Below are positions 1 through 64,000 of a stretch of 64,000 nucleotides of DNA, in pieces. Position 1 is the stretch's first letter; the number at the start of each line of letters is the position of its first letter. The stretch lies in the sequence record KP869102; one strand, given 5' to 3'. The notes beneath the pieces were generated by a model, which was given only the letters and a program-made list of their open reading frames with translations, was not told the DNA's origin and did no database searches. The position numbers were made by a program, and so were the translations under genes. Source of the DNA: Escherichia coli O157 typing phage 4.

Positions 1-893
1 TGAGCATACTCTTTCTTAAGCTCAATGGTGACTACGTGCAGTGTTTTAGCCACGCCCAGTGGGTCGTCTACCTTAAACCCGCGATCCAGGATGATCTGCA
101 ACGCATTGATGCTATGCCCCGTTTCCACACCGATAGGGTCGTAAGAGGATTTACGCTTGCCACCAGAGCCTTGAGTGCCGTTCTCTGCCTTAGGAGGATA
201 GGCCTTGAAACCACTGATAATGTTTCCGGTGTCTTTGTCAACAATGGCTGCAACACGACCACCTACCACCAGGTCTTTAAGCTGCTCATCAGTTACAACC
301 ATAGCACCTTCGCCAATCTTGTGGTCATTAACAGTAACCACGTTGCCAACAATCTGAGTCACATCACCATAGATGCGTAAAACGTCCTGATTGGCATTCT
401 GCTGAGGTTTCTGCTTCTGGCCTTGTGATTGTGCACCTTGTTGCTGTTTTTGCTGCTGAGTCGCTGCTGGAGCCTCTCCTACACCCAGCTTAACCATCTT
501 AGCCAGTGAGCCTTTGTAATAGGTCTTACCGTTATGCTCGTTTGCCTTCAAAGGAATATTTACGATCCATCCTGGCGTTACGGTTTCCCACTTGTCATCA
601 ATCTTAACAGAGACAGAGTCTTGATGCCCCGGTTTAAGCAGCTTATCACCCATGCTGATCCAGACTTCTTCACCGCCTTGAAGCAGGTTATCAGAGGAAT
701 CCAGTTCAGAAATCAGTAAAGAGATAGTGTGGCTGGATTCAATTTTCTTACCTTGCCACACGGTGGTTTTAATACCTGTTGCAGGATCAGCCCCTTTAAT
801 AGGTTTAATGCTAACACGCTTGATCATGCCGTGAGCCAGTAAAACAGTTTCACGCGGATTCATCGGGTTAGCGAATTGTTGAATAACGCTCAT
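1..893 (-). CDS. hypothetical protein with Gln-rich linker, C-terminus outside window; possible replication-associated DNA-binding protein
   Basis: Manual minus-strand translation from ATG at 893-891 (RBS AAGGAGA upstream) stays open to position 1; absent from ORF track because no stop lies in the window; heads the replication block. Confidence 0.5.
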   Translation of the reverse strand, partial: MSVIQQFANPMNPRETVLLAHGMIKRVSIKPIKGADPATGIKTTVWQGKKIESSHTISLLISELDSSDNLLQGGEEVWISMGDKLLKPGHQDSVSVKIDDKWETVTPGWIVNIPLKANEHNGKTYYKGSLAKMVKLGVGEAPAATQQQKQQQGAQSQGQKQKPQQNANQDVLRIYGDVTQIVGNVVTVNDHKIGEGAMVVTDEQLKDLVVGGRVAAIVDKDTGNIISGFKAYPPKAENGTQGSGGKRKSSYDPIGVETGHSINALQIILDRGFKVDDPLGVAKTLHVVTIELKKEYA

Positions 894-1258
894 TATTTGT
901 CTCCTTGTTCTTCGTTAGTGTTTGCCGTGTGTGCAAACCCTGCTTGAATTAATTTGTCCTGAACTTGAGCCAACAGGCCCATTGCAAAACTTGTGGTCCC
1001 AGAGAGGGCCATCAGCATATCTCGTTGTTGAGCTACCCAACCTAAGGCATAGTCCAAACGACGATATTTTTCTTCTTCACGCAGAGCCTGAAATAATTGT
1101 TCAGCCTCCGGTTGTTGTGTGAGCTCCTGAAGTCTTCCCATGAAAGAAGAAAGCACTAGCAAAAGAGACACTTGATCTTTACTTAACCCTAAGAAAAATT
1201 CTTGAGGTTGTTCTTGCTCGTTCATCGCAACCGACTCTTGATCGTTCATTTGTTCCAT
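893..1258 (-). CDS. hypothetical acidic protein
   Basis: ORF track 121 aa; GGAGA RBS upstream; stop overlaps downstream start. Confidence 0.5.
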   Translation of the reverse strand: MEQMNDQESVAMNEQEQPQEFFLGLSKDQVSLLLVLSSFMGRLQELTQQPEAEQLFQALREEEKYRRLDYALGWVAQQRDMLMALSGTTSFAMGLLAQVQDKLIQAGFAHTANTNEEQGDK

Positions 1259-1341
1259 TATGGAATCTCCGATTTTATTTGAACAACATAGAAGGAGACA
1301 CTATTTTAGCATCCCCTTCTGTAAATTACAATAGGTATTTG

Positions 1342-1587
1342 TTAGCCAATCACTTCGAAAGTTCCCCAATTCCCGTCCAGCAGGCAGGTGATCGGATCCC
1401 CATCGTCGTCAAAGATTTCAAAGTTTTCAGCATCCAGGATGTGGCCCTCGAACACAATACTTTCGTCGCCACCACCAGAGATAACAGCGTATTCCTTACC
1501 TTGAGTCAAGTTTTGACACCCTTTGCCACCAAAACCTACTTCAACACAACGTACTTTCTGTCCTGCGCGAGCAACTACTTCAGTCAT
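1342..1587 (-). CDS. hypothetical small protein (DDDGD motif family)
   Basis: ORF track 81 aa; AGGAGA RBS upstream of ATG. Confidence 0.5.
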   Translation of the reverse strand: MTEVVARAGQKVRCVEVGFGGKGCQNLTQGKEYAVISGGGDESIVFEGHILDAENFEIFDDDGDPITCLLDGNWGTFEVIG

Positions 1588-1604
1588 CTTAAGGTCTCCT
1601 GATA

Positions 1605-1925
1605 TTAATCGTCAAGTTCAAAATAGATTTTAACAGCTTCATCGAAGATTGGAATCCCGATGTTGTTGATAAGCTGCCAAACTACCATATCTTTACCTGG
1701 ATCTGGGAGAATGTCAACCTTTCTCCATGCGCTGTATACCCAGTTCGGACCGCCTTCTGCACTAACTGGCAGATTTTCACCAGCCTCCTGTAGATACTTA
1801 TACAGCAAAAGATATTCTGGATACTCCAGAACACTGTCCTCTGTAGTATATAGCAGTTCACGGTATACTTTTAAGAACCCTGCTGGGGTGATGTTTTCAG
1901 TCTTCATTTGCTGCTTCTCCTGCAT
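1605..1925 (-). CDS. hypothetical protein
   Basis: ORF track 106 aa; internal ATG at 1907 has a better RBS (AGGAGAA) and may be the true start. Confidence 0.5.
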   Translation of the reverse strand: MQEKQQMKTENITPAGFLKVYRELLYTTEDSVLEYPEYLLLYKYLQEAGENLPVSAEGGPNWVYSAWRKVDILPDPGKDMVVWQLINNIGIPIFDEAVKIYFELDD

Positions 1926-2286
1926 TCATCAGATCTGCCATAGCGTCACCCACGAAGAGAACAACCACATCGTTTACCGCGTCAGCATCATCTTTGTTGA
2001 CGTTGCTGAATTTAGGACACACAGCAATAATCATATAGACACCGTTACCCACCTGAACTGTCCGTGTGGTGCACATCATGGCGGTATTTGTGCCTTCTTT
2101 GAAGGCGAAGCCTTGAAGACGCTCCTCTAGAGTGTTACCGGTAGACTTCAGAAGCGCCAGCTCGTCCAAGGCATAGATGATATCTCCGGAAGTTAGTGTT
2201 GCCTTGCCATCAGACACCATAATCACTTCATCAGCACCGTCAAGCTTAGAGGCTTCAAAGATATCAATATCCCAAATATTTTTCAT
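1897..2286 (-). CDS. hypothetical protein
   Basis: ORF track 129 aa; tightly packed in minus-strand operon. Confidence 0.5.
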   Translation of the reverse strand: MKNIWDIDIFEASKLDGADEVIMVSDGKATLTSGDIIYALDELALLKSTGNTLEERLQGFAFKEGTNTAMMCTTRTVQVGNGVYMIIAVCPKFSNVNKDDADAVNDVVVLFVGDAMADLMNAGEAANED

Positions 2287-2618
2287 TACGCTTCCTCGTC
2301 GTCTAAGTAATCATCAAGAGAGGTGAAGATTTCACCGAAGTATTCTAAGATTTCTAGCTCACGTGTGGTGCAGCAAACATAATCGCCTTGGTCGTCCTTA
2401 ATAGTGGCCTCTTTACCCAGAATATCTACTTCAAGTTCATCGTTCAACAGGACGGCCCCTGTGTAAACTTTGTCAGCTGTGCAGTCCCGAAAAGCAGAGT
2501 CCTTCTCCAGATAGTCTGGCTTAACCTTGGCTTTAATTCGTTGGTATTGTTTGGTCATTGTTGTGGTCCCCTTTCGTTTTGATAGGACCATTGTATTAGG
2601 TCCTATCGCTGTTGTCAA
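2286..2618 (-). CDS. hypothetical small protein, paralog of 2622-2876
   Basis: ORF track 110 aa; shares AFRDCT and KDDxGD motifs with the neighbouring ORF. Confidence 0.5.
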   Translation of the reverse strand: MTTAIGPNTMVLSKRKGTTTMTKQYQRIKAKVKPDYLEKDSAFRDCTADKVYTGAVLLNDELEVDILGKEATIKDDQGDYVCCTTRELEILEYFGEIFTSLDDYLDDEEA

Positions 2619-2621
2619 GTA

Positions 2622-2876
2622 TTAATGTTCAGGTTTTACAAAAACGACTTCATTAACAGTGCACCAGACAGAGTCTCCTTCATCATCTTTAAAGGTAAGG
2701 CACTGTGCTGAGTTTTCCAGCTCATCGATCTCTTCTTGTGATAAAGGGGCCCCTTCTTCCAGAAGGGCTTTTACCAGAGGGTTCTCACAAAACTCTGCTT
2801 CATAAATTGCACCGACTGTGCAATCTTTAAAAGCTCGGTCATTTGCAACGCATTCTGGCTTCAAAGTAATTTTCAT
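2622..2876 (-). CDS. hypothetical small protein, paralog of 2286-2618
   Basis: ORF track 84 aa; AFKDCT and KDDEGD motifs. Confidence 0.55.
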   Translation of the reverse strand: MKITLKPECVANDRAFKDCTVGAIYEAEFCENPLVKALLEEGAPLSQEEIDELENSAQCLTFKDDEGDSVWCTVNEVVFVKPEH

Positions 2877-2952
2877 CTTGGCAGTCTCCTTAGTTATTTA
2901 AAAATCACCGATCTGTTTGTGTGAAGCATCTTATATCTAATCTTACTTCTTG

Positions 2953-3351
2953 TCAATGGCTATTTTCAATCAGCCACACAGGGTCGAGGTAAATTTGTTG
3001 GCGTGTTGCCCAATGACAAACTTCATTGTACATCTGAATCTCTTTGTCCGTCAGTTCACGAATAGGCTCATCTATACCCTCATTTTTGTGGTAATCCCAG
3101 TCGGCATCGATTTCCCACAGCCATGACTTGTTGTCACCACGCTTACGCACACAGAAGTCACCGGGACGGCCTGCCAATGCATTTAAGAACTCGTTCTCCG
3201 CTCGCTCTTGGAGAATACTAAGGAGCAAAACGTTAGAACATGACCGTAGAATATGCTTCAGCTCACAATCATCAATCTCAACTTCAATACGTTGTTTGAC
3301 TGTGTGGGTACCTTTTACTAACATCCTACCTCCTCTAAACGAACTCTGCAA
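2953..3351 (-). CDS. hypothetical protein
   Basis: ORF track 132 aa. Confidence 0.5.
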   Translation of the reverse strand: MQSSFRGGRMLVKGTHTVKQRIEVEIDDCELKHILRSCSNVLLLSILQERAENEFLNALAGRPGDFCVRKRGDNKSWLWEIDADWDYHKNEGIDEPIRELTDKEIQMYNEVCHWATRQQIYLDPVWLIENSH

Positions 3352-3529
3352 GGGTTGTGTTGTTCACTGCACCGCAGTAAATGGAGTATCCCAGCCCATT
3401 AGAGTGCAGAAACCACGGCGTGCCGAAATTATCTTTCACGTAGACATCACCGTTGCTTGTAAAGGGCCAATATTCTTCACCAAGGGTGAAATACCTACTC
3501 ATACCCTCAGCCAGATACTTTACTTTCAT
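3335..3529 (-). CDS. hypothetical small protein (paralog family with 3526-3753 and 3750-4124)
   Basis: ORF track 64 aa; shared G..W[FY][IL] and LA[EK]FV motifs. Confidence 0.45.
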   Translation of the reverse strand: MKVKYLAEGMSRYFTLGEEYWPFTSNGDVYVKDNFGTPWFLHSNGLGYSIYCGAVNNTTLAEFV

Positions 3530-3753
3530 AGGCCCTCTTCAACAGCTACAAACTTGGCAAGCAGGGTGGTTCCGTAGATATGATACTCACCGTTTGCCAG
3601 ATGGGAGATAAACCAGGCAATCCCTTCCTCGTCTTTAATCATCTTGTTTGCACGATTTTTATCGTAATAAACCTCGTAGGTCTTTCCTTCTTTAAAGAAT
3701 GACAGGTCTGTCATCTTTTCTTCTACAAAAGTAGCTTTAACCAAAGTTGTCAT
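3526..3753 (-). CDS. hypothetical small protein (paralog family)
   Basis: ORF track 75 aa; KDEEGIAWFI motif. Confidence 0.5.
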   Translation of the reverse strand: MTTLVKATFVEEKMTDLSFFKEGKTYEVYYDKNRANKMIKDEEGIAWFISHLANGEYHIYGTTLLAKFVAVEEGL

Positions 3754-4124
3754 TGATCGGTCTCCTTCTTGTTAAGTCTGAATACTGCAATAATAGCATT
3801 CCCAAGGTGCAGTGTCAAATCATTTCCAAGATACCACAACATTCCACGGTCATCTTTAATGAAAGGGTAACAATCTGGTGCCTTCCAGACATTGTACACT
3901 TTCCCAACCTGAAAGAAATCAGGCCCTGTTGGGATTTTGGTGCCAGGCCACACTTGGGATACCTGAACACACTCCACCTGCATAATAACAGGAATAGTCA
4001 TGGATGTAAATGTTTTTGTTGGTTCTACTACCATAAAAGTCTCCTCTTTGCTTAACAGCACCTCCCTGTGCTGATAGTTTACATTAGTGACAATCACCCC
4101 AGTTACGACCACACAAGTATTCAC
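3750..4124 (-). CDS. hypothetical protein (paralog family)
   Basis: ORF track 124 aa; KDDRGMLWYL motif. Confidence 0.5.
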   Translation of the reverse strand: MNTCVVVTGVIVTNVNYQHREVLLSKEETFMVVEPTKTFTSMTIPVIMQVECVQVSQVWPGTKIPTGPDFFQVGKVYNVWKAPDCYPFIKDDRGMLWYLGNDLTLHLGNAIIAVFRLNKKETDQ

Positions 4125-6861
4125 CTGTGATCTGGAACGGGACTCCCATCATTTTAGAAGCTTGCCAGAAGCAATGTACCACCATCTCGCCCACAGGGCT
4201 CCAGATAAGTTCAAGCTTTCCGTCATCGTTCAGGATAGGATCGTACACCGTGTTTCCGTCTCTGTCAACCACTTCGTTTCCGTTTTCATCCTTGCGTGCC
4301 TTTTTGTACTTATGACCGTCGAACACATGAAGTTTGGCCTCCTGCTCTGCCTTAAATGCTTCCAATTCTTCAATTGTGTCGAAGGTGTACACAGTCTTAT
4401 ACTTCGGTGTGTCAGGTACTTGAAGCTGATATTCGTCATGGTAATAGATAATACGACGAACACCTTCATCGTACCACCCACGCTTCACCATTTGGTGGTG
4501 CATAAGTATCCCAACTAAGTCACACAGCGATGCACCACCATTCTGTTGGTATGCATTAAGTAAAGAGTGTTTAGATCGGGTCCAGATGGCATGACCATCA
4601 AAAGAGTAGATAAACTTCTTACCCGTTGCTTCCCAGAATTTCTCCAGATCCTCTTTACGCCCCTTAAGACCAGGGTTGGCATCCCAAAGTGCATCGATCA
4701 CCCTTTGTCCCAACTCTGGAGAGATGTCCAGCATATCTGCAACTTTATCTTTTTGTGCCCCGTACATAACCCCATACGTGATAGGTTTACCGTCGTTACG
4801 AGACACCTCTCTGCCTGCTACTTTTGTATATGCCTCAGCATTGTTTTGGTGTGCGTCCCCGTTACTTACAACATCATAATACAAGCCGTTGTCGAACTCA
4901 AAGGCACCCCAAGCCCCGATAAGCTGCTCTAAGTTGGACCCGTCAATACCGATCTCAAAGTATCCTGGAGGAACACCCCACAAGCTACGCATCTCTTTAC
5001 CCATAACCACTTTAGGAGAGGGTTTAGGCATGTTTGCACAAATACTGTGTTTCTGTCTGGAAGTGTTTGTTAATCCAGAGCTTTTAGCAGGAAGCTTATG
5101 GTCAATCTTCAAACGTGGGTGATTAAGAAGACCAGTGTCAACCTTATCCTCCTTGATTGGATCAAGTACCGATCTGCGGTTTCGCAATGATAACCATAAG
5201 ACGATATCTTTAGCCATCTCTCCGTTCAATTTTTCAAGATTCGGACACAGGTGTCCAAACGTATCTTTCAGTTGCGGAGAAGTAATAAGTGCCCTAGCTT
5301 TTCTACGTATTTTCCCGAATACTTCCTTTTTAATCCTTTCGGAGTTAGGAAAGCTTCGGAACTTGTGCACGGTTGTCTGGAACTTAGCATCAGTTTTGTT
5401 CCAGAAGTTGATAATTAGGTCACAATACTCTGACTCTAAAAGCTCGTCCATATATGCATATACTCGTGCATCAACATCTGCATCAGGTAGAGCTTTCTTC
5501 TTGCTGTCTTTAGTTACATCCTTAGTTCTCCACATTGTCGGAAGCCAACCAGCACTGATCAGGTATCGCTTAATGTCGTCCTGATTGCTGATTTTCATAG
5601 GTATCTTGCAGTCCGGCATTCGCTTCTGCTGTAGATCACTTATTGCCTGATCCATTAGCTCTTTAGGTAAAGGTTGTGGTGTGGAGGTGCCCTTAATATA
5701 ACCTCTCAAGAAATCAGCCATCTTGTCGGGGTCTTTGCAGCCCATCTCTTCGCACCATTTTATCCCCATCTTGCTGACATCTCCTGTGGAGGTAAATGCT
5801 CGCTTAGGCGGGGCTTTGAACTCTAAAGCGCTCATGTCTACAGGATAGCCAAGCTTATCTTTTAACCATTTCCAACCATTATTGGAGATTGTCCCATCTT
5901 GGTTAAACGGCTTTTCAGGGAACTTGGGCCGCTGAGACATTGACAGCTCTTTTAAAGGTAGTTGTGGTTCAACACGATCAGCTATTTCTTTCATCCACGC
6001 ATCACAACGGTCACGTAAAGCAATAGCTCCATCTATGTCAAAATACACACCCTGACGGGCCTGCAGCTCCATCAGGAAGTGCTGCAGCATGCCTCGGCGT
6101 AGTGCGTTCTTCCAGGTGATCTTCTTGAACCCTTTCGGCTTCTCTTTGGCAGGATCGTACATAAAGTTCTGCATGTCAGATTTGCCGTAGAATACACCTT
6201 TTGATTCCGCTACCAGCTCTTTCCAGAGCAGCTCCTGGATGATAACGTCCTCGAATACACGATCCACATACTTCCACAATGGAAGATCGCGCCAGTCATC
6301 AATTTGAACTTTCTGGTTACCAAGGGCGTAGCCCCATGCCATAAGGCCGTGAGGACCAACAGGCTGCATTTTCTTAGTAACCGGGTTGAATACAGAGTCC
6401 GGACAACCTTTTGGTAAAGGGCGATCAGGCCACAAGATTCGGCTCATCGCCAACGTATCAAACAGATTAACCTGGTGGTCGTTGATAGTCCCCATGCATT
6501 TAGGATCACGGAACATATCAAAATGAATACCGGATAATCTTTCCATCAGCATAAAGTCATAACTGTAGCAGTTATGGCAGTTCAAAGCTGTTGGTGACCA
6601 GTCGGAATTTCCTGTAAGCCAACCTTCCAACTCCGAAAAATCTGCTATGCGAACTTCAAAATCTTTATAAAGAGTTTTCTTTGCCAGAATAAAGTTCTTA
6701 GCCTTCTCTATATCCTCCTCGGAGTAGTGTGTGCGGTCATTTAGAGGAAGGAACAGCATAAAACGGTTCTTATTCAGCTCTTTAAACAGGCCGCAATGAT
6801 AATAAAGATCTGGGTCTTCCAAGAGCCCGGAGGCCTCCAGATCGAAGCACCAATTACTCAT
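4084..6861 (-). CDS. DNA polymerase, family A (Pol I/T7-like) with 3'-5' exonuclease domain
   Basis: 925 aa; exo motif FDLEASG; polymerase motif A-like DGSNLEQL, motif B KPITYGVMYG, motif C YYHDEYQ. Confidence 0.9.
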   Translation of the reverse strand: MSNWCFDLEASGLLEDPDLYYHCGLFKELNKNRFMLFLPLNDRTHYSEEDIEKAKNFILAKKTLYKDFEVRIADFSELEGWLTGNSDWSPTALNCHNCYSYDFMLMERLSGIHFDMFRDPKCMGTINDHQVNLFDTLAMSRILWPDRPLPKGCPDSVFNPVTKKMQPVGPHGLMAWGYALGNQKVQIDDWRDLPLWKYVDRVFEDVIIQELLWKELVAESKGVFYGKSDMQNFMYDPAKEKPKGFKKITWKNALRRGMLQHFLMELQARQGVYFDIDGAIALRDRCDAWMKEIADRVEPQLPLKELSMSQRPKFPEKPFNQDGTISNNGWKWLKDKLGYPVDMSALEFKAPPKRAFTSTGDVSKMGIKWCEEMGCKDPDKMADFLRGYIKGTSTPQPLPKELMDQAISDLQQKRMPDCKIPMKISNQDDIKRYLISAGWLPTMWRTKDVTKDSKKKALPDADVDARVYAYMDELLESEYCDLIINFWNKTDAKFQTTVHKFRSFPNSERIKKEVFGKIRRKARALITSPQLKDTFGHLCPNLEKLNGEMAKDIVLWLSLRNRRSVLDPIKEDKVDTGLLNHPRLKIDHKLPAKSSGLTNTSRQKHSICANMPKPSPKVVMGKEMRSLWGVPPGYFEIGIDGSNLEQLIGAWGAFEFDNGLYYDVVSNGDAHQNNAEAYTKVAGREVSRNDGKPITYGVMYGAQKDKVADMLDISPELGQRVIDALWDANPGLKGRKEDLEKFWEATGKKFIYSFDGHAIWTRSKHSLLNAYQQNGGASLCDLVGILMHHQMVKRGWYDEGVRRIIYYHDEYQLQVPDTPKYKTVYTFDTIEELEAFKAEQEAKLHVFDGHKYKKARKDENGNEVVDRDGNTVYDPILNDDGKLELIWSPVGEMVVHCFWQASKMMGVPFQITGEYLCGRNWGDCH

Positions 6862-7592
6862 ACTGTCTCCTCCTGTGTCTTCTCAGCATTCTTTCTTGCA
6901 GCTATTGCATCGTCCCTGTTCTTGAAATACCCAAGGCATTTCCTTTTACCATCTACATAAATTCTGGCTACCCATCTTTCATGGGTTTTATCCCAATTCA
7001 CCCCTGAGCAACCGCTGGTGTTATTATACTGCACGGCTCTTCCACTCTTGTGCGAAAAACCATTATCTTCGAAGAACTTTCTTGCCCACTCTGCCTCTTC
7101 AAAAGTTCTGTACTGGCCTAGCCAGACCCTTTCACCTACAGAGTCTGTGCCTTGAGCTACCCACGCCTCTCTTTCTTCAGAATAGTGCACCCCGACCCTG
7201 CCAGATTTGTTGTTGCTACGAGGTATCTTGCAACTTTTCTTTTTGTTATCTGTAGGTTCGAGTAGTTGCAAATTTTGAATACTGTTGTCAGCCACACCAC
7301 CTGTTTCCCTTATCTCCTTGATGTGGTCAACCTCATACCCTTCTGGTACAGGACCGTTAAACATTTCCCAGATTATAACGTGGGCACCTTTAGTGCAATG
7401 CTTTCCTAGACTAACCACAGGCCTGCCATCAGCATCTTGCCCCTTGTCAGCTCTGGAGCCTGCTGAAGTTTTAACATATCCTACACCGCTGCCTGCCAGA
7501 ATGTCTATCTTCCAAAAAAGATTTTGACCGTCATACTCCAATATTTCTGACCACAAGTGATTGGCTACACAGTGATCTCTGAACTCGTTCAT
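6858..7592 (-). CDS. HNH homing endonuclease with two AP2 DNA-binding domains
   Basis: 244 aa; HNH_3-like VIIWEMFNGPVPEGYEVDHI...NLQLL; two AP2-like repeats (GVHYSEEREAWVAQ, GVNWDKTHERWVARI); free-standing between pol and primase-helicase. Confidence 0.85.
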   Translation of the reverse strand: MNEFRDHCVANHLWSEILEYDGQNLFWKIDILAGSGVGYVKTSAGSRADKGQDADGRPVVSLGKHCTKGAHVIIWEMFNGPVPEGYEVDHIKEIRETGGVADNSIQNLQLLEPTDNKKKSCKIPRSNNKSGRVGVHYSEEREAWVAQGTDSVGERVWLGQYRTFEEAEWARKFFEDNGFSHKSGRAVQYNNTSGCSGVNWDKTHERWVARIYVDGKRKCLGYFKNRDDAIAARKNAEKTQEETV

Positions 7593-7650
7593 AAAGTGTT
7601 CTCCTTAAAGGGGAGGCGGTTGTACTACCCCTCCCACTCTTTGTTAAACA

Positions 7651-9729
7651 TTAAAAAGGTGTTTCATCATCCTCAAAACCAGGAACATGGTCAGAGGACG
7701 GATCATCGTACTGGAGGTCTTCCTGCGTGTCAACAGGCTTAACAGTAGGAGTTACAACCTTATCAGCCACAACCTTACCCATAGGTGTTTCTACAACTGC
7801 ATGCTCCTGATCCTCAAACATAGCCTGAGGTCTCCAAACAACCTCCCCACCTTCTCCATCTGTAAACATTTGCATTTCTTTGTCCCAGTACCAATTACTG
7901 GCATCATGGAACTTACCTGTATGTGGGTCCATAACCAAAGTGTCTGCAATACCTAAAGTTTTTGCTGGACGGTTTTTAAGACCTACCAGTCGGACACGCC
8001 CACGAGAACGATCCACCATTTCTTCGGCCTCGACACCTATGACTACCCAACTCAACTGTTCAAGCCCAGCCGATCCTCGCAAATTCTCTTTTCGCACAGG
8101 ATACCAGAAAGGTAACGGGTTACCATCCTTGTCCTTAGGAGGCACAATCTCTGTACGTTTGAGGTGAGCGATCACCAAGATAAACACATTGAACTGCTTA
8201 CAAAACGCAGCCAGCTGGGTCATAGCCATGTCCAGTTCTTTTCGCTCATCCTTAACATTAAGCCCCGAAATTACCATGGACAGGTGATCCAGCACAATAT
8301 AACGGCAATGGTACAGGCAAACCATTTGCTTAAGCTTGGTAATCAACTCGTCCACCGGAATAGACCCGAAATGTTTGAACACTTTGATTTTTCCAGCTTT
8401 TGCCCATGATTGGTGAATCTCTGCGTGTTCTTGATCAGTTAAAAACTGGCTAGGATCTTCAACAAACTCTTTAACATCAAACCCTAGCTGGTTTGCATAC
8501 AAGGAGTTAATTGCTTCCTCTGGGTCCTCCTCAAGATGGATCATGCATAGACGATCATCCTCTTCATAGTCATCGGCCTTCGGGCATGTCGGGTCCATCA
8601 AGTATCTTGCAATACAATGTTCCAGTTTTTTAGCTACAGTTGTTTTACCGCCCCCTGATGGCCCTGTAAGCATTACGAGTGTCCCTTTGTGCAAGCCTTT
8701 TAGCATTTTTTGCAGTTTTGGAAACTCTGCGCTGATATCTACCCCGTTGGAAGTCTTTTTCCGCAAAGATTCGATAGAGAAGTCTTCTAAATCCGACACA
8801 GCATCAGGCACATACTTAACAGGATGCCGGAACATGTTTACAATATCTTCCAGCTTTTTAGCCTTTAGCATGTCACGGATATCTTTTACACCGTCAGGAT
8901 CGTTTACCTCACCGGGGTATTCTACGTGGTAAACGTTATCAGCCATCAAAAATGCTGCGATATTGTGCGTGGCCTCAACACCTTTAATGACGTGTTTTTG
9001 CTTCTCTACCTCGTTAGCTGCATCGTTATCCATTGCCAGCACAACTGTTCCATAGCTACGGATAAACTTCTCATTGTTTGCAAAAGTATCTACTGCGTTT
9101 GCACATCCACAGTTAATTCCAACAAAAGGCAGGCATGGTTTTCCTGCCAGATCGCCACCGTTGATAACTGCATCGATCCCGTCCTGGACCTCTTTAGCCC
9201 ACTGTTTCACCTTTGCCGGGGCTTTAGCGTTGGTGAGAATCCCTTTTACTTGTATCTGATATGCAGCCTGCCATGCTGCAATAACATCACCTTCTCCCTC
9301 ACAAACGTTAATCTGCTTACGGTTGTTGGAAGATGCACACAGCTTTTGACCAAACATCTGAGAGTTAGCCTTTACTATGCCAACAACGGAGAAATGGCCT
9401 CTTTGCTCTTTAGGAATCGTCCAGTCACGCTTTTTGAAACCGGACAGATTTCCGTAGCGGTCGTAATATGGGAAATATGTTGCAGTGACTGTCACACCAT
9501 CTTCTTGGGATAATGCTGATCGCACACCAAAATATTGTGCAGCCATCAGACCGATATTTTGTTGTGGGACAGGGACAATTTTAGTATTTTCTAAAACAGT
9601 CTCTACAGTTTCAACTTCTTTTTCATCACGATAGTCTCGTTTCACACTTCCCCCACTTTTATACTTAGTTGCTTTCGGGTTTGGCTCACCGAAACGGTTG
9701 TATGCAGATGCCATAAATTTACTTCCCAT
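7651..9729 (-). CDS. bifunctional primase-helicase (T7 gp4-like: TOPRIM primase + DnaB-family helicase)
   Basis: 692 aa; TOPRIM VCEGEGD and MDNDAANE; Walker A TGPSGGGKT; Walker B IVLDHLSMV; acidic C-terminal tail ending in Phe. Confidence 0.9.
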   Translation of the reverse strand: MGSKFMASAYNRFGEPNPKATKYKSGGSVKRDYRDEKEVETVETVLENTKIVPVPQQNIGLMAAQYFGVRSALSQEDGVTVTATYFPYYDRYGNLSGFKKRDWTIPKEQRGHFSVVGIVKANSQMFGQKLCASSNNRKQINVCEGEGDVIAAWQAAYQIQVKGILTNAKAPAKVKQWAKEVQDGIDAVINGGDLAGKPCLPFVGINCGCANAVDTFANNEKFIRSYGTVVLAMDNDAANEVEKQKHVIKGVEATHNIAAFLMADNVYHVEYPGEVNDPDGVKDIRDMLKAKKLEDIVNMFRHPVKYVPDAVSDLEDFSIESLRKKTSNGVDISAEFPKLQKMLKGLHKGTLVMLTGPSGGGKTTVAKKLEHCIARYLMDPTCPKADDYEEDDRLCMIHLEEDPEEAINSLYANQLGFDVKEFVEDPSQFLTDQEHAEIHQSWAKAGKIKVFKHFGSIPVDELITKLKQMVCLYHCRYIVLDHLSMVISGLNVKDERKELDMAMTQLAAFCKQFNVFILVIAHLKRTEIVPPKDKDGNPLPFWYPVRKENLRGSAGLEQLSWVVIGVEAEEMVDRSRGRVRLVGLKNRPAKTLGIADTLVMDPHTGKFHDASNWYWDKEMQMFTDGEGGEVVWRPQAMFEDQEHAVVETPMGKVVADKVVTPTVKPVDTQEDLQYDDPSSDHVPGFEDDETPF

Positions 9730-10513
9730 TAATTCTGCTCCTTACTACAGGCTCGTTTGCTAAGAATACGGCTTTTGCCCAGCCACGTGGTGTGAGGCTT
9801 CGAATCATCTTCGTTCTTGCACTCTTTCCACCCAGCTTGGCGTGTTGCATGGAATACCCGCTAACCACGTCAACTATTTGCGGGACAGGTTTTGTGGCCG
9901 GGATTATAAATCCATTACCTATCCAGCCGCAAGTTATTTTTGGATAGGCATCACGTGGAGCTATAAATTCAGGAAACCATGGGTTTACATCATCTTCCGG
10001 TAAATACCCGCCATAGTCAGAAGGATGAAAACGGTAATCAGGTTTGCGCCACAGTGTGGACATAACACCTACAGGATTCTCTACATGCCACGGGCAATCG
10101 TAAATCTCTCCCAGCTCTTCCGCAACCCGAGCATCCCTTACAGCATTAATTTGGATCATGGGGTCCTTAGCCAGCTTTTTCTTAAAATGTGCAGCACCTG
10201 ATACCGCTAAATGCGTGCACGGAGGAAATGCAAGAATAAAGTCTGGAGCTGGGTACATGCAAAAAGTTTCCTGAGGGAACCATGGGTCAATCCAATAATC
10301 CACATAGTGAATGTTGGGATGATCGGTTATCACCTCTGCATAACTGCCGTGATCAGCACCTTCTGCATTAAAGCACAGGCACAGATACCCAGCTTTTGCC
10401 CAGTCAATGACTGCACCACCAGATCCGTCAAATAGGCTCCACACAACACCTTTGTGGTAGTGTTCTTTGTAGATAAATTTCAATTTGCTGTCTCCTAATG
10501 CAAAAAGCCCCAC
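9719..10513 (-). CDS. short C5-cytosine methyltransferase-like protein (no obvious target-recognition domain)
   Basis: Motif I-like LFDGSGG, motif IV-like FPPCTHLAVSG, motif VI-like ENPVGV; track start is GTG inside an upstream hairpin, TTG near 10483 with AGGAGA RBS is more likely. Confidence 0.6.
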   Translation of the reverse strand: MGLFALGDSKLKFIYKEHYHKGVVWSLFDGSGGAVIDWAKAGYLCLCFNAEGADHGSYAEVITDHPNIHYVDYWIDPWFPQETFCMYPAPDFILAFPPCTHLAVSGAAHFKKKLAKDPMIQINAVRDARVAEELGEIYDCPWHVENPVGVMSTLWRKPDYRFHPSDYGGYLPEDDVNPWFPEFIAPRDAYPKITCGWIGNGFIIPATKPVPQIVDVVSGYSMQHAKLGGKSARTKMIRSLTPRGWAKAVFLANEPVVRSRINGK

Positions 10514-10534
10514 CCTTTCGGGCAGGGCCTAGTG

Positions 10535-11017
10535 TTAAACCCGGATACCTATTGTATACTCGGTGGATACCAATGTCAAATCTAAATTTAAAATTTCTTG
10601 CATCTCATAATATGCGTCCAGGGTGAGATACATTTCCCCATCCTTTTCTACATACTTGTCCAAGTGCTTGAGGCATTTCGGATAACTATCGAGTGCAGCT
10701 TTCAGACACTCAAACTCTGTGCTGTTGATGAGTCCTTCCATCTTGGCTACCCGTTCTGGGGTAACGATAGCACTGTAGTGAGATTTAGCTTCCTGAATGC
10801 AATGGGTCCAAGCATCAACTTTCTCTTCGAAAAGCCCGAAGAATTTCTTTTTGGTGAGCTTCAGATTCTTTAAGTGCTTAAGCACTCGGTTGCCGATCAC
10901 AGCCACATCACGAAACTTAAGGATCACTTTGTCGATATCCTCGCGGCCTATTTTCACAAAGCAAGCCTCACACATTTCAGGAGCTGCGTAACCTACTTTC
11001 CACATAAAATCTGACAT
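10535..11017 (-). CDS. hypothetical protein
   Basis: ORF track 160 aa. Confidence 0.5.
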   Translation of the reverse strand: MSDFMWKVGYAAPEMCEACFVKIGREDIDKVILKFRDVAVIGNRVLKHLKNLKLTKKKFFGLFEEKVDAWTHCIQEAKSHYSAIVTPERVAKMEGLINSTEFECLKAALDSYPKCLKHLDKYVEKDGEMYLTLDAYYEMQEILNLDLTLVSTEYTIGIRV

Positions 11018-11029
11018 AACACTATCTCC

Positions 11030-11428
11030 TTATTCTTCCTGAAAAGCAACGATATCATATGAACTTGCAGACGATCCTGGTGAAGAATGACTCCAGTCTA
11101 GGTCATCAGAGTAGTCAGCGTACTGTGCACCACTACGTAGTTTATATTTTACCCACTTACCTGGTGCAGGGTTTTCACCACCTTCCCATACTTCCCAGCC
11201 TTCTGGCAGGCCGTCCTGGGAATAGTCATCCACCTCACTAATAATCTTAGGGTTTGGCACCAAGATCCCTGCAGGCTCTTCCTTCCGGATAAGTGTCCAC
11301 ACAACGTAGGTGTCTGAGCAGGCGCATGATAGCAAAGTATATCCACTATTCAGAACTTCTGCAAGCTCTTTTTCAGCATCTTCCAATTTGGTTAAGTGGT
11401 ATTGGAGAATCTTCACACCTGTAATCAT
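11030..11428 (-). CDS. hypothetical protein
   Basis: ORF track 132 aa. Confidence 0.5.
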   Translation of the reverse strand: MITGVKILQYHLTKLEDAEKELAEVLNSGYTLLSCACSDTYVVWTLIRKEEPAGILVPNPKIISEVDDYSQDGLPEGWEVWEGGENPAPGKWVKYKLRSGAQYADYSDDLDWSHSSPGSSASSYDIVAFQEE

Positions 11429-11772
11429 CAGAAACCTCCCACTTCTTCGGCAAATGCAGCTGCTGTCGTCGCTGCATCCAGATAGGACTCTAGTTCACGG
11501 GCTGCACGTTTGTAAATTGAGTGGCGAATATCGTTTGGCAGTTGGTGGAAGTCCACCTCTTCACCGTTGTGGTAAACATGCACATCAGTGATCTGTCTAA
11601 ATCCGTAATAGTCAACATCAGAATCACGGCACTCCGGGTCTGGCAACTGGACAACTGCCTGAGCTTCTACAGTGAACATATCGTCAAGTTCGAAATCGAT
11701 TTCAAAAGTGTATGGTTTATAACGTTTCATCATTTGATTGTACTCTTTATTGATCAGACTTATCTTTCGCAA
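11428..11772 (-). CDS. hypothetical protein
   Basis: ORF track 114 aa. Confidence 0.5.
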   Translation of the reverse strand: MRKISLINKEYNQMMKRYKPYTFEIDFELDDMFTVEAQAVVQLPDPECRDSDVDYYGFRQITDVHVYHNGEEVDFHQLPNDIRHSIYKRAARELESYLDAATTAAAFAEEVGGF

Positions 11773-13072
11773 TTAAGGTCGGGGCAAGTTTGTAATAACG
11801 GAAGCCACCACCACCTTGCCAGTTTACAGACTTAGAAATACCACCTTGATCTTCCCCATCGATCACTTTTTCCAAGCGCGGAATAATATGGGTATGGCAA
11901 TGATCACCAATCTCGATGGAGATCCAACGTCTTTTCATCTTGTGAGCTACAGCGGCAGTAGTTCCCGAACCACCGAATGAATCCAATACCAAATCACCTT
12001 CTCGCGTACACATTTCGAAAATCCGCTTCAAAAGCGCTTCTGGTTTTTTCCCATTTTTGAAACTAACGCCGCCTTCATTTGCTATTCCATTCCAACTAAT
12101 GTCTGTCCAAACATCAGTTATTAGTTCCGCAGGTTGCATATCACCGTCAATTTCCAAAAGCCTGTTGGAGTAAAAGACCATTTGCCTACCATTTGCGATA
12201 TAAAATCCTTCAACATCCTCATTTGGATGTACATAAACCTTATCCCTATCTTTCTTTGACTTCTCTATAGTTTCTTTTCTCTTTATTTTAGCACCACCAC
12301 CAATTGCAACAGATTGAAATACACGTTCTGCATTATCAATTGCAAATTGTGCTAATTCATCATCGAATGTGTCAGGCAGTTTTTTCTTGGCTTCTTTTGC
12401 ATCTTTATAGCCATTGGCCTTTGCAAACGCATCGGCAATACCGCACCACGTCCAATTTTTATAATGATCATCCGGGTTTAATAGGTATTTGTTATATCCG
12501 GTATCATACCCTTTAGGTATATAGATTTTGTTAAGCGGTTTCTGGGTGCGATCTTTTGCATATACAAGCAAAAAGTTTGCTGTGGAGAAAACTGTGGCTC
12601 CTGTTGCCTTAAATCCCGAAGGGGAATTTGTGGTCATCGATATGGTATTTAACTGATTTGCACGACCAAAAATCTCGTCCATCAAAACTTTTAAATACGC
12701 CATTTCGCAATCATCTAAGTGAACGAATATTACCCCGTCATCACTTAGAAGATTACGAATTATTTCTAACCTATCCCTCATTAAGCCCAACCAAATGGAA
12801 TGCTCCAGACTATCATCGTAGTGCTCAAAAGCCCTCCCGGTGTTGAATGGTGGGTCTATGTAAACACACTTCACTTTGCCTGCGTACTCTTGCTCTAGCG
12901 CCTTCAATGCTAATAAGTTATCTCCAAAAATCAGCTTATTATCAAAAATATCGTTTTCGGTAACTCTCTGGCTGTGGTAAGACTTACTCGAATCTTCTAA
13001 CAAAATGTGCGGCTCTAATTTTTTGCGCTCGTTTTTACCTATCCAGGTAAGTTCTAATTTGGTTTTGCTCAT
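11747..13072 (-). CDS. DNA amino-methyltransferase (N6-adenine or N4-cytosine), beta-class motif order
   Basis: 441 aa; motif IV VYIDPPFNTG near N-terminus, motif I DSFGGSGTT near C-terminus. Confidence 0.8.
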   Translation of the reverse strand: MSKTKLELTWIGKNERKKLEPHILLEDSSKSYHSQRVTENDIFDNKLIFGDNLLALKALEQEYAGKVKCVYIDPPFNTGRAFEHYDDSLEHSIWLGLMRDRLEIIRNLLSDDGVIFVHLDDCEMAYLKVLMDEIFGRANQLNTISMTTNSPSGFKATGATVFSTANFLLVYAKDRTQKPLNKIYIPKGYDTGYNKYLLNPDDHYKNWTWCGIADAFAKANGYKDAKEAKKKLPDTFDDELAQFAIDNAERVFQSVAIGGGAKIKRKETIEKSKKDRDKVYVHPNEDVEGFYIANGRQMVFYSNRLLEIDGDMQPAELITDVWTDISWNGIANEGGVSFKNGKKPEALLKRIFEMCTREGDLVLDSFGGSGTTAAVAHKMKRRWISIEIGDHCHTHIIPRLEKVIDGEDQGGISKSVNWQGGGGFRYYKLAPTLIAKDKSDQ

Positions 13073-13133
13073 CGTTTGGTGCTCTCCTTAGTTTTTTGTG
13101 GGGAGGAGGCCTCCCCTTTATACTCACATCTTA

Positions 13134-13475
13134 CTACTCAAGGTCTTCAGAGTCAAGCTCAAAAAGAATCAAACTGTGCATGCCTGCAGAGAGATCAACA
13201 CACCCTGCAACAATAAGGGTCTGATAGTAAGGTTCAGCACCCTCGATGTCTTCGTTAAAATCCACAACAAGGTAGTCACCTTTGTTAAAGGTGTATTTGT
13301 CCGATGTGAATGCAAAACCTGCCCAGTCCCCTACTGCAGGATCTTTATCAGTCACCTTTGTTAGCAGTAGATCTTTTTCACGAGATCTTTTAGTAAAATC
13401 GTGAATCACAACATCCTTCTCTTCAGGAGTTGGATTGCCACACACGTAGTTAACGATATTTCTCCACAAACTCAT
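13134..13475 (-). CDS. hypothetical protein
   Basis: ORF track 113 aa. Confidence 0.5.
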   Translation of the reverse strand: MSLWRNIVNYVCGNPTPEEKDVVIHDFTKRSREKDLLLTKVTDKDPAVGDWAGFAFTSDKYTFNKGDYLVVDFNEDIEGAEPYYQTLIVAGCVDLSAGMHSLILFELDSEDLE

Positions 13476-14842
13476 ACGTCCCCCTCTTCGGCTCTGGTTT
13501 CAAAATCTTTCCTGACAATTTTGTCTAAGTCAGGGAATGTTGTATTGTAAAACTCTACGACTCGCGGGTCAACAATAATGTCAACTTCTCTTAGTGGACG
13601 CAACAAGTTTATTCCTTGTATTGTCTTAACTCTGCTCAAAGCGACATACGTCATCCCAGGAGAGAAAGCTCCGTTCTTTCCAAGGTCTAGGTTGTAACAA
13701 TCTAGCGTAAGTCCTTGACTTTTATGAGATGTTACGGCGTACCCAGATTTCAGAGGAAGTTGCTTGTATGACCCAATCACTACCCTCTCTATAAACTTCT
13801 CCATCTTCCTTTCTGCAATGTTGTATCTCTGAGATGGCTTATACTCGTTATTCTCCCACAACCTCTGCTCTATGTCAACCTGTGTTCCATCTTCAAGCTC
13901 TACCACCACCGCCTTGTTCTTAAATTTAACAATTGTGGCACGTGTTCCGTTAACATAATAAGGTACTTTGTGCGTCGGGTCAACATCGTTGGCGGTTATC
14001 ATAACTTTCATGCCAATTTTCAACTTCATCTCCTGCTCAACTGGCAGGGTGGAGGGAAACTTACCCTTCATTTCCCCAGTGTATACCTTCTCCGGGGCGT
14101 TGATGGCATCATAGAACCTTCTGTTCACTTCCTCTGCTTGTTTGTTGGTGGCGCAAATTGTGAGAGCGTCTGTTGGTACACCGCCTTTGTAACAGCGAGC
14201 ATTAAGTTCTGCTACAACCTCTTTTATGCGACGACCCTCACGAACACAGTTGAGCATTGTGGCAAATCGAATAGACTCCTGTCGGAACTGATCTATTAGG
14301 GCTATGTTGTGGAGGTCAAGCTCTTTCCAAGATTCGGTATAGCAACACAGGTCTGTATGGTAGAAGTTGAAGTAGGCTTCCTTCTCCATAGAAGAGACAA
14401 CAGGAGGTGCCTGGTAAAAATCGCCAAACAATATGACCTGTATGCCTCCGAAAGGTTTGTCATTTTTTCGAAGGAAGCGAAGTTTCCTATCCATCTCTAT
14501 AAACTTATCAGCACGGATCATAGAGATTTCATCGATAATCAGGATGGTAAATGCCTTGCTTTTCAAAGGCTTTGCTGTTTTTGCCCTTATTGCGGTCCAG
14601 TCTGACTCCATGCTCACACCTGCTGCAAGATCGAAGGTTCGGTGTGCTGTTGCTCCATTAACGTTTAAAGCGGCTACCCCTGTCGGGGCAACCGTTATGC
14701 AAGAGTCTCCATACATTGACTGGATCATGTTGATGAGGTACGTCTTCCCACAACCTGCGGGTCCTGAAACGAAGACATTCTCACCGCTCATGATTGCAAC
14801 GAGGGCAGCATCTGTGCCTACATCATACTGCCCTTTTTCCAT
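13472..14842 (-). CDS. SF1 DNA helicase, Dda/Pif1/RecD-like
   Basis: 456 aa; Walker A GPAGCGKT; IIDEISMI; C-terminal YAVTSHKSQGLTLD. Confidence 0.85.
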   Translation of the reverse strand: MEKGQYDVGTDAALVAIMSGENVFVSGPAGCGKTYLINMIQSMYGDSCITVAPTGVAALNVNGATAHRTFDLAAGVSMESDWTAIRAKTAKPLKSKAFTILIIDEISMIRADKFIEMDRKLRFLRKNDKPFGGIQVILFGDFYQAPPVVSSMEKEAYFNFYHTDLCCYTESWKELDLHNIALIDQFRQESIRFATMLNCVREGRRIKEVVAELNARCYKGGVPTDALTICATNKQAEEVNRRFYDAINAPEKVYTGEMKGKFPSTLPVEQEMKLKIGMKVMITANDVDPTHKVPYYVNGTRATIVKFKNKAVVVELEDGTQVDIEQRLWENNEYKPSQRYNIAERKMEKFIERVVIGSYKQLPLKSGYAVTSHKSQGLTLDCYNLDLGKNGAFSPGMTYVALSRVKTIQGINLLRPLREVDIIVDPRVVEFYNTTFPDLDKIVRKDFETRAEEGDV

Positions 14843-16047
14843 TACGCCTCCTCGTAAAGAATGTCGATAGTGTTACCGTCTCGGTCAACCACGTATTCAA
14901 TCGGGTCTCCGTCCTTGCGTGCTTCCGGAGCTACCACAATCTCATAGCGGCATGCACGGCACTTAGCGCTATTGTGTTGGTATGGCACACTAACCACATC
15001 TGCAGGGTCAACCATGACAGTCATTACAGTGCCGTAGCTCTTCGCATACTCTTTGCTGGCGCAGTGTAAGCCATAGGAGCACGCAGCTTCAGGATCATCC
15101 TCTACAAAGTTACGAGGCATGGATACAAAAGCACCTTGGTATTGTGGGACTTTACCACTGTGCCAATCCACCCACTTGCTACCGTTAAACTGAACCCCTT
15201 TGTAGCAAATGATTCGACCATCTTCTGCAATCTGAATATCATTGGCCTGCATAAAATCGTAGAGCATGTTTACAGATTTTGCAGAAGGATTGCGTAGCAG
15301 GCGAACGAGGAATTTCACATAGCGGTCATCCAGCGTTCCGTCTGCATAATCTTTCTCAATTTTCTTTGCAATGGTGGATCGCATCTCTACACCGTAGTAG
15401 TAGAGCTTACCATCTTTCATGATCAGGTTGTCTGCAAGTGTGGTGAACTCATTCTTGCGTTCCAGCCAGACAAGGATTTCACCAATTGCCTCGTCATATT
15501 CCTGAACAGAGATATGGTCGAAGACTTTCTGGTAAACTTCCTCACTTTCGCTGCGGCGAATTTCAAAAATGCCTTCGTTGCAGGTGATCTGGAGGAGTTC
15601 CCCACAAATAACTACCAAAGGCTCGATGCTTCGAGTTTGTTGCTGAGACACACTGCTCACCACCTCCAGCACCGGATCTTTGACTTCTACTAAAGGTTCT
15701 TCTGACTTGATTGCCACCCCAGTGAACCCCACACCGTGAACAACACACAGTGGGTATACCACGCCCCAACGTTTAACGGAACCTTCGCCTAAGTCTAAGA
15801 TCATGGCGTACTTACCATTATCTTCCAATCCATAGCGGAATAAACGGGCCTCTTCGCGGGTTTCAAAATCCTCACGGGTGTAGCAGACGCTGTCACGGTC
15901 AGGATCGAACAACTCTGGGGCACCCACTGCCAGTGTCCAGGTTGTGTCGCCTTTCTCAATGGCACATGTGAAACCCTTCTTCTCAAGTTCTGCACGGCGG
16001 TCTCGTGCTTCTTTACGGGTTTTGAAATGTTCGTAGATGAAAATCAT
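14842..16047 (-). CDS. hypothetical protein, putative rIIB-like (by position next to rIIA-like gene)
   Basis: 401 aa; ATG with AAGGAGA RBS; the contig overlap places it directly downstream of the rIIA-like gene; no diagnostic motif. Confidence 0.5.
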   Translation of the reverse strand: MIFIYEHFKTRKEARDRRAELEKKGFTCAIEKGDTTWTLAVGAPELFDPDRDSVCYTREDFETREEARLFRYGLEDNGKYAMILDLGEGSVKRWGVVYPLCVVHGVGFTGVAIKSEEPLVEVKDPVLEVVSSVSQQQTRSIEPLVVICGELLQITCNEGIFEIRRSESEEVYQKVFDHISVQEYDEAIGEILVWLERKNEFTTLADNLIMKDGKLYYYGVEMRSTIAKKIEKDYADGTLDDRYVKFLVRLLRNPSAKSVNMLYDFMQANDIQIAEDGRIICYKGVQFNGSKWVDWHSGKVPQYQGAFVSMPRNFVEDDPEAACSYGLHCASKEYAKSYGTVMTVMVDPADVVSVPYQHNSAKCRACRYEIVVAPEARKDGDPIEYVVDRDGNTIDILYEEA

Positions 16048-16120
16048 CTTGGTCTCCTTATTTGATGTTATTCTTTGTATCGATCAGTTCACGGTATTCA
16101 ATCATAGCAGGAGTGTCCCA

Positions 16121-16130
16121 NNNNNNNNNN
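16121..16130. other. assembly gap (N10)
   Basis: Run of 10 N. Confidence 0.95.
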
Positions 16131-16440
16131 CTCAATGGTGACTACGTGCAGTGTTTTAGCCACGCCCAGTGGGTCGTCTACCTTAAACCCGCGATCCAGG
16201 ATGATCTGCAACGCATTGATGCTATGCCCCGTTTCCACACCGATAGGGTCGTAAGAGGATTTACGCTTGCCACCGGAGCCTTGAGTGCCGTTCTCTGCCT
16301 TAGGGGGATAGGCTTTGAAACCACTGATAATGTTTCCGGTGTCTTTGTCAACAATGGCTGCAACACGACCACCTACCACCAGATCTTTAAGCTGCTCATC
16401 GGTGACAACCATAGCACCTTCGCCAATCTTGTGGTCATTG
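16131..16440. repeat. 310-bp near-identical copy of window 21-330 (synonymous variant contig)
   Basis: By-eye alignment: about 6-7 substitutions; track translation of 16098-16454 (-) is identical to my translation of 21-330 (-). Confidence 0.85.
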
Positions 16441-16450
16441 NNNNNNNNNN
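16441..16450. other. assembly gap (N10)
   Basis: Run of 10 N. Confidence 0.95.
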
Positions 16451-16605
16451 GCACGATTGCATACCTTTGACAGATAATCTCATTACAGAGCGTTTAAGAG
16501 CTTCCTACAAACAAATCTCTCTTTCGAGCGTAGCGAGAACGCACGTCCGTTTTGACCCAAATCACCATACGCTCGGATTTTAACCAAACCCTCGCGGCGT
16601 TTCTA

Positions 16606-16634
16606 TTGACACATTACCGCTCCAGTGATAATAT
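16606..16634 (+). promoter_or_regulatory. sigma70-type promoter (TTGACA-17-TAATAT)
   Basis: -35 TTGACA at 16606-16611, 17-nt spacer, -10 TAATAT at 16629-16634; ATG at 16667 follows. Confidence 0.5.
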
Positions 16635-16666
16635 CCACACATAGTTTGTAGAATATGGGGTACACT

Positions 16667-16756
16667 ATGAGAACATTGTCCGAAGTTTTGGTGGTGATCC
16701 TGATGATCATTACGTCCATAGCGGCTGTTGCCGGAATACTCACGGGTGGAACATGA
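16667..16756 (+). CDS. hypothetical 29-aa hydrophobic micropeptide
   Basis: Manual ORF MRTLSEVLVVILMIITSIAAVAGILTGGT just downstream of the promoter; weak RBS. Confidence 0.35.
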   Translation: MRTLSEVLVVILMIITSIAAVAGILTGGT

Positions 16757-16965
16757 TAAACACACATGCATCTGAAGAGACATCCAAAGGAGTGACTATA
16801 TGTCCCTTGGCTGAGCCAGTGAAAGAGGAAAACTTCGATTCTGAAGATTCTCCATCTTCGCTCCAGGTAGATCCTGAGGCTGATGACCTAACGTGGGAAG
16901 ACATCGTAGATATCTGGTTCTCTATTATGCCTGAGCACGAAGAGTTCAGGGGTGGTAGACTATGA
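16753..16965 (+). CDS. hypothetical acidic protein
   Basis: ORF track 70 aa; same strand as promoter; no clear RBS. Confidence 0.3.
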   Translation: MINTHASEETSKGVTICPLAEPVKEENFDSEDSPSSLQVDPEADDLTWEDIVDIWFSIMPEHEEFRGGRL

Positions 16966-17086
16966 AGCACCGAGCCCACACAGGTTCCTCATGCTAAAGC
17001 ATGGCCTGAAGAGGCAAACGTGCATAATTCCTGTACATTGGGACGTATAAAACCCTGTTCACATTCTCATTTCCAGAGGAGATTTC

Positions 17087-17302
17087 ATGAAGATAGAAAT
17101 ATTTGGTGGAGCTGACAATACTCGTGGCCTGATTTACCTTGAATTCGATGAATCATACCTGCCAGAGGTGTTAAATATGGACTCTGTTGCTGATGCTTTG
17201 GGAGTAAGTCCTAAAGATCTCTACTCTGGTGCTGAGATTGATGGTTGGGAGGAGACCATGAACATTGATTTCAGTGAAGTAGGTGATGAACCACTGGACT
17301 GA
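17087..17302 (+). CDS. hypothetical acidic protein
   Basis: ORF track 71 aa; RBS AGGAGA upstream of ATG. Confidence 0.5.
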   Translation: MKIEIFGGADNTRGLIYLEFDESYLPEVLNMDSVADALGVSPKDLYSGAEIDGWEETMNIDFSEVGDEPLD

Positions 17303-18142
17303 CACACAATTAGCTACCCGGCTAAAGTGCTGGGAGCACCTATAACACATCTTTCAACTAAATTTCCTACCACCACAATCACTTACCTCCCACACATGAC
17401 TGTTTGCTTGTTTAGTGAGCAGTCATGCCTTGACATTCTTGCCTATCCTGATAAAATTAAGTTCTTCTCTTTTCTTTTACCGAGTAATTCGGGTTTTCTG
17501 TTCTCTTCGGTTTGAAGGGGTATGGAGATACACCTGAGTGAACAGGGTGAACAACCGAACATTTGGCTATGGCATTAGCATGGCGAAGCGGACGGGTGAC
17601 GAAAGAGGGGCCGGAGGACACCAGTCACTGCCATATGGTATATGGGTGATAACCTGAAGAGTCTGAATAAGTGTTTAAGTACCAGTCAGAGGAAAAGGTG
17701 AATGGTAGCCGAAGGGGGAGGGGGGTTTCTTGTATCTTTAATTTGTATATTATGTATACACTTGTAAACCAATCTCATTTGAATTTGTTTACCACACAAA
17801 GTGGATAGAGACAAATATTACCTATTAAACTTGAATTATTTATAGAAAATACCACAACACTACTTAAGTCTTTGATTTTACACACAAATCCTGCAGATAT
17901 TCACCCTCCATATTTAACATACTTGTAACATATTCCATACTCTACCTGCCCGATCAATTCACCCAACTACATCCCCATATTTTCCCTGTCTGTACTACCC
18001 CTGCCCCGCCGGGAGTCCCGTCATATCTGGCTTTCCAGCAAATATCACACCCACAAATATCATTGCCTGAAGAGGGTTTCGTCCCATAATACATGCCTTA
18101 CCTGAAGAGCGCTTCATATACCCCGTAAATTTTTTAATTGAC

Positions 18143-18172
18143 CCCCTCCCCGCCGCCGGAGGGGTCGGCTTT
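18143..18172 (+). terminator. possible intrinsic terminator hairpin (weak T-run)
   Basis: Stem CCCCTCC/GGAGGGG with loop CCGCCGCC followed by TCGGCTTTTCC. Confidence 0.25.
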
Positions 18173-18719
18173 TCCCACACAGACCTGAAGAGTCAGCCAG
18201 AAATATCTGAATGGACCCAATTCTGCCCTGTTATGAGCCGTAGCGACTGGAGTGCTGCCAGGCGGACGAAATGGGAATACTTCTCATTCTTATAACAATT
18301 CTCAAATATCGAGGCAGTGAGGCAAATTAATAGGTAAGGCCGTTCACATAGTGGCACAACATTTGCAGTCTATCTGATGTGGTTGAATGAGAATACCTAT
18401 CATTGTGAGAATAGTTATCATTACGGGCAATTTAACATAATACCCATTATGCGCACCACTGGCGATACATACAGGGATTGATAACATGAGTTACTGTTTA
18501 CGCATATAACAATTATATTTCTTATCATTTGTGTGGGATATAGTTAGCAGCCGATAGATTAGATATTGACCTGCGGACTTCTGACCGTCTAGACGTCTAA
18601 ACGCCCACACAACAAGGCTTATACATACATCGCTGAATGTAAACATGGCCGCAAAAATGCTACCATACAAGATTGTAAATTTTTCATGCAGCACTTGACA
18701 AAGAGGAGAAAAACTTGTC

Positions 18720-18762
18720 TGACACTTTAGACATACTGGTGACACAATATGACACTTTAGAC
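18720..18762. repeat. direct repeat, 2 x TGACACTTTAGAC
   Basis: Identical 13-mers at 18720-18732 and 18750-18762. Confidence 0.8.
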
Positions 18763-18779
18763 TTAATTGACATGCCTGA

Positions 18780-18956
18780 CTGTTTACGCTGTCACTATTC
18801 GCGCTATTACTATTCACTCCCTTTACTGTTCACGCTCTTACTGTTTACATGCTTAATGGTTTACATGCTTAATAGACTGCATGTCTAATAGTTTACATAG
18901 CTAACTGTTCACATACTTATCATTTACATGATTGACTGTTTACACAGAGATGATAA
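18780..18956. repeat. iteron-like array of TGTTTAC(A) motifs, including a tandem 16-bp unit
   Basis: (C)TGTTTAC at 18782, 18843, 18859, 18891, 18948 plus variants CATTTACAT, CTGTTCACAT, CTTTACTG; GTTTACATGCTTAATG twice in tandem at 18843-18874. Confidence 0.75.
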
Positions 18957-18963
18957 GCCATGA

Positions 18964-19234
18964 CATTCGTTTGCATGACAATAATTAACAAGATAACAAT
19001 TGACAAGCTAACAGCCAACAAGCTGACAATTAACTTGTTTACAATAGATGACATAATATAAAAGCAGGGCAACTATTAGAAGATCTATAGTTGCCTTGCT
19101 TGTTATGTCATGATTAACTAAATACAAGGCAACTATGATCTGATTAATAGTTTGCAAACAAACTATCACGGGGGTGATGGTTACTGCTTTTATATTATGT
19201 CGCGACTCCGTCGCGCCATGCCATTCGTTTGCAT
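18964..19234. repeat. 13-bp direct repeats CATTCGTTTGCAT bracketing the palindromic element
   Basis: Copies at 18964-18976 and 19222-19234. Confidence 0.8.
19050..19201. repeat. 152-bp element bounded by perfect 18-bp inverted repeats with nested palindromes (MITE-like or cruciform-forming)
   Basis: GACATAATATAAAAGCAG at 19050-19067 is the exact reverse complement of 19184-19201; internal inverted copies of AGGCAACTAT/ATAGTTGCCT and palindrome ATAGTTTG..CAAACTAT. Confidence 0.75.
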
Positions 19235-19850
19235 AGTTGCCTTATTGTTACAGATAAAATAATTGTATTGTTAATTATTTCTTATCTTTCTATTAGTCAT
19301 CTAATGATTCCAGTCAATATAGTAATGTACAGTAAACATTAGACGACTAAAGATTTATCTGCTTATAATAACTTACCGTGACAATTTCGGACTGTTTACG
19401 AAAAATGTTGGCACCTAAGCTGATTTATGTTATGCAGTTTACACGAATAATTATTTTATGCAGGTATTGACTATTCCATTATTCTATGGTTGGAATAAAT
19501 ACTTAGCAGACTATAGAATGGTGAGCGTACGTAAATTCTGAGATCTGGCGGCTATAGTTATACTCGATTTTTCACGTAGAGCACGCTTTTGTGGTTATGT
19601 AAGTGTATGACTTATAAAGATTTTTAGTTGTTGACAAGACACTGAAGATATGCATCAGGTTAAATTTTGTGCAATAGCTGCATTACGTGCAATTTTGGAA
19701 GGAAAAACGGGTAAAAATAGCCCTGCTACCACACAATGAAAAGTTATGCAATAGTTATTTTACATGTATATTTGTACAGTGTGTGGGGTTGATGGCTCGT
19801 CAATTATTCCACTTGCCAGGTAGGGCCGTTTATGGTAGGGGGAAGATCAG

Positions 19851-19876
19851 ACAAAAAGAAAGGGGCCTAAGCCCCT
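19851..19876 (-). terminator. intrinsic terminator
   Basis: Hairpin AGGGGC-CTAA-GCCCCT preceded on plus strand by an A-run (U-run on minus transcript), just downstream of the 19896 gene end. Confidence 0.55.
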
Positions 19877-19895
19877 TGATAATTCAGTTAAAAAA

Positions 19896-20315
19896 TTATA
19901 ATGATTCGTATATTTCAAAAATCCGATTTGCCAGGTCGTTACGGTACCGGAATTTTTCATCACGTTTGATCATAAGATCTTTATAGCCGTACTCTTTAAG
20001 CACTTCATTAACTTTATGGCGGCACACCTTCATATTATCCTGAGCGTCACCAATAAACCTGTTGCTATGGTGCATGGCTTTAATTTCTTCTTCCAGGACC
20101 AGGGCAACTATGCGGACCGGATCAAGCTGATAGGCGGTAACATCAATGCGGCATTGTAAACGGCTTTTTACGTCTGCCACCGGATATACTGCAACCTCTT
20201 CCCCGTCAACATTGACAATAATTAGTTTACCATCGATTTCGAATCCTTTCGCCGCCGGACCGTGACAAAAAGCGTTATCAAAGCTATATGCCGGATTATT
20301 AGATTTAATGTTCAT
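19896..20315 (-). CDS. hypothetical protein
   Basis: ORF track 139 aa; RBS GAGGTAAAAACACC before ATG. Confidence 0.5.
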   Translation of the reverse strand: MNIKSNNPAYSFDNAFCHGPAAKGFEIDGKLIIVNVDGEEVAVYPVADVKSRLQCRIDVTAYQLDPVRIVALVLEEEIKAMHHSNRFIGDAQDNMKVCRHKVNEVLKEYGYKDLMIKRDEKFRYRNDLANRIFEIYESL

Positions 20316-20354
20316 GGTGTTTTTACCTCTTAGTTAATTTTCTTACAACTTCCC

Positions 20355-20383
20355 TTTAAAAAAGAATATAGCAAAACTGCCGA
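20355..20383 (-). promoter_or_regulatory. sigma70-type promoter (TTGACA-17-TATATT on minus strand)
   Basis: Reverse complement gives TTGACA, 17-nt spacer, TATATT upstream of the 20315 start. Confidence 0.45.
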
Positions 20384-20460
20384 TCCTTGTCAATAAGGAT
20401 AGCATAATTTTTATGTGATCAAGGGGCTTTATTGCCCCCCTGACCATGTAACTTGTTGTA

Positions 20461-20724
20461 TTATTTGTTATTCATCCAGTTTTCCCAAGCTGCCTGATAA
20501 TCTGCTTCACTGCGGCGGATCTCTTCTTGCTCTTCAAGTCGGATCTCTTCTTCCAGGTACCCCAGGATATCGGCTTTTTTGGTCTGGCGTAACATCCAAT
20601 CATCTTTTTTACGGGTAAAGATCTTATATGCTTTCTCGCAAACCTCTTTTTTGCTACCTTTTTGGACTTCAAGAACTTTGTAGGCCATGTACTGAACTAG
20701 TTTGAGCTGATCAAGACGTTTCAT
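20461..20724 (-). CDS. hypothetical protein
   Basis: ORF track 87 aa; RBS AGAGGT; preferred over the overlapping 20472-20672 frame. Confidence 0.5.
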   Translation of the reverse strand: MKRLDQLKLVQYMAYKVLEVQKGSKKEVCEKAYKIFTRKKDDWMLRQTKKADILGYLEEEIRLEEQEEIRRSEADYQAAWENWMNNK

Positions 20725-20784
20725 GATGTTTACCTCTTTATGCGGTTCTGATTAGTGGGCCTTTTGGCCCGTGTCATTATCTTA

Positions 20785-21057
20785 TTACTTATGGCGGCAG
20801 AATTCAAGCGTTTTTAATTGATAATCTTCCTCAGCCTGGAGTACGACCGCCTCGATCATTTCGTTGGCATTGTTAAAGCCATAACCTTTAGCGAAATCAT
20901 CCGCGCCACCTTCGTGATCATGTTCTGCGTTCATCGCTTCCACAAAATGGAATTCCAAATTGTTGAGGTAGGGGCTTGATGTTCCGTCCTCTTTTTCGAT
21001 GAGATCCCAAATAGCATTAAAACGTGATTCTACTTCTTGATTAATCCAGCTTGACAC
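20785..21057 (-). CDS. hypothetical protein
   Basis: ORF track 90 aa. Confidence 0.5.
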   Translation of the reverse strand: MSSWINQEVESRFNAIWDLIEKEDGTSSPYLNNLEFHFVEAMNAEHDHEGGADDFAKGYGFNNANEMIEAVVLQAEEDYQLKTLEFCRHK

Positions 21058-21268
21058 AGTGTTTTCCTCTCTTCTGGTTGTTGTGTGGGCACTTTTGCCC
21101 CTTCAAGATAAATGTTACCCCACCCCATGGCAGATGTCAACGGTTTTTATAGTTCTTATATGACAGGCAGGCCCGGTGATTGTCTCCCCCCGTCGCCAGG
21201 TGCCTGCCGTGAAACAAGTATAACAAAAAACAGGACCATTGCAAGCCCTGTTTTGTAGTTTATAAATA

Positions 21269-21460
21269 TTATATTTTTTCGCCTATGTAGTCCGGTCGGT
21301 TTTTCTCTGTCATGCGCTTTAGCAATTCTTGCATGTTGCTTATGGCTTGTAGTGTATCCCCTTCCAGGCTTGAATCGACATAATCAGGATCGTCTATGAC
21401 CTTTCTATGATTATGATAACGCAGTACCGCCAATACCTTTCTGACTTGTTCGATATTCAT
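21269..21460 (-). CDS. hypothetical protein
   Basis: ORF track 63 aa. Confidence 0.45.
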   Translation of the reverse strand: MNIEQVRKVLAVLRYHNHRKVIDDPDYVDSSLEGDTLQAISNMQELLKRMTEKNRPDYIGEKI

Positions 21461-21472
21461 TTTTACCGCTCT

Positions 21473-21607
21473 TTAAAACAAGGTGCCAACCGTTTCCAAT
21501 AGATCACTGACTGCCAGGACAATACCGATCAGCACATATCTAACCATAAGGGGAAAGAGCGCCAATATTGCCACCACAATCCCCAAGGTGATAATTATCT
21601 TTCTCAT
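21473..21607 (-). CDS. hypothetical 44-aa membrane peptide
   Basis: Manual ORF MRKIIITLGIVVAILALFPLMVRYVLIGIVLAVSDLLETVGTLF; below the track length cutoff; abuts the upstream gene. Confidence 0.35.
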   Translation of the reverse strand: MRKIIITLGIVVAILALFPLMVRYVLIGIVLAVSDLLETVGTLF

Positions 21608-21609
21608 GG

Positions 21610-21903
21610 TTAACGGTTCACGTAAGTTTTCCCGTTCACGGTTATGGGCAGATCCTCCAGGTCTGGATCTTCCTTAAGGTCGCGAGCAAGCTCACCGCAC
21701 CGGATACCCTCGAATCCGTAGTACTCTGTTGTGCCGTCCTTAAAAGTTTTAGCGGCAAGGCATAAGCGATAAGTAACCCCGATTTGATTGACGGCATGAA
21801 TATCCGTTAGATTAACCTCTTTTGCCAGCTCTTTAGCCATTACAGGCGCATTAAGTCCAACAACCAGGGCAACCACTGCGATCATCTTTTTCATTGTGTC
21901 CAT
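21610..21903 (-). CDS. hypothetical secreted protein (N-terminal signal peptide)
   Basis: 97 aa; N-terminus MKKMIAVVALVVGLNAPVMA. Confidence 0.55.
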   Translation of the reverse strand: MDTMKKMIAVVALVVGLNAPVMAKELAKEVNLTDIHAVNQIGVTYRLCLAAKTFKDGTTEYYGFEGIRCGELARDLKEDPDLEDLPITVNGKTYVNR

Positions 21904-21985
21904 CCTCTTTCTGCTACGTTTAAGGCGGCGGTAACCGCCTGTTTATGCTTTGTTGGTTAATTTTCGGGTATAGGTATAAATTAAA

Positions 21986-22201
21986 CTATGCTGTACGCTC
22001 AACTATAACAACGGCTTGAGGGATCTCACCTTCAACCACTATCAAGGCTTTTTTCTGCGTGATAGATATCTTTACCCGCTTCAGCGTGGCGGTAAAATCT
22101 TTCATTTCGTCACGTGGTGTTTTAGTGCAATACCAGATCTCAGGCTTGCCGATCTGTAAGTTGCGTAAAAATTCTGTTTTGCCTGTTTTGTTAGTGATCA
22201 T
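21986..22201 (-). CDS. hypothetical protein
   Basis: ORF track 71 aa. Confidence 0.45.
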   Translation of the reverse strand: MITNKTGKTEFLRNLQIGKPEIWYCTKTPRDEMKDFTATLKRVKISITQKKALIVVEGEIPQAVVIVERTA

Positions 22202-22210
22202 TTGGCAACC

Positions 22211-22315
22211 TCACCCGATACCGTTGGAAGACAAGATCGCATTAGCCATGGTTGCAATCAGGCCAATACCCAGGGCAATAACCAAGATCACTGCATCGAT
22301 TAATTTCTGTTTCAT
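22211..22315 (-). CDS. hypothetical 34-aa membrane peptide
   Basis: Manual ORF MKQKLIDAVILVIALGIGLIATMANAILSSNGIG; weak RBS. Confidence 0.35.
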   Translation of the reverse strand: MKQKLIDAVILVIALGIGLIATMANAILSSNGIG

Positions 22316-22392
22316 GGTGTTTATTCTCTTCTGTTAGTAACCTTATTCATGGGGCCGCTACCACAGCCCCAAGGTAAGGCAGCTATGTGCTT

Positions 22393-22638
22393 TTAGTGTT
22401 TCATTCCAACCATCGCGGCACGGATCGCCGTAGTGCTGTACTTGAAGCCGTCCGGGGTCTTATCTTGTCCGGTTAGCTCCAGAAAAAGCATCATATCCCG
22501 CGCCGCATCATTACGATTAGCATTGGCGTTAATAAAGCCTTGGGCCAACCGGTACAATGACTCATCGTTATTAATCCAAAGGCTTACATTCCAATGAGTT
22601 TTGTTTTTGTAACCGTTATAACCTTTATTGCTTTTCAT
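22393..22638 (-). CDS. hypothetical protein
   Basis: ORF track 81 aa. Confidence 0.5.
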   Translation of the reverse strand: MKSNKGYNGYKNKTHWNVSLWINNDESLYRLAQGFINANANRNDAARDMMLFLELTGQDKTPDGFKYSTTAIRAAMVGMKH

Positions 22639-22729
22639 GGTGTTTACCTCTTCTTTGTTCCAGGTGGCGGATCATTCTACCACCTTATGTATTATGCTTT
22701 GTTAGATGGTTGTTTGTTGTCAAACTATT

Positions 22730-22909
22730 TTACCGATAATCATCATATGCTTTATTTACCTGGCGAATATAACATTCAAAAGCCAAATCAATAGATTTAT
22801 ATTCACGGATATACTCACCATAGGAAACCACATACATTTCTATAGCTTCCTCATATGCGAGGAGAATAGAATCTAAGCCTACGATCTCAGTCTTTGCAAT
22901 AATAGCCAT
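22730..22909 (-). CDS. hypothetical 59-aa protein
   Basis: Manual ORF MAIIAKTEIVGLDSILLAYEEAIEMYVV... with RBS AAGAGGA upstream. Confidence 0.45.
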   Translation of the reverse strand: MAIIAKTEIVGLDSILLAYEEAIEMYVVSYGEYIREYKSIDLAFECYIRQVNKAYDDYR

Positions 22910-22985
22910 GATTTTTTATCCTCTTTGTGGTTGGTGGGGTTCGTTGCCCCCTTTGATTTATATATTACAGTCTTATATGGTCATG

Positions 22986-23219
22986 TCAACTATTTTCAAA
23001 AAATTTTTCTGCTGTGATATTCTTCCCGGTAGGGTTCGCTACTTTCAAAATTTTATCATGCACTGGACGCCCAAAAGAATAAGCGCCGTACACAGTAAAC
23101 CAATAATCGCCGTCAGGTTGTACTATTACTGCCGCATATGGTACGCCTTTTTCGTTTTTGCTGACAAAATAGATCACGTTGCCATTAATAGCCTCGGCGC
23201 GTTTAATTTGTTCCATCAT
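22986..23219 (-). CDS. hypothetical protein
   Basis: ORF track 77 aa. Confidence 0.5.
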   Translation of the reverse strand: MMEQIKRAEAINGNVIYFVSKNEKGVPYAAVIVQPDGDYWFTVYGAYSFGRPVHDKILKVANPTGKNITAEKFFENS

Positions 23220-23275
23220 GATGATTTGCCTCTCTTTATTTTCATAATTGGGGGGCCTTTTCGGCCCCGCCAGGT

Positions 23276-23626
23276 TTATTTATTGATAGCGTGCAGCGGG
23301 AAAGGTACGCCAGGTTGATAGATAACCTTTACAACCTCATCAGGACAAAAGAAGTTGCAGAACTCACCGCAATAGGCCTCATCCTCTTTCAACTCTTCAT
23401 CAACATACTCAAAAAAGTAGTCGATGCTTGGATAATCTTGACCAGGGTTATAATCAACCATAGTGAGGACCAGTTCAAGATCATTGCGGATGATATGCAT
23501 ACCAGCTTTTAAATACTTCGCTTCCATTTTTACTACATCGCCAGCGGTAACAATAGCCATGGTTTTAACTCCTGTTTCTGTTAATGATTGGAGGCATAAC
23601 CCCCCTCGACAACTCTTATTATCCAT
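23276..23626 (-). CDS. hypothetical protein
   Basis: ORF track 116 aa. Confidence 0.5.
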   Translation of the reverse strand: MDNKSCRGGLCLQSLTETGVKTMAIVTAGDVVKMEAKYLKAGMHIIRNDLELVLTMVDYNPGQDYPSIDYFFEYVDEELKEDEAYCGEFCNFFCPDEVVKVIYQPGVPFPLHAINK

Positions 23627-23785
23627 ATTGTAGGGCTTGATGCAAGTACTTCTTTAAAAAATTTTTAAGTGCCTTGGAGGCCGCTGTAACGCCAAAATAA
23701 TAAAGGCCATGCAACCGCATAGCCTTTATGTGATTATATCGCTGCAGGCCCTGCTAGGGGCCTTATTTTGCATCATTTGCCGGAA

Positions 23786-24094
23786 CTATACAGAGAAAAC
23801 ATCGTTCACAATAGCGATCACAATGCCGCCCACCTTGTCACGGTCAACAATGCACAAATCACCATAGATCATGTGGTAGTCTGGATGATCTTTCACGGAA
23901 TAGTCAATGAGCGTTTTCTTGTCGTCCAGCTTTGTAACTTCCATTCTCATAACGATATGAGAATCATCAAAGGCATTATTCCGAAAAGTCATAGCCTGAC
24001 CACCAGGGCACCCAGTGATCTCCACTTCCACACCGTCTACGATCTGACCATCAAAGAAATAAAGATTATTAGCCAGGATAAACATGTTTATCAC
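23786..24094 (-). CDS. hypothetical protein
   Basis: ORF track 102 aa. Confidence 0.5.
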   Translation of the reverse strand: MINMFILANNLYFFDGQIVDGVEVEITGCPGGQAMTFRNNAFDDSHIVMRMEVTKLDDKKTLIDYSVKDHPDYHMIYGDLCIVDRDKVGGIVIAIVNDVFSV

Positions 24095-24177
24095 TCCTTG
24101 TTAACTGCGTGTTATTTTACCACGATTAAAATTTACTTTACTGATGGCCCTGGCGTCAAGGCCATCTAAAAATAAAT

Positions 24178-24378
24178 TTACAGGCCTACAATCTCTTTGA
24201 TTCGTTTAACTGCTGCCTCAGCGCCTTGGGGGTAGAAATTATGGTAACCGATCACGCGAGTGATACTAATCGCAGTTTGATGATCTTCATAATAGCCCTT
24301 GAAGATTTCTTGACCGTCAATCAGCACGGCAATTTTTTCTTCTTTTTTGAAGTTAATAACGCGGATATTGTTGCTCAT
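24178..24378 (-). CDS. hypothetical protein
   Basis: ORF track 66 aa. Confidence 0.45.
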   Translation of the reverse strand: MSNNIRVINFKKEEKIAVLIDGQEIFKGYYEDHQTAISITRVIGYHNFYPQGAEAAVKRIKEIVGL

Positions 24379-24493
24379 TTTGTTTCTCCTTTCTGGTTTT
24401 TGTGTTGGTGGGGATTAGCTCCCCGTTGATTATTATTATCCATATTTCGGACCGGATTGCAACACCCCGGAAGAAAAATTTTTTGAAAAAGTT

Positions 24494-24517
24494 AGGCCCC
24501 CAGGGATCGGGGGCCGT
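24494..24517 (-). terminator. intrinsic terminator
   Basis: Hairpin GGCCCCC-AGGGATC-GGGGGCC preceded on plus strand by an A-rich run. Confidence 0.5.
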
Positions 24518-24519
24518 TA

Positions 24520-24639
24520 TCAGTTACTTACAGCGATAAAATACATCCCTACGCCTAACAATATTTCAAGGGCGATGATCTCAAGCCATACCATAACCCG
24601 GCGCACCTTATCGGTGCGGGGCTTATCCTTGGTTGTCAT
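24520..24639 (-). CDS. hypothetical 39-aa membrane peptide
   Basis: Manual ORF MTTKDKPRTDKVRRVMVWLEIIALEILLGVGMYFIAVSN; strong RBS AGGGGGAGA. Confidence 0.45.
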   Translation of the reverse strand: MTTKDKPRTDKVRRVMVWLEIIALEILLGVGMYFIAVSN

Positions 24640-24881
24640 CGTCTCCCCCTTTCATCCTGGTAGTAGTGACGTGGTTTACAATGGCCCCCAGGAGTACCAT
24701 CACCACGCACATCACAAGAAAAATTATCTCTGTCGTTGTTCGATCCATTGTTATAAAATTCCTTAAGATCAGGCCTGAAAATAAAGCGTTCGTTATTGAA
24801 TCCATCACGCCAGGCGGCTGGCTTCAAATCTTCATCAAAGGGATTAATTAACGTGGTATTATTTAAACGGCTGGCCCACAT
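24636..24881 (-). CDS. hypothetical low-complexity protein
   Basis: ATG at 24881 with GAGAGGAA RBS; preferred over the RBS-less overlapping frame 24623-24808. Confidence 0.4.
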   Translation of the reverse strand: MWASRLNNTTLINPFDEDLKPAAWRDGFNNERFIFRPDLKEFYNNGSNNDRDNFSCDVRGDGTPGGHCKPRHYYQDERGRR

Positions 24882-25263
24882 ATTTTCTATTCCTCTCAAA
24901 TAGGCGATCCGCCTCAGTTAAACAAATCTCATGGGCGTGATCTCTGGTTTTAGCTTCATCGAAAACCTGTTGTGCAAGGCTGCAGCGTAGGGAGACTGGA
25001 AGATCACTATAATAGGCGTTGACAAATGTTTGCGCGTCATACAGGTCGGAAAATACTTTACCCTTTCTATTATCGCCTTTGTCAACAATTGCAAGGATAA
25101 CAAGTACAATAGTTGCAACCACCCCCAGGAAAATAGATATAATAAACCATAAAAAGGCGGATCTACCCATCTTGCCAGCGATCCAGGCGTTAAACAAGGC
25201 AACTAATACGGCCAAAATAATAAATTCCATTCTATGTACCTCTTTTGCAGTTCTGTTTAACAA
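24859..25263 (-). CDS. hypothetical membrane protein
   Basis: 134 aa; two hydrophobic helices (FIILAVLVALFNAWIAG and FLWFIISIFLGVVATIVLVILAIV). Confidence 0.5.
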   Translation of the reverse strand: MLNRTAKEVHRMEFIILAVLVALFNAWIAGKMGRSAFLWFIISIFLGVVATIVLVILAIVDKGDNRKGKVFSDLYDAQTFVNAYYSDLPVSLRCSLAQQVFDEAKTRDHAHEICLTEADRLFERNRKYVGQPFK

Positions 25264-25294
25264 TAAGGCGGCAAATATGCCGCCTGTTACCTGA

Positions 25295-25675
25295 TTAAAA
25301 ATTATCGCCGTAAATCTTTCCGCTTTCTGCCCACACCACCACGCGGGGCATACTATCCCACACGTCTTGTTTTAGATTGAGCGCGTGCAATTCTTCGGTG
25401 GTGCCCATACCAGGCACGGGCTGATTGTATACTGCAAAACGACCACCTGCATAATCATAGGCCAGGGTTAAATCACACTGAATCATCTTTTTGATCATGG
25501 CGTTGAGCATAGCGTTAGCCGCATACTGGTCACGTTTTAAAGGCAACTCTTTGATTAGTTTGCGATAGTTTTCAATGTGATCGCACACTGTTTCACGTGG
25601 AAGATCTTTCATATCCTCGCGAAAGGTAACCAGGTTAAACATAACGGTGTCAATAGCTTTAGTAGTGTTTTTCAT
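25295..25675 (-). CDS. hypothetical protein
   Basis: ORF track 126 aa. Confidence 0.5.
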   Translation of the reverse strand: MKNTTKAIDTVMFNLVTFREDMKDLPRETVCDHIENYRKLIKELPLKRDQYAANAMLNAMIKKMIQCDLTLAYDYAGGRFAVYNQPVPGMGTTEELHALNLKQDVWDSMPRVVVWAESGKIYGDNF

Positions 25676-25766
25676 AATGTTTTCCTCTTTGTTTTGTGTG
25701 GGGCAAACGTCTTGCCCCCCCTTGAGTTTTAATATAGCAAGTTTTTAGATTATTGCAACACTTTAT

Positions 25767-26295
25767 TTATGAAAAACTCATCTCTCCATATTCATCCACA
25801 TCAAACCGCCAATCATTGGCCTCAATAAGGCCGATCAGGTTTTCGGTAGTGAACTGTTCTAGATAGGCCTCCTCCAGGTCTACGTAAACCTTGCGGGATA
25901 GCTCCCGTACCGTCTCGGTGATCAGCTCTTCCAGGTCTTCCACTTTGTTTTCTTGTTTGGCGGTCAGATCTAGCCAGGTGGTATCAATGTATCCGCTTAC
26001 AGTGTTTTCATGGCTGTAATGGCTGTACTTGTCGCGTTCAATACTGGCTGATAACTCGCCATCGTGCATTGTGCCAAACAAGTGACGAATTGATCGGAAC
26101 TTGGTCAGGGCCTTTACTTTACGCAAGAATTTTTCTAAATCCACGTTTTCAGCACTGATTGACGCGCCGTCACCCTGGCACCAAAAGCCGGACCAATGTA
26201 CATCGGTATCTTCAAGGCCGTACTCTGGAAAAACTTGCTCTTTATAATATTCAATTACACTTTCTGCGAAAAAATCCTCTCCGCTGTGTTCTTCT
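25767..26295 (-). CDS. hypothetical protein, N-terminus cut off by the assembly gap
   Basis: Track reports 125 aa from an internal GTG, but the frame stays open upstream to the N-run at 26296. Confidence 0.5.
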
Positions 26296-26305
26296 NNNNN
26301 NNNNN
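26296..26305. other. assembly gap (N10)
   Basis: Run of 10 N. Confidence 0.95.
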
Positions 26306-26448
26306 CTTCTTCTCAAGTTCTGCACGGCGGTCTCGTGCTTCTTTACGGGTTTTGAAATGTTCGTAGATGAAAATCATCTTGGTCTCCTTATTTGATGTTA
26401 TTCTTTGTATCGATCAGTTCACGGTATTCAATCATAGCAGGAGTGTCC
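26306..26448. repeat. exact 143-bp copy of 15977-16119 (contig-end overlap)
   Basis: Identical sequence by eye; contains the start of the 14842-16047 gene and the stop of the rIIA-like gene. Confidence 0.85.
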
Positions 26449-28370
26449 CGATATTTCAAGCCCACATGCTTCAAAAGTGGATATTTCTTTTCCAATCTTG
26501 CAATATAGGCCTTCCCGCACTTAACCCGGTTGGCGATTAAGATTTTGGCACGATGATTTAGCTCACTGTGCTTCCACGCGGTGTTACCTTCCCACTTGTG
26601 GAAATGTGGCCGATAATTTCCAAAATCCTGCATGGGGATAATTTTCCCTAATTGTCTATACAGGCTGTCATATGAAGTTTCATTTGCTGCGCGAGTCAGT
26701 AAGAATTTCCAGGCGTCCTCTTTCAACAAATGTTCCACATTTTTCTCTGTAACATACTGGCAATCAGGATTAGTCCAAAGCAGACGGGATTCTGATACCA
26801 GGTACAGGTCTTCCCCTTCAGGAATCTGGAGTGCCGCACGCACACGGTCATAATTTTGCTGGTAGATGTTACTCAGCTGTCCCAGCCAACAACTTCCACG
26901 TTGGATATCACCCTCATAAGGAATGCAGTGCTTAATCTTCTTGAACTCTGCCTTAGTAATACGTTCACGGCGGAAGTAACCATCCTTCTCAAGCTTTTTA
27001 ACCCAATAACCTGGCTCGTAATGAGTTTTTGTTTCACCTTTCTTCGCAGGTCGGCGAGGGAGCTCTGATAACAATTTGACCGTATCTGCAAAGAACGGGT
27101 GGTGTGCCGCTTCTTTAAACTCTTCCACCAGATCCGTGTTACGGCAATAGAAAACGTTGCGTCCGGTGATCTCGCTTAAGTAGTTACATTTATTTCGGTT
27201 ATATTTGCCGTCTCCGTCGTTAAATACAAGGTATACACCTCGTAAGAACTCCGACTTTCCGTAACGAGCATAGCCTATGCGGCCTTTATTTAAGCCGCCA
27301 GCGAAAATTTCACAATCGCCTAAGTCGCCAAGCCCTGTTTCTTCCCAACGGTTCCACATAAAGTTTTTGCCGAAGATGTGTCCGAACACCCCACTATTCT
27401 TCATCATTTCACGTGCTTCTGCTGAGGTTTTTGCCGTCTCCAGTTCTGCAACAACTTCTGCCCCGCGAAGACGTATACCTTCTTTAACAAAGGCCTCCAG
27501 GCGATCCTGGAATCCACCGTCGTCATGGCCCTCTATGGTCCATTCACGCCCAGGGTTAATATTGCAATCCCCGATAGGAATTTCCACGCAGATTGCAGGG
27601 TAATCGGTCAATGTCTCCAGGAACTTAGAGCGGTAAGGTTGGTGACCCATCACAACACGGCTCTCATCAGAACTGGTATAACCTTTCAGGATGGTCATTT
27701 TCCAGCCATCCTTCTCGTAATGATACTGTGCCTCAACCTTGTCACCTTCTAACATCTTACTGGTCATGGGATCGGTGACGGTGAACGGAAACTTCGCATA
27801 GCGTAAGCACGATGCAATAGCAGTGCGATATTTCAGGACATGCTCTTTCTTAACATGAAACTGAACTTTTACCCCGTTGTGCTCTTCAGTCTTCCGCTCG
27901 CGGATCTTGGTAACGTTTGGGATACCCTGATCCAAGAACAATAGATATGTGCTTTCAACACCATTGTGCACACTGATAACATCGAAAGTGTCCACCATGC
28001 TGAACGGAGCCTTTGAACCAACACCTTTATTACCTACCAGAGCATTACTGTTGCGCTTGGTTGACTCTCCAAGGTTCATGAACGTGTTGCGGACCATCTC
28101 TTCTGACATGCCCAATCCAACGTCCTGCACAAAGAAGTATGGTTCAAGGTCTGTAGGAGAGTGAATGATGATCGGTACATCACCCCGTCCAGACTCAACA
28201 TGGGAGTCTACAGCGTTGAAGATTGGTTCACGGCAGCTTGCCAGCACCTTATCTTCGTAAATCCCTTTAATAATTAGCCCAAAAGTCTCTTTGTTCAGAG
28301 AAATTGAGCCCCTGGTGACCTCCATATTTCCGGTTAGCACTGCTTTAGTTTCATTACTGTTTACAATCAT
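26388..28370 (-). CDS. rIIA: rIIA-like protein with N-terminal GHKL-type ATPase domain
   Basis: 660 aa; GHKL N-box REPIFNAVDSH, G1 box QDVGLGMS, G2 box GNKGVGSKA. Confidence 0.7.
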   Translation of the reverse strand: MIVNSNETKAVLTGNMEVTRGSISLNKETFGLIIKGIYEDKVLASCREPIFNAVDSHVESGRGDVPIIIHSPTDLEPYFFVQDVGLGMSEEMVRNTFMNLGESTKRNSNALVGNKGVGSKAPFSMVDTFDVISVHNGVESTYLLFLDQGIPNVTKIRERKTEEHNGVKVQFHVKKEHVLKYRTAIASCLRYAKFPFTVTDPMTSKMLEGDKVEAQYHYEKDGWKMTILKGYTSSDESRVVMGHQPYRSKFLETLTDYPAICVEIPIGDCNINPGREWTIEGHDDGGFQDRLEAFVKEGIRLRGAEVVAELETAKTSAEAREMMKNSGVFGHIFGKNFMWNRWEETGLGDLGDCEIFAGGLNKGRIGYARYGKSEFLRGVYLVFNDGDGKYNRNKCNYLSEITGRNVFYCRNTDLVEEFKEAAHHPFFADTVKLLSELPRRPAKKGETKTHYEPGYWVKKLEKDGYFRRERITKAEFKKIKHCIPYEGDIQRGSCWLGQLSNIYQQNYDRVRAALQIPEGEDLYLVSESRLLWTNPDCQYVTEKNVEHLLKEDAWKFLLTRAANETSYDSLYRQLGKIIPMQDFGNYRPHFHKWEGNTAWKHSELNHRAKILIANRVKCGKAYIARLEKKYPLLKHVGLKYRDTPAMIEYRELIDTKNNIK

Positions 28371-28867
28371 TTATTGCGCTCCTTGTAGTAGATATGGCTC
28401 CCGAATTGAGCTGTCCTCTGCATCTTTTTTGCCCATTTCGGTCGTACTTTGGTTGTATGGTAGTGTGTTGCTCCACCTGTTATATCCATAGCCATGTATG
28501 CAACATGGTTGTTATTATAGACCTTTAGAAGCATCTTTGCAAGACTTTTAGCGTGATCCCATGAATCTTTTTCTGTCACCTTAAAAGTTTTGCCGTGGTT
28601 TGTCCACGAAAACTGGTTAGGTTGGTAGACAATCTTTCTTATAGTGTCTGGGTATTTAGGGTGAGATTTCCTGTTTAATGTGGCAAACCCAGATGCCAGC
28701 ATACCCATCGTGCCATCCCCTCTAGCTTCCCTGTAGATATTACATGCCAAAATGTTTTCCTTAGTATCTGAGGGCTTGCAAGTATGATATACTTTTTGTT
28801 TTGGTGCTGCAACAACAGGCAGCGATAAAAATGCGCTCAAAATAATAGCAAAGATCTTAATTTTCAC
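28367..28867 (-). CDS. secreted cell-wall hydrolase, SleB/CwlJ (Hydrolase_2) family; endolysin candidate
   Basis: 166 aa; signal peptide MKIKIFAIILSAFLSLPVVAAP; motifs YREARGDG, ATLNRK, QPNQFSW, ATHYHTTKVRPKWA. Confidence 0.75.
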   Translation of the reverse strand: MKIKIFAIILSAFLSLPVVAAPKQKVYHTCKPSDTKENILACNIYREARGDGTMGMLASGFATLNRKSHPKYPDTIRKIVYQPNQFSWTNHGKTFKVTEKDSWDHAKSLAKMLLKVYNNNHVAYMAMDITGGATHYHTTKVRPKWAKKMQRTAQFGSHIYYKERNK

Positions 28868-28878
28868 AATAACTCCAA

Positions 28879-28903
28879 ATAGAAAATCCCCGCCGAAGCG
28901 GGG
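28879..28903 (-). terminator. intrinsic terminator (CCCCGCCGAAGCGGGG hairpin)
   Basis: Perfect stem-loop at 28888-28903 preceded on plus strand by AGAAAAT. Confidence 0.6.
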
Positions 28904-28915
28904 TGGTCTTAGAAA

Positions 28916-29296
28916 TTAATCGTAGTGTGCCAAAATCTCTCCATCGTTGCAAGTTCCCTCTACAAAGTTATGGAGATTCATGCACTCATCTTGATAGAAG
29001 AATTTACCGCTTTTCAGCCGTAAGCCAAACAACTCCGCATCTCCACGATGGCAAGCCTCTACAAGTTCATAGATTTCATACGGCAACTCTCCGTCGTCAT
29101 GGAAGAACCCAGCCTTATCGTTGACATAGATGAAGAAATAATCACTGCTATCGCAAGCGTCCAATATTTTAAACCAGATTTCATCTACATCTTTTTCTCG
29201 GATATCGATCACGCAAGTGGAGCTGCATTCGTACTCCTTCTCCGGCTCCTCGGTCAATACCACCAGGTAGTTTCCCCGCTTACCTACTTTAGCCAT
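28916..29296 (-). CDS. hypothetical protein
   Basis: ORF track 126 aa. Confidence 0.5.
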   Translation of the reverse strand: MAKVGKRGNYLVVLTEEPEKEYECSSTCVIDIREKDVDEIWFKILDACDSSDYFFIYVNDKAGFFHDDGELPYEIYELVEACHRGDAELFGLRLKSGKFFYQDECMNLHNFVEGTCNDGEILAHYD

Positions 29297-29305
29297 ACAA
29301 CCTCC

Positions 29306-30490
29306 TTAAGCTTTAGCCAAAATGGCGCTAAACTCTTCACCAAACTCTTTTACAATCTTCATCAGGTTTGGGTATGCTTTGATCAGCTGAGCAACAATCT
29401 TGTCACGACCTTTACCGATAAGCAAGGCATTTCCTAAGGCATTAGGTTTCATCATCGCCATAAAGACTGAGAATACAAAATCTCGGTTCTCGTCCTTGAA
29501 GTTTTCCCAAAGGAAATCGAGGAAGTTTGCCACACAGCTAACAAGATCTTCGTCGGAGATACTTGCATTTTCCATCATATTACGAATAGCGATACAACCT
29601 TCAGATCCAAGAATCCACAAGATGTCTGGCTGTTTAGGGCCTACGTATTCTTTGCAACCTCCTGCCATAATCCGACCGATTTCCGGTAAGTTGCGTTTCT
29701 TGGTGTGGTAAGTCCAGATCTCTACCGCTGCAGTGTGACCAATAGCACCTTGCAGAAGAACACGGGCCATAGCGTCAGAAATAATACCGCTGTCAAAATC
29801 GTGCAAGATATCAGATGCAGCAACCCAAGATCGCGGTGTGGCAAAAGATGGACAATTAATCTCAGCCATGGCCTCATAATTATCAATAGCTGATGGAACT
29901 CTTTTCAGATATCCAATTACAGAGGAGTGCACCCCATTAAGGAATGCGTAGTCCTCAATAAACACCTCTGCGTTGCTTGTAACTTCTACAATGATAAAGC
30001 GGTTAGCCAGAGGGGCTTCGAGCGCCGAAAGAACAGCACCATCTGTAGAACGGTTACCTGCAGCTACAAAAACAGAGCCCTTAGGGAATGCATAGGTGCC
30101 GCACTTGTGGTCGAGCATAATCTGCATTGCAACCTTTTGCAGGTAGTTATCTGCATGAGTGAGCTCATCCAGAAAGACAATTCCGCTCCAGTCAGGATCC
30201 GCAGGCCAAAATTCTGGGATTGCAAACACTGTACGTGTAGTCCCATCCGCTTCTACAGGGATAGGTAGCCCAGATAAGTCGGCAGGATCTTTATCTGACA
30301 GCCGCACGTCAACCAGGTTGTCATCTCGCTCACCGAACATATTATCAGCGATCTGCTTCATCACCTGACTCTTTCCCACACCCATTGGTCCTAAAATCAG
30401 GACAGATCGGTTATGACGCTGGGCAAACTGAATGATAGCTGGCAACTCACGGACAGTGATTTGACCACTTTCAAATACGTTTCTTGACAT
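29306..30490 (-). CDS. AAA+ ATPase, MoxR/AAA_5-like
   Basis: 394 aa; Walker A GPMGVGKS; Walker B IVFLDELTHA. Confidence 0.85.
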   Translation of the reverse strand: MSRNVFESGQITVRELPAIIQFAQRHNRSVLILGPMGVGKSQVMKQIADNMFGERDDNLVDVRLSDKDPADLSGLPIPVEADGTTRTVFAIPEFWPADPDWSGIVFLDELTHADNYLQKVAMQIMLDHKCGTYAFPKGSVFVAAGNRSTDGAVLSALEAPLANRFIIVEVTSNAEVFIEDYAFLNGVHSSVIGYLKRVPSAIDNYEAMAEINCPSFATPRSWVAASDILHDFDSGIISDAMARVLLQGAIGHTAAVEIWTYHTKKRNLPEIGRIMAGGCKEYVGPKQPDILWILGSEGCIAIRNMMENASISDEDLVSCVANFLDFLWENFKDENRDFVFSVFMAMMKPNALGNALLIGKGRDKIVAQLIKAYPNLMKIVKEFGEEFSAILAKA

Positions 30491-30792
30491 TAGTAAAAGT
30501 CCTCTACTTGTGTGTAAGTGTTTTCAAAGTTTTCCAAAACAGATGTCACATCGGATCTGTCAATATCGTACACAACTTCCCAGTTGTATGCAACCCTTTC
30601 TGCTGTCGCCTCTTCAGGACTTAGCCGCCTGCTGGGGTGAAAGAATGCTGGAGTGCATCTTCTTAGTTGTCTTCCGGTTTTTCCATAACAATATCTGTGG
30701 ATAGCTTTGTCAAAATTTAACTCTTTTTCTGCACAAAGTTCGTGTTTCTGGTATAACATGTTTATTACTCTTTTAAGTGGCATCCTTGCCAC
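30490..30792 (-). CDS. hypothetical protein
   Basis: ORF track 100 aa. Confidence 0.5.
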   Translation of the reverse strand: MARMPLKRVINMLYQKHELCAEKELNFDKAIHRYCYGKTGRQLRRCTPAFFHPSRRLSPEEATAERVAYNWEVVYDIDRSDVTSVLENFENTYTQVEDFY

Positions 30793-30798
30793 TACCTG

Positions 30799-31179
30799 CT
30801 AGAATACAGTCCGAATCCAGACAAGGTTCTTATCTGCCCAATCGTAGAGGCAAGTCATTGCGCTATTAAATTGCTCGCACGGAGGATAATCTTCTTCCAT
30901 CTGGCGCATAGCAGAGCCTTGTGGGTAAAGCTCTCGTGCTGCAAACCACGCATCGTAGTCATCCACGGTATCGAAGTAGTATACAACATCCTCCAACTCA
31001 GGATCGAACTTTGAATTATCAGGATCCAGTTGTTCAGGGAACTTGGAGCGTAACTTGCCAGCCACAATGCTTGCCAACTCGCTAACATGCTTATTGTCCC
31101 ACTCCACTAGTTTCCCGTCTTCAGTGATGCGTCCTAACCACTGATCATGAAGGTCAACTGTTGTCTTCCACCGTGCCAT
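30799..31179 (-). CDS. hypothetical protein
   Basis: ORF track 126 aa. Confidence 0.5.
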   Translation of the reverse strand: MARWKTTVDLHDQWLGRITEDGKLVEWDNKHVSELASIVAGKLRSKFPEQLDPDNSKFDPELEDVVYYFDTVDDYDAWFAARELYPQGSAMRQMEEDYPPCEQFNSAMTCLYDWADKNLVWIRTVF

Positions 31180-31181
31180 TA

Positions 31182-31439
31182 TCAGTCCACCTCTTCTTCT
31201 CGTTGTAGTTCAAGATACCCGTAGGTCTGGACATTTTGAAGGGTGTGGAACTCCCCCTCTGCCGCCAAGGCACGAACAACTTGGCACAAAACCTTATGAG
31301 GAACTTCATCCAGACCCAGATTCAGTGCAGGAAACACCTTATCTAAGTCAACAAAATAAACAAACTGTAGCTCACCAGCTTCAAAAGGTGTATCTTCAAT
31401 AAACATCTTCTCGGCATTAGTCAAGATCTGCACTTTCAT
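31182..31439 (-). CDS. hypothetical protein
   Basis: ORF track 85 aa. Confidence 0.5.
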   Translation of the reverse strand: MKVQILTNAEKMFIEDTPFEAGELQFVYFVDLDKVFPALNLGLDEVPHKVLCQVVRALAAEGEFHTLQNVQTYGYLELQREEEVD

Positions 31440-31816
31440 TATTCTACCTCCTCTTCTTTTTCTTCGACATTAGTTTCAGGGCTGCCCCACTCTGGAGTTT
31501 CAACCTCGATAGTAAACTCACGCACTACACGGTAATTACCCATGAAGCGCTCCACTTCGTCAAGGCTTACGGAGAAGCCATTGGCAACCAGGTCTGCAGC
31601 ACCCTCTTCTACCAGGTAGTCCAGATTGGCTTCCAGAGCTTCAGGCTCAAACCCTGTCAATGCAATCAGATAACCTTCCCCTTCATCAGGTAGGACAATA
31701 CAGCCCAACTGATTTTCTTTAAAAAGGCAGTGACCATCATTATTGATCGGGTGTTCATTGCAGTAAATAGCTGCACGATAAGTAACTTTAGACATAGGTA
31801 AGGCCTCCTTAGGCAA
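31439..31816 (-). CDS. hypothetical protein
   Basis: ORF track 125 aa. Confidence 0.5.
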   Translation of the reverse strand: MPKEALPMSKVTYRAAIYCNEHPINNDGHCLFKENQLGCIVLPDEGEGYLIALTGFEPEALEANLDYLVEEGAADLVANGFSVSLDEVERFMGNYRVVREFTIEVETPEWGSPETNVEEKEEEVE

Positions 31817-32087
31817 TTGTCATTTTACATTCTTGAAATTTTAACACAAGACGGTGATTGTGCCTAGTGTCTAAAAAGATTTTCTCAACCATCAGGCACA
31901 CGGTATAACCGTCCATCTTGTTGATAACAAAATCTCCAGGGTGAGGGAGGATGTCTCCCGGATTGGGGAAACATAGTCCACTCAGAAAGGCATCGTCAGT
32001 GGTGGACTTAATAGATTTCCACACACTGTCTGCCTGAACATGCTCACCGACGTAATATACATTACCACATGCCTTCATCATAGTCAA
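31809..32087 (-). CDS. hypothetical protein
   Basis: ORF track 92 aa. Confidence 0.5.
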   Translation of the reverse strand: MTMMKACGNVYYVGEHVQADSVWKSIKSTTDDAFLSGLCFPNPGDILPHPGDFVINKMDGYTVCLMVEKIFLDTRHNHRLVLKFQECKMTIA

Positions 32088-32983
32088 ATCCCCGCATAAA
32101 TTAAACTTGTATCAGTATACTTCTTTAACGGGTAAATATCCTGTCCGTAGATGTAGTCATTAAACACCTCATCTACCCAAAGACTGCATTTATACCCCAT
32201 CATTTCTAAAACACCCATCTCTTCATCAGTAAATTTATCACCACTTTTGCAGGATGTCAATACCTCATTTTGTACTCTTGCCAGTTCAAAAATGTTGTTA
32301 GCAATGTCACTATTAACGATCAGGTATTCACCTAAAGGGTGTGCGGCATTAAAGATGCACAGTGGGCGGTTGACGTAATAGTCCCCAGGTGTATAGAAAT
32401 TGTTGAGGTCCTTCACTAGAACATTCTTATCAGTCACTTCATTTATAACATCATGCATATCGCACATCTTTATGTGCTTGAGGATTCCATCCCCCATCAC
32501 AAAATAAAAACTTGCTGAGATACTCTCGGCATAGATCTTACTGGACCCGTTGTAGTTGTATTTTACGCGAATGCTCACGGGGGTTTTTCCTGTCGCGTTA
32601 GCCATCATCCAAAGGAACGGAAGTTCAAACTTCTCTTCTGAGGAAACAAAAGGTGAAGTTGCCAGAGATCGGAAACCTCCAGAAAAGTTGAAAGTCACAG
32701 AACCGCTCCGGCGGTATGATACCGCGTATTCTACTTTTATATCGACATACCCGTTGGAATAGGTGTGTCCTTCATTATCTAAATATGTCCACTTATCAGA
32801 CCCCGATACCAATCTACGCTCAATCACCTTCATCACTATAGGAATTAGCGGGTTGGTACAAACCGCTTTTGAAGTAGCTTTAGCATCTAAATCCTCGTAA
32901 ATTGCAGAAAGGATGTCTCCAGCTGAAAGATTGGTTGTTATATCCTGTTGCCACCGCGTACTAAAACTGTTAAGATTTGCCAT
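32084..32983 (-). CDS. hypothetical protein
   Basis: ORF track 299 aa. Confidence 0.55.
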   Translation of the reverse strand: MANLNSFSTRWQQDITTNLSAGDILSAIYEDLDAKATSKAVCTNPLIPIVMKVIERRLVSGSDKWTYLDNEGHTYSNGYVDIKVEYAVSYRRSGSVTFNFSGGFRSLATSPFVSSEEKFELPFLWMMANATGKTPVSIRVKYNYNGSSKIYAESISASFYFVMGDGILKHIKMCDMHDVINEVTDKNVLVKDLNNFYTPGDYYVNRPLCIFNAAHPLGEYLIVNSDIANNIFELARVQNEVLTSCKSGDKFTDEEMGVLEMMGYKCSLWVDEVFNDYIYGQDIYPLKKYTDTSLIYAGI

Positions 32984-33065
32984 GAGTGAGTGCTCCTATG
33001 TTAGTTTTCTTTCGAATGGGTGCACTATATCGGAGATTTAGAGTAAAGTCAACACGTTTTTGATG

Positions 33066-33094
33066 TTGACATCTGTTGAGACAATTGATAAGAT
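33066..33094 (+). promoter_or_regulatory. sigma70-type promoter (TTGACA-17-TAAGAT)
   Basis: -35 at 33066-33071, 17-nt spacer, -10 at 33089-33094; sits inside the track-predicted N-terminus of the next ORF. Confidence 0.45.
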
Positions 33095-33125
33095 TTCTTC
33101 ACTTACAGAGCACGAGAGACAACTC

Positions 33126-34103
33126 ATGAATCTTGAAAAATATTATACACCAGAAGAGTTAGAGCGCCTGCTCAAAAAATATAGACGCAAACAGAATAAT
33201 GCACGGAAACGAGATATAGAGTTCGACCTGTCGTGGGAAGAATACCTACTATTTGGTAAAAAACTTTTAGGGGAAGGGGTATGCGACTACACCCTTATAC
33301 CTTTCGACATGCACACAGATGAAAACGGACTGGGAAATCCTTTCTATCCATCTCTGGAGCGGATAGATGATGAAGGTCCTTACGCAATTGATAATTGTTG
33401 TGTGGTAGGGTTGAGGTGCAACGCTCTGAAGGACTGTCTGGTAGATAAAAAGACTGCAATCTTGATAAAAGACAAAACTGATCGAAAAATTGTCCAGCAG
33501 ATGATGCTCCACCTGAGCGAAGAGCGTATGGAGAAATTGAAAGGTGATTATACTTTTGAAGATTTCATCTTGCAATACGGGACAGAAGAAGATAAACTAG
33601 CACTTTTTGACGAAGAGGAAGAAGATATGTCACCAATGCAGGACTTTAAAAATTTCATGGCTGATCGTGCAGCCAACAAACACATTTCAGATATCGTAAA
33701 CGAAACTGTGACAGAAGAAATTGAAGAACAGAACTCTGAAGAGGAAAAAGAGCCTCAGGAGGTCGAAGAGGAGATTGCAGAAGAGGTTCCTGCACTGCCT
33801 GATGATGTTGAGGTTGCTAAGGCTTACACTTTCTATTGTCAAACGTTCTACGATGCAGGTATGAAAGTTGATCTGTCGTTCAGCCAATTTAAGAGTTCAT
33901 ATATTCGCAAATGCTGTGCTTTAACTGGTGAACGTCTCGGAGCTGGACTTAAACCGCTGTTGGTGACCGACTGGAATAAAGGTTTCACTAAAGGAAACTT
34001 TATGGTAGTATCTCCAATTATGGAAAAAGCCATGACAGATCTTATGAAGACCACTCGCATGACAATGACTGAGTTGGCAGGTATTTTCAAACACGTTAAA
34101 TAA
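33126..34103 (+). CDS. hypothetical protein with internal duplication, degenerate HNH-like motif and acidic linker
   Basis: Track ORF 33060-34103 (347 aa, TTG start); ATG at 33126 lies downstream of the promoter; the two halves resemble each other; HNH-like RIDDEGPYAIDNCCVVGLRCNALK; Glu-rich linker. Confidence 0.5.
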   Translation: MNLEKYYTPEELERLLKKYRRKQNNARKRDIEFDLSWEEYLLFGKKLLGEGVCDYTLIPFDMHTDENGLGNPFYPSLERIDDEGPYAIDNCCVVGLRCNALKDCLVDKKTAILIKDKTDRKIVQQMMLHLSEERMEKLKGDYTFEDFILQYGTEEDKLALFDEEEEDMSPMQDFKNFMADRAANKHISDIVNETVTEEIEEQNSEEEKEPQEVEEEIAEEVPALPDDVEVAKAYTFYCQTFYDAGMKVDLSFSQFKSSYIRKCCALTGERLGAGLKPLLVTDWNKGFTKGNFMVVSPIMEKAMTDLMKTTRMTMTELAGIFKHVK

Positions 34104-34107
34104 TGAC

Positions 34108-34124
34108 AGGGGCCAATGGCCCCT
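34108..34124 (+). other. GC-rich hairpin (AGGGGCC-AAT-GGCCCCT), no T-run
   Basis: Perfect 7-bp stem between the two plus-strand genes; overlaps the track start of the vWA ORF. Confidence 0.4.
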
Positions 34125-34136
34125 TCTGGAGTTTTA

Positions 34137-35597
34137 ATGGATAGCAGAAGTTCAGAAATCGTTGCCTCACAGAAAGATGATGCCCTGAGAATGTTGCAGG
34201 CTGCACGTATGTATCTCCTTGAAAAGCTGCCGTTTTATGGCACACTGCTGTCAGGGTTGCAGTTCGTAGAAAACCACACATGGTGCTCCACCATGGCAAC
34301 CGACCATAAACGCATCTATTACAGCCCTGAGTTCATTATGGGATTGGCTGATGAACGCAAGGCTATTCTTAAGGCTTCTCTAACTGACAAGCAGTTTGAG
34401 ATGGCTGAGGTTTTCTATTCCCCCAAATCTGTGAAAGAGGTGGCCTTTCTTCTGTCGCATGAGGTGGGGCATATTATCTGTGATCACCTGGTCCGTGGTA
34501 AAAGCTTTGAGCCGGAACTGTTCAATATTGCTTGTGATCACGTTATCAACACAGGCCTTGTGGTTGACTTTAGCAAACCTCCTTGTGTTTTCTTCTCGAA
34601 GGGGAAAAGCACTACGTTCGTGAAAGGTAAGCCTTTTGGCTTCTTAGCCAGCTGCTACTGCGACATGAAGTTTCATGGATGGATTGCTGAGAACGTCTAT
34701 GCAGTTCTTGATAAGCAAAGAGATCAGAATAACGGTAAAAGTAAGAGCGGTAAAGGTGAGAACTCTCAAGGAGATAAGCGACAAACCGATGATCACATGA
34801 GCGGGAACGGTGGCACCAGTGATGATCTTGGAAAGGCTATGGGGTATGATCAGCCACAACCTGTAATCAGCCAATCTGATAAAGATCAGGCCATGCAGGA
34901 CTCTGGTGACATGCTGGAGGCAGCAATGCAAGCTTCTGGAGGTCGTTGCCCTGAGGCGGTGCGTGAGTTTGTCAAGAATAGAGGTAAGCCTGTAATCAAT
35001 TATATAGACATCATCAAGCAACGCATGTTGTCTAAAAGAAAGGCCGAACTGACCTACAGAAAACCTGGTCGCCGATCTGGGTCTTTGACCAGCACAATGC
35101 GAAAAGTCGGAGCTATAAACAAGAACCAACACGTTATTGTTCCTGGTCGTAATCCGGAAAACACTATAGATATTGTGGTGGCTTTGGACGTTTCTGGTTC
35201 GATCTCTCAAAGAACTTTAAAGAAAATGTTCAATGAGATCACAGGATTGTGCAATCTGTATAAAGAGTTTAAGGTTACAATGTTCTGTTGGTCAACTGAG
35301 GTTGGAGAGGTTAAAGTATACACTCGCGGCAACATAGACGAGATGATCAACTATGAGGTACACTCAACATGGGGCACAACGGCTGCTTGCGTGTTCGAGT
35401 ATCTGGATGCCAACATACCGAATGCAAAAGATGTCATCGTCCTGACCGACCTATACTTTGAGCATAACTTTGAACAAAAGGCTGTTGACAACAAGTGGAA
35501 AAAGTACGATACTTTATGGGTTCTAACCGAAGGGTATAATAAAAATTATATCCCTAGCTTTGGTAAAACTGTGGAATTAATCGAGTACGCTAAGTAA
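34137..35597 (+). CDS. vWA-domain protein with N-terminal HExxH metallopeptidase-like domain
   Basis: Track ORF 34116-35597 (493 aa); HEVGHIICDH zinc-binding motif; vWA MIDAS motif VVALDVSGSI; second ATG at 34137 avoids the hairpin. Confidence 0.75.
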   Translation: MDSRSSEIVASQKDDALRMLQAARMYLLEKLPFYGTLLSGLQFVENHTWCSTMATDHKRIYYSPEFIMGLADERKAILKASLTDKQFEMAEVFYSPKSVKEVAFLLSHEVGHIICDHLVRGKSFEPELFNIACDHVINTGLVVDFSKPPCVFFSKGKSTTFVKGKPFGFLASCYCDMKFHGWIAENVYAVLDKQRDQNNGKSKSGKGENSQGDKRQTDDHMSGNGGTSDDLGKAMGYDQPQPVISQSDKDQAMQDSGDMLEAAMQASGGRCPEAVREFVKNRGKPVINYIDIIKQRMLSKRKAELTYRKPGRRSGSLTSTMRKVGAINKNQHVIVPGRNPENTIDIVVALDVSGSISQRTLKKMFNEITGLCNLYKEFKVTMFCWSTEVGEVKVYTRGNIDEMINYEVHSTWGTTAACVFEYLDANIPNAKDVIVLTDLYFEHNFEQKAVDNKWKKYDTLWVLTEGYNKNYIPSFGKTVELIEYAK

Positions 35598-35603
35598 GAG
35601 AGG

Positions 35604-35870
35604 ATGTTATTTATGGCAACAGAGGTAGTAATTAAAGCTGAACGCCCAGTTAAAAAAGCTATCAACACGTTCCCTGTGGGAACCATTGTGAGCATGATCA
35701 CAGAGTCAGGTCGTGTATCTACGCTACTGATTGTGAAATCTGCATGTTCTTCTTGTGTGTGGGCTTACGATCTGGACGAGAAAGAACTAAAAGATTTTGT
35801 TGGGGAGCTGAAAGCAACCGAGCTCGATGCTCGTATCGAAGTATTTGGTGAAACTATGGAGGAAGAGTAA
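35604..35870 (+). CDS. hypothetical protein
   Basis: 88 aa; RBS AGAGGA. Confidence 0.5.
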   Translation: MLFMATEVVIKAERPVKKAINTFPVGTIVSMITESGRVSTLLIVKSACSSCVWAYDLDEKELKDFVGELKATELDARIEVFGETMEEE

Positions 35871-36133
35871 TGACCACGAAAATCACTATTGCAGAACCGA
35901 AAGCTAACACACAACCTATCGAAAAGTTTAAATGCGGCGAGGTGGTAACATTCACACCAGATAATGAAGATGCTAAGATTTTCGCTATGGTCACAGCTGA
36001 GTGGATGTGTGACAATACCACACAAGTACTACGTTTCGATACCTACCTCACAGATGAGATCCGAAACGATAAGATCGTGACAGGTGTGGACACTGAAATT
36101 ATTTTCTACAAGAGCTTTTTAGAGGGTTTCTGA
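35870..36133 (+). CDS. hypothetical protein
   Basis: 87 aa; RBS GGAGGAAGAG; ATGA overlap. Confidence 0.5.
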   Translation: MTTKITIAEPKANTQPIEKFKCGEVVTFTPDNEDAKIFAMVTAEWMCDNTTQVLRFDTYLTDEIRNDKIVTGVDTEIIFYKSFLEGF

Positions 36134-36134
36134 T

Positions 36135-36368
36135 ATGGCAAAAATTCGTAAATTATCCAGCAATCAGGTTGTGAAAGACTTTGAATCTGGAGAGATTCTG
36201 TATGTTCGTGATGCAGATGACGAAGGTGAAGATCTTGTTATGTTGGTGGGGCACGCTGAGGACGGATGCATCCAAGCTGTTTTTCTTGAAACAGCCATGG
36301 TGCACTGGATAGAGCTGGACTTGAAAGCACGAAAACCTAAAGCAGAAATCCTGATTTACGAAGATTAA
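36135..36368 (+). CDS. hypothetical protein
   Basis: 77 aa; RBS AGAGGG. Confidence 0.5.
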   Translation: MAKIRKLSSNQVVKDFESGEILYVRDADDEGEDLVMLVGHAEDGCIQAVFLETAMVHWIELDLKARKPKAEILIYED

Positions 36369-36384
36369 CAAAAAGGAGATAGCC

Positions 36385-36834
36385 GTGTTGAGCAAGCGTG
36401 AATGCGACAGCATTAGCCTGAATTCTTATAAGAAACAATGGTTTGGGGTAGAAGTTTGCCGACTGCGGCTAGGCTCCTACCTGAACTTCGTTTATTATGA
36501 GAGCGATAGTCGTATCGTTTCTTATGAAGTGTTCTACACTAAGAACACCTTCGAACTGCGCCGTAAAGTGGATGGTGGGAGAACTACCCCCCAGAATAAT
36601 TGGGAAACTATCCTCCCTACAGATGTTATAGGAAGTCCCCTGAATGTATCTGAAGATGAAAATCTTATGGTTCATGCTATGATGGGACTTGACAGCTTAG
36701 AGCTGGCGATCTATGATATGTCCATCGAAGCAGTTAAGCTGGACTACATCGAAAACACTTTAGAGGAAGGTATCAAGAAGTTTCTCAGTGAGAAATTAAA
36801 AGACCACTTTCATAAGGAGCTATACCTGTTATGA
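36385..36834 (+). CDS. hypothetical protein
   Basis: 149 aa; GTG start with AAGGAGA RBS. Confidence 0.5.
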   Translation: MLSKRECDSISLNSYKKQWFGVEVCRLRLGSYLNFVYYESDSRIVSYEVFYTKNTFELRRKVDGGRTTPQNNWETILPTDVIGSPLNVSEDENLMVHAMMGLDSLELAIYDMSIEAVKLDYIENTLEEGIKKFLSEKLKDHFHKELYLL

Positions 36835-37076
36835 AGACCCGTAAAGAACGTAACAAAATTTTACCAGGAGCTCTCGAACACCTGATGAAGTGCAGGTCTA
36901 TTTGGCACTCTGCCAAGGAAGGGCAGAAGGTGGTTGTGGTTAGTGACAATACCAACCCGTTTGGAGATTATACCACCATGATGGCCCCATATGTCCGTGA
37001 TGGCGTTGTAGAAGTGGTCCCTTACAACGGTCTGCATGAACGGCACTTTGAAAGCACTTTGTTAGTGGAGCTATAG
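36831..37076 (+). CDS. hypothetical protein
   Basis: 81 aa; overlaps the previous stop. Confidence 0.5.
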   Translation: MKTRKERNKILPGALEHLMKCRSIWHSAKEGQKVVVVSDNTNPFGDYTTMMAPYVRDGVVEVVPYNGLHERHFESTLLVEL

Positions 37077-37078
37077 TC

Positions 37079-37645
37079 ATGGCGGTCAATGTGGCTTACA
37101 ACACAGGAAAGCTTGACAGAGACATTGGGTGTCTTGTCCTTTCAGATACAGAAGAATATTGGGGTTATGGGTTGCTGTCAGACCCACACCCGAGCAACCT
37201 TGTATCAACAGTGCTATACCGCTACGACCCTGTGCCAACGGTACACGACAAAGACATTCACGACCTTCGTATCAAGTGCCTGGAAGATCTGCTGAACAAT
37301 GGTTGCAACGATCTGCGGGTAGCCAGGGAGAAGCTTACAAACATTCACAAAGAGGAAGTGATGAGCACCCTCAGTAAGAGATCAGTGCACAAAAAGATGA
37401 TGCTGAACTTTGCAATGGGTATCTACATGGACGGGTATAAGGGAGGTGATCCGATTCTCAAGCTTCGCTGCCCAACACTGTGGGAAAGAGTGGTTGACAG
37501 TAAGGACGGTACTGCCCTGCTCGAACTCCACACTGCAGGTTGGATTTGGCGGTATGTAGACGGATACCCTCTGTGGGCATGTGGACCTGGGGAATTTGTT
37601 GACAGACCTAGTGCGGTGGTGGACTTACTATTGCAGTTTGAATAA
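37079..37645 (+). CDS. hypothetical protein
   Basis: ORF track 188 aa. Confidence 0.5.
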   Translation: MAVNVAYNTGKLDRDIGCLVLSDTEEYWGYGLLSDPHPSNLVSTVLYRYDPVPTVHDKDIHDLRIKCLEDLLNNGCNDLRVAREKLTNIHKEEVMSTLSKRSVHKKMMLNFAMGIYMDGYKGGDPILKLRCPTLWERVVDSKDGTALLELHTAGWIWRYVDGYPLWACGPGEFVDRPSAVVDLLLQFE

Positions 37646-37703
37646 AAAAGGTGAGTTATAAGGTATTCATACACCTACCAACAATACAACAGGAGAGACT
37701 GAG

Positions 37704-37979
37704 ATGACGAAAGAAGAGGCCGACGTATTAGATTTTGCACTAGAGGCTACGCAGGAGGCTTTGGTGTTAGCTTGGAAAATGAACCAGCGTGCTGCAGAAT
37801 GCAACCGTCGCATCAATGAGATTCTGGGCATGTCTATGTATGATTTCACTATGCATGCCGGAGAGATTCCTGAATTAACTGCAGAGATGAATGATCTTGA
37901 CAATAAGATTAATATCATTCTGAAGACAGCAGAAACAACTCACCAAACCGCCCGTAAATTTATCAACGAGAAGGTGTGA
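37704..37979 (+). CDS. hypothetical protein
   Basis: 91 aa; RBS CAGGAGAGA. Confidence 0.5.
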   Translation: MTKEEADVLDFALEATQEALVLAWKMNQRAAECNRRINEILGMSMYDFTMHAGEIPELTAEMNDLDNKINIILKTAETTHQTARKFINEKV

Positions 37980-38455
37980 ATATGGACTACAGCTACTGCG
38001 GGGAAGAAGTTCCTTTTAACTACGGTAATCTTACCACAAGCAATCCATACGAGACTCGCCACGGCACACACATCATTGCCATTGACTTTGATGAAACGTT
38101 TAATGCGAGCCCTTTCATCTTCTCCCGCCTGATCAGGGACCTGAAGAAGGAGAGGTGGACAGTATACCTTGTGACTTCCCGATTCATTACTCAAGACAAT
38201 GTGGACATTGAGTATTGGCGCAAGGAGCTTGATGTTGGTGTGTTTTATACTGGAGGTATTCAGAAGGCAGCCTATCTGGCGCAGTTTGATATCTATCCAG
38301 ATATTTGGATTGATGATTCTCCGGCATGTATTCCGGCTAAAAATCAGTTAGAGTTTGCAATGAAGGAGATCGAGTATAAGTCTGAGGCTAAGCGGAACGG
38401 ATGGCCCTTTATTATTGAAGATTACCCAGATCCTGAACCGGAGAAAGAGCCATGA
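37976..38455 (+). CDS. hypothetical protein, possible HAD-superfamily phosphatase
   Basis: 159 aa; HIIAIDFDETF resembles HAD motif I (DxDxT); weak. Confidence 0.45.
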   Translation: MNMDYSYCGEEVPFNYGNLTTSNPYETRHGTHIIAIDFDETFNASPFIFSRLIRDLKKERWTVYLVTSRFITQDNVDIEYWRKELDVGVFYTGGIQKAAYLAQFDIYPDIWIDDSPACIPAKNQLEFAMKEIEYKSEAKRNGWPFIIEDYPDPEPEKEP

Positions 38456-38622
38456 GGCGAAGATATCATTACCTGATGTGGAAGTTATATCATGGTGCTG
38501 CTAAAGCCTACCGCACCGTGTTTGGTAATGACAATCACTGCATTATGTTACACCTTACCGCCATTGAACATCACAATGAGTGGATTCGTGCAATCGTAAT
38601 AGGTGACAAAGATTTTAAGTAA
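38452..38622 (+). CDS. hypothetical 56-aa protein
   Basis: Manual ORF MRRRYHYLMWKLYHGAAKAYRTVFGNDNHC...; ATGA overlap with the previous stop. Confidence 0.35.
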   Translation: MRRRYHYLMWKLYHGAAKAYRTVFGNDNHCIMLHLTAIEHHNEWIRAIVIGDKDFK

Positions 38623-38652
38623 AGTATTGCTTTCTAGATGGAGACTGATTAA

Positions 38653-39033
38653 ATGTGCAAGTGTAAATCCTATAATTGGAAAGTGAAAGGTGCCAAGCAT
38701 CAAAATGTTATCGTTGATGTGCCTAAAAAGCTCCGTGACGGCAAAAAACGTGTGTGCCTTGATAAGTGCATGGCTAAGCCTATCATGAGTCTATGGGCGG
38801 CAGGATTGAAAACTCTAAACTGCTGCTGTGGTCATAACAAAGATGTTCCAAGTATCATTATCCCAGAGGATGCAGACCCTAAAGCTTATGCCAAAATACT
38901 GACTCGCTACCCCAGCACCTTTCTGATCGGAAAATGGTGTCACGATGAACTTCAATGGTGGGTAGCATACGGTAGTATAGGTACTGCTTTTGGCTTCCCA
39001 GCTTTGTCAGAGCGCTACGTCAAAGTGTCATAA
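38653..39033 (+). CDS. hypothetical Cys-rich protein
   Basis: 126 aa; several Cys pairs (CKCKS, CLDKC, NCCCGH). Confidence 0.5.
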   Translation: MCKCKSYNWKVKGAKHQNVIVDVPKKLRDGKKRVCLDKCMAKPIMSLWAAGLKTLNCCCGHNKDVPSIIIPEDADPKAYAKILTRYPSTFLIGKWCHDELQWWVAYGSIGTAFGFPALSERYVKVS

Positions 39034-39138
39034 CCTATTTTAAGGCCTCAAACGAGGCCTGTGCCTTCATAAATTGCCCTACCCTGTGAGATTACCCTCC
39101 TGAACAAAATACCTCCCCAGAATCGCTTAAAATTAAAC

Positions 39139-39167
39139 TTGACACCAACACCAGATCTATGTATGAT
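39139..39167 (+). promoter_or_regulatory. sigma70-type promoter (TTGACA-17-TATGAT)
   Basis: -35 at 39139-39144, -10 at 39162-39167; overlaps the track start of the next ORF. Confidence 0.45.
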
Positions 39168-39197
39168 TATCTCACCAACCGAACAGAGGAGATCGTC

Positions 39198-39605
39198 ATG
39201 GATAATCTTGCGGATGTAAATGTCGAGATTGTTAAACTAAAGTTCTTGGGCTTTCGAGACCCTTATTCTTTAACAGCTATACTAATGGACACTCACTTCA
39301 CACCAGGTAAAGAGTACCCAGCCTTCCGTTATATTTGTGGAGATCACGAATCAGCTTATAGTGTGAATACAAACCTCGGCGAGGGATATTTCATCAGAGA
39401 TATCACAGATCACTTATGGGGAATGTGGGAGTTGGTGGAAGAAGAGAATAAATCCCTTCCTAAAGAGATTTGGGTGCACACCTTCCACACAGGCAAGTTT
39501 GGAGGTACGGAACATAAGTCTATCCACTATGATGAAGAAAGTGCCATCAAACAACAAGCTGTGCTTGGTGGATCTGTAGAAAAATTTGTTAAATGCGAGG
39601 ACTGA
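39198..39605 (+). CDS. hypothetical protein
   Basis: Track ORF 39159-39605; ATG at 39198 with AGAGGAGA RBS lies downstream of the promoter. Confidence 0.5.
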   Translation: MDNLADVNVEIVKLKFLGFRDPYSLTAILMDTHFTPGKEYPAFRYICGDHESAYSVNTNLGEGYFIRDITDHLWGMWELVEEENKSLPKEIWVHTFHTGKFGGTEHKSIHYDEESAIKQQAVLGGSVEKFVKCED

Positions 39606-39608
39606 GAA

Positions 39609-39809
39609 ATGGCTGATTTTTGTAAAGATTGCTCTGAAGAGTTATTTGGCTTTGACTGCAAAGATTTGGAAGGTCTGATCACTGAGGATCAGTGGAAGGA
39701 AGGCTATGCAGCACCTGTTATTTGTGAAGGCTGTGGTTACACCTATGTCGATCATGAAGGTAAGCGTGTCCAGCCGTCTGAAGATGGGTCGTGTTGGGAA
39801 TACTACTAA
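39609..39809 (+). CDS. hypothetical small Cys-rich protein, possible zinc ribbon
   Basis: 66 aa; CKDCS...CEGCG; RBS GAGGA. Confidence 0.5.
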   Translation: MADFCKDCSEELFGFDCKDLEGLITEDQWKEGYAAPVICEGCGYTYVDHEGKRVQPSEDGSCWEYY

Positions 39810-39813
39810 TTAT

Positions 39814-39850
39814 AAAAAGAAAGGGGCCAAACGGCCCCTTTTTATTTACC
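39814..39850. terminator. bidirectional intrinsic terminator
   Basis: Hairpin GGGGCC-AAAC-GGCCCC at 39824-39839 with an A-run upstream and a T-run downstream, between convergent transcription units. Confidence 0.7.
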
Positions 39851-39855
39851 CCTTG

Positions 39856-42800
39856 TTAACGAGAAAAGGTTGCGTAGGCTTCTAGACGATACTGCTGGTC
39901 ACCAGGGAACATAACACCTATAGAGGCTGTCCCTAGAATCCTGCCTTCCTTTCCAGACTCCATTCTGAACCCTACCCATCCTGAACTTCTTGCAGCCTCG
40001 ATGTTGTCGCTATACCCGAAAGTGGCAAGATCGTCAACACCAGCCCCAAACAGCAACTGAAGCTGACTTCTCGGAAGCCCTATAATTTCAGGAATATACG
40101 CACCAAAGTACACCATCTGCCCTACCTTAGGACCGCTGCCGTACTCCATCGGTTTGCTTGTAGAGAAAGTCTTCATACCAGAAGTACCTGCCGGATTAGG
40201 GTATGCCCCGTTTGTTGCTGTACCTATCCACATTCTCCACTGTGGTGCCATCTGTTTGACAGTAAAAGATGTTGAAGACGTTTTGCGCCCTGCATCATCA
40301 GTAACTACAAACTTTATGGTGACATTCCCAGTAGCTTTAAATGTTACCAGTCCTGTGGTAGCATCTACTGTTGCAATGTTGGTATTACTACTTTCCCAAG
40401 TCTTTCTAATCCCGGCTACGTTGGAAGGGGTAATAGAAGGTTCCTGCATCTGCAGTTTACCACCAACAATCCCTATGCCGTTGCCCGGATTATACAGCAC
40501 ACCAACCTCATCTATAATGTTCCCTGCTTTGAGAATATACTTCCTTGAGAAGTTGTAAGTTCCGTTATAAGTGTGTGTCCCTGAGAAGGTGACATCTGCT
40601 TTTCCGTAAGAGATGCAAACCAAAGCATACTTCCTGTCAGGCAACGTTGCTCCCGTCTCCGGGTGAGTTTTACCAACCTGGAACACGCTGGGGTCAGTAG
40701 AATCGTGGCTATCGCTGACAGAGCTTGGACCACCCATCAACTGAGGTAAGCAATTCCTTACCCACGTCCAGTTATTGTCACTAGAGAAGTCAACAGCCAG
40801 ATCAAATACAACCCACTCATTTGGCTTCCATACAGGTGTTGCAATGGATTTACCTACACCACCTCCTTGAAGTGTTGCCGACTGTTCAGTGATCAGGGCC
40901 GCATAGGCCAGAGTTCCTAAACTCAGAGTCTGGCTTGCTGTCCTCACTACCTTAGAATCAGCATCTGTGAAGTTGTTGATGATCTGGAATGTGCCATAAG
41001 TGTTTTTACAGGTAATTCTGGCGTTCAGCGTGTCAATCTTCCTCACATCTGCCATAGCAGTGTTAGACACAGAGAAGTCAGAAGCTTTAGCTGAGTTTGC
41101 CGCAACAGCAGGATCAACGTTAAGAGTTGCGTTGAACTGACAGGCAGGGGTAACCAGCAGCTTGTTATCACCTATTTGTTTCCATGAAACACTTTGAACA
41201 GGAAGATTCCATTTAATACCTGAGAAAACTTTAGCAACCCTTGGCCCCAAAGCTCCAGTCCTGTTGTCTTTACAGCACATGGACATGGTGATCGTTGACG
41301 GAGTGGCCTGACCAAATAATTGCTGTGCTTTTGCAGAGGACATAATATAGAAATTGTCCTTAACAAACTCATCAGCAGCTAAAGATCCATCAGCTCCCCA
41401 CCACTGAACCTGATACCCTGTTTTGTCCCAACCACCGACCTGCTTCAAGTCCTCCCAGGAGATTTCCAGATCCCCAGTGGTAGGGTTGATTGCAGCAGTT
41501 CCCGGTGTTCCAGAGGACCATAATGGGATATCGAACCACGCTGGTTTAACAGATTGTACTGCGTTCGGTCCTATTGCAGCAGCAAGTTGCTGACCCATCA
41601 ACACACGAGCATCTTTTACCAAGCCCCATTCAATCATGGACCCGGAGTAGCCTTCTTTCTTATAGGCCGAAGATCCGTTCAAATGGATAAGCCTGCTGCA
41701 GTCGAAACCATACGCCCCGCCACCGTTAGGATCTGCAAAGTTAGTTATGATTCTATCCCTTATATTTTTCCATGCCCTGCCTCCAATCTCATAGTCATGG
41801 TCATAACATCTCTGCAGCGTTGTCCAGCAAATGATTGCCATTCTTCTGCCACCAGTAAACCCGAAAGCGCCGTCATTCAACTCTTTCCACAGATAGCAGT
41901 TAGTTGCCCACATAGCTCTGTGGATATTGAACCAGTTTATAGACTTAGCAGAATTGTCCCACTGAGTTCCCGGTAATTCAGGCCACACCGCATTCACCAG
42001 CATATCCTCTGTGCCAGCATCGACCAAGAAGCCTCTTACCTTCCTACCCATCCCTTCTCTGTCTTTAGCAATCCAATTGCCAAACAGCCTCAGTTTTGGA
42101 CCATAAACAACATCTTCAGGGTGCTCAAAAGAGACATACTTCAAGTATACCGTAGGATCACCGTAGGTGCCATCACAAACACTTTTATGCATGTTCTCAC
42201 CCAGGTCTAGACGAAGTCCTGTCACCACTTTAGATGTGTCGGTGAATTTGTCTGTTAAATCAAATTCATACCACCACCATCCGCCACCAAGCATAAATTT
42301 CTTGCACCGCGCAGTGTCTGTATCTGATATTCTCTTATCCCCTGCAAAAGGTGAATCAGCAAACTGATAGTGCAGAGCAGTCTCAAATAGATGTGTTGAG
42401 GTTCCGTTTTCTGCAAGAACTTGCTTACCTATTAAGTCGCACTTAATGATCATCACAACACGCTTGTAGCCGTTTGTTATCGGAACCTGCATAGATATGG
42501 ATGTTCCGTCCATGTTCGATCTTAGTGCGGTCATGATGATGTAAGGATCAACAGCATTACCCAAAGTTTCAGGTCCTGGAATTATCTTGTACTTCTTGAC
42601 CTGCCCCATGAATCTGTCACTGGCGTAAGTTGCAGCCTCGAAGCAAGACCCACCACCAGGTAGTTCCCCCGGACCCCAGAAAAATGCGCCATAACAGTTA
42701 TAAAACCACTTGTTAGGGTCATATTTATTCTTGAAGGTCTGAACCTCGTTGGCCTGTTTTGTCAAGAAAACCTGCGTATCTGTGAAGATTGCAGGGTTTA

Positions 42801-45492
42801 CTCTCGCCTGTCTTGGAGGGTAACCTGTTGATTGGTTAAACCACTGATTGCAAGAGATATCCCTCATATAGTCATAATCAGAGTATTTGTTTACATCTTC
42901 GTTCCAACACATGTTCAGGTTGGTACCGCCCATGCATACAATATACTCTGCGACATACTTATCACTTCTGGTAGGAATACCTATGAACCATCTGTTAACA
43001 GGCTCATCCCAAGCTGTGCGCTCATCTTTAACGCAGATAGCAATCCAGTCATGTGTTCCTGTTTTCTTGCACACATCTCGCTTCATACCATAGTAGAACT
43101 CTTTAGTATTCGGCTCGGGTGCATTTATCAGGTAACTCCATGCCTGATTTGCATAAGTTCCATTGGTGCGCGGATCATGATCAAAGGCATACATGATGAT
43201 CCTTTCCCCACCAAGATGTTCGCCAAGAGTAACTTTGACATTCACATCGCCGTAACCATTGCGAACAACATCCATATTGTCAATAGAGATACCTCTGGGC
43301 GTGTAGGCAATTTTCAGTGAGTTATCTTCACTAGTGCCGCCAAGTGTAATCCCTATGTTGTTTGTTGTCCCGTCGGCATATCTTACTGTAGCTTCCCAGC
43401 GTATTCCGAAATATCCTGCATCATGGCTGACAATTTTCAGTGTACGAGCGCCAGGGTGAGGTTTTCCAGGATCAGGCCAAGGGTCTGGGTGTTCGTGGAC
43501 AGTTAACGACGTTCCGTTTTGCTCGTTAACCTGCAACATTTTACCACCTCTGCCGTTAGGGTTGAACTCCCATACGGCCTGTGTCTGCACCAAGTTGTTG
43601 TAGGTATTTCTTCTCTGATCATAAATCTCTTGGGTAACATCATAAGTGACTGATCCAGCATCCATTCTGTGGAGTCGGACCATATACGATGTATCCCCTT
43701 CTACTGCAGGCTGAGTACCATTCAGCCCAAAGTATACAGTATCGTTAACATGGAACTGCTTGCTTCTACCAACGGTATGCCACTTGCCGTTAGACGGATA
43801 CGCAGGAACTATAGTGTTCCAGTTCAAAGTCCTTGTTGTGTGAGTTCTGCCTGTGCCATGCTTGTCATGATAGGTTATTTTTACAGAGTACAGGCCACGT
43901 CTGTTAACATTTCTGTTATACTGGGTAACAACAACTTCGTTGGCCCCACCGTGGTTCCAGTTGGTGGAGAATTGATAATTTGCATCTGTAACAACCGTAC
44001 CTGCAGCATTTACCAGTTCAATCTTGTCAATAATGAACGTAGCCCCCTCTGGCTGAGGCTTCAATTTCATCTTGACCGTGTCGCCAATGTAAATATTGCT
44101 AACGCTGCTAACACCGTTGACGTCGAAAATATCATCAACACCCCAACTGTCTACCGGGACATTTTTATACCAATTCTCAGGAACCTCTGTGAACCCCTGA
44201 CTATTAAGTCTGCCGCCAAACAGGTTGTTAGAGCCTGCAAAACTTCCCCTTGGGATGCCTGACCACCAAAGTTTGCCATTAACAACAGTAAAGGTTCCTA
44301 AGAAACCTTCCCTGTGGATGCCTTGGAAATAAACACTCTCTGTCCAGCTAACTGGCAGGCGTTGCTCAACATATTTAGCTGTAGCAAGAGCCTGATAGTG
44401 GATAAAATTGGCCCTAGGGCTATTGTTTGCAGATTGTGCACCAATATCATTACACAAGTTGCGAGAGAATCCACGATACTGTTTAGTGCCATTATTGAAG
44501 AAAATGCCACTTGTGCCGTATCCACGAGCCATTATCACCTCATGGGTGTAGGTGATATTTAAGGAACGCCATGTGTCATCTCCCCAAACGTCTTGCCCGT
44601 AGAATACGTTAACAAGCTGCTGGTCATTGGGTTTGTGCATCCTCTGCGTGGCAATTATTGCCCCGTTAGGACCACACATAAACCCTTTCCACTCCTCATC
44701 TGCAGGAATGCCCCTCAAATCGTTACGAGTAATCTGCACAGGAGGCCAAACAAGGTCGTTTCTACTGTTATTTCTCAGAAAGTCGTATCCAGCAATCCAG
44801 AAACCTCTAGGACCACCGAAAATAACAGAGTTGTCATGCACCTCACAGTTAATGCTTGGGTTTTTCCAAGGGCCTGTTTCAGGATTTTCCGATGTCTCAC
44901 CAATCTTTACAGGGGTTGCATGCTGATTTTTATCTACATGCAAAGATCCGTAGGTGTTGTTACCAGATCCATACAGGTTAAGTATGCCAGTGCCTTCTGC
45001 TTCTGCAATAACCCAGACCGTGTTGTTAATACCACCCATCACCTCAATAAGGCGCTCTGGGTGGGTGTCAAGGTGCAACCCTTTAACGATCTGTTCAGGA
45101 AGAGGTGTCCACTCTCTTACACAAACATCATTACCGCCTGCAGCATCAGACCCGATAAGCCCTGCAGTGCAGCCGATGTAGAAAAACTGGTTATCAAAAG
45201 TTCGGATCACAAACGCGCGGTCTGCTCTCCACACATGATCAACGTTCCAGGCAGCCTCGTTGGGGTAGTTTATCGTGTCAAGATCCCCAGTGCGGCACTC
45301 TCCGAACCTGTTATAGCCCGTGATATTAAGTTGACCATCATCAAAAAGTATAGCTAAGCTATTTACATAGGATACTGTAGTACTTGTGCCATCACTGTTG
45401 TCTATTGGGTATGACAGAACAGCAAGTTCCTTAATTCCACCCCTCTTATCGAGGAAATGACGACCAAGTTTTAGCAAAGGGATTGGAAGCAT
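39856..45492 (-). CDS. very large beta-rich structural protein with C-terminal Big_2-like Ig domain
   Basis: 1878 aa; last gene of the minus-strand late operon; Big_2-like segment NIATVDATTGLVTFKATGNVTIKFVVTDDAG; Gly/Thr/Asn/Trp-rich. Confidence 0.7.
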   Translation of the reverse strand: MLPIPLLKLGRHFLDKRGGIKELAVLSYPIDNSDGTSTTVSYVNSLAILFDDGQLNITGYNRFGECRTGDLDTINYPNEAAWNVDHVWRADRAFVIRTFDNQFFYIGCTAGLIGSDAAGGNDVCVREWTPLPEQIVKGLHLDTHPERLIEVMGGINNTVWVIAEAEGTGILNLYGSGNNTYGSLHVDKNQHATPVKIGETSENPETGPWKNPSINCEVHDNSVIFGGPRGFWIAGYDFLRNNSRNDLVWPPVQITRNDLRGIPADEEWKGFMCGPNGAIIATQRMHKPNDQQLVNVFYGQDVWGDDTWRSLNITYTHEVIMARGYGTSGIFFNNGTKQYRGFSRNLCNDIGAQSANNSPRANFIHYQALATAKYVEQRLPVSWTESVYFQGIHREGFLGTFTVVNGKLWWSGIPRGSFAGSNNLFGGRLNSQGFTEVPENWYKNVPVDSWGVDDIFDVNGVSSVSNIYIGDTVKMKLKPQPEGATFIIDKIELVNAAGTVVTDANYQFSTNWNHGGANEVVVTQYNRNVNRRGLYSVKITYHDKHGTGRTHTTRTLNWNTIVPAYPSNGKWHTVGRSKQFHVNDTVYFGLNGTQPAVEGDTSYMVRLHRMDAGSVTYDVTQEIYDQRRNTYNNLVQTQAVWEFNPNGRGGKMLQVNEQNGTSLTVHEHPDPWPDPGKPHPGARTLKIVSHDAGYFGIRWEATVRYADGTTNNIGITLGGTSEDNSLKIAYTPRGISIDNMDVVRNGYGDVNVKVTLGEHLGGERIIMYAFDHDPRTNGTYANQAWSYLINAPEPNTKEFYYGMKRDVCKKTGTHDWIAICVKDERTAWDEPVNRWFIGIPTRSDKYVAEYIVCMGGTNLNMCWNEDVNKYSDYDYMRDISCNQWFNQSTGYPPRQARVNPAIFTDTQVFLTKQANEVQTFKNKYDPNKWFYNCYGAFFWGPGELPGGGSCFEAATYASDRFMGQVKKYKIIPGPETLGNAVDPYIIMTALRSNMDGTSISMQVPITNGYKRVVMIIKCDLIGKQVLAENGTSTHLFETALHYQFADSPFAGDKRISDTDTARCKKFMLGGGWWWYEFDLTDKFTDTSKVVTGLRLDLGENMHKSVCDGTYGDPTVYLKYVSFEHPEDVVYGPKLRLFGNWIAKDREGMGRKVRGFLVDAGTEDMLVNAVWPELPGTQWDNSAKSINWFNIHRAMWATNCYLWKELNDGAFGFTGGRRMAIICWTTLQRCYDHDYEIGGRAWKNIRDRIITNFADPNGGGAYGFDCSRLIHLNGSSAYKKEGYSGSMIEWGLVKDARVLMGQQLAAAIGPNAVQSVKPAWFDIPLWSSGTPGTAAINPTTGDLEISWEDLKQVGGWDKTGYQVQWWGADGSLAADEFVKDNFYIMSSAKAQQLFGQATPSTITMSMCCKDNRTGALGPRVAKVFSGIKWNLPVQSVSWKQIGDNKLLVTPACQFNATLNVDPAVAANSAKASDFSVSNTAMADVRKIDTLNARITCKNTYGTFQIINNFTDADSKVVRTASQTLSLGTLAYAALITEQSATLQGGGVGKSIATPVWKPNEWVVFDLAVDFSSDNNWTWVRNCLPQLMGGPSSVSDSHDSTDPSVFQVGKTHPETGATLPDRKYALVCISYGKADVTFSGTHTYNGTYNFSRKYILKAGNIIDEVGVLYNPGNGIGIVGGKLQMQEPSITPSNVAGIRKTWESSNTNIATVDATTGLVTFKATGNVTIKFVVTDDAGRKTSSTSFTVKQMAPQWRMWIGTATNGAYPNPAGTSGMKTFSTSKPMEYGSGPKVGQMVYFGAYIPEIIGLPRSQLQLLFGAGVDDLATFGYSDNIEAARSSGWVGFRMESGKEGRILGTASIGVMFPGDQQYRLEAYATFSR

Positions 45493-45540
45493 TGTGTTCT
45501 CCAGATAAGAAAACCGCCCCGTCAGGAGCGGTTAGATATA

Positions 45541-47286
45541 TTAACGTTGTGCAATTACTACGTCTACGATATCACCAACACCACAATACGTTAATTGCAG
45601 CAAGGTAACACTGTTAGCCTTGTTGTTAATAACAGGTGTTGCCGACAGGATAGCATACTTATCGTGCAAAGTCACGTTGTGACCTACAGCATCCTGAATG
45701 ACATAGATAACTGCAGTGAATGGATAAGGTTTATCTTCAGCTGATGTCCCAGGCCACTGACCTATTGTAAAATCCCCCTTAGCGTGGACAACATACATAC
45801 TGGCCTGCCCGTTAGGTGTCCATGTCCCACTAGACGCGTCAACCTCCTCTAAATCAAAATCTACCTTTCCTGCGTGGAAAGTAGGGGCAGTAATGGTTTT
45901 ACCTGCCTCAATTTCTTGAGAGGTGGTTATCTTACCGCTGGAGTTAATGCCATTACAAACAAAGTTGACATTAGAGAAGTCTGGCAGCCACCCAGTCACT
46001 GTGCCGGATATTTCAAGGTTGTGAAGGTAGGTGGTGCCCGTACCTGCTGCGTTTAAACTAACATCCCCATTTACCTGCAAGTTTCTGGTAACGTTGCAGT
46101 TTTCAGAGTTTGCAGTTGTTGCAGTTAAAGTAGTTGTTGTCAGCTCGGTAATTATGCCTTTGTTGGCTGTAAGCCCTTCCCCTTCAAAAGTTGCACGCTC
46201 ATTGACTCTCAGGGTATTCAGAGCTATGTTTTGGATAGAGGCTGTGCCTCGAATAACTACAGACCCACCAACCTCTAAATCGCCATTTATCAATGCATCA
46301 CCCGTGCTTTCAATATAGCTAGGGTAGATCATGGTGCCATCGACAGAGTAGGTTATCCCTGTAACGGTGCCTGTCACCTCAAGGTTCTTAACCCTGGTGG
46401 TCCCATCGACCTGCAATGTCGGTTCGGTTGCTGCCTTCATGGCATTACCACGAATGTACACGTAGTCAAAAAAGTTATTACCCAGACCATCAAAATGTAC
46501 ATCGTTATTATTAGCCACTGGTTTCCCAGAAGTTATAGTGTCAGCTATAACCCTGTGGGTGGACACTTCATGAGGTTGCAGCTCTGTGCTTCTCCAGTCT
46601 GCATGCTTAGGATCGCTCCACGCAAAAGTAAGTGTAGAAGTATTTGCCGTGAGGATTAGGTTCCTGAAGCGTGCAGTAGAATCTGCTCCATTAACAGGTC
46701 CATGTAAGGTAAGGGTGCCCCCAACTATGGTGTTGGCGAGTTCTGTAAGACCTTTTACCACCAAAGACCCTACAGTAACTTTCATCCCCTCCATGGCTTC
46801 AAATATGCTATCAACATAGTCAACAACAAACTCTGTGTTTGCTATGGACTCTGACTTATCGTCCATTGGAGGTGTAGGTACTCGCGGGTCACCTTCGAAC
46901 CTTGGGCTGTTAAGTTTTGCGTAGTATTTTGCCATTACTGCAGAGTCGGTGTATAATCTCCAGTTTGGAGATTGTGAAGGATCTGCTGGCATTCTAACCG
47001 GGTTAGATTTTGATGCTGCGGGAGCGTACCACCACTGAGGGCCTGTATCCCCTTTAAACTCATACAGCTGGTTAAAAACTGTTGTGGATGCACCATACGC
47101 CCAAGGGATCGGTGGCGTTTTAAAATAAAGGGTGTCAAGCATGGCTTTTCGTACCGTAGGGATGGTGGTCCCATCCTCTACGACAACTTCATCCACAGCG
47201 TTACCGTTGACAATCAGGTGCAAACGTTCAGAATCAACAATTACTTGATCTACCGCCTGCTCAAAGCTTGTCATGTCTTGCGCCAT
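45541..47286 (-). CDS. tail fibre or tail-associated beta-helix-like protein
   Basis: 581 aa; Thr/Gly/Asn-rich repeats typical of fibre or beta-helix proteins; late-operon position. Confidence 0.6.
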   Translation of the reverse strand: MAQDMTSFEQAVDQVIVDSERLHLIVNGNAVDEVVVEDGTTIPTVRKAMLDTLYFKTPPIPWAYGASTTVFNQLYEFKGDTGPQWWYAPAASKSNPVRMPADPSQSPNWRLYTDSAVMAKYYAKLNSPRFEGDPRVPTPPMDDKSESIANTEFVVDYVDSIFEAMEGMKVTVGSLVVKGLTELANTIVGGTLTLHGPVNGADSTARFRNLILTANTSTLTFAWSDPKHADWRSTELQPHEVSTHRVIADTITSGKPVANNNDVHFDGLGNNFFDYVYIRGNAMKAATEPTLQVDGTTRVKNLEVTGTVTGITYSVDGTMIYPSYIESTGDALINGDLEVGGSVVIRGTASIQNIALNTLRVNERATFEGEGLTANKGIITELTTTTLTATTANSENCNVTRNLQVNGDVSLNAAGTGTTYLHNLEISGTVTGWLPDFSNVNFVCNGINSSGKITTSQEIEAGKTITAPTFHAGKVDFDLEEVDASSGTWTPNGQASMYVVHAKGDFTIGQWPGTSAEDKPYPFTAVIYVIQDAVGHNVTLHDKYAILSATPVINNKANSVTLLQLTYCGVGDIVDVVIAQR

Positions 47287-47295
47287 GATTTCTCC

Positions 47296-47562
47296 TTAAG
47301 CTTTTTGCTCTTCGTTTTTAACGTGGTCAGGGTGCTGGCAACCCCACCGGAGCGAGATGAATTTGCTAATAAGCTGGGGGCAAGCTACCGAAGGCGCGTA
47401 TATCCACGCATACCATTCAGGAAGCGTATCATTATACCCCATATGAATAAACACCCCAGTCATTACCGCCATGCCTATGTTCGACCATAGCTTAGATTGG
47501 GACACTTTCGTAGGGTCATCAGATGCCGCAACCAATCCCCATAAAAACTGAGTTAGTTTCAT
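47296..47562 (-). CDS. small membrane protein, holin candidate
   Basis: 88 aa; hydrophobic helix WSNIGMAVMTGVFIHM; lies between fibre genes. Confidence 0.4.
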   Translation of the reverse strand: MKLTQFLWGLVAASDDPTKVSQSKLWSNIGMAVMTGVFIHMGYNDTLPEWYAWIYAPSVACPQLISKFISLRWGCQHPDHVKNEEQKA

Positions 47563-47573
47563 TTACCCTCTTT

Positions 47574-48617
47574 TTAAGCATAAGATATAGTGATCCATTG
47601 ACCGTTTACAAGTTTTTGGATAGCACCTGTCCAGTAATCACCTTGATAAGGGTGTTTATAAGCGTAGTTACCAGAGCACATCACATGTCCAGGGTAGACT
47701 CTTGACTCTCTGTAGGTGGTTTTGAAACGGTTTGCTATCCTTACATCGTCAACCCCTCTACTAGGCATAGGGATAGTAAGGTTACCACTACCGTCTGCGC
47801 TGTTACCATTTACCCTGCGGACCACGTTTCTTCCACCAACTGTTGCATATTGGCCTCTAACGGTTTCATCGTTACAATCAACTCTTCCACCTATTTGAGC
47901 GCTTCCGCAGGATTGTTGTCCGTTAACAGTGGCTCTTGGTATCGTGACCGCATTGGCATTTGCAGAGGAACTTTTTGCATCGTTGCATTCAAGATTTCCT
48001 TGGATAGCCAGTCTTGCACGGTTGGCAGTTATAGCATTGAGCTTCATAGCCGAAAACACAGGCTGCCCACCAGAAGGCTGAAATCTCCAACGGAACCCGT
48101 CTATTTGGTGAGAAGGATCATCAAGATCTGTGCCGTCAGCACCACCAATGTTGTCCATAATCCAGAAATCCATCATCGTCTTGTCTGAGGTTATGGTGGT
48201 ATATATTGCCGCATTGTCTGTTGACGCAGATGCAAACTCGATTCTTTGAAGGCCCAAAGTTTGAGTCTGAGTCATTATGTCTCCAGACTTGTCAACATAC
48301 AGATCGTCCATTTCTTCAGGCGAGTATACATTGAGAACTTGACGTGCAGCAGCTTTGTCTGGAACGTCTGCTAGATTATTAGTAACCCTTAAGAATCTAT
48401 TATCCCATCCTGGGACAACATCTTCTGTTAGATGCTTTAACCACGCAGAAAGCATGTGAAGTTCAAAGTTAACAACTTCACATGCCACTCTTTGTGTCAT
48501 ATCCCAACCTTTCAATCTCTCTTCTTTTTTTGGTTGAGACTTATTCAACTCTCCCGTATTTTCAAGCACAACATCCTGATTGGCCCAAATATCAAGAGGG
48601 ATAACTGGTTTAGTCAT
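47574..48617 (-). CDS. tail fibre protein (paralog of 49632-50672)
   Basis: 347 aa; N-terminus MTKPVIPLDIWANQD and C-terminus QKLVNGQWITISYA shared with the paralog; C-terminus resembles P2 gpH. Confidence 0.7.
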   Translation of the reverse strand: MTKPVIPLDIWANQDVVLENTGELNKSQPKKEERLKGWDMTQRVACEVVNFELHMLSAWLKHLTEDVVPGWDNRFLRVTNNLADVPDKAAARQVLNVYSPEEMDDLYVDKSGDIMTQTQTLGLQRIEFASASTDNAAIYTTITSDKTMMDFWIMDNIGGADGTDLDDPSHQIDGFRWRFQPSGGQPVFSAMKLNAITANRARLAIQGNLECNDAKSSSANANAVTIPRATVNGQQSCGSAQIGGRVDCNDETVRGQYATVGGRNVVRRVNGNSADGSGNLTIPMPSRGVDDVRIANRFKTTYRESRVYPGHVMCSGNYAYKHPYQGDYWTGAIQKLVNGQWITISYA

Positions 48618-48706
48618 CGCGTTCTCCTGAGAAAATTCCTTAGGACTATTTTAACACTTTAGAGAACAAAATGCAAGAACGGAGTCCTTTCCGTTCTGAC
48701 CTTTGT

Positions 48707-49021
48707 TTACCTTTTACTATGCTCTACGAGCATGTGCAAAATCTTTTGTACATCAGCTCGGATACCGGAGACATCTGTCCTGACATCCTGCTTAAGGTCG
48801 TTAATATCGGCCTCTAGCTTGCTTAACCGGGTCTCGATAACGGAATCAAGTTTATCTTTTGTAACCATACTGTTTTTCACTAAGATGAGGTCTTTCTCCA
48901 GTTCATCCAACCTCTTGGAAATGCCTTTCCATTTGGTGTGCCACTGGTTGAAAGCCCATACACAGATCGGGACAACGGTACCCATGCAGATACCGTACAA
49001 TGCCGCCAAATCCAACTCCAC
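48707..49021 (-). CDS. small membrane and coiled-coil protein (holin or spanin-like candidate)
   Basis: 104 aa; N-terminal hydrophobic segment then charged coiled-coil. Confidence 0.4.
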   Translation of the reverse strand: MELDLAALYGICMGTVVPICVWAFNQWHTKWKGISKRLDELEKDLILVKNSMVTKDKLDSVIETRLSKLEADINDLKQDVRTDVSGIRADVQKILHMLVEHSKR

Positions 49022-49032
49022 AACACCTCCTC

Positions 49033-49617
49033 TTAGAGGGTAGGTCGCTCCGGGAAGAAAATGTCAGGGGCTTTAGATGTATCTATTTCAAGAAGTTTTA
49101 CCCTGTACATTTTCAAATCTCTGATGTTACGTTTCTGGTCATCAGTAAGATCATATTCAAGGTCAATCATGTCTTGATAGGCACCAATTCTAGCAGTAGC
49201 CCAAGCAAGTTCTGTCTCTATGACACCCTCTGCCTGTTGAACAAAGAATTCATTATCTGTGACAAATTCATCACCAACTAAACGCAAAGCGTCGTGGTGA
49301 AGCATAATGTTTTCTGGTACCTCTTCTTTTTTGGCGATAACCACACGAAGACCTGGAGCAGGCCATAAGGCATCAGGTTCTTCTGTAGATGTCTTAAGAA
49401 TTCCCTTCTCGTCAACAAGTAGGAAGATACAACCCGGATTTTCTTGTCGTAATGTTCGTGACTGCACATACCAATCGCCATCATCATTACGTAAAAAATA
49501 CCCAGTGTATGCGGTGTAATCCTCAACCTCTTGGGGGGTCAGCTCCTTGGTTTCCTTGTTGGCGTGGTATTCGCCAGATCCCGGTTGGTAAAGTTTAAAC
49601 TCTTGAAGTATTTTCAT
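49033..49617 (-). CDS. tail fibre assembly chaperone (Tfa/gpG-like)
   Basis: 194 aa; C-terminus YRVKLLEIDTSKAPDIFFPERP matches the conserved Tfa C-terminal motif; directly downstream of a fibre gene. Confidence 0.7.
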   Translation of the reverse strand: MKILQEFKLYQPGSGEYHANKETKELTPQEVEDYTAYTGYFLRNDDGDWYVQSRTLRQENPGCIFLLVDEKGILKTSTEEPDALWPAPGLRVVIAKKEEVPENIMLHHDALRLVGDEFVTDNEFFVQQAEGVIETELAWATARIGAYQDMIDLEYDLTDDQKRNIRDLKMYRVKLLEIDTSKAPDIFFPERPTL

Positions 49618-49631
49618 GCTAGTCCTCCGAT

Positions 49632-50672
49632 CTATGCATAATTAACAGTGATCCATTGACCATTTACAAGTTTTTGTAAAGGTCCTGCCCAGTAGGTTGA
49701 ACCACGCATCTCTTTTTTGTCACCGAAATGCCAGCCTGTGACAACGTAGCCGTTGCGAATTGGAGATTCAGAAACGCCGTCAACAAGTCTTGCACCGATT
49801 CTGATGTCTTGCACACCTGTCTGCGGGATAGTGATTGTTACATCACCGTTACCGTTAGCCGTCACTCCATTCACAGAGCGCACCACATTTCTGTTACCGA
49901 CAACACAGTGCTGACTTCTTACAACCATACTGTCACAACTTGCACCACTATTAACATACACTGACCCAGTCGTCAACTGACTAGCCACATTACAGTTGGT
50001 GAATGTTGCTGTATTGCTGATAGTAAGGTTATTACACCTCATGTTATCGACAACTTCAACATTGCCGACCACTTTCAACAGCGCACGGTTAGCCGTGATC
50101 GCGTTAAGGTACATCAAAGTGAACTCTGGATTAATATCCGGCTGAGTTGGCTGGAATCTCCAACGAAACGCATCTACTGTAGATGTACCACCATCATCAA
50201 ACGACCCGGTATTATCACTTAACCCAAAGTCGAGAGTTGTCTTATCTGGGCCAATAGTTGTCTCTATCCAAGCCTTATCTGTCTCGGCAGCTTTAAAGTT
50301 GATACGTTGCAAACCCAATGGGCCTGTCATTGTATCACCTGTAACTTTTACATACCTGGCGTCTGCCTCTTCCTTAGTAATAATCCCAAGGTTTCTACGG
50401 GCAACAGGAATGTTCAAAAGATCACTCAAGTTATTATCACGTACCAGATAACGGCCTTCTTGAGCGGGGATCTGCTCGTCAGCAATGTATTTTGCCCAAG
50501 TTCCGAGCATATTGAAAATATAGTTAAGTTCTTCACATGAGGGCTTTTGACCAAGATCCCAACCTTTTCTCCACAAATCATCAATCGGGCGTAGCCTGTT
50601 CTGTCTGTGGGTGTTAGGCAGAACCTGATCCTCCTCTGCCCAAATCTCTAATGGAAAACTAGGTTTTGACAT
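49632..50672 (-). CDS. tail fibre protein (paralog of 47574-48617)
   Basis: 346 aa; N-terminus MSKPSFPLEIWAEED and C-terminus QKLVNGQWITVNYA. Confidence 0.7.
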   Translation of the reverse strand: MSKPSFPLEIWAEEDQVLPNTHRQNRLRPIDDLWRKGWDLGQKPSCEELNYIFNMLGTWAKYIADEQIPAQEGRYLVRDNNLSDLLNIPVARRNLGIITKEEADARYVKVTGDTMTGPLGLQRINFKAAETDKAWIETTIGPDKTTLDFGLSDNTGSFDDGGTSTVDAFRWRFQPTQPDINPEFTLMYLNAITANRALLKVVGNVEVVDNMRCNNLTISNTATFTNCNVASQLTTGSVYVNSGASCDSMVVRSQHCVVGNRNVVRSVNGVTANGNGDVTITIPQTGVQDIRIGARLVDGVSESPIRNGYVVTGWHFGDKKEMRGSTYWAGPLQKLVNGQWITVNYA

Positions 50673-50684
50673 TTTATCTCCTGA

Positions 50685-52757
50685 TTATGAGAAGTCTGGC
50701 GGGACAACATCCTCTACATACCCTTTCAGAGCAACCTGCCCCATATGAAGCACGGTAGAATCTCTAGCGGTAACAGTGATGCTGTCAGACATTACTTGCG
50801 GGTATGCCCACACATACTGTTTTACCTCAGGGTATCTATACTCTATAGTTGCCATGTTTCCGCAAATACATCTCCATAAAAATTCTTGGTAATTCCTAGT
50901 TGGGTCGTAGCCATATACCGGAGCAAGCTCTTTACTAGGAACGAACCCTGCAAGGTATTGTATTTCAGACGGTTGCCAACCTAACTTAACGATAGGTATG
51001 TTTACAGACTCTTTTGCCTTTTCAATACCCCCCTGCATTACCCAATCGTAGCACTCGGTGCAGAAGAAATCAAGAGCACCTGCTTCTTTTTTATATTGGT
51101 CAGCAAGGTTCAGCTTTTGCGTAAGCTCGGTTTCCATAATGGTTGGGAAAAACAGCAGAGCTGTCATCTGAGCTGATGCAGCGTGTGCCTTTATTGCCTT
51201 TGAAATAGCCGCAATACGAGCGCCAAGCTTACCACGACAAAATGCTACATACTTGTCGTAAACACCGCCAGTTTTAGGATCGTCAATAGTCCCAATATCT
51301 AATGCATACTCACCTGTCTCATCATAAAACGCCTGCTTTGTAGGGTAATCATAAATACAAGGTCTACGAGTATCGGTATTGTACCACCACCATGGTTCAC
51401 CAACCTGCATAATCACTGGCAGGTTGTTTCTCATGGCGGCTGATGCAAAATTCTTAAATACTGCAGTAAGGAAATTCATACCCTCTTCAATGGTTGGAGA
51501 CAGGAGGTAGCTACAAGGTGTATACCCTGTTTTAGCGTAGTTATCGTTCCAGTCTCTTTGGGTCCATTCCAACGGACAGGCATCGCTGTAAAGCTCAAAA
51601 CTTACAGACTGCATAACGTCGAAGTTATGTCGTTTGGCATTGTACATAAAATCATCATGCCATTTATAAGCTGCAGCGTTTAGCGCTCCTGTTCTGTTTA
51701 TAGACCATTGGGTTCCTGACCATGTGTAGTCATAATAATGACTCATACCAACATAATGGTTTATGGTTCCGGTATAGCCCAGACGCTTGATATTGTTCAA
51801 CACCCTTAAAGGAGATACGTTCCACATATCGTCATATGCGGTGCAGATCCCAACGTCGTGCTCTTTAACCTGAATATTGTTAAGTTGCATCATTTTCCAG
51901 CCCGTGTCTGGCTGAAGCAGATCTAGGCGCAACTCACACTCTACATTTTCCGTTCTCGGGTCTGTGCTATTACTTACCCAATCTTTAGGCATAAGCGGTA
52001 TTAAAATCCTTCTCACCTGGCGAGGATCAACACCCATCATGTTGTTGTTCTGATCCATCCCGACGCAGTCCTCGAAATCAATATGAATCTCTGCAACATT
52101 CTTATCCTCTGAGATGCTGGCAGCATATTGAGCTAAAGGAACATAGATGATTGTGCCATCAACAAGGTCTACAGTCATAATCATCTTTTCAGGGGTGGAG
52201 AAGTTGCTGGCATTGGTTATTGACATTCTGAACCAAAGCTTGGTGTTTCTCATCTCATAGTGATCATCAAACCCAATACCGAAATGGTCATACTTATCAA
52301 CTGTTTCCCAAATGCACCCGGCCATACCTCCATATGTTCTTGACACTAAACGGTTAATACAACAGTTGTTATCTGCAACAATACAGGTACTTTCAGTCTG
52401 CTGAGTGGTTGTAACCCAATATCTTGGGTGAAACATTCTCTCCTCAACAGTATCCCAAGATATCCTGTCAAGATTCTCATCTGAAACTATTGTACATTTC
52501 GCCCTTTGTGTTCCAATCATTACCCCTTGGGATTTTGATGAAAACTCCATGAAGAAGCTTCGTGGCAACCTGTTGGGTAATTTGTCAACAATTTCCACGG
52601 GGATCTCAATACTGGTTGCCCCAACTGGGATAGTTATATCGCCCTCAACATGATCATAATCCCTACCAGGAACGGCAGTATCCTGAACTGTGCGGTAATG
52701 AAACCGTGCAGCCATTGTAGAGTAATCACGGTAAGGTTTAAAAACAGCTGTTGCCAT
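50685..52757 (-). CDS. tail-associated structural protein, function unknown
   Basis: 690 aa; late operon between J-like and fibre genes; Trp/Tyr-rich. Confidence 0.55.
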   Translation of the reverse strand: MATAVFKPYRDYSTMAARFHYRTVQDTAVPGRDYDHVEGDITIPVGATSIEIPVEIVDKLPNRLPRSFFMEFSSKSQGVMIGTQRAKCTIVSDENLDRISWDTVEERMFHPRYWVTTTQQTESTCIVADNNCCINRLVSRTYGGMAGCIWETVDKYDHFGIGFDDHYEMRNTKLWFRMSITNASNFSTPEKMIMTVDLVDGTIIYVPLAQYAASISEDKNVAEIHIDFEDCVGMDQNNNMMGVDPRQVRRILIPLMPKDWVSNSTDPRTENVECELRLDLLQPDTGWKMMQLNNIQVKEHDVGICTAYDDMWNVSPLRVLNNIKRLGYTGTINHYVGMSHYYDYTWSGTQWSINRTGALNAAAYKWHDDFMYNAKRHNFDVMQSVSFELYSDACPLEWTQRDWNDNYAKTGYTPCSYLLSPTIEEGMNFLTAVFKNFASAAMRNNLPVIMQVGEPWWWYNTDTRRPCIYDYPTKQAFYDETGEYALDIGTIDDPKTGGVYDKYVAFCRGKLGARIAAISKAIKAHAASAQMTALLFFPTIMETELTQKLNLADQYKKEAGALDFFCTECYDWVMQGGIEKAKESVNIPIVKLGWQPSEIQYLAGFVPSKELAPVYGYDPTRNYQEFLWRCICGNMATIEYRYPEVKQYVWAYPQVMSDSITVTARDSTVLHMGQVALKGYVEDVVPPDFS

Positions 52758-53443
52758 TAACCCTCCTGTCTAGTTGCGTTTACTGTAATACTTTCACAAT
52801 AAATGGTTGTGGTGTCCCAATCAGGTCTTACGTCAGGAACATATAGCAAAGTAGCCAGCCCACCAACTCCGAATTGGTTTTCTTCCCACACTGATCCGAA
52901 GCCAAGAGCTGTAGAGTCCCCTTCAAAACCAAAAGCTTGCCCTTGCGATTCTGTAAGACGCAAATGACAAGGCAATGGTAGCATATCTAAGATCTGATCG
53001 ATAGACTGCAATATGTCAAAGCAAGTTTTTCTAATATTTATGTCAAACCTGAAGTTGTCTCCTTTCCACGTATCGAAATTGTCTCTTCCGAACAATTGTC
53101 GCAAGGTGGAGATGACATCTTCGCGAGTCCCGCCCCTTGATGCTGCGGCCTGCTGAATAATTAGTGTGGCACGAAAATCAGCATCTGAAAGTCCATTCCT
53201 AAGAATACCAAGTTGATTACCAACTTCGTCGAGGTATCTTCCGCTGGCATTGTTAAGCAATCTTCCTTCAGCCAAACCTACCAGCATCTTATCAACATCC
53301 TCCAACCTTTTAAGGTATACGGTTAAGAATGTGACTAAATTAACCTTCTCAGCCAGAAAATCTCCAGGTAGGTAGTCAAGACCTCCCTGAACAAAATCTG
53401 GCAGAGTGTGGATGTGGTTAACATCCGACTTAATCTCTGCCAT
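52757..53443 (-). CDS. tail-associated protein, function unknown
   Basis: ORF track 228 aa; late operon. Confidence 0.5.
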   Translation of the reverse strand: MAEIKSDVNHIHTLPDFVQGGLDYLPGDFLAEKVNLVTFLTVYLKRLEDVDKMLVGLAEGRLLNNASGRYLDEVGNQLGILRNGLSDADFRATLIIQQAAASRGGTREDVISTLRQLFGRDNFDTWKGDNFRFDINIRKTCFDILQSIDQILDMLPLPCHLRLTESQGQAFGFEGDSTALGFGSVWEENQFGVGGLATLLYVPDVRPDWDTTTIYCESITVNATRQEG

Positions 53444-53454
53444 ATCTCACCGCC

Positions 53455-54945
53455 TTAAATAGTTTGTTGGAAAGTTATATTACTTTCGTCGAGGTCAAAC
53501 ACCTCGGTCATGTTCGCAACAATGTCGTTTGTGGTGTAAGCTTCATCAGAAGCTCCTACTGGTTTAACTTGAATTACCAGTCTATTAAATCTACCTATTG
53601 ACACAGCAGCAGATGCAGCACCGACCAATTGGATATTATACAACGTATCTGCAACATCCAGTCCGTTAACAACCTGCAAAAGAGCCTCTACAATGGCATC
53701 TTTTTCGGTTGTGGAAAGCGCAGCACCAGAGTAGGTAATTCTTACATCCAAGCGGTAGGTATTTGCCTTGGAGTAATAAATTCTTTCAGTTTGACCGTCA
53801 GATGTAGTGACATCGTAGAAAATATTACCATAAGTCCTGTTCGTACAGGCTATAGTTTGGTAAAGTGCTTGGCAAATGTCCTCCGTTGCACCACCAAACA
53901 CAACCACTTGGAACTTGTAAGGAGGTATACCTTTAGCATCAGTTTTATCAGTGTTGTTGGAGAACACTCTCACTTTCTCAACACCTTTCACCTCGCTTAC
54001 AGCGCTAAGGATTGCAGGACGGGTAGCCTTCGATGTTAACTGTTTTGTGCTGGAAGCTCTTAAGCGATACTCGGAATCTTTCTCAACATCCCTGCCCTCG
54101 TTGAATCTTTCTCGGTTGGTAAGCTTGATAAATCCGCTGGGAGTAGGTGACATTGTTGTCACGGTCTCTGCCTCTCTTGACAGCTCACCAGCCTCGTTAG
54201 CTATAACATCTAGGGTGATAGTTCTTTCCCCTACAATCGGGGATACTCTGAAATCTACCCTGCTATTAAGTCCAACTTGATCAAGATTAGAATTGTACCC
54301 TATCCACAACGTTCCTGTCAACATATCGATCTGAATCAGATCGTCGTTCAATAGAGTTGTATTATCGACAATGAATTGCTTAATCTCTCCGTAAAAGCTT
54401 GGCAGATCAGAAGAGTCCAGAGCCTTATCTGTTAAAACCAGACTTTTTGTTTTGATACTTCCATCTGTCTGGTTGGTAATTTGAAAGTTGTATTTCCCAA
54501 TTCTTAGATCTGGAGCGTTTATCCTGTGAGCAATAAGATTCCCTGCTACCTGCACGTCATTGCTAAGAACAAAGTTCCCACTGTCTAATGTGTAAGTTTT
54601 GGAATCGTAAATCATGTTGTACGGCACAGTTGTGTTGATCGTCAACTGGCAGGTACCTGATGATTTAGAACGGCCTCTTCGGTAAATACCCTGTCTTCCA
54701 AGAAGTTCATCTAGGTAAATACCTTCTGCCCCATACAGCGTCTGCGATGCGTATACAGATGCTGCCATAAGAATAAGTTGATACTCTCGCTCGTTGAAGA
54801 TAGTGGTCAGCTTATCTGCAACGGAGTTACTCTGTACGTTGAAGTTTTCGCCAAAAGCACGGATCAGGCTTTGCTTAGTTTCAACGATTAGGTCATTTAG
54901 GGTTGGTATAACGAAACCAGCCTCTGTCAATCCATACTTAGCCAC
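53455..54945 (-). CDS. tail-associated structural protein (weak resemblance to baseplate-J-type N-termini)
   Basis: 496 aa; N-terminal pattern GLTEAGFVIPTLNDLIVE...AFG only loosely resembles baseplate J/gp47 starts. Confidence 0.45.
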   Translation of the reverse strand: MAKYGLTEAGFVIPTLNDLIVETKQSLIRAFGENFNVQSNSVADKLTTIFNEREYQLILMAASVYASQTLYGAEGIYLDELLGRQGIYRRGRSKSSGTCQLTINTTVPYNMIYDSKTYTLDSGNFVLSNDVQVAGNLIAHRINAPDLRIGKYNFQITNQTDGSIKTKSLVLTDKALDSSDLPSFYGEIKQFIVDNTTLLNDDLIQIDMLTGTLWIGYNSNLDQVGLNSRVDFRVSPIVGERTITLDVIANEAGELSREAETVTTMSPTPSGFIKLTNRERFNEGRDVEKDSEYRLRASSTKQLTSKATRPAILSAVSEVKGVEKVRVFSNNTDKTDAKGIPPYKFQVVVFGGATEDICQALYQTIACTNRTYGNIFYDVTTSDGQTERIYYSKANTYRLDVRITYSGAALSTTEKDAIVEALLQVVNGLDVADTLYNIQLVGAASAAVSIGRFNRLVIQVKPVGASDEAYTTNDIVANMTEVFDLDESNITFQQTI

Positions 54946-55012
54946 GTCACTCCTCCGGTATGAAAATCTCTACAAGGTATTTTACCAAATTTTGTAACAA
55001 TAGTCAATCTGA

Positions 55013-55041
55013 GCATAAAAATAAACCCCGCCGAAGCGGGG
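55013..55041 (-). terminator. intrinsic terminator (CCCCGCCGAAGCGGGG hairpin)
   Basis: Same hairpin as at 28888; preceded on plus strand by an A-rich run; immediately after the 1279-aa gene stop. Confidence 0.6.
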
Positions 55042-55050
55042 CTTTAAAGG

Positions 55051-58000
55051 TTAGTCGTGAGACTCGTTCCAAGGTCCTTGGAAGCTTGAGTTAGAACGGC
55101 TTACCACAACAGTAGGACAGGATATTGCGACCCCTGTTACAGAAGACGTTGACCATGGTGTGTAGATTTCAACAACAATATCTATGGTTTGTTCACCAAG
55201 ACCTGTTATCCCTACCGCACACATGCCGTTGTTGTCGTTTCCGTACTTCTTCCCTGCAAGGATTTGATGTCCGGCTATCCAAACGTTGAGCTGGGAGCCA
55301 GACAAGGTTCCGTTTAGTTTAAAGAAGAATGTTACGTTCTTACCTTGTCCTGAAACGTTGTCCACATATCTCCACCTCCAACGGCAAACCCTCTGCTGCG
55401 AGTTATATACTGGAGGACAGTCACCGTAGGTTCTGTGTGCAACTATTGCACCTTCGAACTGGTTAGCACGGATAACAGAAGCTTCTACACGCCCACGGAA
55501 GGTACCTCCGGTTGCATCTATGGTGCCCCTAAAGCTACCATTATTGGCATAAACATCCCCACGGAAGGTACCACTAGTGGCGTTAACTGCCCCTGTGAAG
55601 TTACCAGAACTAGCGTTGATGTTGCCTTTCACCCACACATCCATAAATTGGGCGTGCCCGTTCTTGTTAATATACCAACCGTATTTATGGTACCCGTTGC
55701 CATCGTAGTTGTTTGACGAGATTTCTTGTGCGATCTTGGCAGAGGAGATCGTGCCATTCTCTATAAAAGCGTCTTTCAAGAACGCTTGGTTGTTCTTGAT
55801 TGCGAAAGCAAGGGTTGCTGTTCCATTTCCTGGGTTGTATACCGCAAAATTGTTTGCACTAACCATGAAGTAGGATTGAACTTGGCCTCCAGACCCTTCC
55901 ATCCCCAACTGAATACCTGCAACATATTTATTCCCTGCGGAGTCTACCTGTATTTTTGTGCCCCATTGAGCATTTACTTTACCCTCTAAGTCGGTTACAG
56001 CCTTAGATGTTGTAGCTACTGCAGCCCTGATCTCAGACACATCCCCAACATCATCCATGATCTCCTGCTTAGCAACAGCAAGTTCTTGACGAATAGCTGA
56101 CGCTGTGCCGTTGATAAGGTCCACAGTGGCTTTGTTGGTATCGGAAATTGTAGCATCCAGCGCTGTTTTTGTGGAGGTCAGTTTTCCATCCAAAGCATCA
56201 ATCGCTTGCTTGTTGGTAGAAATCTCCCCACGTGCAGAAGTTATCTGCTCTGACAGTGCAGATGTTTTCTGATTCAGCAGGTCAGTGGTGGCCTTGTTGG
56301 TATTGGCAATCAAGGTGTTGAGGTCAGTTTTTGCGGTAGTTATCTTTCCGTCAAGGGTGGTATAGTTTTTAGATACCGTCGCGTTTGTCTGACTAATCTT
56401 TTGATCCAGAGTTTCAGATGTCCTGTTCAAAAGATCCACAGTGGCTTGGTTAGTGCTCAAGATGCTTGCGTCAAGTTCTGTTCTCTGAGTATTGATCTTA
56501 CCATCTAGAGTTTTATCTCCGGCTAAATACCCGCTCTCAACTCCCTCTAGCTGCTCTACCAGTTCACCTTTGGCGGCAACCAATTTCTCATCTAAAGCCT
56601 CTGTCTTTTTGTTCAGAAGATCAGTAGTTGCTTTATTGGTTGTCTCAATCAGAGATGCCAATCTTCCACTTTCAGTGTTCAGATCGTTGGTGAACTTGTT
56701 CTGTGCAGCAACAAGTTTCCTATCCAGCGCTGTGATATTGCCATTGACATCCTCAAACTTCTGAGTTGTCTCTGTAACTACCGCACCTATTCTGTCCCCA
56801 AGTTGCTGGAATGCCTCATCTACCCTACCATCCATGTATTTATTAAGCTCTGTGACACGATTTTCAACCTCTTCAATAGAGGAATCCAAAGTGCTCATCA
56901 ACTCTTTATAAGTTTCTGTCTTTTTGAATTCAGCATCTATCTGAGGCATCAAATCCTCGATAGAGGTGTAGCAGTGTGCAGCGCATTCTACAAACTGAGA
57001 GCTACCAAAAGCGTTTGTGGTTCGAATATACCAATAATAAACCTTATCGTTCTGCAGGCCTTCAGATGTCCAAGTTGAACCAACACCCATACGGGTGGCG
57101 TTTGAAGTAACGGTTGCATCACTGGTGTCTGGCAACCTTGTCATACCAGATGTCCAAAAGTCATACTGGGTGCTAACACTTGCTAAATCCCTACTATGCG
57201 GAATCAAGGTGATAGCAAAGTATCCTTGCTTAACCTCTACAGAAACCGGAGCTTCAGGTGCCTGAATGTTAAACTCACAGTACGCTTCTGGAGATACACC
57301 ACCTTTATAGGATGTTGCAACCACGGTTGCTGTGTATGACCCTTTGGTCAAGCCTTCTACTCGGACAAACTGCTCAACTGTCTGTGCTGTCCAAACAATC
57401 TCTCCGTTCTTTCTTACCTGCACAATATTTTGAGCGTAAGTCCCAACGTTGTCCCAAGCCAAAACACCGTGAGTTACTTCCCCAGCTTGGAGAACGGAAT
57501 ATCTGAAGTTTTGCGGTTGAGCTACACCAGATGGAGATATTGGAATATCTACATCGCCAGAATCCGGAAGTTGTCCTGTGGCATCATTCCACTCTTTAGC
57601 ATCTTGACGAAGTTTTACCTTGACACCACCCTTTTTGGTAAACTCCCATTCAAGAACTCTCATTTCTTGGCCCACTATACCAATACTTGGGAGGTCCATT
57701 GTAACGTAACGACCAGGTTTAAATTTGAAACCTCGCATATTGCAGGTGACTTCAATAATCCTGCCAGCTCTGGCACGTCTTAGGAAGATTGCAGAAACAC
57801 GCTGAGCTTGATAAGGACTGGTAACAAAGCGATAGTCTATATCGATTATCTTTCTTTCTCCATCCTTCTCTATCCACTCTGGGACAAACACTGATGGAAA
57901 ATCTGTTTCAGAATACCCTTTGGTAGGACTGGTGAATCTGCCAGTTATTGTGTTGGATCTTTTGTCAAATGAGGCTTCCGGATAGATCTTGACCTCACCA

Positions 58001-58890
58001 CAGACACAATCCTCACTCAGTGTCATTGTTGCCGGGCCATAGTATGCACCAACCAGCAAACCATACTTACCAGCTACATAGCTGAGATCTGCGCCACAAG
58101 CTTTCAGCATTTCTGCCATAATACTTGCTGGGGCCTCATCCATATCGAACTCGCCATTAATTGTGTAACGGCGCTCACTGGTTCCGTCTGCGTTTTTTAC
58201 CGCCTCGTCGCATATGTTGGCAGCCTCCTTGAAGGACTCCCAGTTGATGGTTTCGTCAGGACATTTAAGGTACGTTCTTAAATAGTCTAGAATCACCAAG
58301 GCTGCGTTATTGGTGTACACCTCTTTACTGATACGAGGATCATAGCATTTTTTACCAACCTTAACGAGTGTAACGTTTGGCAACCCAAAAGGAAACTTGT
58401 TAGGGTCAAACTTGAAGCTGGCACGTAGCCAACTGATCCCTCTACCTATCATGTCTGGTGACCACGATGGGCAGTGTGTCCCCATGAAAGGATCAGCTGT
58501 TTTTCTGTCGTTATGTAGCTCCCACGATACCAAATCCCCATATGAGGAAATAGGATTACCGTCGATAAGTATATCCTCTATACCTTCCAAAGGGTGATTG
58601 GCAAGAACAATAGCACAATGGAGAGTTCTGTCTCTATCCTGCTCCAAAAACGCAAGCAATCCGGATGTGCGTGTCTTCCCATACACTACAGAGCAAGGTG
58701 CAGCAGAAGATCTGAGAAGCTTTTGTCTATCTTGCTGACTTCTGTAAGATTTGTTGCCCTCAAAAATCTTATCCAGAGTTCTGGTGGTAACAGTGTTCAG
58801 GCTGTCAGCCAGAGCTGCCTTGGATGCGTTCCAGTCATAACTTGAAGATCTTGCAGAAGCAACGATGTTATCAATCATTGCAATTGGCAT
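55051..58890 (-). CDS. lambda J-like tail tip / host-specificity protein with expanded coiled-coil repeat array
   Basis: 1279 aa; segments QGYFAITLIPH...YDFW...YYWYIRTTNAFGSSQFVE and NKYVAGIQLGMEG...FMVSANNFAVYNPGNG recalled as matching lambda J; central heptad repeats of about 300 aa. Confidence 0.75.
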   Translation of the reverse strand: MPIAMIDNIVASARSSSYDWNASKAALADSLNTVTTRTLDKIFEGNKSYRSQQDRQKLLRSSAAPCSVVYGKTRTSGLLAFLEQDRDRTLHCAIVLANHPLEGIEDILIDGNPISSYGDLVSWELHNDRKTADPFMGTHCPSWSPDMIGRGISWLRASFKFDPNKFPFGLPNVTLVKVGKKCYDPRISKEVYTNNAALVILDYLRTYLKCPDETINWESFKEAANICDEAVKNADGTSERRYTINGEFDMDEAPASIMAEMLKACGADLSYVAGKYGLLVGAYYGPATMTLSEDCVCGEVKIYPEASFDKRSNTITGRFTSPTKGYSETDFPSVFVPEWIEKDGERKIIDIDYRFVTSPYQAQRVSAIFLRRARAGRIIEVTCNMRGFKFKPGRYVTMDLPSIGIVGQEMRVLEWEFTKKGGVKVKLRQDAKEWNDATGQLPDSGDVDIPISPSGVAQPQNFRYSVLQAGEVTHGVLAWDNVGTYAQNIVQVRKNGEIVWTAQTVEQFVRVEGLTKGSYTATVVATSYKGGVSPEAYCEFNIQAPEAPVSVEVKQGYFAITLIPHSRDLASVSTQYDFWTSGMTRLPDTSDATVTSNATRMGVGSTWTSEGLQNDKVYYWYIRTTNAFGSSQFVECAAHCYTSIEDLMPQIDAEFKKTETYKELMSTLDSSIEEVENRVTELNKYMDGRVDEAFQQLGDRIGAVVTETTQKFEDVNGNITALDRKLVAAQNKFTNDLNTESGRLASLIETTNKATTDLLNKKTEALDEKLVAAKGELVEQLEGVESGYLAGDKTLDGKINTQRTELDASILSTNQATVDLLNRTSETLDQKISQTNATVSKNYTTLDGKITTAKTDLNTLIANTNKATTDLLNQKTSALSEQITSARGEISTNKQAIDALDGKLTSTKTALDATISDTNKATVDLINGTASAIRQELAVAKQEIMDDVGDVSEIRAAVATTSKAVTDLEGKVNAQWGTKIQVDSAGNKYVAGIQLGMEGSGGQVQSYFMVSANNFAVYNPGNGTATLAFAIKNNQAFLKDAFIENGTISSAKIAQEISSNNYDGNGYHKYGWYINKNGHAQFMDVWVKGNINASSGNFTGAVNATSGTFRGDVYANNGSFRGTIDATGGTFRGRVEASVIRANQFEGAIVAHRTYGDCPPVYNSQQRVCRWRWRYVDNVSGQGKNVTFFFKLNGTLSGSQLNVWIAGHQILAGKKYGNDNNGMCAVGITGLGEQTIDIVVEIYTPWSTSSVTGVAISCPTVVVSRSNSSFQGPWNESHD

Positions 58891-59327
58891 TAATACCTCC
58901 AGACATCAACAACGATAGAATCTTTCATGTCGAACATAAAGACCCCTTTATCACCTTTCGCCCAAATCTGGTTGTTCCAGAACACACCAGCGGTGAGCCC
59001 GTTCAGACCTTCGAAAATGACAATATCTCCACGCTGAACCTGTTTAGGAGTGTCCAGGCGAGTCATAAAGAAATCAAAAATAGTGGGCAAATGTGTGGTT
59101 TTGAAATGAAGCATGCACCATCTCTTGCTTTCCAACTCTGTTTTATACGTTCCTTCGAAGTTAGAAAGAAAATCTGTTCCGTATTGGGCATCAACACACT
59201 TAGCCGCAAAAGTGCAACAATCGTGGAATCCCCATTCAAAAGGTATGGTGGCCTCTTCGTCAAATACTTTCCACAACCTTTCTTGCCAGTCCACTAGACG
59301 AGGATGTGTGCTCATTAAACCTCCCAA
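58890..59327 (-). CDS. minor tail protein, possible NlpC/P60-like
   Basis: 145 aa; directly upstream of the J-like gene; Cys-containing FHDCCTFAAKC. Confidence 0.5.
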   Translation of the reverse strand: MGGLMSTHPRLVDWQERLWKVFDEEATIPFEWGFHDCCTFAAKCVDAQYGTDFLSNFEGTYKTELESKRWCMLHFKTTHLPTIFDFFMTRLDTPKQVQRGDIVIFEGLNGLTAGVFWNNQIWAKGDKGVFMFDMKDSIVVDVWRY

Positions 59328-59881
59328 ATGATCGGGCGGCTCGCCACCTGATCCACATATTTAAAAAATCTGTCATTATCGTTTCTTGAGCTGTGGCTTT
59401 CCTCCGTGTACCGATAAGGAAAACCTCTTAACCAACTGTTGAAGATGGAAGAGATGGATATGGACAAAGCACTATTCTCACCCGTCTGAATAGCCATATC
59501 TGTTATAAGTCCGTCAAACAAGCCATTAGTTGTAACAGGCAGACCATTCTCCATAGCGGTAATGTACAACGTGGCACGACAACCAGAATACTCCGTCTTC
59601 AGCAGATCACCCACATACTTAGGATCAAACCCGTTTAATGTTGCTACCACAGATCCGAAGTTGGTGGCATCTTTCTCAGACACAGCAGTTAATGTTGCTG
59701 ATCCACCTATCCCTATAAAATGTTGTCCCTCAATTACTACAACACCAGTACCTGAGCACACCCTGACAGTTCCTGTCGGGAGCTCCAGTTTTGCAGCAAT
59801 CAAGATCTCAACACCATCAAGCTCCAGTTTTTCAAGAAATAAATTATCTAATGGCGCTCTAATCATCTTAGAAATCCTCAA
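59315..59881 (-). CDS. minor tail protein
   Basis: 188 aa; position in the tail-tip cassette. Confidence 0.5.
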   Translation of the reverse strand: MRISKMIRAPLDNLFLEKLELDGVEILIAAKLELPTGTVRVCSGTGVVVIEGQHFIGIGGSATLTAVSEKDATNFGSVVATLNGFDPKYVGDLLKTEYSGCRATLYITAMENGLPVTTNGLFDGLITDMAIQTGENSALSISISSIFNSWLRGFPYRYTEESHSSRNDNDRFFKYVDQVASRPIIWEV

Positions 59882-60458
59882 AGAAGTTGATAACTATATT
59901 ATCACCTTTTTGCATAGCATCGACTTTTTGCTTAATTTTATAAATATCTCTGATATGAAACCTGCCCTTCGGAGATTGAGTTATTATCTTCATAGTGTCC
60001 CCTGCGGCAATAGGTTTTCTAAGTCTTGGAGATATGCTTATAACAGCAGACCCAACACCATCGCTACGCACTGGAGCTGTTACCACTTTCAATTCATCAT
60101 TGACAGATATTTTATCTCCGGCTCTGGCTATGTCTCTGTTTGGCTCCCACCCAACCGTCTTCAAAAAATCGTCGTTACCAGTAGGCCCAAGGGCGATTGG
60201 CTCATTAGCTGTTACTGAGTGACCGTAAGTTTTAATAAGAAAGATGTTCCCATCTTTATACACCTGATCAACAAAACTCTTAAGCTCTAGCAACTGTGAC
60301 TCGCTGATATTGGAGACCGTCAAAGTGCCTTTCCAGTTAGGTGTGGCATAGGTTACTTTTTGCGTTTTACCTGTAAACGGACTTTTAAACGTAACAATAT
60401 CTGCCAACAGCTCCAATCTAATATCTGGAAGGTATCTAGGCCTTTCCCATAAAAACAT
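59868..60458 (-). CDS. minor tail protein
   Basis: 196 aa; position in the tail-tip cassette. Confidence 0.5.
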   Translation of the reverse strand: MFLWERPRYLPDIRLELLADIVTFKSPFTGKTQKVTYATPNWKGTLTVSNISESQLLELKSFVDQVYKDGNIFLIKTYGHSVTANEPIALGPTGNDDFLKTVGWEPNRDIARAGDKISVNDELKVVTAPVRSDGVGSAVISISPRLRKPIAAGDTMKIITQSPKGRFHIRDIYKIKQKVDAMQKGDNIVINFFEDF

Positions 60459-60520
60459 TGTGCCTCCAGGTTAAACAATCATGATAGTTATTTTACCAGA
60501 TTTTGAGTTAATACGCAATA

Positions 60521-60550
60521 CAAACAAAAAGCCCCCGCCGAAGCGAGGGC
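60521..60550 (-). terminator. intrinsic terminator (imperfect CCCCGCCGAAGCGAGGG hairpin)
   Basis: 8-bp stem with one mismatch, preceded on plus strand by CAAACAAAAA. Confidence 0.5.
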
Positions 60551-60556
60551 AATACT

Positions 60557-60889
60557 TTAAAGTACTTCCAAGGTGGATACTGATGGGTCGAACATGTTCA
60601 ACCTTATCGGATCTACAACTTTTCCGCTTTTAGAGATGATGTTTTCTGCATCCTCGTCCAGAGCCAGAACGTTAACATAAAACAATTCACTTTTCTCGCA
60701 AACTGGGTAGACAACCATGTTGCCAAACTCATCTTCGGCCTCATAAGTATCTCCAGTCTCTGTGTAAATGAACCCGACAACCTCTACAAGAAGGGTGTTT
60801 TGCAACACCTCATTCTCGTAAAAGCCGATTTCGTCCATGAAACCATTAAAATCCTCCCTGTCAGTAAACCCAAGGGTAAAAGTATTCAT
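60557..60889 (-). CDS. hypothetical acidic protein
   Basis: ORF track 110 aa; followed by a terminator. Confidence 0.5.
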   Translation of the reverse strand: MNTFTLGFTDREDFNGFMDEIGFYENEVLQNTLLVEVVGFIYTETGDTYEAEDEFGNMVVYPVCEKSELFYVNVLALDEDAENIISKSGKVVDPIRLNMFDPSVSTLEVL

Positions 60890-63800
60890 TATTCAACACT
60901 CTCCATCATAAGCTGGGTGTCTGTCAGTGCAGAGTTCCAAACCCTTATGTCCTTAATATGACCAAATAAGTGTCTTTCACCTGTCGCCGTTTGACCACCA
61001 ATGCGGATGAAAGCGCCTCCTGCCAGGAATTCCCAAGAAGACTGCGTTTCCGTGCTCACCAGTCCGTTAGCAAAAGAGCAGGTTTTACCATCATCTTTTA
61101 TCCTGAACCCAATTTTCAATTTACGGGCTTTAGCCATCTCGTAAACACGTCTGTTTGACCCTCCAATATCACAGTATGGGTGACCATCATCCGCAATATT
61201 TGTTGCAGAGCCAAATCCCATGATAAATGCAGCACCGGATTGATGACCTTCTGTATCAATAACCCTAGGAGCTGCGTTAGGAGCTTTGCCCCAGCCTCTC
61301 CAGTTGGCATCAACCGTAGCGGCGATAGTGAACGGTCTGGGCGCTAGGTTATCCGTCATTGGAAATTTACAAAGATCTGCCGCCCTGGTTACAGGTGAAG
61401 ACCCTGTAGGGATAAACGAGGACTCACAAGATCCTAACTCAAACTGAGGTATTGCAACGTCAACCCAATCTCCTACGGCATGTTGAGAACTCTTCGGCGG
61501 GACAATCTGGAATTGGCACCCGATATTCCTGTCAGAGGCCACTGCCTCAAACGTAGCAACAACCCTTGTCCAAGCAGGTCCGGCTGTTTGCCATCTCTCA
61601 GCTTTTACTTTAATTCTCCCCGCTGCACCACCTGTTGTTTCCACTTCAAGTGTTGACAGGTTAACATAAGCATCGCCTTGAAATGTTGTGGTGGATCCGT
61701 CGTACATGTCGAATCTTATACGCAGTCTCTGGTGAGCTTTACCGCCTCTTGCAAGGATAGACCCAGTACAGAATTTCTCAGCACCTGTTACATCGGCACC
61801 TCTGGTGGCTGGAACTACAGCCAAGTTTAACGCCGTTGTTTCTACACCGGACGTGGTGTTTACTGTAAATCTTGCACCTTTTGTGCCGTTGGTGTTTGTT
61901 ACAGTGCTACCGACAGTAATCGCCTGCTGTGCACCCCATTTACTCGGGTCTTCACTGTTAAGCATCAGGTTTGTCCTTTGCCCCTCAATAAGCAACCCAT
62001 CTCTTTCAAAACGTGGTTGGTTTGCTTGTGCAACAGCCATAACACCGCGCTTAGTGAAATAGGTTGCTGTAGAAGGTCTGGAGAAGACCATCTCACCTTC
62101 ACCCAGTGCAGGTTTTAGGTTAGAGGTTAAAGGCAACCACAAGTCAGGCATAACTGGAGCGGTGGTGTTTTCTGGGAAGCTTGTTCTCTTCCAAGGGCTC
62201 CAAGCCATTCCGCTGCCAAGGTTATTGTAATACCTTTCCCATGTTCCGCCAAGATACATTTTATATATCTGGATACAACCTGTTCCTTCGTTAGCGGAGT
62301 TTCTAAGCACGATCAGCGTACCTGCCATCTGCTGACCTGGTGGGTAATTTCTTTCCGCTGTGGCGTTGGCATTCGCCTCTTGATGGTAAATCCCTTCACG
62401 ATCTGCCTTGTAGTCGTTAAGGTCATTAGTTCCCAACCCTTGACCACGGTGCTGAATAACTTTGTTCCACGCTCTGTGGTTTCCTTGCTCTATGGAACGA
62501 GTGTATAGCTGGTCTAAACGACCTGCCATCTGGAAAGCGTAGTTTCCAGAAAATGCCACAGACAACCCGCCAACAACCATGGAACCTTCAGGTCCGTTGA
62601 CGTTACCAGCCATTATTTTAGAAGGGTTGTTATTCCCGAACTGGTTGTTCCAGTCTGCACCTGTGTGGCATACAAAACCACCAGGAGCTGAGAAAGTGCC
62701 ATCTTTGTTGAAGTTGTAGAATCTATGGGCTGAACCAACAACATCTCTAACAATGACCTGACCCGCCTCTGGGGTAGATCTGAACTCGGCCTGTCCTTTG
62801 AGACCAGCACCATTACCGCATTTAGAGGTAAATGTACCGTTAGTTAAATCCTCTGTTCCATCTGATGCACACTGGAATCCTGCATTAGAGAATAACGCCT
62901 TTCTAGGACTGCCGTAACACAAATAGTCAAGACCGTCTGCCCATAGCTCGACTTTTGGCATATTCATTTTGCTCATCACAGCATAGCGTTCAGCAGTGCC
63001 TATATAGTGCCACTGTGTGCCGCCGCCAGTGTAGAACCCAGAGGTACCTTTGAAGTCAACAATAGGTCTGGTATTGGTGTTGTTATCTCCAAGAACAGCG
63101 AGATTCAAATCTGCTGACTGGAGAGGTGCAACGAACTTAACACCGTCCTGATTGTTTGTTACAGAGCCGACCTGGTAATCTTGCTCTCTGGTAAACACTT
63201 CGACAACATTTCTACTTGCGTATATGCTGACAGGGAAAGCACGAGCCTCTACATAGAAAGCAACATACTCTTGTTTACCCCTTGTTGGAGCAACCATCCC
63301 AAGAAGTGCTTTTTCATTCTGGTAGAAATTTACTACCCCGTAGAAAGAGTCTCCTCTGTCTGTCCAACCACCAGTCCTATAGTGACACTGTAAGGTAGCA
63401 CAGTTCATAGGGTCATTTCCAGATGACGATCTGGTAACTATGGTAATATCAGTACCAGTTGCTGGAGCATAGTACGGATCTGTTCTAACGATGATCGGGT
63501 AGTATTTCCCATCTTCCATCCCTGCGGTTCTTGGCAGTGTTAAGAAGTCTTTCACACCTGCTGCTATAGGAACTTTGAACAGATTCTGAGCATCTGCTAA
63601 AGTTGTAGCCCCAGTACCACCTGCGGCTTGAGGTAAAGGTTCCCACTTGGCCTTCCGGTTGTTATAAACACCCCATTCCAGAGTGCCGTTACCGGATTCG
63701 TCCATCCCACCATCCCAGACAACCATCTTGGCGGCTTTCTTGGACCCCCAGAAGCCTCTTTCTGCCCCTGAACTACGGATCCATTCTCCAAGACCCCAGT

Positions 63801-64000
63801 TTGTCAGCTGACCAGTAAGATCCCCAACCTGCATGTATTTAGGGCAGTCTAACACGCCATCTTCGCGGAAACCTAAATATCTATGAGTTTCAGATCCTTT
63901 TGCACCTTTGTGCAGGTGGATTGTCAACCAAGCCTTATTGTCGTTTCTTACCTCAGAGTAGATCCTATATCCATGCTCAAGGACACCGTCAGCGCTGTAT
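60889..64000 (-). CDS. large beta-rich tail fibre/spike-like protein with C-terminal LamG-like lectin domain; N-terminus outside window
   Basis: Track starts at TTG 63927, but the frame stays open to position 64000; C-terminal HLFGHIKDIRVWNSALTDTQL resembles LamG domains; Gly/Thr/Asn-rich. Confidence 0.7.
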   Translation of the reverse strand, partial: YSADGVLEHGYRIYSEVRNDNKAWLTIHLHKGAKGSETHRYLGFREDGVLDCPKYMQVGDLTGQLTNWGLGEWIRSSGAERGFWGSKKAAKMVVWDGGMDESGNGTLEWGVYNNRKAKWEPLPQAAGGTGATTLADAQNLFKVPIAAGVKDFLTLPRTAGMEDGKYYPIIVRTDPYYAPATGTDITIVTRSSSGNDPMNCATLQCHYRTGGWTDRGDSFYGVVNFYQNEKALLGMVAPTRGKQEYVAFYVEARAFPVSIYASRNVVEVFTREQDYQVGSVTNNQDGVKFVAPLQSADLNLAVLGDNNTNTRPIVDFKGTSGFYTGGGTQWHYIGTAERYAVMSKMNMPKVELWADGLDYLCYGSPRKALFSNAGFQCASDGTEDLTNGTFTSKCGNGAGLKGQAEFRSTPEAGQVIVRDVVGSAHRFYNFNKDGTFSAPGGFVCHTGADWNNQFGNNNPSKIMAGNVNGPEGSMVVGGLSVAFSGNYAFQMAGRLDQLYTRSIEQGNHRAWNKVIQHRGQGLGTNDLNDYKADREGIYHQEANANATAERNYPPGQQMAGTLIVLRNSANEGTGCIQIYKMYLGGTWERYYNNLGSGMAWSPWKRTSFPENTTAPVMPDLWLPLTSNLKPALGEGEMVFSRPSTATYFTKRGVMAVAQANQPRFERDGLLIEGQRTNLMLNSEDPSKWGAQQAITVGSTVTNTNGTKGARFTVNTTSGVETTALNLAVVPATRGADVTGAEKFCTGSILARGGKAHQRLRIRFDMYDGSTTTFQGDAYVNLSTLEVETTGGAAGRIKVKAERWQTAGPAWTRVVATFEAVASDRNIGCQFQIVPPKSSQHAVGDWVDVAIPQFELGSCESSFIPTGSSPVTRAADLCKFPMTDNLAPRPFTIAATVDANWRGWGKAPNAAPRVIDTEGHQSGAAFIMGFGSATNIADDGHPYCDIGGSNRRVYEMAKARKLKIGFRIKDDGKTCSFANGLVSTETQSSWEFLAGGAFIRIGGQTATGERHLFGHIKDIRVWNSALTDTQLMMESVE

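Follow-up and report, generated by a model that had tools for sequence, protein, structure and literature searches.

The locus studied here raises the question whether a phage protein with a nuclease-like motif but without the catalytic histidine should be regarded as a dead enzyme. The window is a stretch of 64,000 nucleotides from Escherichia coli O157 typing phage 4 (sequence record KP869102), and the ORF in question lies on its plus strand at 33060–34103. An earlier note, based on the letters and the ORF translations, had described the product as a protein with two mutually resembling halves, an HNH-like motif lacking the His in the first half and a strongly acidic linker between the halves. 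It had proposed either an inactivated nuclease fold repurposed for DNA binding or a DNA mimic.

The ORF is real and is gp11 of the rV5-like Vequintavirus phages, where its annotation reads 'Srd-like anti-sigma factor' or 'HNH endonuclease'. The surrounding 4-kb region shows 97% nucleotide identity to rV5 and its relatives, and the protein is 100% identical to navn_201, which is labelled 'anti-sigma factor'. The gene itself is familiar, has been sequenced many times and had been linked to Srd before, and the practical stakes are modest. The rV5 paper (2013) calls gp11 'probably a Srd homolog', puts its gene at the head of transcription unit 11–26 and describes a bidirectional promoter that separates gene 10 from gene 11. 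The following features belong to the gene and its surroundings:

33060–34103, plus strand: ORF, gp11 of rV5-like phages, with TTG at 33060, ATG at 33063 and stop codon TAA at 34101–34103
33066–33094, plus strand: predicted sigma-70-type early promoter within the called ORF, P11 of rV5 (TTGACA, 17-nt spacer, TG-TAAGAT)
33126–34103, plus strand: probable true coding sequence, from M22 to the stop codon, 325 aa
34108–34124, plus strand: GC-rich hairpin GGGGCC-AAU-GGCCCC, between the gp11 stop codon and the ribosome-binding site and ATG (34137) of the next gene

In public annotations the identical protein starts at ATG 33063 and comprises 346 aa; residue numbers given throughout count this ATG as residue 1. 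The predicted promoter matches the consensus at 10/12 positions, has an extended -10 element, coincides with P11 in the rV5 annotation and is located directly upstream of ATG 33126. Its -35 box is kept in PVP-SE1, at a site preceding the gene. Since the promoter falls inside the called ORF and the first residues of homologues from outside the genus align near residues 16–22, the real start is probably ATG 33126 (M22, 325 aa) rather than ATG 33063. A GAGAGA motif is located 6 nt 5' of ATG 33126, and database entries P0011–P0014 have the same length of 325 aa. Residues 1–21 show a conservation of 85% versus 97% and are missing outside close relatives. The hairpin downstream of the stop codon has a folding energy of -14 kcal/mol and is not statistically exceptional, because its z value is only -1.7; the start of the next gene at ATG 34137 was taken from the rV5 and navn annotations.

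The protein encoded by this ORF can be divided into the following segments, all on the plus strand:

33144–33452, plus strand: N-terminal PacI-type His-Me finger (beta-beta-alpha-metal) domain, residues 28–130, assigned from AF2, profiles and PHROG
33357–33431, plus strand: catalytic-type motif E99-R100-x-D102...Y107...N111...N120-x-x-K123, assigned from the PacI alignment and conservation
33453–33620, plus strand: helical extension, residues 131–186, with AF2 helices at 138–186 (pLDDT 88–96)
33621–33797, plus strand: acidic, predicted disordered, fast-evolving linker, residues 187–245, assigned from charge, pLDDT, identity and indels
33798–34100, plus strand: degenerate C-terminal copy of the PacI-type fold, residues 246–346

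Scans of the whole protein against Pfam, NCBIfam and PADLOC and of each half against Pfam gave nothing meaningful, a single-sequence PDB search returned no match, and a Pfam scan of 126 family members revealed no recurrent family. PHROG matches of the protein comprise HNH, endonuclease VII and Srd families. AF2 predicts the N-domain with a pLDDT above 95, with a basic helix (residues 30–49) preceding the domain core. The suspected HNH-like fold was borne out by structure prediction and profile comparison: the predicted fold is a nuclease fold, and the closest solved relative, by sequence profile as well as by fold, is the active restriction enzyme PacI. The family profile matches PacI (3ldy) with E 0.004, and hhalign of the N-domain profile against PacI residues 30–123 yields a probability of 94% and E 1.3e-7, at a sequence identity between gp11 and PacI of only 11–14%.

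PacI (3LDY/3M7K), which Jablonska et al. 2017 place in His-Me finger group 20, has 142 residues and a single domain; as a homodimer it makes a sequence-specific double-strand cut and recognises TTAATTAA. In contrast, a single gp11 chain contains the module twice in tandem, with one copy degenerate, together with a helical extension and an acidic disordered linker. PacI also holds two Cys4 zinc sites per subunit, whose ligands are missing from gp11. Of the four gp11 positions that correspond to PacI C63/C66/C109/C112, just two (C74 and C119) hold a Cys, and family-wide only C74 is kept, with T/S at 77, T/G/S at 116 and A/V/S at 119.

The HNH-like motif without His is present as L-E99-R100-I-D102...G-P-Y107...N111...C119-N120-A-L-K123. 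The canonical D-H is replaced by E-R, R100 takes the His slot and Y107 sits in the omega loop. Canonical HNH enzymes (PF01844 and relatives; T4 endonuclease VII, the Gme and GVE2 HNH enzymes, Cas9 HNH) use as the general base a His in a D-H or H-H motif at the end of strand 1, whereas gp11 has E-R and also lacks their CxxC pairs; Pfam HNH models matched neither gp11 nor its sub-domains nor the 126 family members. The N-domain motif does align column by column with PacI D92-R93-x-D95...Y100...N104...N113-x-x-K116, with Y107 opposite the sole Tyr of the PacI omega loop. E99 and N120 align with PacI D92 and N113 and are putative metal ligands. The ligand assignment for PacI combines the wording 'one Asp and one Asn' in the relevant passage of PMC4081073 with the position of the D before the His slot.

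As described in passages of PMC5714182 and PMC4081073, PacI has no catalytic His, employs an omega-loop Tyr instead and holds its single metal ion by Asp and Asn. Since PacI is active in this form, the absent His in gp11 is no sign of inactivation, and the proposal that the nuclease had been inactivated is not supported for the N-domain, which retains all equivalent residues. Conservation was determined in 126 homologues with 20–67% identity. E/D99 (E in 112, D in 14), R100, Y107 and N111 are found in 126/126, N120 in 122 and K123 in 123. T4 Srd, single-domain relatives and tandem proteins with both copies intact show the E-R...Y...N...N residues as well. The N-domain thus looks like a live PacI-type site and not like a dead one. 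Judged by sequence and predicted fold, the gp11 family, T4 Srd included, has the tyrosine variant of the HNH fold that is known from PacI, and its catalytic residues are unimpaired.

A conserved site could nevertheless serve binding alone, if gp11 were a purely non-catalytic adaptor in which both domains are nuclease fossils and the conserved residues only hold an RNA or protein partner, for example to activate or redirect RNase E in the manner proposed for T4 Srd. There are earlier cases of His-Me fingers recruited for binding without catalysis (Smad MH1 domain, Enpp), the PacI-type structural zinc site is lost, the overall charge of the protein is acidic, and the only characterised relative, T4 Srd, is described in papers citing the original work as an RNase E-binding activator and not as a nuclease. 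However, catalytic residues decay in known dead His-Me fingers, as they do in the C-domain of gp11 itself, and both metal ligands, the Tyr and the Arg of the N-domain vary little or not at all among 126 distant homologues with different hosts. This near-invariance is hard to explain by binding alone, and we consider an adaptor of this kind possible but doubtful.

The resemblance of the two halves was found to be genuine by deep profiles, though not when the halves were compared directly. In a Smith-Waterman alignment the N and C halves scored 25 against a shuffle mean of 27, with 667/1000 shuffles equal or better; the score being at chance, self-similarity cannot be claimed from the single sequence. 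A shallow profile comparison with 12 close homologues likewise gave a probability of 0.6% in the wrong register, and the comparison succeeded only once an exhaustive search had added distant homologues. With 133 N-domains against 133 C-domains hhalign returned a probability of 97.5% and E 8e-12 over 83 columns. The probability was 96.5% when restricted to close relatives and 96.9% after N-like C-domains had been taken out, while column-shuffled and reversed controls stayed at or below 1.3% with E of at least 0.04. Of the two correspondences pointed out in the earlier note, DIEFDLSWEEY with MKVDLSFSQF is in the right register, whereas GEGVCDYTL with GERLGAGL is slightly off, the true partners being C74-D-Y-T-L and C285-A-L-T-G. 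Independent support for the duplication comes from T4 Srd, whose residues 30–80 align to both halves by BLASTP (E 5e-7 and 1e-3). Single-domain proteins are also matched at the same place by the N and C HMMs (8e-33 and 2e-17 for P0128). The duplication is therefore real but ancient, and both halves are homologous and share one common fold.

The representative search also brought up P0144, P0160, P0169 and P0176, which likewise contain two PacI-type modules per chain. Both of their copies keep PS(L/I)DRID...GY...N...N, in contrast to gp11 with its degenerate second copy. The existence of tandem proteins with both copies intact shows that single-chain 'dimers' of the PacI-like module recur. A degenerate second copy as in gp11 is found in ~130 further cluster representatives.

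It is the C-domain and not the N-domain that is the degenerate copy, a point that the earlier note had not singled out. Its catalytic positions are replaced by L300, V301, F308, E321 and M324, for the most part hydrophobic residues, while D303, N312 and C285 are kept; the Tyr position, F308 in gp11, is V/I/F/L across the family. The C-domain is conserved as strongly as the N-domain, which is not the case for the linker. A comparison of the C-domain profile with the PacI sequence gave no sequence-level signal, so that the link between C-domain and PacI rests on the fold and on the N-to-C profile match. The full-length model has a pTM of 0.60 and superpositions on homologous models give a very large rmsd, hence the relative placement of the two domains is not confidently predicted.

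The linker between the domains is strongly acidic as had been noted, with a net charge of -16 over residues 187–245 (59 residues). The whole protein has a net charge of -25 and a pI of 4.7, and the N core a charge of -4. An acidic protein with such a core is unusual for a nucleic-acid enzyme. The linker is predicted with an AF2 pLDDT of 49–61 (about 50–60). Its identity to homologues is 72/39/28/25% versus 97/76/70/50% for the N core, and it contains indels. Across the family the linker charge has a median of -2 and is basic in some members; strong acidity is restricted to the rV5 lineage.

DNA mimics such as Ocr and ArdA display their acidic residues on a rigid fold. If gp11 were a mimic, its Glu-rich segment would imitate the DNA backbone and trap a host DNA-binding protein, and the charges of segment and protein, together with the acidity of the segment in all close relatives, are in line with this idea. 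The segment is, however, predicted to be disordered, is the quickest part of the protein to diverge, is not constant in length and has a neutral or even a basic charge in many family members. Disorder, fast change and lineage-limited acidity do not support the proposed mimicry, which we rate as the least probable of the explanations considered. In a weaker variant it is possible that the acidic tether folds back onto the basic helix 30–49 or the basic C-domain as an autoinhibitor.

Database labels for the gene family conflict, comprising 'anti-sigma factor', 'HNH endonuclease', 'anti-termination' and 'type II restriction endonuclease'. The first of these goes back to a 1998 proposal for T4 Srd, according to which gp11 would be an anti-sigma factor or a decoy of sigma-70/sigma-S. 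It stands in the GenBank annotation of rV5 and many relatives, and the authors of the rV5 paper suggest that gp11 takes part in switching transcription from early to late. Yet sigma-factor Pfam models matched neither gp11 nor T4 Srd even at E up to 1–10, no sigma or anti-sigma NCBIfam match was obtained either, and none recurred in the 126 members, where one Sigma54_CBD match in a single protein (E 0.0016) has the look of noise. The fold resembles a nuclease and not a sigma region, and the experimentally supported activity of T4 Srd, as given in citing papers, concerns RNase E. An anti-sigma function thus seems very improbable.

The restriction-type label, which comes from one database source, would fit a homing or selfish endonuclease that is free-standing and cuts DNA at specific sequences, as would the PacI-type fold and active site; PacI-like HNH genes of lactococcal Skunavirus phages are presumed homing endonucleases. 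A homing endonuclease would be expected to come and go among close relatives and to be inserted beside or inside a target gene. The gene is not sporadic, however, the whole 4-kb region being present with an intact locus at at least 90% identity in 116/118 matching phage records of related phages. It is syntenic in the Seunavirus PVP-SE1, a different genus, where the promoter-proximal position is the same. Two-domain homologues are present in other phage subfamilies, both domains are under strong purifying selection, and the locus shows no disruption of a target gene and no intron or intein context. Homing therefore strikes us as highly unlikely.

The exhaustive search placed ~2,950 cluster representatives in the family, which no Pfam model covers. 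A DUF2201/VWA gene is adjacent to gp11 in Vequintavirus, and in PVP-SE1 one small ORF lies between the two. This gene is not listed beside the homologue in SSBI34, Aeromonas TS9, Klebsiella FBKp34, Vibrio K460 or T4, and the neighbours in SSBI34, TS9, FBKp34 and K460 are mostly hypothetical proteins. Among the genomes compared (Vequintavirus, PVP-SE1, SSBI34, TS9, FBKp34, K460, T4) we found no conserved gene neighbour that would indicate a pathway. On the whole gp11 belongs to a known family of phage proteins, of which it is a genuine but for the most part ordinary representative.

T4 Srd is the member of this family to which a function has been assigned. BLASTP aligned gp11 residues 29–164 to T4 Srd (NP_049634) with E 5e-7, the N-domain HMM matched T4 Srd residues 7–133 at 9e-20, and PHROG 1400 and 4592, both Srd families, match gp11. 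The two proteins have the helical extension in common up to about residue 164, T4 Srd shows the same E-R-x-D...G-Y...N...N-x-x-(K/R) residues as the N-domain, and both come from large virulent myoviruses, where T4 Srd is, and gp11 probably is, the product of an early gene. A second PacI-like domain was sought in T4 Srd, where residues 126–248 match neither domain profile. T4 Srd also differs from gp11 in its strongly basic character (+27, pI 10) and in the absence of an acidic linker, and its gene lies next to modA and dda.1, whereas the neighbour of gp11 is the DUF2201 metallopeptidase/VWA gene.

According to passages in PMC4980113, PMC7430671 and PMC13232886, T4 Srd binds RNase E at its catalytic N-terminal half and promotes the decay of host mRNA; the result is that of Qi et al. 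2015 as conveyed by citing papers. The effect is reported to depend on RNase E, which speaks against Srd being just an RNase that works on its own. Its homology to T4 Srd suggests that gp11 may have a role at RNase E or in host mRNA decay. Since T4 Srd lacks the C-domain and has an unrelated C-terminal half, the RNase E function may not transfer to gp11.

We lean, by no wide measure of confidence, towards gp11 being an early host-takeover factor of the Srd family in Vequintavirus and a probable tyrosine-type metal nuclease with a dead partner domain. Its gene would open a transcription unit that is read early from a sigma-70 promoter. A PacI-type module that was duplicated in tandem long ago makes up the protein, as a catalytic-type N copy and a degenerate C copy, which are connected by the helical extension and a predicted disordered, lineage-specific acidic tether. 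The N-domain may bind a divalent metal and a nucleic-acid phosphodiester and would most likely cleave the latter. E/D99 and N120 would then be the putative metal ligands, with R100 in the His slot and N111 in a structural role. Y107 could serve either as the general base or as the nucleophile, in line with the proposal for PacI, giving 5'-phosphate ends. The dead C-domain may be a non-catalytic module that binds substrate or a partner, and it may replace the second subunit of a PacI-type homodimer in a putative pseudo-dimer. Early in infection such a protein would most likely participate in host RNA turnover or, alternatively, attack host DNA.

A more far-reaching version, which we deem unlikely, would hold that Srd-family proteins including T4 Srd are not passive 'anti-sigma' or adaptor proteins but active tyrosine-type, PacI-like metal nucleases that cut host transcripts or nick host DNA, the C copy being a pseudo-dimer partner for recognition of the substrate or of a partner. 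Cleavage would then leave 5'-monophosphate ends, on RNA the preferred entry signal for RNase E. As such ends are favoured by RNase E, this would explain the 'stimulation of RNase E' by T4 Srd. In T4 there is a precedent in polynucleotide kinase, which stimulates host endoribonucleases and parallels the route proposed for Srd.

The case of gp11 means that a His-Me finger protein should not be called 'inactive' on the ground that it has 'no catalytic His'. The only studied family member, T4 Srd, is known from citing papers just to 'stimulate RNase E'. The PacI-type fold of the family and its intact catalytic residues, together with a dead but equally conserved second copy in a large subfamily, would provide a concrete, testable mechanism for these early host-takeover proteins.

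The sequence derives from an rV5-like coliphage of the genus Vequintavirus. The ORF at 33060–34103 on the plus strand is present, and the 4 kb around it showed 97% identity to rV5 and about 115 other records. The encoded protein matches navn_201, an 'anti-sigma factor', at 100% identity and rV5 gp11 at 99%; GenBank labels gp11 'anti-sigma factor; Srd-like' and RefSeq 'HNH endonuclease'. The rV5 genome paper (PMC3606486) has gp11 as 'probably a Srd homolog', its gene heading transcription unit 11-26 at a promoter that is bidirectional. We also noticed 16 GenBank 'Campylobacter phage' records (host Campylobacter jejuni; e.g. MG0656xx) matching 32000–36000, with about 97% identity among the matches listed; these probably represent coliphages of the rV5 type, either wrongly labelled or carried over in phage preparations. 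Residues are numbered from ATG 33063 (346 aa), with an N-domain at 28–130, a linker at 187–245 and a C-domain at 246–346. The following features accompany the gene:

29306–30490, minus strand: AAA/MoxR-type ATPase
32084–32983, minus strand: upstream divergent gene, rV5 gp10, annotated 'putative alpha 1-3 fucosyltransferase'
33066–33094, plus strand: predicted near-consensus sigma-70 promoter inside the gp11 ORF (TTGACA, 17 nt, TAAGAT, TG upstream)
34108–34124: perfect GC-rich hairpin GGGGCC-AAU-GGCCCC between the gp11 stop and GGAG/ATG 34137, -14 kcal/mol
34116–35597, plus strand: downstream gene, DUF2201_N putative metallopeptidase (HExxH) fused to VWA-like DUF2201 (Pfam E 2e-28 and 4e-11)

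The predicted promoter lies in the same place as P11 of the rV5 record; Salmonella phage PVP-SE1 keeps the -35 box of P11, and there the promoter precedes the homologous gene by 38 nt. The coding sequence of gp11 most likely begins at ATG 33126 (M22), with GAGAGA ahead of it, because the promoter is internal to the ORF, homologues outside the genus start at aligned residues 16–22, conservation of residues 1–21 is 85% versus 97% for the adjacent core, and some database entries are 325 aa long. Most database records probably have the start wrong. As annotated, the 5' end (ATG 33063) overlaps the gene's own predicted promoter, the first 21 codons (33063–33125) being genus-specific, and the original rV5 record uses yet another start at 33168.

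We compared gp11 with viral structure models using Foldseek. Matches comprised Srd-like 'anti-sigma factors' from many phage groups, single-domain phage HNH proteins and giant-virus proteins, the composition reported for group 20 of the His-Me finger superfamily, to which the restriction endonuclease PacI belongs (PMC5714182). Full-length superpositions gave very large rmsd values and the model a pTM of 0.60, which indicates that the relative orientation of the two predicted domains is not fixed.

The HNH-like motif RIDDEGPYAIDNCC...CN..K of the earlier note is real. Its missing histidine had been taken as a possible sign of inactivation. PacI is active without the general-base histidine of HNH nucleases, a tyrosine of the omega loop taking that role, and coordinates its only metal ion through an Asp and an Asn (PMC5714182, PMC4081073, PMC3384342). 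Profile alignment gave the following column-by-column pairs:

PacI V-D92-R93-S-D95: gp11 L-E99-R100-I-D102
PacI G-Y100: gp11 P-Y107
PacI N104: gp11 N111
PacI C112-N113: gp11 C119-N120
PacI K116: gp11 K123

Judging from the sequence, Y100 should be the catalytic tyrosine of the literature, since the inter-strand loop of PacI has no other tyrosine. Among 126 homologues of 20–67% identity, E/D99, R100, Y107 and N111 are invariant, N120 is found in 122 and K123 in 123. The same catalytic-type set is carried by the bacteriophage T4 protein Srd (SLERFD..GY...N....YNTFR), by single-domain relatives and by both copies of some tandem proteins. This pattern is the one expected of a working active site and not of a fossil, and inactivation of the motif-bearing half is not supported, given the active, His-less PacI and the near-invariance of the PacI-type residues. 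The zinc scaffold clearly differs: C74 is the sole counterpart of PacI C63/C66/C109/C112 that the gp11 family conserves. One cysteine per domain is almost invariant in the alignment (C74 in 125 and C285 in 117 of 126), located in a C-x-(Y/L)-T-G motif, the other three ligands of the PacI Cys4 site being gone.

The two halves had also been proposed to resemble each other. Direct local alignment scored 25 against a shuffle mean of 27 (667 of 1000 shuffles were as good), and profiles of the halves from 12 close homologues did not match. Searched exhaustively by profile, 1.84 billion cluster representatives yielded 2,953 relatives at E of 1e-3 or better; most of the best 150 of these share the two-domain layout. 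Profiles built from 133 N-domains and 133 C-domains matched in hhalign with 97.5% probability (E 8e-12, 83 columns), with 96.5% for close relatives only, and still with 96.9% after removing every C-domain with R/K or Y at catalytic positions. Five column-shuffled controls and one reversed control reached 1.3% or less (E at least 0.04). In plain BLASTP both halves match T4 Srd residues 30–80 (E 5e-7 and 1e-3); in single-domain proteins the N and C HMMs match at the same residues (e.g. 8e-33 and 2e-17 in the relative P0128); cross-matches also occur in annotated homologues of other phage groups (FBKp34 gp106, Aeromonas TS9, Vibrio K460). The deep-profile match, its controls and these three independent observations show that the duplication is real and ancient. 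Of the pairings claimed earlier, DIEFDLSWEEY/MKVDLSFSQF is in the right register and the second is off by a few residues, C74-D-Y-T-L pairing with C285-A-L-T-G.

It is the C-domain that is the fossil. Its equivalents of E99/R100/Y107/K123 are L300/V301/F308/M324, positions mostly hydrophobic family-wide, that of N120 is E321, variable in the family (Q/A/G/K/R/E), and only D303, N312 and C285 are retained. By identity over four successively more distant lineages, the C-domain (98/75/77/49%) is nevertheless exactly as strongly conserved as the N-domain (97/76/70/50%), so it must have some role.

The acidic segment is real, with a net charge of -16 in residues 187–245 (-25 and pI 4.7 for the whole protein). 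A DNA mimic, as suggested earlier, is not supported: the linker is predicted to be disordered, contains indels and, at 72/39/28/25% identity, has changed far more rapidly than the domains. Strong acidity is limited to the rV5 lineage and close relatives; the linkers of 153 family members have a median net charge of -2, with 30% of them neutral or basic. Such features are typical of a flexible tether and not of a DNA mimic. A local autoinhibitory role is conceivable, candidate surfaces being a very basic predicted helix at 30–49 and the basic C-domain (pI 9.1).

T4 Srd (NP_049634, sequence from NC_000866) is homologous to gp11 in the N-domain and part of the helical extension (HMM 9e-20, residues 7–133 of Srd); its C-terminal half matched neither domain profile. 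Srd is very basic (+27), whereas gp11 is very acidic. Srd was first proposed as a sigma decoy. The experimental evidence is for binding to RNase E, in its catalytic N-terminal half, and for faster decay of host mRNA (Qi et al. 2015 per PMC4980113, PMC7430671, PMC13232886). A sigma decoy is weakly supported for gp11: domain scans detected no sigma-related domain in gp11 or Srd, and none recurrent in the family. Our literature search found nothing connecting Srd with PacI or a tyrosine-type HNH site.

In Vequintavirinae the gp11 gene occupies a promoter-proximal early position, first in the rightward unit and followed by the DUF2201 metallopeptidase/VWA-like gene (annotated start 34137), opposite a leftward unit including the ATPase. 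The latter two genes are the classical MoxR-VWA pairing, split over the divergent promoter region. PHROG 1314 and RefSeq call the DUF2201 gene 'HNH endonuclease', apparently in error. The fucosyltransferase annotation of gp10 likewise appears unsupported: Pfam gave nothing up to E 1, and the sole PHROG, 12338, is of unknown function. The hairpin, with a z-score of only -1.7 against shuffles, could be an attenuator, RNA-processing site or stability element. More distant two-domain homologues (Stephanstirmvirinae; Aeromonas and Vibrio phages) lie among small unnamed early genes, and T4 srd is flanked by dda.1 and modA; across these groups we found no conserved partner gene. Throughout the subfamily gp11 is present at the same position, which argues against a homing endonuclease.

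In summary, gp11 consists of two PacI-type His-Me finger modules in tandem, the N-copy with a complete catalytic-type site; the fold and duplication of the earlier reading stand, whereas inactivation of the motif-bearing half and DNA mimicry lack support. Cleavage of nucleic acid by the N-domain is probable; this domain would bind a phosphodiester together with a metal, and Y107 would be the base or nucleophile. The C-domain would serve non-catalytic binding, possibly taking the place of the other subunit in a dimer like that of PacI. Biologically, gp11 would act in the takeover of the host, most plausibly on the turnover of host RNA together with RNase E. Speculatively, 5'-phosphate ends left by such a nuclease could be what 'stimulates' RNase E, in parallel to T4 polynucleotide kinase stimulating host endoribonucleases. 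Chief among the rival readings is an adaptor without any catalysis.

'HNH endonuclease' or 'type II restriction endonuclease' is what automatic pipelines call members of the family, and Pfam-A has no model, although the exhaustive search gave about 2,950 representatives of clusters at 50% identity. gp11 is a typical member of a large phage family, already named and poorly understood. The new element, computational only, is a PacI-type tyrosine site that gp11 has in common with T4 Srd, combined with a dead but conserved copy, and the family would merit a curated model of the PacI/Srd-type N-domain and the degenerate C-domain.

Follow-up and report, generated by a model that had tools for sequence, protein, structure and literature searches.

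The region at positions 47,296–50,672 of the window (the whole stretch of 64,000 nucleotides that was analysed) is, taken as a whole, very probably the short tail fibre locus of an rV5-like Vequintavirus, with two ancient paralogous fibres, STF-A and STF-B, and one Tfa chaperone. The paralogue pair, its homology to Mu S/U, and the two-LPS hypothesis have already been published. The rV5 fibres, 42.3% identical to each other, were suggested in 2013 to recognise possibly two LPS chemotypes (Kropinski et al., PMC3606486), and two paralogous short tail fibres and a chaperone, with homology to Mu GpS/GpU, were described by Maffei et al. in 2021 (PMC8594841).

Organization of the short tail fibre locus

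The source of the window is a Vequintavirus with ~98% nucleotide identity to phage rV5. All locus genes are on the minus strand; their rV5 orthologues are, in order, gp33, gp32, gp31, gp30, and gp29. The genes considered here, including that of a baseplate protein discussed below, are:

52757..53443, minus strand: wedge 1 baseplate protein, rV5 gp35 orthologue
49632..50672, minus strand: STF-A, short tail fibre A, 346 aa, rV5 gp33 orthologue (ORF; PHROG 4465)
49033..49617, minus strand: Tfa, tail fibre assembly chaperone, 194 aa, rV5 gp32 orthologue (PF02413; PHROG 136)
48707..49021, minus strand: 104-aa protein, rV5 gp31 orthologue (GTG start; PHROG 5345)
47574..48617, minus strand: STF-B, short tail fibre B, 347 aa, rV5 gp30 orthologue, the extra paralogue (ORF; PHROG 4465)
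47296..47562, minus strand: 88-aa protein, rV5 gp29 orthologue (PHROG 1322, E 2.7e-32)

STF-A is about 99.1% identical to rV5 gp33 and STF-B is 99.4% identical to gp30; the fibre proteins of the window are 2–3 residues apart from those of rV5, and nothing material differs. The same genes occur in the same order in rV5 and in Vequintavirus phages of the BASEL collection, e.g., MaxBurger (Bas54). The preliminary description of this DNA, made from the letters and open reading frames, was borne out in part, as was its interpretation. The ORFs of 346 and 347 aa are both present and free of internal stops, and the Tfa gene and the 88-aa ORF are likewise there, but the 104-aa gene between the Tfa gene and STF-B (49021–48707) had been omitted, and an 89-nt intergenic region upstream of STF-B had also been left out.

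The 104-aa protein combines an N-terminal hydrophobic anchor (Kyte–Doolittle mean of 1.91 over residues 5–23) with a coiled coil; the entry for gp31 in Table S3 of the rV5 report reads "membrane protein, 1 TMD". It is 33% identical to the 104-aa proteins that Seunavirus and Mydovirus encode at this position. The 88-aa protein is 52–58% identical to proteins of 89–91 aa from these two genera, and 51% identical to an 87-aa protein of TH18. It had been called a membrane protein; while an ORF does follow STF-B directly and matches a PHROG annotated as such, its hydrophobicity is weak (best 19-aa Kyte–Doolittle means of 1.05 and 1.0). In Seunavirus, Mydovirus, and TH18, the locus consists of a single fibre, Tfa, a 104-aa gene, a gene for a membrane protein of 133–157 aa, an 87–91-aa gene, and a gp28-like fibre, and the position of STF-B is the slot of the membrane-protein gene in these single-fibre relatives. 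Judging by this gene order, STF-B took the place of the membrane-protein gene, and the gp31 and gp29 orthologues are ancestral, single-copy members of the locus that are not specific to STF-B. Since single-fibre relatives have the corresponding gene (87–91 aa), the 88-aa gene is not a partner of STF-B. The proposed duplication of a receptor-binding cassette is not supported: the fibre gene alone is present twice, and the Tfa, 104-aa, and 88-aa genes are single and ancestral.

Comparison of the two fibres

STF-A and STF-B can be aligned end to end with 42% identity (E 7e-93), and this supports their paralogy. Both match PHROG 4465 over their full length (STF-A residues 1–346, E 3.1e-171; STF-B residues 1–347, E 6.7e-166), and nucleotide identity between the two genes has a background level of ~52%. 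When identity was followed in 30-residue windows, it peaked mid-protein, at residues about 106–210 (43–63%). Most of the N-terminal region was at 27–37%, a divergent block covered residues about 196–255 (20–30% at about 211–255), and the tip core diverged at residues about 286–330 (27% at about 301–330). The earlier picture of the domains, with shared ends and a divergent centre, is right only in part: residues about 106–195 are the best conserved, and the N-terminal anchors are among the least similar parts. Over residues 1–110, STF-A and STF-B are 38% identical, versus 54–56% for STF-A and the single fibres of other genera. In a tree of the same residues, A groups with the single-copy fibres (89% bootstrap), and B forms a separate clade (78%).

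Both N-termini are similar to the one in 9cuy, the short tail fibre of phiTE, which was matched by STF-A residues 1–108 (E 1.7e-19) and STF-B residues 1–83 (E 1.9e-8). The phiTE fibre N-terminus binds wedge 1 (PMC11972413), and the gp35 orthologue of the window matches both phiTE wedge 1 (9mjn, E 6e-67) and phi92 gp146 (E 2.6e-23); by analogy, the fibre N-termini are likely to dock onto this protein. In phi92, the single homologous fibre (fibre III, gp147), to which irreversible binding is assigned, makes up six trimers pointing downward on the wedge (PMC13450770). The homologous docking domain, the conserved wedge 1 partner, and downward fibres at the wedge periphery are thus features of phiTE (9cuy/9mjn) and phi92 gp147 to which the window may be compared. 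However, these phages make six trimers from one short tail fibre gene, whereas the window encodes two fibres, and the flagellotropic phiTE has a long coiled coil with Ig-like distal domains rather than a compact shaft with a Mu-like tip. Each paralogue would form homotrimers docked on the baseplate periphery. A cryo-EM reconstruction of MaxBurger (7–9.5 Å) contains density for this fibre class, into which one model was fitted, the paralogues being indistinguishable (PMC12143355).

At the other end, the motif QKLVNGQWIT is found near the C-terminus of both fibres (STF-A residues 333–342, STF-B residues 334–343):

49647..49676, minus strand: QKLVNGQWIT coding sequence in STF-A, aligned with PIQKYINGTWYNV (P2 H) and PVQKNINGTWYNV (Mu S)
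47589..47618, minus strand: QKLVNGQWIT coding sequence in STF-B, 29 of 30 nt the same as in the STF-A copy

In a six-sequence database, STF-A residues 287–346 matched Mu S with E 5.5e-6 and P2 H with E 0.004, and residues 286–343 matched the structure of Mu gpS (PDB 5yvq; whole-sequence E 2.5e-6). A family profile searched against the PDB retrieved Mu gpS (E 2.2e-10) and the phiTE short tail fibre (9cuy, E 5.7e-25). STF-B residues 286–347 on their own matched Mu S residues 438–504 weakly (E 0.03), and did not match 5yvq; homology of the STF-B tip to Mu S thus follows only indirectly, from the way STF-B aligns with STF-A and from the common terminal motif. Mu gpS and P2 gpH share the homologous tip module (VxDxRxG ... 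GHVxTG ... PxQKxxNGxW), whose flanking motifs V(Q/D)D(I/V)RI and QKLVNGQWIT are retained in both window tips, and the tip core of STF-B (~35 residues) is only ~30% identical to that of STF-A. The P2 gpH-like tip of the preliminary description is therefore present, the likeness to Mu gpS being stronger than that to P2 gpH. The N-terminal anchor of the Mu fibre is of a different type, whereas the window fibres carry the phiTE/Vequintavirinae type. By homology, both fibres are shown to be made up of an N-terminal phiTE-type docking domain, a shaft, and a predicted tip of the Mu gpS/P2 gpH type. Published trimer models of the MaxBurger fibre class are Mu-fibre-like, with a Mu-like C-terminus (PMC12143355); an AlphaFold2 monomer model of STF-B (pLDDT 31.9, pTM 0.19) was too poor for use.

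T4 gp12 was absent from the PDB matches, which extended to E 1 for each fibre and to E 0.1 for the family profile. In rV5, HHpred was reported to relate both paralogues to gp12 (PMC3606486); our sequence searches gave no such match. The role of gp12 is analogous, namely irreversible binding of the LPS core by the short fibres of a myovirus baseplate, but T4 has a single short-fibre gene, and its chaperone, gp57A, is of a different family from Caudo_TAP.

Putative transcription signals

Three elements in the window resemble transcription signals:

54978..54987, minus strand: TGGTAAAATA, late-promoter-like motif upstream of a baseplate J-like gene (start 54945)
48666..48697, minus strand: terminator-like hairpin AGAACGGA-AAGGAC-TCCGTTCT, then TGCATTTTGT, directly after the 104-aa gene
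48647..48656, minus strand: TGTTAAAATA, late-promoter-like motif 30 nt upstream of the STF-B start codon

The hairpin stem is preserved by two-sided changes in five pairs across five lineages, the loop AAGGA and TTGCATTTT are conserved across lineages, and a terminator is annotated at the corresponding place in phage Murica. The late-promoter motif of rV5 is TggTAaAAtA (PMC3606486). Across the window, TGNTAAAATA was found six times, each time on the minus strand, versus 0.9 expected, and none of 100 shuffles reached six. At STF-B, L017, L016, L019, and FV3 all have TG(T/C)TAAAATA without further variation. The TGGTAAAATA motif probably marks the start of the unit that holds STF-A and the Tfa gene. 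These motif and structure matches suggest that STF-B has a transcription unit of its own, with a putative promoter and, upstream, a putative terminator.

Receptor specificity

That both fibres are functional is supported by their intactness in eight genomes, by low dN/dS values, and by their presence in rV5 virions, in which gp30, gp32, and gp33 were all detected by mass spectrometry (PMC3606486). The two fibres may provide a dual host range, a hypothesis in print for rV5 since 2013. Phages of the rV5 lineage have a B tip core clearly unlike the A tip; across 115 records it is conserved to at least 95%, and no relative elsewhere exceeds 43% identity. Such a distinct and conserved tip points to a maintained, separate binding surface. 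The C-terminal ~60 residues of A and B in L016 and L019 share 87–93% identity, with nucleotide identity of 75–80% over the same stretch. Tips that are this alike in protein but not in nucleotides indicate that the same tip was kept by selection in both fibres. Genetic work in K-12 revealed a single LPS-core requirement (PMC7229145, PMC8594841). The near-identical tips of L016 and L019 and this single requirement count against dual specificity.

The two fibre sets, differing in N-terminal anchor and shaft, could instead address one LPS-core receptor from baseplate positions that differ in place or height, serving avidity or the order of steps, with the divergence of the rV5 tip being secondary. 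We consider this a serious alternative, only a little short of an even chance. It is favoured by the separation of A from B by N-terminal anchor and shaft in every lineage and by the selected likeness of the L016 and L019 tips. The BASEL study also found one shared LPS-core requirement, and no notable allelic variation in either paralogue (PMC8594841). Phages of the rV5 type depend on Glc I, the first glucose in the outer core of LPS, and LL12 requires Glc I only (PMC7229145). The conserved, clearly different B tip core of the rV5 lineage argues against it, however, and host-range work confined to K-12 is blind to a second core specificity. The two fibre sets together would perform irreversible binding to the LPS core, and the diverged STF-B tip core may let phages of the rV5 lineage bind a wider set of core types.

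The Tfa chaperone

As noted in the preliminary description, a Tfa-like chaperone follows the upstream fibre copy only. The Tfa gene begins 14 nt past the STF-A stop codon, and its product matches Caudo_TAP (PF02413) at 45.8 bits (cut-off 22.1; E 8.4e-12; residues 121–192 on profile positions 60–130), PHROG 136 (E 2e-36), and, by BLAST, Mu U' (E 4.6e-4). No second Tfa-like sequence was found by tblastn in the 64-kb window (next best E 4.6), and STF-B is followed directly by the gp29 orthologue. Caudo_TAP is the family of lambda Tfa, Mu gpU (gp50), and P2 gpG. In Mu, where the fibre is gpS (gp49), and in P2, as in rV5, a Tfa gene of this family lies immediately downstream of a fibre gene, and in Mu and rV5 Tfa stays in the virion; by the likeness to Mu, the Tfa of the window would remain attached after assembly. 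In Mu, DNA inversion switches between S/U and S'/U', each fibre having its own Tfa, and Mu and P2 express one fibre at a time, whereas the window co-encodes two fibres with one Tfa.

The single Tfa would help the STF-A tip, and probably also the STF-B tip, to trimerise. Service of two fibres by one Tfa is plausible, because L016 and L019 likewise combine two fibres with a single Tfa and because the flanking motifs are kept in both window tips. It is not assured for STF-B, since its tip core is ~30% identical to that of STF-A and matches Mu S weakly, and since Tfa proteins contact the fibre via a variable N-terminal domain (PMC9608196). STF-B might thus do without Tfa, folding by itself or with help from gp31, gp29, or a host factor, and leaving Tfa to STF-A alone. 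The position of the Tfa gene next to STF-A in the upstream transcription unit, the terminator-like hairpin and promoter-like motif in front of STF-B, the differing tip cores, and the few variable Tfa residues (18–28; eight genomes), which show no obvious correspondence with changes in the B tip, would all fit such an arrangement. We nevertheless regard it as unlikely: the terminal motif is conserved in both tips, relatives with near-identical A and B tips also carry only one Tfa, and gp31 and gp29, which occur in single-fibre phages, are not B-specific helpers. Moreover, both fibre genes lie behind late-promoter-like motifs, which would imply co-expression and easy action in trans.

Age and origin of the pair

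Both fibre genes are strongly constrained by purifying selection (dN/dS of 0.026 for STF-A and 0.052 for STF-B), and in all eight genomes both fibres are intact and of the same full length, with no frameshift or stop in either copy. About 115 phage records carry each fibre at no less than 96% amino-acid identity. Across lineages, the A and B clades were recovered with 99% and 85% bootstrap, respectively, and identity to the window falls to about 72–73% for A and to 48% for B (L016). Since both clades are recovered across deeply diverged lineages, the duplication is old, A and B being separate clades with different anchor types. Both its position and its sequence show STF-A to correspond to the one short tail fibre that sister genera have, and STF-B to be an additional lineage.

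STF-B could also have been imported by horizontal transfer rather than duplicated in place. Tail fibre genes are notoriously mosaic, bootstrap for the monophyly of A and B together is only 47–56%, B falls outside the clade of A and single-copy fibres in the N-terminal domain, and it stands in place of an unrelated membrane-protein gene. However, no donor is seen: beyond its orthologues, B is most similar to STF-A (42–45%) and Seunavirus fibres (~40%), its tip has no relative above the 43% already mentioned, and its central region is closest to A (46.5%). An import is therefore improbable in our view. A redundant or decaying duplicate, which the frequent redundancy of close paralogues and the faster evolution of B (48% identity to the L016 copy, about 73% for A) might suggest, can hardly be at issue, being contradicted by the full length of both fibres in every genome examined, their dN/dS values, their conservation in ~115 records, their presence in rV5 virions as determined by mass spectrometry (PMC3606486), and the persistence of the pair across deeply diverged lineages.

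Discussion

With the pairing and the idea of two receptors in print since 2013 and 2021, the finding is real but ordinary, and in itself adds nothing new. The comparative details are modest refinements: the old A and B clades with distinct anchors, the replacement of a membrane-protein gene, the promoter-like motif of B behind a hairpin, and a sister lineage in which both fibres have the same tip.

A tentative extension, which we hold to be possible but on the whole somewhat doubtful, is that the two short tail fibres form structurally distinct sets rather than a recent duplicate, and that STF-B, with an anchor class and late transcription unit of its own, may occupy a second docking site, giving 12 rather than 6 short fibres per virion. 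The pairing would have a single origin, in which a polytopic membrane-protein gene was replaced. The tips, kept alike in L016 and L019, would in the rV5 lineage have diverged into two specificities, each of them conserved, with one Tfa serving both. If this is true, rV5-like phages would be a natural system for studying how one chaperone serves two tips and how two sets of short fibres are arranged on a baseplate.

Phages of the rV5 type rank with the coliphages isolated most often, and serve in typing sets as well as in therapeutic or biocontrol cocktails. Short tail fibres carry out the irreversible step that commits the phage to infection, and knowledge of the LPS cores bound by the two paralogues, of their positions on the baseplate, and of their sharing of a chaperone would aid host-range engineering.

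Organization of the fibre locus

The short tail fibres A and B are encoded in a tightly packed cluster, all genes of which lie on the (−) strand. Orthologues were assigned from the rV5 and MaxBurger annotations (gp names are those of rV5 genes).

Genes of the fibre locus
54945-53455, (−) strand: baseplate J-like protein, 496 aa, gp36
53443-52757, (−) strand: wedge protein, 228 aa, gp35
52757-50685, (−) strand: deacetylase/TIM-barrel fibre protein, 690 aa, gp34
50672-49632, (−) strand: fibre A, 346 aa, gp33
49617-49033, (−) strand: Tfa chaperone, 194 aa, gp32
49021-48707, (−) strand: small protein, 104 aa, gp31
89-nt gap between the gp31 gene and the fibre B gene
48617-47574, (−) strand: fibre B, 347 aa, gp30
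47562-47296, (−) strand: small protein, 88 aa, gp29
47286-45541, (−) strand: fibre, 581 aa, gp28
45492-39856, (−) strand: Ig-domain fibre, 1878 aa, gp27

The fibre sizes and intact reading frames agree with the preliminary description, as does the placing of a Tfa gene after the upstream copy (Caudo_TAP, 45.8 bits against a cut-off of 22.1). A tblastn search of the whole window revealed no further Tfa copy and no remnant of a Tfa or fibre gene. What had been missed is the 104-aa gene that separates the Tfa gene from fibre B, and the "88-aa membrane protein" is annotated as such, but gp29 of the window (47296-47562, −) is only weakly hydrophobic.

Megablast with the 45500-53500 region matched 110 phage records at 90-99% identity and query coverage of at least 80%, among them rV5 (98.3%) and the BASEL Vequintavirus phages. 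Between 16 and 21 GenBank records named "Campylobacter phage" (MG0656xx; host C. jejuni; e.g., C15, A12a, and C12) are at least 98% identical to the same region; probably, the host has been mislabelled, or contaminating coliphages are the source.

The 690-aa gp34-like protein (50685-52757, −) combines Calx-beta and NCTSP_N domains with a TIM barrel resembling the N4 non-contractile sheath protein. Its gene is located between wedge 1 and fibre A in the window, in phage TH18, and in the uncultivated relatives L016 and L017, and upstream of the baseplate J gene in Seunavirus and Justusliebigvirus; the fibre locus has been rearranged locally in this subfamily.

Similarity and domain structure of the two fibres

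We found that A and B are paralogues with 42% identity over 356 aligned columns (E 7e-93) and a common QKLVNGQWIT ending, as the preliminary description had it. Its picture of shared ends and a divergent centre did not hold: the best-conserved stretch covers residues ~106-210 (43-63% in 30-residue windows), residues 1-110 are only 38% identical, and the weakest blocks, in the same windows, are ~211-255 (20-30%) and ~301-330 (27%). Thus, the observation was real, but the domain picture was imprecise. Of the 19 positions at which gp33 varies in eight Vequintavirus genomes, 12 fall within ~196-255, the block that is also least conserved between deep lineages.

PHROG 4465 covers each fibre over its full length. 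The N-terminus of the phiTE short tail fibre (9cuy) was matched by residues 1-108 of A (E 1.7e-19) and 1-83 of B (E 1.9e-8), and the C-terminal domain of Mu gpS (5yvq) by residues 286-343 of A (whole-sequence E 2.5e-6); a family profile strengthened these matches to E 5.7e-25 and E 2.2e-10, respectively. The profile shares a repeated NLxDxxxxxxARxNLG motif with the Pakpunavirus short tail fibre. The proposed resemblance of the tip to P2 gpH was confirmed by direct comparison (VKDVRLGTR...PIQKYINGTWYNV, E 0.004, six-sequence database), Mu S being the better match in the six-sequence comparison; B alone matched Mu S marginally (E 0.03, six-sequence database). No significant Pfam match was obtained for the fibres, gp31, gp29, or the 157-aa membrane protein of single-fibre relatives; NCBIfam matched neither the latter nor any of the five proteins under study (gp29-gp33), and a phmmer search of the PDB with Tfa returned spurious matches only. 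An AlphaFold2 monomer model of B from a 10-sequence alignment had a pLDDT of 31.9 and a pTM of 0.19, with no residue above 50, a low score being expected for an obligate trimer.

In phiTE, the homologous short-fibre N-terminus sits on the wedge-1 protein as a globular joint (PMC11972413). The 228-aa protein of the window matches phiTE wedge 1 (E 6e-67) and is its orthologue. The only homologous fibre of phi92, gp147 ("fibre III"), is present as six trimers that point downward and to which irreversible binding has been assigned (PMC13450770).

Selection and origin of the pair

In eight genomes, both fibre genes are unchanged in length and free of stops. Fibre A has a mean dN/dS of 0.026 and fibre B one of 0.052, at a dS of ~0.31, and ~115 phage records carry each fibre at amino-acid identity of at least 96%. 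Judged by their sequences, both copies are functional.

Comparison of the locus with related phages, as the preliminary description had proposed, identified sister groups with a single short fibre: Seunavirus SSE121 and GAP31, Mydovirus Mydo, and the unclassified Vequintavirinae phage TH18. Their gene order is fibre, Tfa, 104-aa protein, polytopic membrane protein of 133-157 aa, 87-91-aa protein, and gp28-like fibre; in Justusliebigvirus (phi92-like), by comparison, it is fibre, Tfa, 113-aa protein, and then the lateral fibre. Both small genes are retained in the single-fibre groups, and the window's 104-aa and 88-aa proteins are 33% and 51-58% identical, respectively, to their orthologues there. 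This orthology implies that the small genes are ancestral and that the fibre gene alone was doubled, while gene order and orthologous flanks place fibre B exactly in the slot of the polytopic membrane-protein gene. As duplicated partners, gp31, gp29, and Tfa were rejected, having no mutual similarity at E ≤1e-3. The preliminary interpretation was therefore partly right: the fibres are true functional paralogues, but there is no duplicated cassette, and dual host range is a hypothesis.

The membrane protein of the single-fibre relatives has 4-5 strongly hydrophobic segments and is without a Pfam or NCBIfam match. Its gene lies amid tail-fibre genes.

Polytopic membrane-protein gene in single-fibre relatives
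L003: 6497-6970
L006: 6461-6934
L005: 6419-6820
L012: 6520-6993

A protein search with B revealed uncultivated relatives with the same two-fibre layout. L017 is 87% (A) and 78% (B) identical to the window; for L016 and L019, the values are 72-73% and 48%. With these metagenomic relatives added, the A fibres formed one clade (99% bootstrap) and the B fibres another (85%) in neighbour-joining trees. In a tree of N-terminal domains, A joins the single-copy fibres (89%), which makes it the counterpart of the ancestral fibre, and B is separate (78%). By these trees, B is an additional lineage that is old, evolves faster, and has an anchor type of its own. A nine-sequence neighbour-joining tree did not place B. 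Monophyly of A and B received ~56% bootstrap even with the metagenomic relatives, and searches with the B protein and the B tip found no donor; B may accordingly have arisen by duplication in place or by import. Recent gene conversion as the cause of the overall similarity was dismissed, the longest nucleotide word common to A and B in the window being 15 nt and near-identity being confined to the terminal motif (29 of 30 nt).

Across genera, the gp29-like proteins are more similar (51-58%) than the fibres (~40-46%), gp31 (33%), or Tfa (25-32%). In phage ECP26 (L009, ~4554-4819), the gp29-like gene (266 nt) has a 1-nt deletion and no annotated CDS, and the L016 and L019 homologues (118-126 aa) are extended at the C-terminus by a stretch with many RYSD repeats. 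The gp31 gene (48707-49021, −) is annotated with different starts: an internal ATG, giving 92 aa, in FV3, YP-6, and B9-1, and a GTG in rV5, MaxBurger, and ECP26. The 104-aa form is favoured, since this length and the hydrophobic N-terminus are conserved in Seunavirus and Mydovirus. As the literature positively identifies no holin in rV5-like phages, gp29 or gp31 were considered as candidate lysis proteins.

Fibre tips and the single Tfa

In L016 and L019, which have one Tfa each, A and B agree over their last ~60 residues at 87-93% in protein and 75-80% in nucleotide sequence, the excess at the protein level indicating that selection keeps the same tip on both fibres. The A tip of the window and L017 resembles this common tip (GxxLxDGVxxxxxRxGYVxxGWxxGxKKExRG). 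Their B tip has a different core of ~35 residues (ANRFKTTYRESRVYPGHVMCSGNYAYKHPYQGD), flanked by conserved V(Q/D)D(I/V)RI and QKLVNGQWIT; it is conserved to 95% or more across 115 records, and elsewhere nothing exceeding 43% identity to it was found. The contrast of same-tip and split-tip lineages argues against two receptor specificities as the general reason for the pair, and still allows for a second specificity within the rV5 lineage. In Tfa proteins, a variable N-terminal domain binds the fibre and a conserved C-terminal domain trimerises (PMC9608196); given this split, it is plausible that gp32 serves both fibres.

The 30 nt coding for QKLVNGQWIT (49647-49676 and 47589-47618, −) are identical at 29 of 30 positions between the paralogues, against ~52% nucleotide identity overall, and 9 of 10 codons agree, compared with ~42% wherever else the two proteins share an amino acid. 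Such a patch could reflect a small conversion tract, or a conserved recombination anchor through which tips are exchanged.

Putative regulatory elements upstream of fibre B

The sole sizeable gap of the cluster lies upstream of B, where the elements below are followed by a Shine-Dalgarno sequence.

Elements upstream of fibre B and late-promoter-like sites
48697-48676, (−) strand: terminator-like hairpin, then TGCATTTTGT
48656-48647, (−) strand: match to the rV5 late-promoter motif, TGTTAAAATA, downstream of the hairpin and TGCATTTTGT
1302, 12284, 24113, 48647, 54978, and 60489, all (−) strand: late-promoter-like motif TGNTAAAATA

The window has six copies of TGNTAAAATA, every one on the (−) strand, against 0.9 expected; inspection covered the two sites near the fibre locus, one of which is just upstream of the baseplate J-like gene. 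Where the flanking genes are down to ~50% amino-acid identity, substitutions in the hairpin compensate one another so that pairing is preserved, and the promoter-like motif does not vary. These motifs, a terminator-like followed by a promoter-like element, suggest that B is probably the first gene of a late unit of its own (B, gp29, gp28, and gp27), A and the Tfa gene belonging to the upstream unit. The hairpin loop, AAGGA, is conserved in all lineages compared, with a stem varying in a compensatory way; this is unusual for a plain terminator, and the hairpin might have an additional RNA-level role.

Relation to published work

For rV5 and its relatives, the whole picture of paired short tail fibres had been published before, in the Kropinski, Maffei, LL12, and RBPseg studies. 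Kropinski et al. (2013, PMC3606486) reported 42.3% identity between gp30 and gp33, HHpred resemblance of both to T4 gp12, and the presence of gp30, gp32, and gp33 in rV5 virions by mass spectrometry. Maffei et al. (PMC8594841) described little allelic variation in the paralogues and a common need for the LPS core, which LL12 genetics located at Glc I of the outer core (PMC7229145). RBPseg (2025) fitted the fibre class into a 7-9.5 Å MaxBurger map and remarked on its Mu-like C-terminus and implied need for a chaperone (PMC12143355). To this, the present analysis adds, incrementally, that A and B have separate anchor classes, that B took the place of a membrane-protein gene, that a terminator-promoter element is conserved, and that same-tip lineages can be told from split-tip ones.

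Follow-up and report, generated by a model that had tools for sequence, protein, structure and literature searches.

A long-stalked tail fiber of the J type is, as such, already known. Lambda gpJ (8iyk, 8xci, 8xcj, and 8xck) presents a hub, two FN3 domains (FN3-1 and FN3-2), an alpha-helical shaft, a beta-prism and a distal head, in this order. The RBPseg study (2025) describes J-type fibers with coiled coils of varying length, some of them with lectin- or GOLD-like heads, and its classes include TC5 and the TC3/TC4/TC9 "tail needle" fibers (PMC12143355). One Vequintavirinae fiber described there combines large coiled-coil domains with a C-terminal beta-helix and an N-terminus like that of a central fiber. 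For two Vequintavirus phages, three other fibers were resolved by cryo-EM, a fiber of the gp37 type going unreported there (PMC12143355). Virions of phage rV5 contain gp37, as determined by mass spectrometry (PMC3606486). Another member of the J family, the central fiber of the F7 pyocin, carries a long coiled coil, of 163 residues, immediately before its beta-prism, and this coil is a proven fold switch with the pattern SxSxxMxxLxS (PMC12874032).

Identity and domain architecture of gp37

We analyzed a window of 64,000 nucleotides from Escherichia coli O157 typing phage 4 (sequence record KP869102), in which a minus-strand ORF at 55,051–58,890 encodes a 1279 amino acid protein. This product is 100% identical to a protein listed for E. 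coli O157 typing phage 4 (P0001), and the gene is the ortholog of rV5 gp037 (98.5% DNA identity); the encoded protein, gp37, is an already catalogued J-type tail fiber protein of rV5-like E. coli phages. Across aa 143–1122 it falls in PHROG 31 ("central tail fiber J"; E = 2.9e-164). A preliminary description, made from the letters of the window, had reported this ORF exactly and called its product lambda J-like, an assignment with which Pfam, PHROG, PDB sequence and fold matches all agree; every string that it quoted was located in the protein (YYWYIRTTNAFGSSQFVE at aa 618–635, NKATTDLLNKKTEALDEKL at aa 752–770, KYVAGIQLGMEG at aa 988–999, and NPGNG at aa 1019–1023). Taken alone, the identity and domain architecture of gp37 are close to certain. 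From N- to C-terminus, the protein comprises a siphovirus tail-tip hub, two FN3/Ig domains, a helical coiled-coil stalk, a DUF1983 beta-prism, short G-x-F-x-G repeats and a small beta-sandwich head.

The first 47 residues (58,750–58,890, minus strand, as are all features below) form a polar segment that, by BLAST, lacks homology to the siphovirus relatives: the similarity of gp37 to the Nonagvirus, psageK9 and P0145 proteins begins at aa 48–50. The highest 19-residue hydropathy window of this segment scores 0.31, whereas the median of 43 relatives is 2.11 and 91% of them reach at least 1.6; gp37 is thus without the hydrophobic N-terminus typical of its relatives, for which we found no description in the literature searched. 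The tail-tip hub region follows at aa 48 to about 490 (57,421–58,749) and is of the T5 pb3/lambda J type according to profile, Pfam and PHROG evidence. A profile of this N-terminal hub, built from 16 relatives, matched T5 pb3 (7zhj and 8hqz) at E = 1.7e-11 (pb3 421–718) and 1e-10, two J-like tip proteins at E = 1.9e-7 (9l9p_S) and 4e-4 (23gd_D), and lambda J only marginally (E = 0.05–0.08); T5 pb3 was absent from the matches when gp37 was searched as a single sequence. PHROG 5616 spans aa 44–505, and the Pfam family Phage-tail_3 (PF13550) matches 10 of the 16 aligned relatives, gp37 itself not being matched.

Two FN3/Ig domains lie at aa 493–652 (56,935–57,414), as indicated by Pfam and the lambda J alignment. 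For Ig_J (PF24421), the match at aa 493–545 (E = 2.6e-5) stays below the curated cutoff, whereas Ig_J_second (PF24489) covers aa 547–652 at E = 1.9e-30. Beyond the stalk, the tail-tip fiber domain (DUF1983/Phage_Tail_Tip; aa 957–1097; 55,600–56,022) matches PF09327 at E = 1.2e-38. It is a beta-prism-forming meander, modeled by AF2 as a beta-meander with pLDDT 72–87, and Foldseek matched it to lambda gpJ fiber structures at E values from 5e-17 (8xcj, central fiber) to 5e-7. It is followed by beta-helix-like G-x-F-x-G repeats at aa 1098–1150 (55,441–55,599; SGNFTGAVNATSGTFRGDVYANNGSFRGTIDATGGTFRG), a repeat common to many J-family representatives, across which AF2 confidence is low in gp37.

The C-terminal head (aa 1140–1279; 55,054–55,473) is a putative receptor-binding domain, as suggested by its conservation (96–98% in all Vequintavirus alleles compared) and by the AF2 model, a beta-sandwich of about 140 residues with pLDDT 60–83 and weak fold hints to GOLD and CBM35 domains. 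Its sequence has no similarity to the receptor-binding domain of lambda J, and among 150 representatives its only homolog outside Vequintavirus was found in a lambdoid prophage, whose J protein, P0177, matches it at E = 5e-46.

Repeat units and periodicity of the stalk

The stalk comprises 316–320 residues between J-family domains. The matches to lambda J fall on either side of most of it, gp37 497–683 corresponding to J 666–849 and gp37 955–1116 to J 842–991 (E = 6e-28), which bears out the earlier statement that the segments flanking the FN3-like region correspond to lambda J and leaves about 270 gp37 residues without a lambda counterpart. A proximal, non-repeated helical part (aa 654–732; 56,695–56,931) has a period of 3.57–3.62 and is helical in AF2 at low confidence. 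The rest, recognized by motif and self-similarity, is a repeat array at aa 733–985 (55,936–56,694) of five units, namely U1 (aa 733–794, 62 residues), U2 (795–845, 51 residues), U3 (846–899, 54 residues), U4 (900–942, 43 residues) and the degenerate U5 (943–985, 43 residues), which runs into the beginning of the tail-tip domain and aligns with lambda J 842–861. The units are centered on a TN[KQ]AT[TV]DL[LI]N motif, found at aa 751, 813, 864, 918 and, in degenerate form, 961. Self-similarity reached z = 6.6, 5.7 and 5.5 at offsets of 105, 54 and 51 residues (maximum of 300 shuffles, 4.19), and U1–U4 are pairwise 31–47% identical. No tandem array was found in the stalk at the DNA level, and the units are therefore old and diverged.

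Over 320 residues, the hydrophobic period of the stalk is 3.60–3.65 (about 3.63), with a power of 2.99 where the 99th percentile of the null is 1.83, and local windows give 3.57–3.68. The heptad period of 3.5 has a power of 0.02, that is, no signal, and a beta-type period near 2 is not among the top peaks. Hydrophobic residues are spaced by 3, 4 and 7 positions, and the mixture of 3-4 and 3-4-4 spacings makes the array one of heptads plus hendecads instead of plain heptads. The "heptad-like" repeats of the preliminary description hence hold as repetition beyond chance, but with a period of 3.63 the wording was imprecise. The stalk contains a single proline in 320 residues; its high threonine content (14%) is unusual for a canonical coiled coil. 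It has weak matches to the coiled-coil needle P22 gp26 and to coiled-coil Pfam families. AF2 monomer models place a helix over aa 631–972 with a single sequence and over aa 860–946 with 23 sequences, at low confidence in both cases. Unit and indel lengths lie near whole helical turns at the period of 3.63 (mean deviation 0.097 vs. 0.249 for random lengths; 0 of 20,000 random length sets equaled this fit), and the helical phase is kept in all 13 of them.

Stalk length among alleles and across the J family

Among Vequintavirus alleles, stalks of 214, 239, 319 and 421 amino acids carry 3, 4, 5 and 7 motif copies, respectively, a comparison of repeat number that the preliminary description had proposed. 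The flanks are nearly invariant: aa 1–650 are about 99% identical, and the last 307 residues are of constant length and 96–98% identical. The TP14 allele is the rV5 allele with 105 residues removed (units of 51 and 54), its junction lying in register at a 13-nt microhomology; as the TP14 record is a partial genome, this deletion could be laboratory-derived. In the proximal stalk segment, the TP14 allele is conserved, whereas those of Murica and NHEP1 have diverged. At the DNA level, stalks are 51–77% identical between alleles beside flanks that are 93–100% identical, which cannot come from uniform divergence and indicates imported or recombined segments. That the stalks of close relatives differ by whole repeat units, the tip being unchanged, is one of the less ordinary features of this locus, and the literature searched yielded no description of such a whole-unit stalk-length series with conserved flanks in Vequintavirus.

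Custom domain HMMs served to measure the linker, taken as the stretch between the second FN3 domain and the tail-tip domain. It is 316 residues in gp37, 35 in lambda J and 60 in Nonagvirus, and ranges from 2 to 2471 residues in 69 diverse J-family representatives; the median is 315, as it also is in the subfamily closest to gp37, although the representative set behind this value was retrieved with a stalk-containing query and favors stalk-bearing proteins. Pure coiled coils in that subfamily reach about 1100 residues. The array had been called "greatly expanded", which is right in relation to lambda and Nonagvirus but not in relation to the closest subfamily: the gp37 stalk is a variable-length element at a typical family length and not an unusual insert.

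A siphovirus-type tail-tip module in a contractile-tailed phage

Three partner genes accompany gp37. The gp38 ortholog (58,890–59,327; 145 aa) is a DUF6950 protein (PF22262, E = 4.5e-33) with 46% identity to the gene at the same position in the Nonagvirus SE1 and 35% to its counterpart on the siphovirus contig L015. The gp39 ortholog (59,315–59,881; about 185 aa) matches PHROG 2048 ("tail protein", E = 8.9e-68) and is 39 and 34% identical to the SE1 and L015 genes, respectively. The gp40 ortholog (59,868–60,458; 196 aa) is a Dit-like protein (PHROG 1302, "distal tail protein", E = 2.2e-50), with 30% identity over 173 residues to the L015 gene and 45% over 60 residues to the SE1 gene. Together, gp40–gp37 constitute a siphovirus tail-tip module, 39–55% identical to Nonagvirus, which sits in a variable fiber slot between the myovirus baseplate genes gp44 and gp36. 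The tail of the phage itself is contractile and possesses a tube initiator, a hub (gp46) and a spike (gp45) of its own, all three conserved in relatives that lack any J module. The presence of a siphovirus-type tail-tip gene set inside a contractile-tailed phage is the other less ordinary point, and no description of gp40–gp37 as a siphovirus module in a myovirus baseplate cluster was found in the literature searched.

Possible roles of the stalk

Taking these results as a whole, we lean, with some reservation, toward a J-type Vequintavirus fiber whose stalk serves as a stiff spacer setting the reach of a conserved tip. The stalk is the counterpart of the short alpha-helical shaft of lambda J, lengthened by four to five diverged units of 43–62 residues, presumably as a trimeric coiled coil (AF2 modeled the monomer). 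As a rigid spacer it would determine how far the tip reaches, and at about 0.148 nm per residue its length may be about 47 nm here and about 32–62 nm across the known alleles. It behaves like a cassette prone to recombination, able to lose, gain or swap entire units with the helical register intact. It is plausible that gp37 entered the myovirus with gp40, gp39 and gp38 from a 9g/Nonagvirus-like siphovirus lineage, the module landing in the variable fiber-cargo slot between gp44 and the wedge genes. The earlier proposal that the stalk may extend or reposition the receptor-binding tip is consistent, at the sequence level, with alleles of 214–421 residues and an invariant tip. It should be noted that a simple spacer would not account for the retention, in a myovirus, of the hub, the Dit-like protein and the remaining tip partners.

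[quoted passage not shown] Its position directly upstream of the beta-prism "seed" (DUF1983) is that seen in the F7 pyocin (PMC12874032), the stalk ending at about aa 973 and the beta-prism starting at about aa 957, so that coil and prism adjoin. U5 aligns with the segment of lambda J that passes from helix to beta strand upon LamB binding (PMC11101478), the F2 pyocin fiber (PDB 25vf) aligns to gp37 872–1078, and Thr, Ala and Ser abound in the stalk, whose self-similarity contains an 11-residue signal. However, the SxSxxMxxLxS pattern, built from the residue classes in PMC12874032, is not enriched in the stalk (3 full matches vs. 3.4 expected from shuffles, P = 0.69), with similar results for the Murica and NHEP1 alleles, and AF2 kept the stalk helical with 1 and with 23 sequences, these being monomer runs on a shallow alignment; the fold-switch prediction for the F7 pyocin used AF3 and CF-random with deeper alignments (PMC12874032). 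The contractile tail already provides penetration force, and the large changes in sequence and length that the stalk tolerates are easier to reconcile with a passive rod than with a tuned switch. We consider such a spring improbable, and just as improbable the broader version in which gp37–gp40 form a free-standing siphovirus-type tip complex mounted on the contractile baseplate as an extra fiber, the stalk acting as a spring of adjustable length; if it held, reach and stroke alike would be set by how many repeat units are present (3 to 7 in nature). Slimmer still is the chance that the array is a drifting, functionally neutral linker and that the allele differences reflect relaxed constraint. 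Coiled-coil sequences are weakly constrained beyond their hydrophobic pattern, in line with the low identity between units, yet the sharp contrast in DNA identity between flanks and stalk, the helical phase kept in every unit and indel length, and a stalk of at least 214 residues in all four complete alleles aligned speak against drift.

A docking rail for other fibers of the branched Vequintavirus adsorption apparatus, with alleles tracking these partners instead of reach, is unlikely in our judgment, even though variation is limited to the stalk surface with the tip invariant, Vequintavirus phages encode about nine fiber proteins whose assembly order is unknown (PMC8594841; PMC12143355), and the fibers of phi92 attach to each other (PMC13450770). 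The window and rV5 have one stalk allele, yet the distal halves of their gp41-like neighbor fiber differ, so that there is no strict co-variation with that partner; moreover, the coil is not broken by any binding motif or inserted domain, and deletions and insertions of whole, phase-keeping units are what a plain rod would tolerate. Finally, gp37 and gp38–gp40 could form the true central tip on the tail axis, as in lambda, which would suit the presence of every J-family domain and of three partner genes syntenic with siphovirus tail tips, as well as the RefSeq label "central tail fiber J". This we regard as very improbable: the phage has a contractile tail and a hub and spike of its own, which relatives without the J module retain, and it probably does not use gp37 as a lambda-style central tip. 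In addition, the module does not lie next to the tape-measure gene, unlike the lambda-family arrangement after the tape-measure and tip genes, the hydrophobic N-terminal segment typical of siphoviruses is missing, and electron micrographs of rV5 mention five to six thin 70-nm fibers, not one (PMC3606486).

Comparison with known systems

The domain order of gp37 is that of lambda gpJ, and the best fold match between them (E = 5e-17) extends over about 365 columns; the shaft linker of gp37 is about nine times longer. The lambda M, L, K and I partners have no BLAST similarity to the DUF6950-type partners of gp37, and lambda carries a single axial tip on a non-contractile tail, whereas the host of gp37 is a myovirus. 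T5 divides the hub and the FN3-bearing central fiber between two proteins, pb3 and pb4, and neither is known to have a coiled-coil stalk comparable to that of gp37. The fiber picture given by RBPseg, which consists of predicted structures, matches the domain picture of gp37, and the accessible part of that study reports neither the stalk-length allele series nor a siphovirus origin of the module (PMC12143355).

Among longer-stalked relatives, P0145 (1275 aa), the J protein of an uncultured siphovirus, has its four-gene tail-tip module in common with gp37 and carries a 307-residue stalk, and the prophage protein P0177 (1484 aa), which shares the gp37 head, has a 389-residue stalk and lambda-type M, L and K (NlpC/P60) partners. 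Unlike gp37, both follow immediately on tape-measure genes, in tail clusters of the non-contractile type. Outside the genus, gp37 is most closely related to the J proteins of Nonagvirus/9g-like siphoviruses, such as gp02 of Salmonella phage SE1 (879 aa), which is 55% identical to gp37 over aa 48–721 and 49% over aa 895–1095 and is preceded by the same three partner genes in conserved order. Its stalk of about 60–90 residues matches both ends of the gp37 stalk, and the protein stops 33 residues past the tail-tip domain, without beta-helix repeats or head, and keeps the hydrophobic N-terminus.

Identification of gp37 as a J-like tail fiber protein

The window is a Vequintavirus genome segment, in which the minus-strand ORF at 55051-58890 encodes gp37, a 1279 amino acid protein with 100% identity to P0001, a database protein from E. 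coli O157 typing phage 4. The gene shares 98.5% DNA identity with rV5 gp037, which is labeled "central tail fiber J" in RefSeq and "lateral tail fiber protein with fibronectin type III domain" in BASEL. Mass spectrometry has placed gp37 in rV5 virions, whose tail is contractile (PMC3606486).

Our analysis gave solid support to the J-like assignment put forward in the preliminary description, whose quoted sequence strings are all found in gp37. Pfam searches detected Ig_J (residues 493-545, weak), Ig_J_second (547-652; E = 1.9e-30), and Phage_Tail_Tip (957-1097; E = 1.2e-38) domains, and gp37 matched PHROG 31, "central tail fiber J," with E = 2.9e-164. In a search of solved structures, lambda J aligned in two blocks (gp37 497-683 to J 666-849, and 955-1116 to J 842-991); because these blocks are separate, about 270 gp37 residues have no lambda J match. 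An AF2 model of residues 860-1279, built on 23 sequences (mean pLDDT 65.8; tail-tip domain 72-87), found its best fold matches in lambda gpJ fiber structures (8xcj, E = 5e-17). A suggested alignment to T5 pb3 gave a divided outcome: no pb3 match was returned when the single gp37 sequence was searched against solved structures, whereas a hub profile (the N-terminal 455 residues of gp37 plus the same region from 15 relatives) matched the pb3 hub with E = 1.7e-11, and lambda J marginally. The solved structures 9l9p and 23gd, both of J-like proteins, could not be identified by a literature search.

At the distal end, the C-terminal head (residues 1140-1279) is shared, among the 150 diverse relatives described below, with one protein alone, the J protein of a lambdoid prophage (P0177), and its AF2 model is a beta-sandwich with weak resemblance to GOLD/CBM35 folds.

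The stalk is a coiled coil of old, diverged repeats

The segment joining the second FN3 domain to the tail-tip domain forms a helical stalk. Residues 640-960 contain a single Pro and abundant Thr, Leu, Ala, Asp, Glu, and Lys. Hydrophobic residues recur with a period of 3.60-3.65, a signal well in excess of the shuffled null, and 3.5 gives none; in local windows the period is 3.57-3.68, and the spacings between hydrophobic residues are 3, 4, and 7. The stalk is thus a coiled coil mixing heptads and hendecads, so that the coiled-coil repeat array described earlier stands, although "heptad-like" is an imprecise term for it. Single-sequence AF2 modeling of residues 541-1279 (mean pLDDT 43) was taken as a hint of secondary structure alone.

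Four units of 62, 51, 54, and 43 residues and a degenerate fifth make up the array, each carrying the motif TN(K/Q)AT(T/V)DL(L/I)N. Self-similarity at offsets of 105, 54, and 51 reached z = 5.5-6.6 (shuffle maximum 4.19), and the fifth unit aligns to lambda J 842-861, overlapping the start of the tail-tip domain. At the DNA level there is no tandem array, merely short repeats at chance level; the units are therefore old, and recent duplication was rejected as their source. We abandoned a test of whether the unit lengths can be composed of 7s and 11s, as it is uninformative: approximately 78% of integers in the range qualify. Helical phase was tested instead. At a period of 3.63, the six unit lengths and seven indel lengths all come close to whole numbers of helical turns: they deviate by 0.097 on average, random lengths by 0.249, and none of 20,000 random sets performed equally well.

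A Gly-rich break, EGVESGYLAG (residues 783-792; window 56517-56546), lies inside repeat unit 1. The helix is interrupted there in the low-confidence AF2 model, and the stretch, a possible hinge, is deleted from the Murica allele.

Comparison with the J family

A homolog search with whole gp37 returned at least 120 matches, all 99-100% identical, and was therefore uninformative on diversity. For the diversity search, residues 80-1279 were compared with a 50%-clustered library; 150 diverse relatives were obtained from a scan of 1.84 billion representative proteins. Both flanking domains are present in 69 of the 150, with linkers of 2-2471 amino acids (quartiles 156, 315, and 755) in a set biased toward stalk-bearing proteins, as the query included the stalk; several are pure coiled coils of 650-1100 residues. 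By custom domain HMMs, the linker measures 316 amino acids in gp37 and 35 in lambda J. The array is therefore greatly expanded, as first claimed, relative to lambda J but not relative to the family, in which the stalk length of gp37 is ordinary. The protein itself was already known. The RBPseg paper reports J-type fibers with coiled coils of varying length, as well as one Vequintavirinae fiber with large coiled-coil domains and a central-fiber-like N-terminus (PMC12143355). The presence of a long coiled coil in a J-like protein carries little weight by itself, since the protein is catalogued and long stalks are the norm of its subfamily.

The N-terminus does set gp37 apart. In 91% of relatives, Nonagvirus included, it is hydrophobic and rich in Ala, Gly, and Ile, whereas gp37 lacks this segment (hydropathy 0.31 versus a median of 2.11 in relatives); residues 1-47 (window 58750-58890) are polar in all Vequintavirus alleles. 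The absence may mean that a role connected with the tail lumen or a membrane was lost once the gene had moved into a myovirus.

Allelic variation is located in the stalk

tblastn searches with the stalk alone gave matches restricted to Vequintavirus records (114), in several identity classes. Comparison of repeat number, proposed in the preliminary description, was made by aligning four complete alleles, which differ: O157 typing phage 14 has a stalk of 214 amino acids with 3 motif copies, Murica 239 with 4, the window and rV5 allele 319 with 5, and NHEP1 421 with 7. Across them, residues 1-650 are approximately 99% identical; the C-terminal 307 residues do not vary in length and are 96-98% identical. 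At the DNA level the alleles share 51-77% identity in the stalk and 93-100% in the flanks, a contrast pointing to mosaic replacement, not uniform drift. The typing phage 14 allele equals the rV5 allele less exactly 105 amino acids (units 51 + 54), with the junction in register at a 13-nt microhomology.

Allelic variation of gp37 is thus located in the stalk and not in the receptor-binding tip, which argues against reading the alleles as receptor-specificity variants and suggests fiber length as the varying trait. The natural stalks of 214, 239, 319, and 421 residues offer ready constructs for addressing fiber reach versus O-antigen or capsule layers in Vequintavirus phages, which are frequent therapeutic candidates with a broad host range. 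For this part of the locus, the BASEL paper notes "very strong allelic variation" and suggests that such genes contact variable host structures (PMC8594841).

Two sets of records deserve mention. In Escherichia phage vB_Eco_Alma (locus L009, 681-4281), the annotation divides the gp37 ortholog into two CDS (681-3023 and 3010-4281), with the first frame 0 stop at about codon 780, within the stalk, reflecting either a frameshift or a sequencing error; this stalk forms its own tblastn identity class (53.5%, two pieces). In addition, some 18-22 GenBank records (among MG065635-MG065682) titled "Campylobacter phage," host Campylobacter jejuni, match rV5 at 96-97% identity across the gp37 gene, and their genome sizes are similar to that of rV5; they resemble E. 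coli Vequintavirus genomes whose host label is doubtful.

Elsewhere in the window, the gp41-like fiber gene (60557-64000, minus strand, continuing beyond the window end) is 90.7% identical to rV5 gp041 in its proximal part; blastn found nothing in rV5 gp041 matching its distal ~1.8 kb or a separate 110 amino acid ORF (60557-60889; PHROG 1361). The pattern is that of a classic distal-end fiber swap, from which gp37 differs in varying mid-stalk. At 32000-40000, GC and AT skew reverse sign and ORFs lie on the plus strand (33060-35597), marking an oppositely transcribed block where the surrounding region is on the minus strand. The search for tRNA genes was negative across the whole window.

A rod of variable length as the preferred reading

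In the reading we favor, the stalk would be a rigid rod, presumably a trimer, whose length determines how far a conserved tip extends; it behaves as a recombination-prone cassette. At ~0.148 nm per residue, the rod would span ~47 nm here and ~32-62 nm across alleles; together with the FN3 and distal parts, its length would be comparable in order of magnitude to that of the thin 70-nm fibers observed on rV5 (PMC3606486).

Alternatively, the coiled coil might switch to a beta-prism fold, as shown for the F7 pyocin (PMC12874032) and in part for lambda (PMC11101478). Such a switch would be consistent with where the stalk lies and with the homology of its last unit, but the published F7-pyocin sequence pattern is not enriched in the stalk, and the AF2 stalk stays helical at both alignment depths, albeit in low-confidence models; we regard this explanation as improbable. 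Less likely than the rod, too, are a role of the stalk as a docking rail and a role of gp37 as the axial tip. With regard to the latter, conservation of the hub (gp46) and the spike (gp45) in those relatives whose corresponding part of the locus was available makes a lambda-style axial position unlikely.

A siphovirus tail-tip module in a myovirus cargo slot

Myoviruses related to rV5 have a cargo slot of variable content between the gp44 homolog and the wedge gene (locus L010, 8886-9001; loci L011, L012, and L013, upstream of 9001). In Vequintavirus it spans ~12.7 kb, gp43 through gp37 (window about 54946-64000+); in TH18 it is empty (114 nt), and in Klebsiella, phi92-like, and Aeromonas relatives it is filled by unrelated fibers or depolymerases. 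The phi92-like phage JohannJBalmer lacks the J module, and the baseplate and fiber sections of the phi92 cryo-EM paper mention no J-like protein. A text search of the rV5 supplementary tables found none of gp37-gp41. BLAST revealed no similarity of gp38-40 to lambda M, L, K, or I, and their designation as M, L, or K homologs was not adopted.

In the Salmonella phage SE1 record (locus L004, 4264-4783), the "distal tail protein" is annotated at just 124 amino acids, the gp40 match runs past its annotated end, and the tape-measure gene is annotated as several CDS; the record probably contains frameshifts.

Taken together, the gp37 finding is real and its J-like reading correct. Our additions are modest, namely stalk-length polymorphism, a siphovirus module in a myovirus fiber slot, and a lost N-terminal segment, for which the literature searched contained no description. 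That a myovirus should maintain a complete siphovirus tail-tip module under purifying selection is a structural puzzle. The Nonagvirus SE1 tail-tip genes are homologous to gp40, gp39, gp38, and gp37 (45%, 39%, 46%, and 55% identity), and an uncultured siphovirus contig carries gp40-gp37 homologs at 30-35% identity directly after its tape-measure gene. In the myovirus, gp40-gp37 are flanked by the gp44 homolog and the wedge gene gp36.
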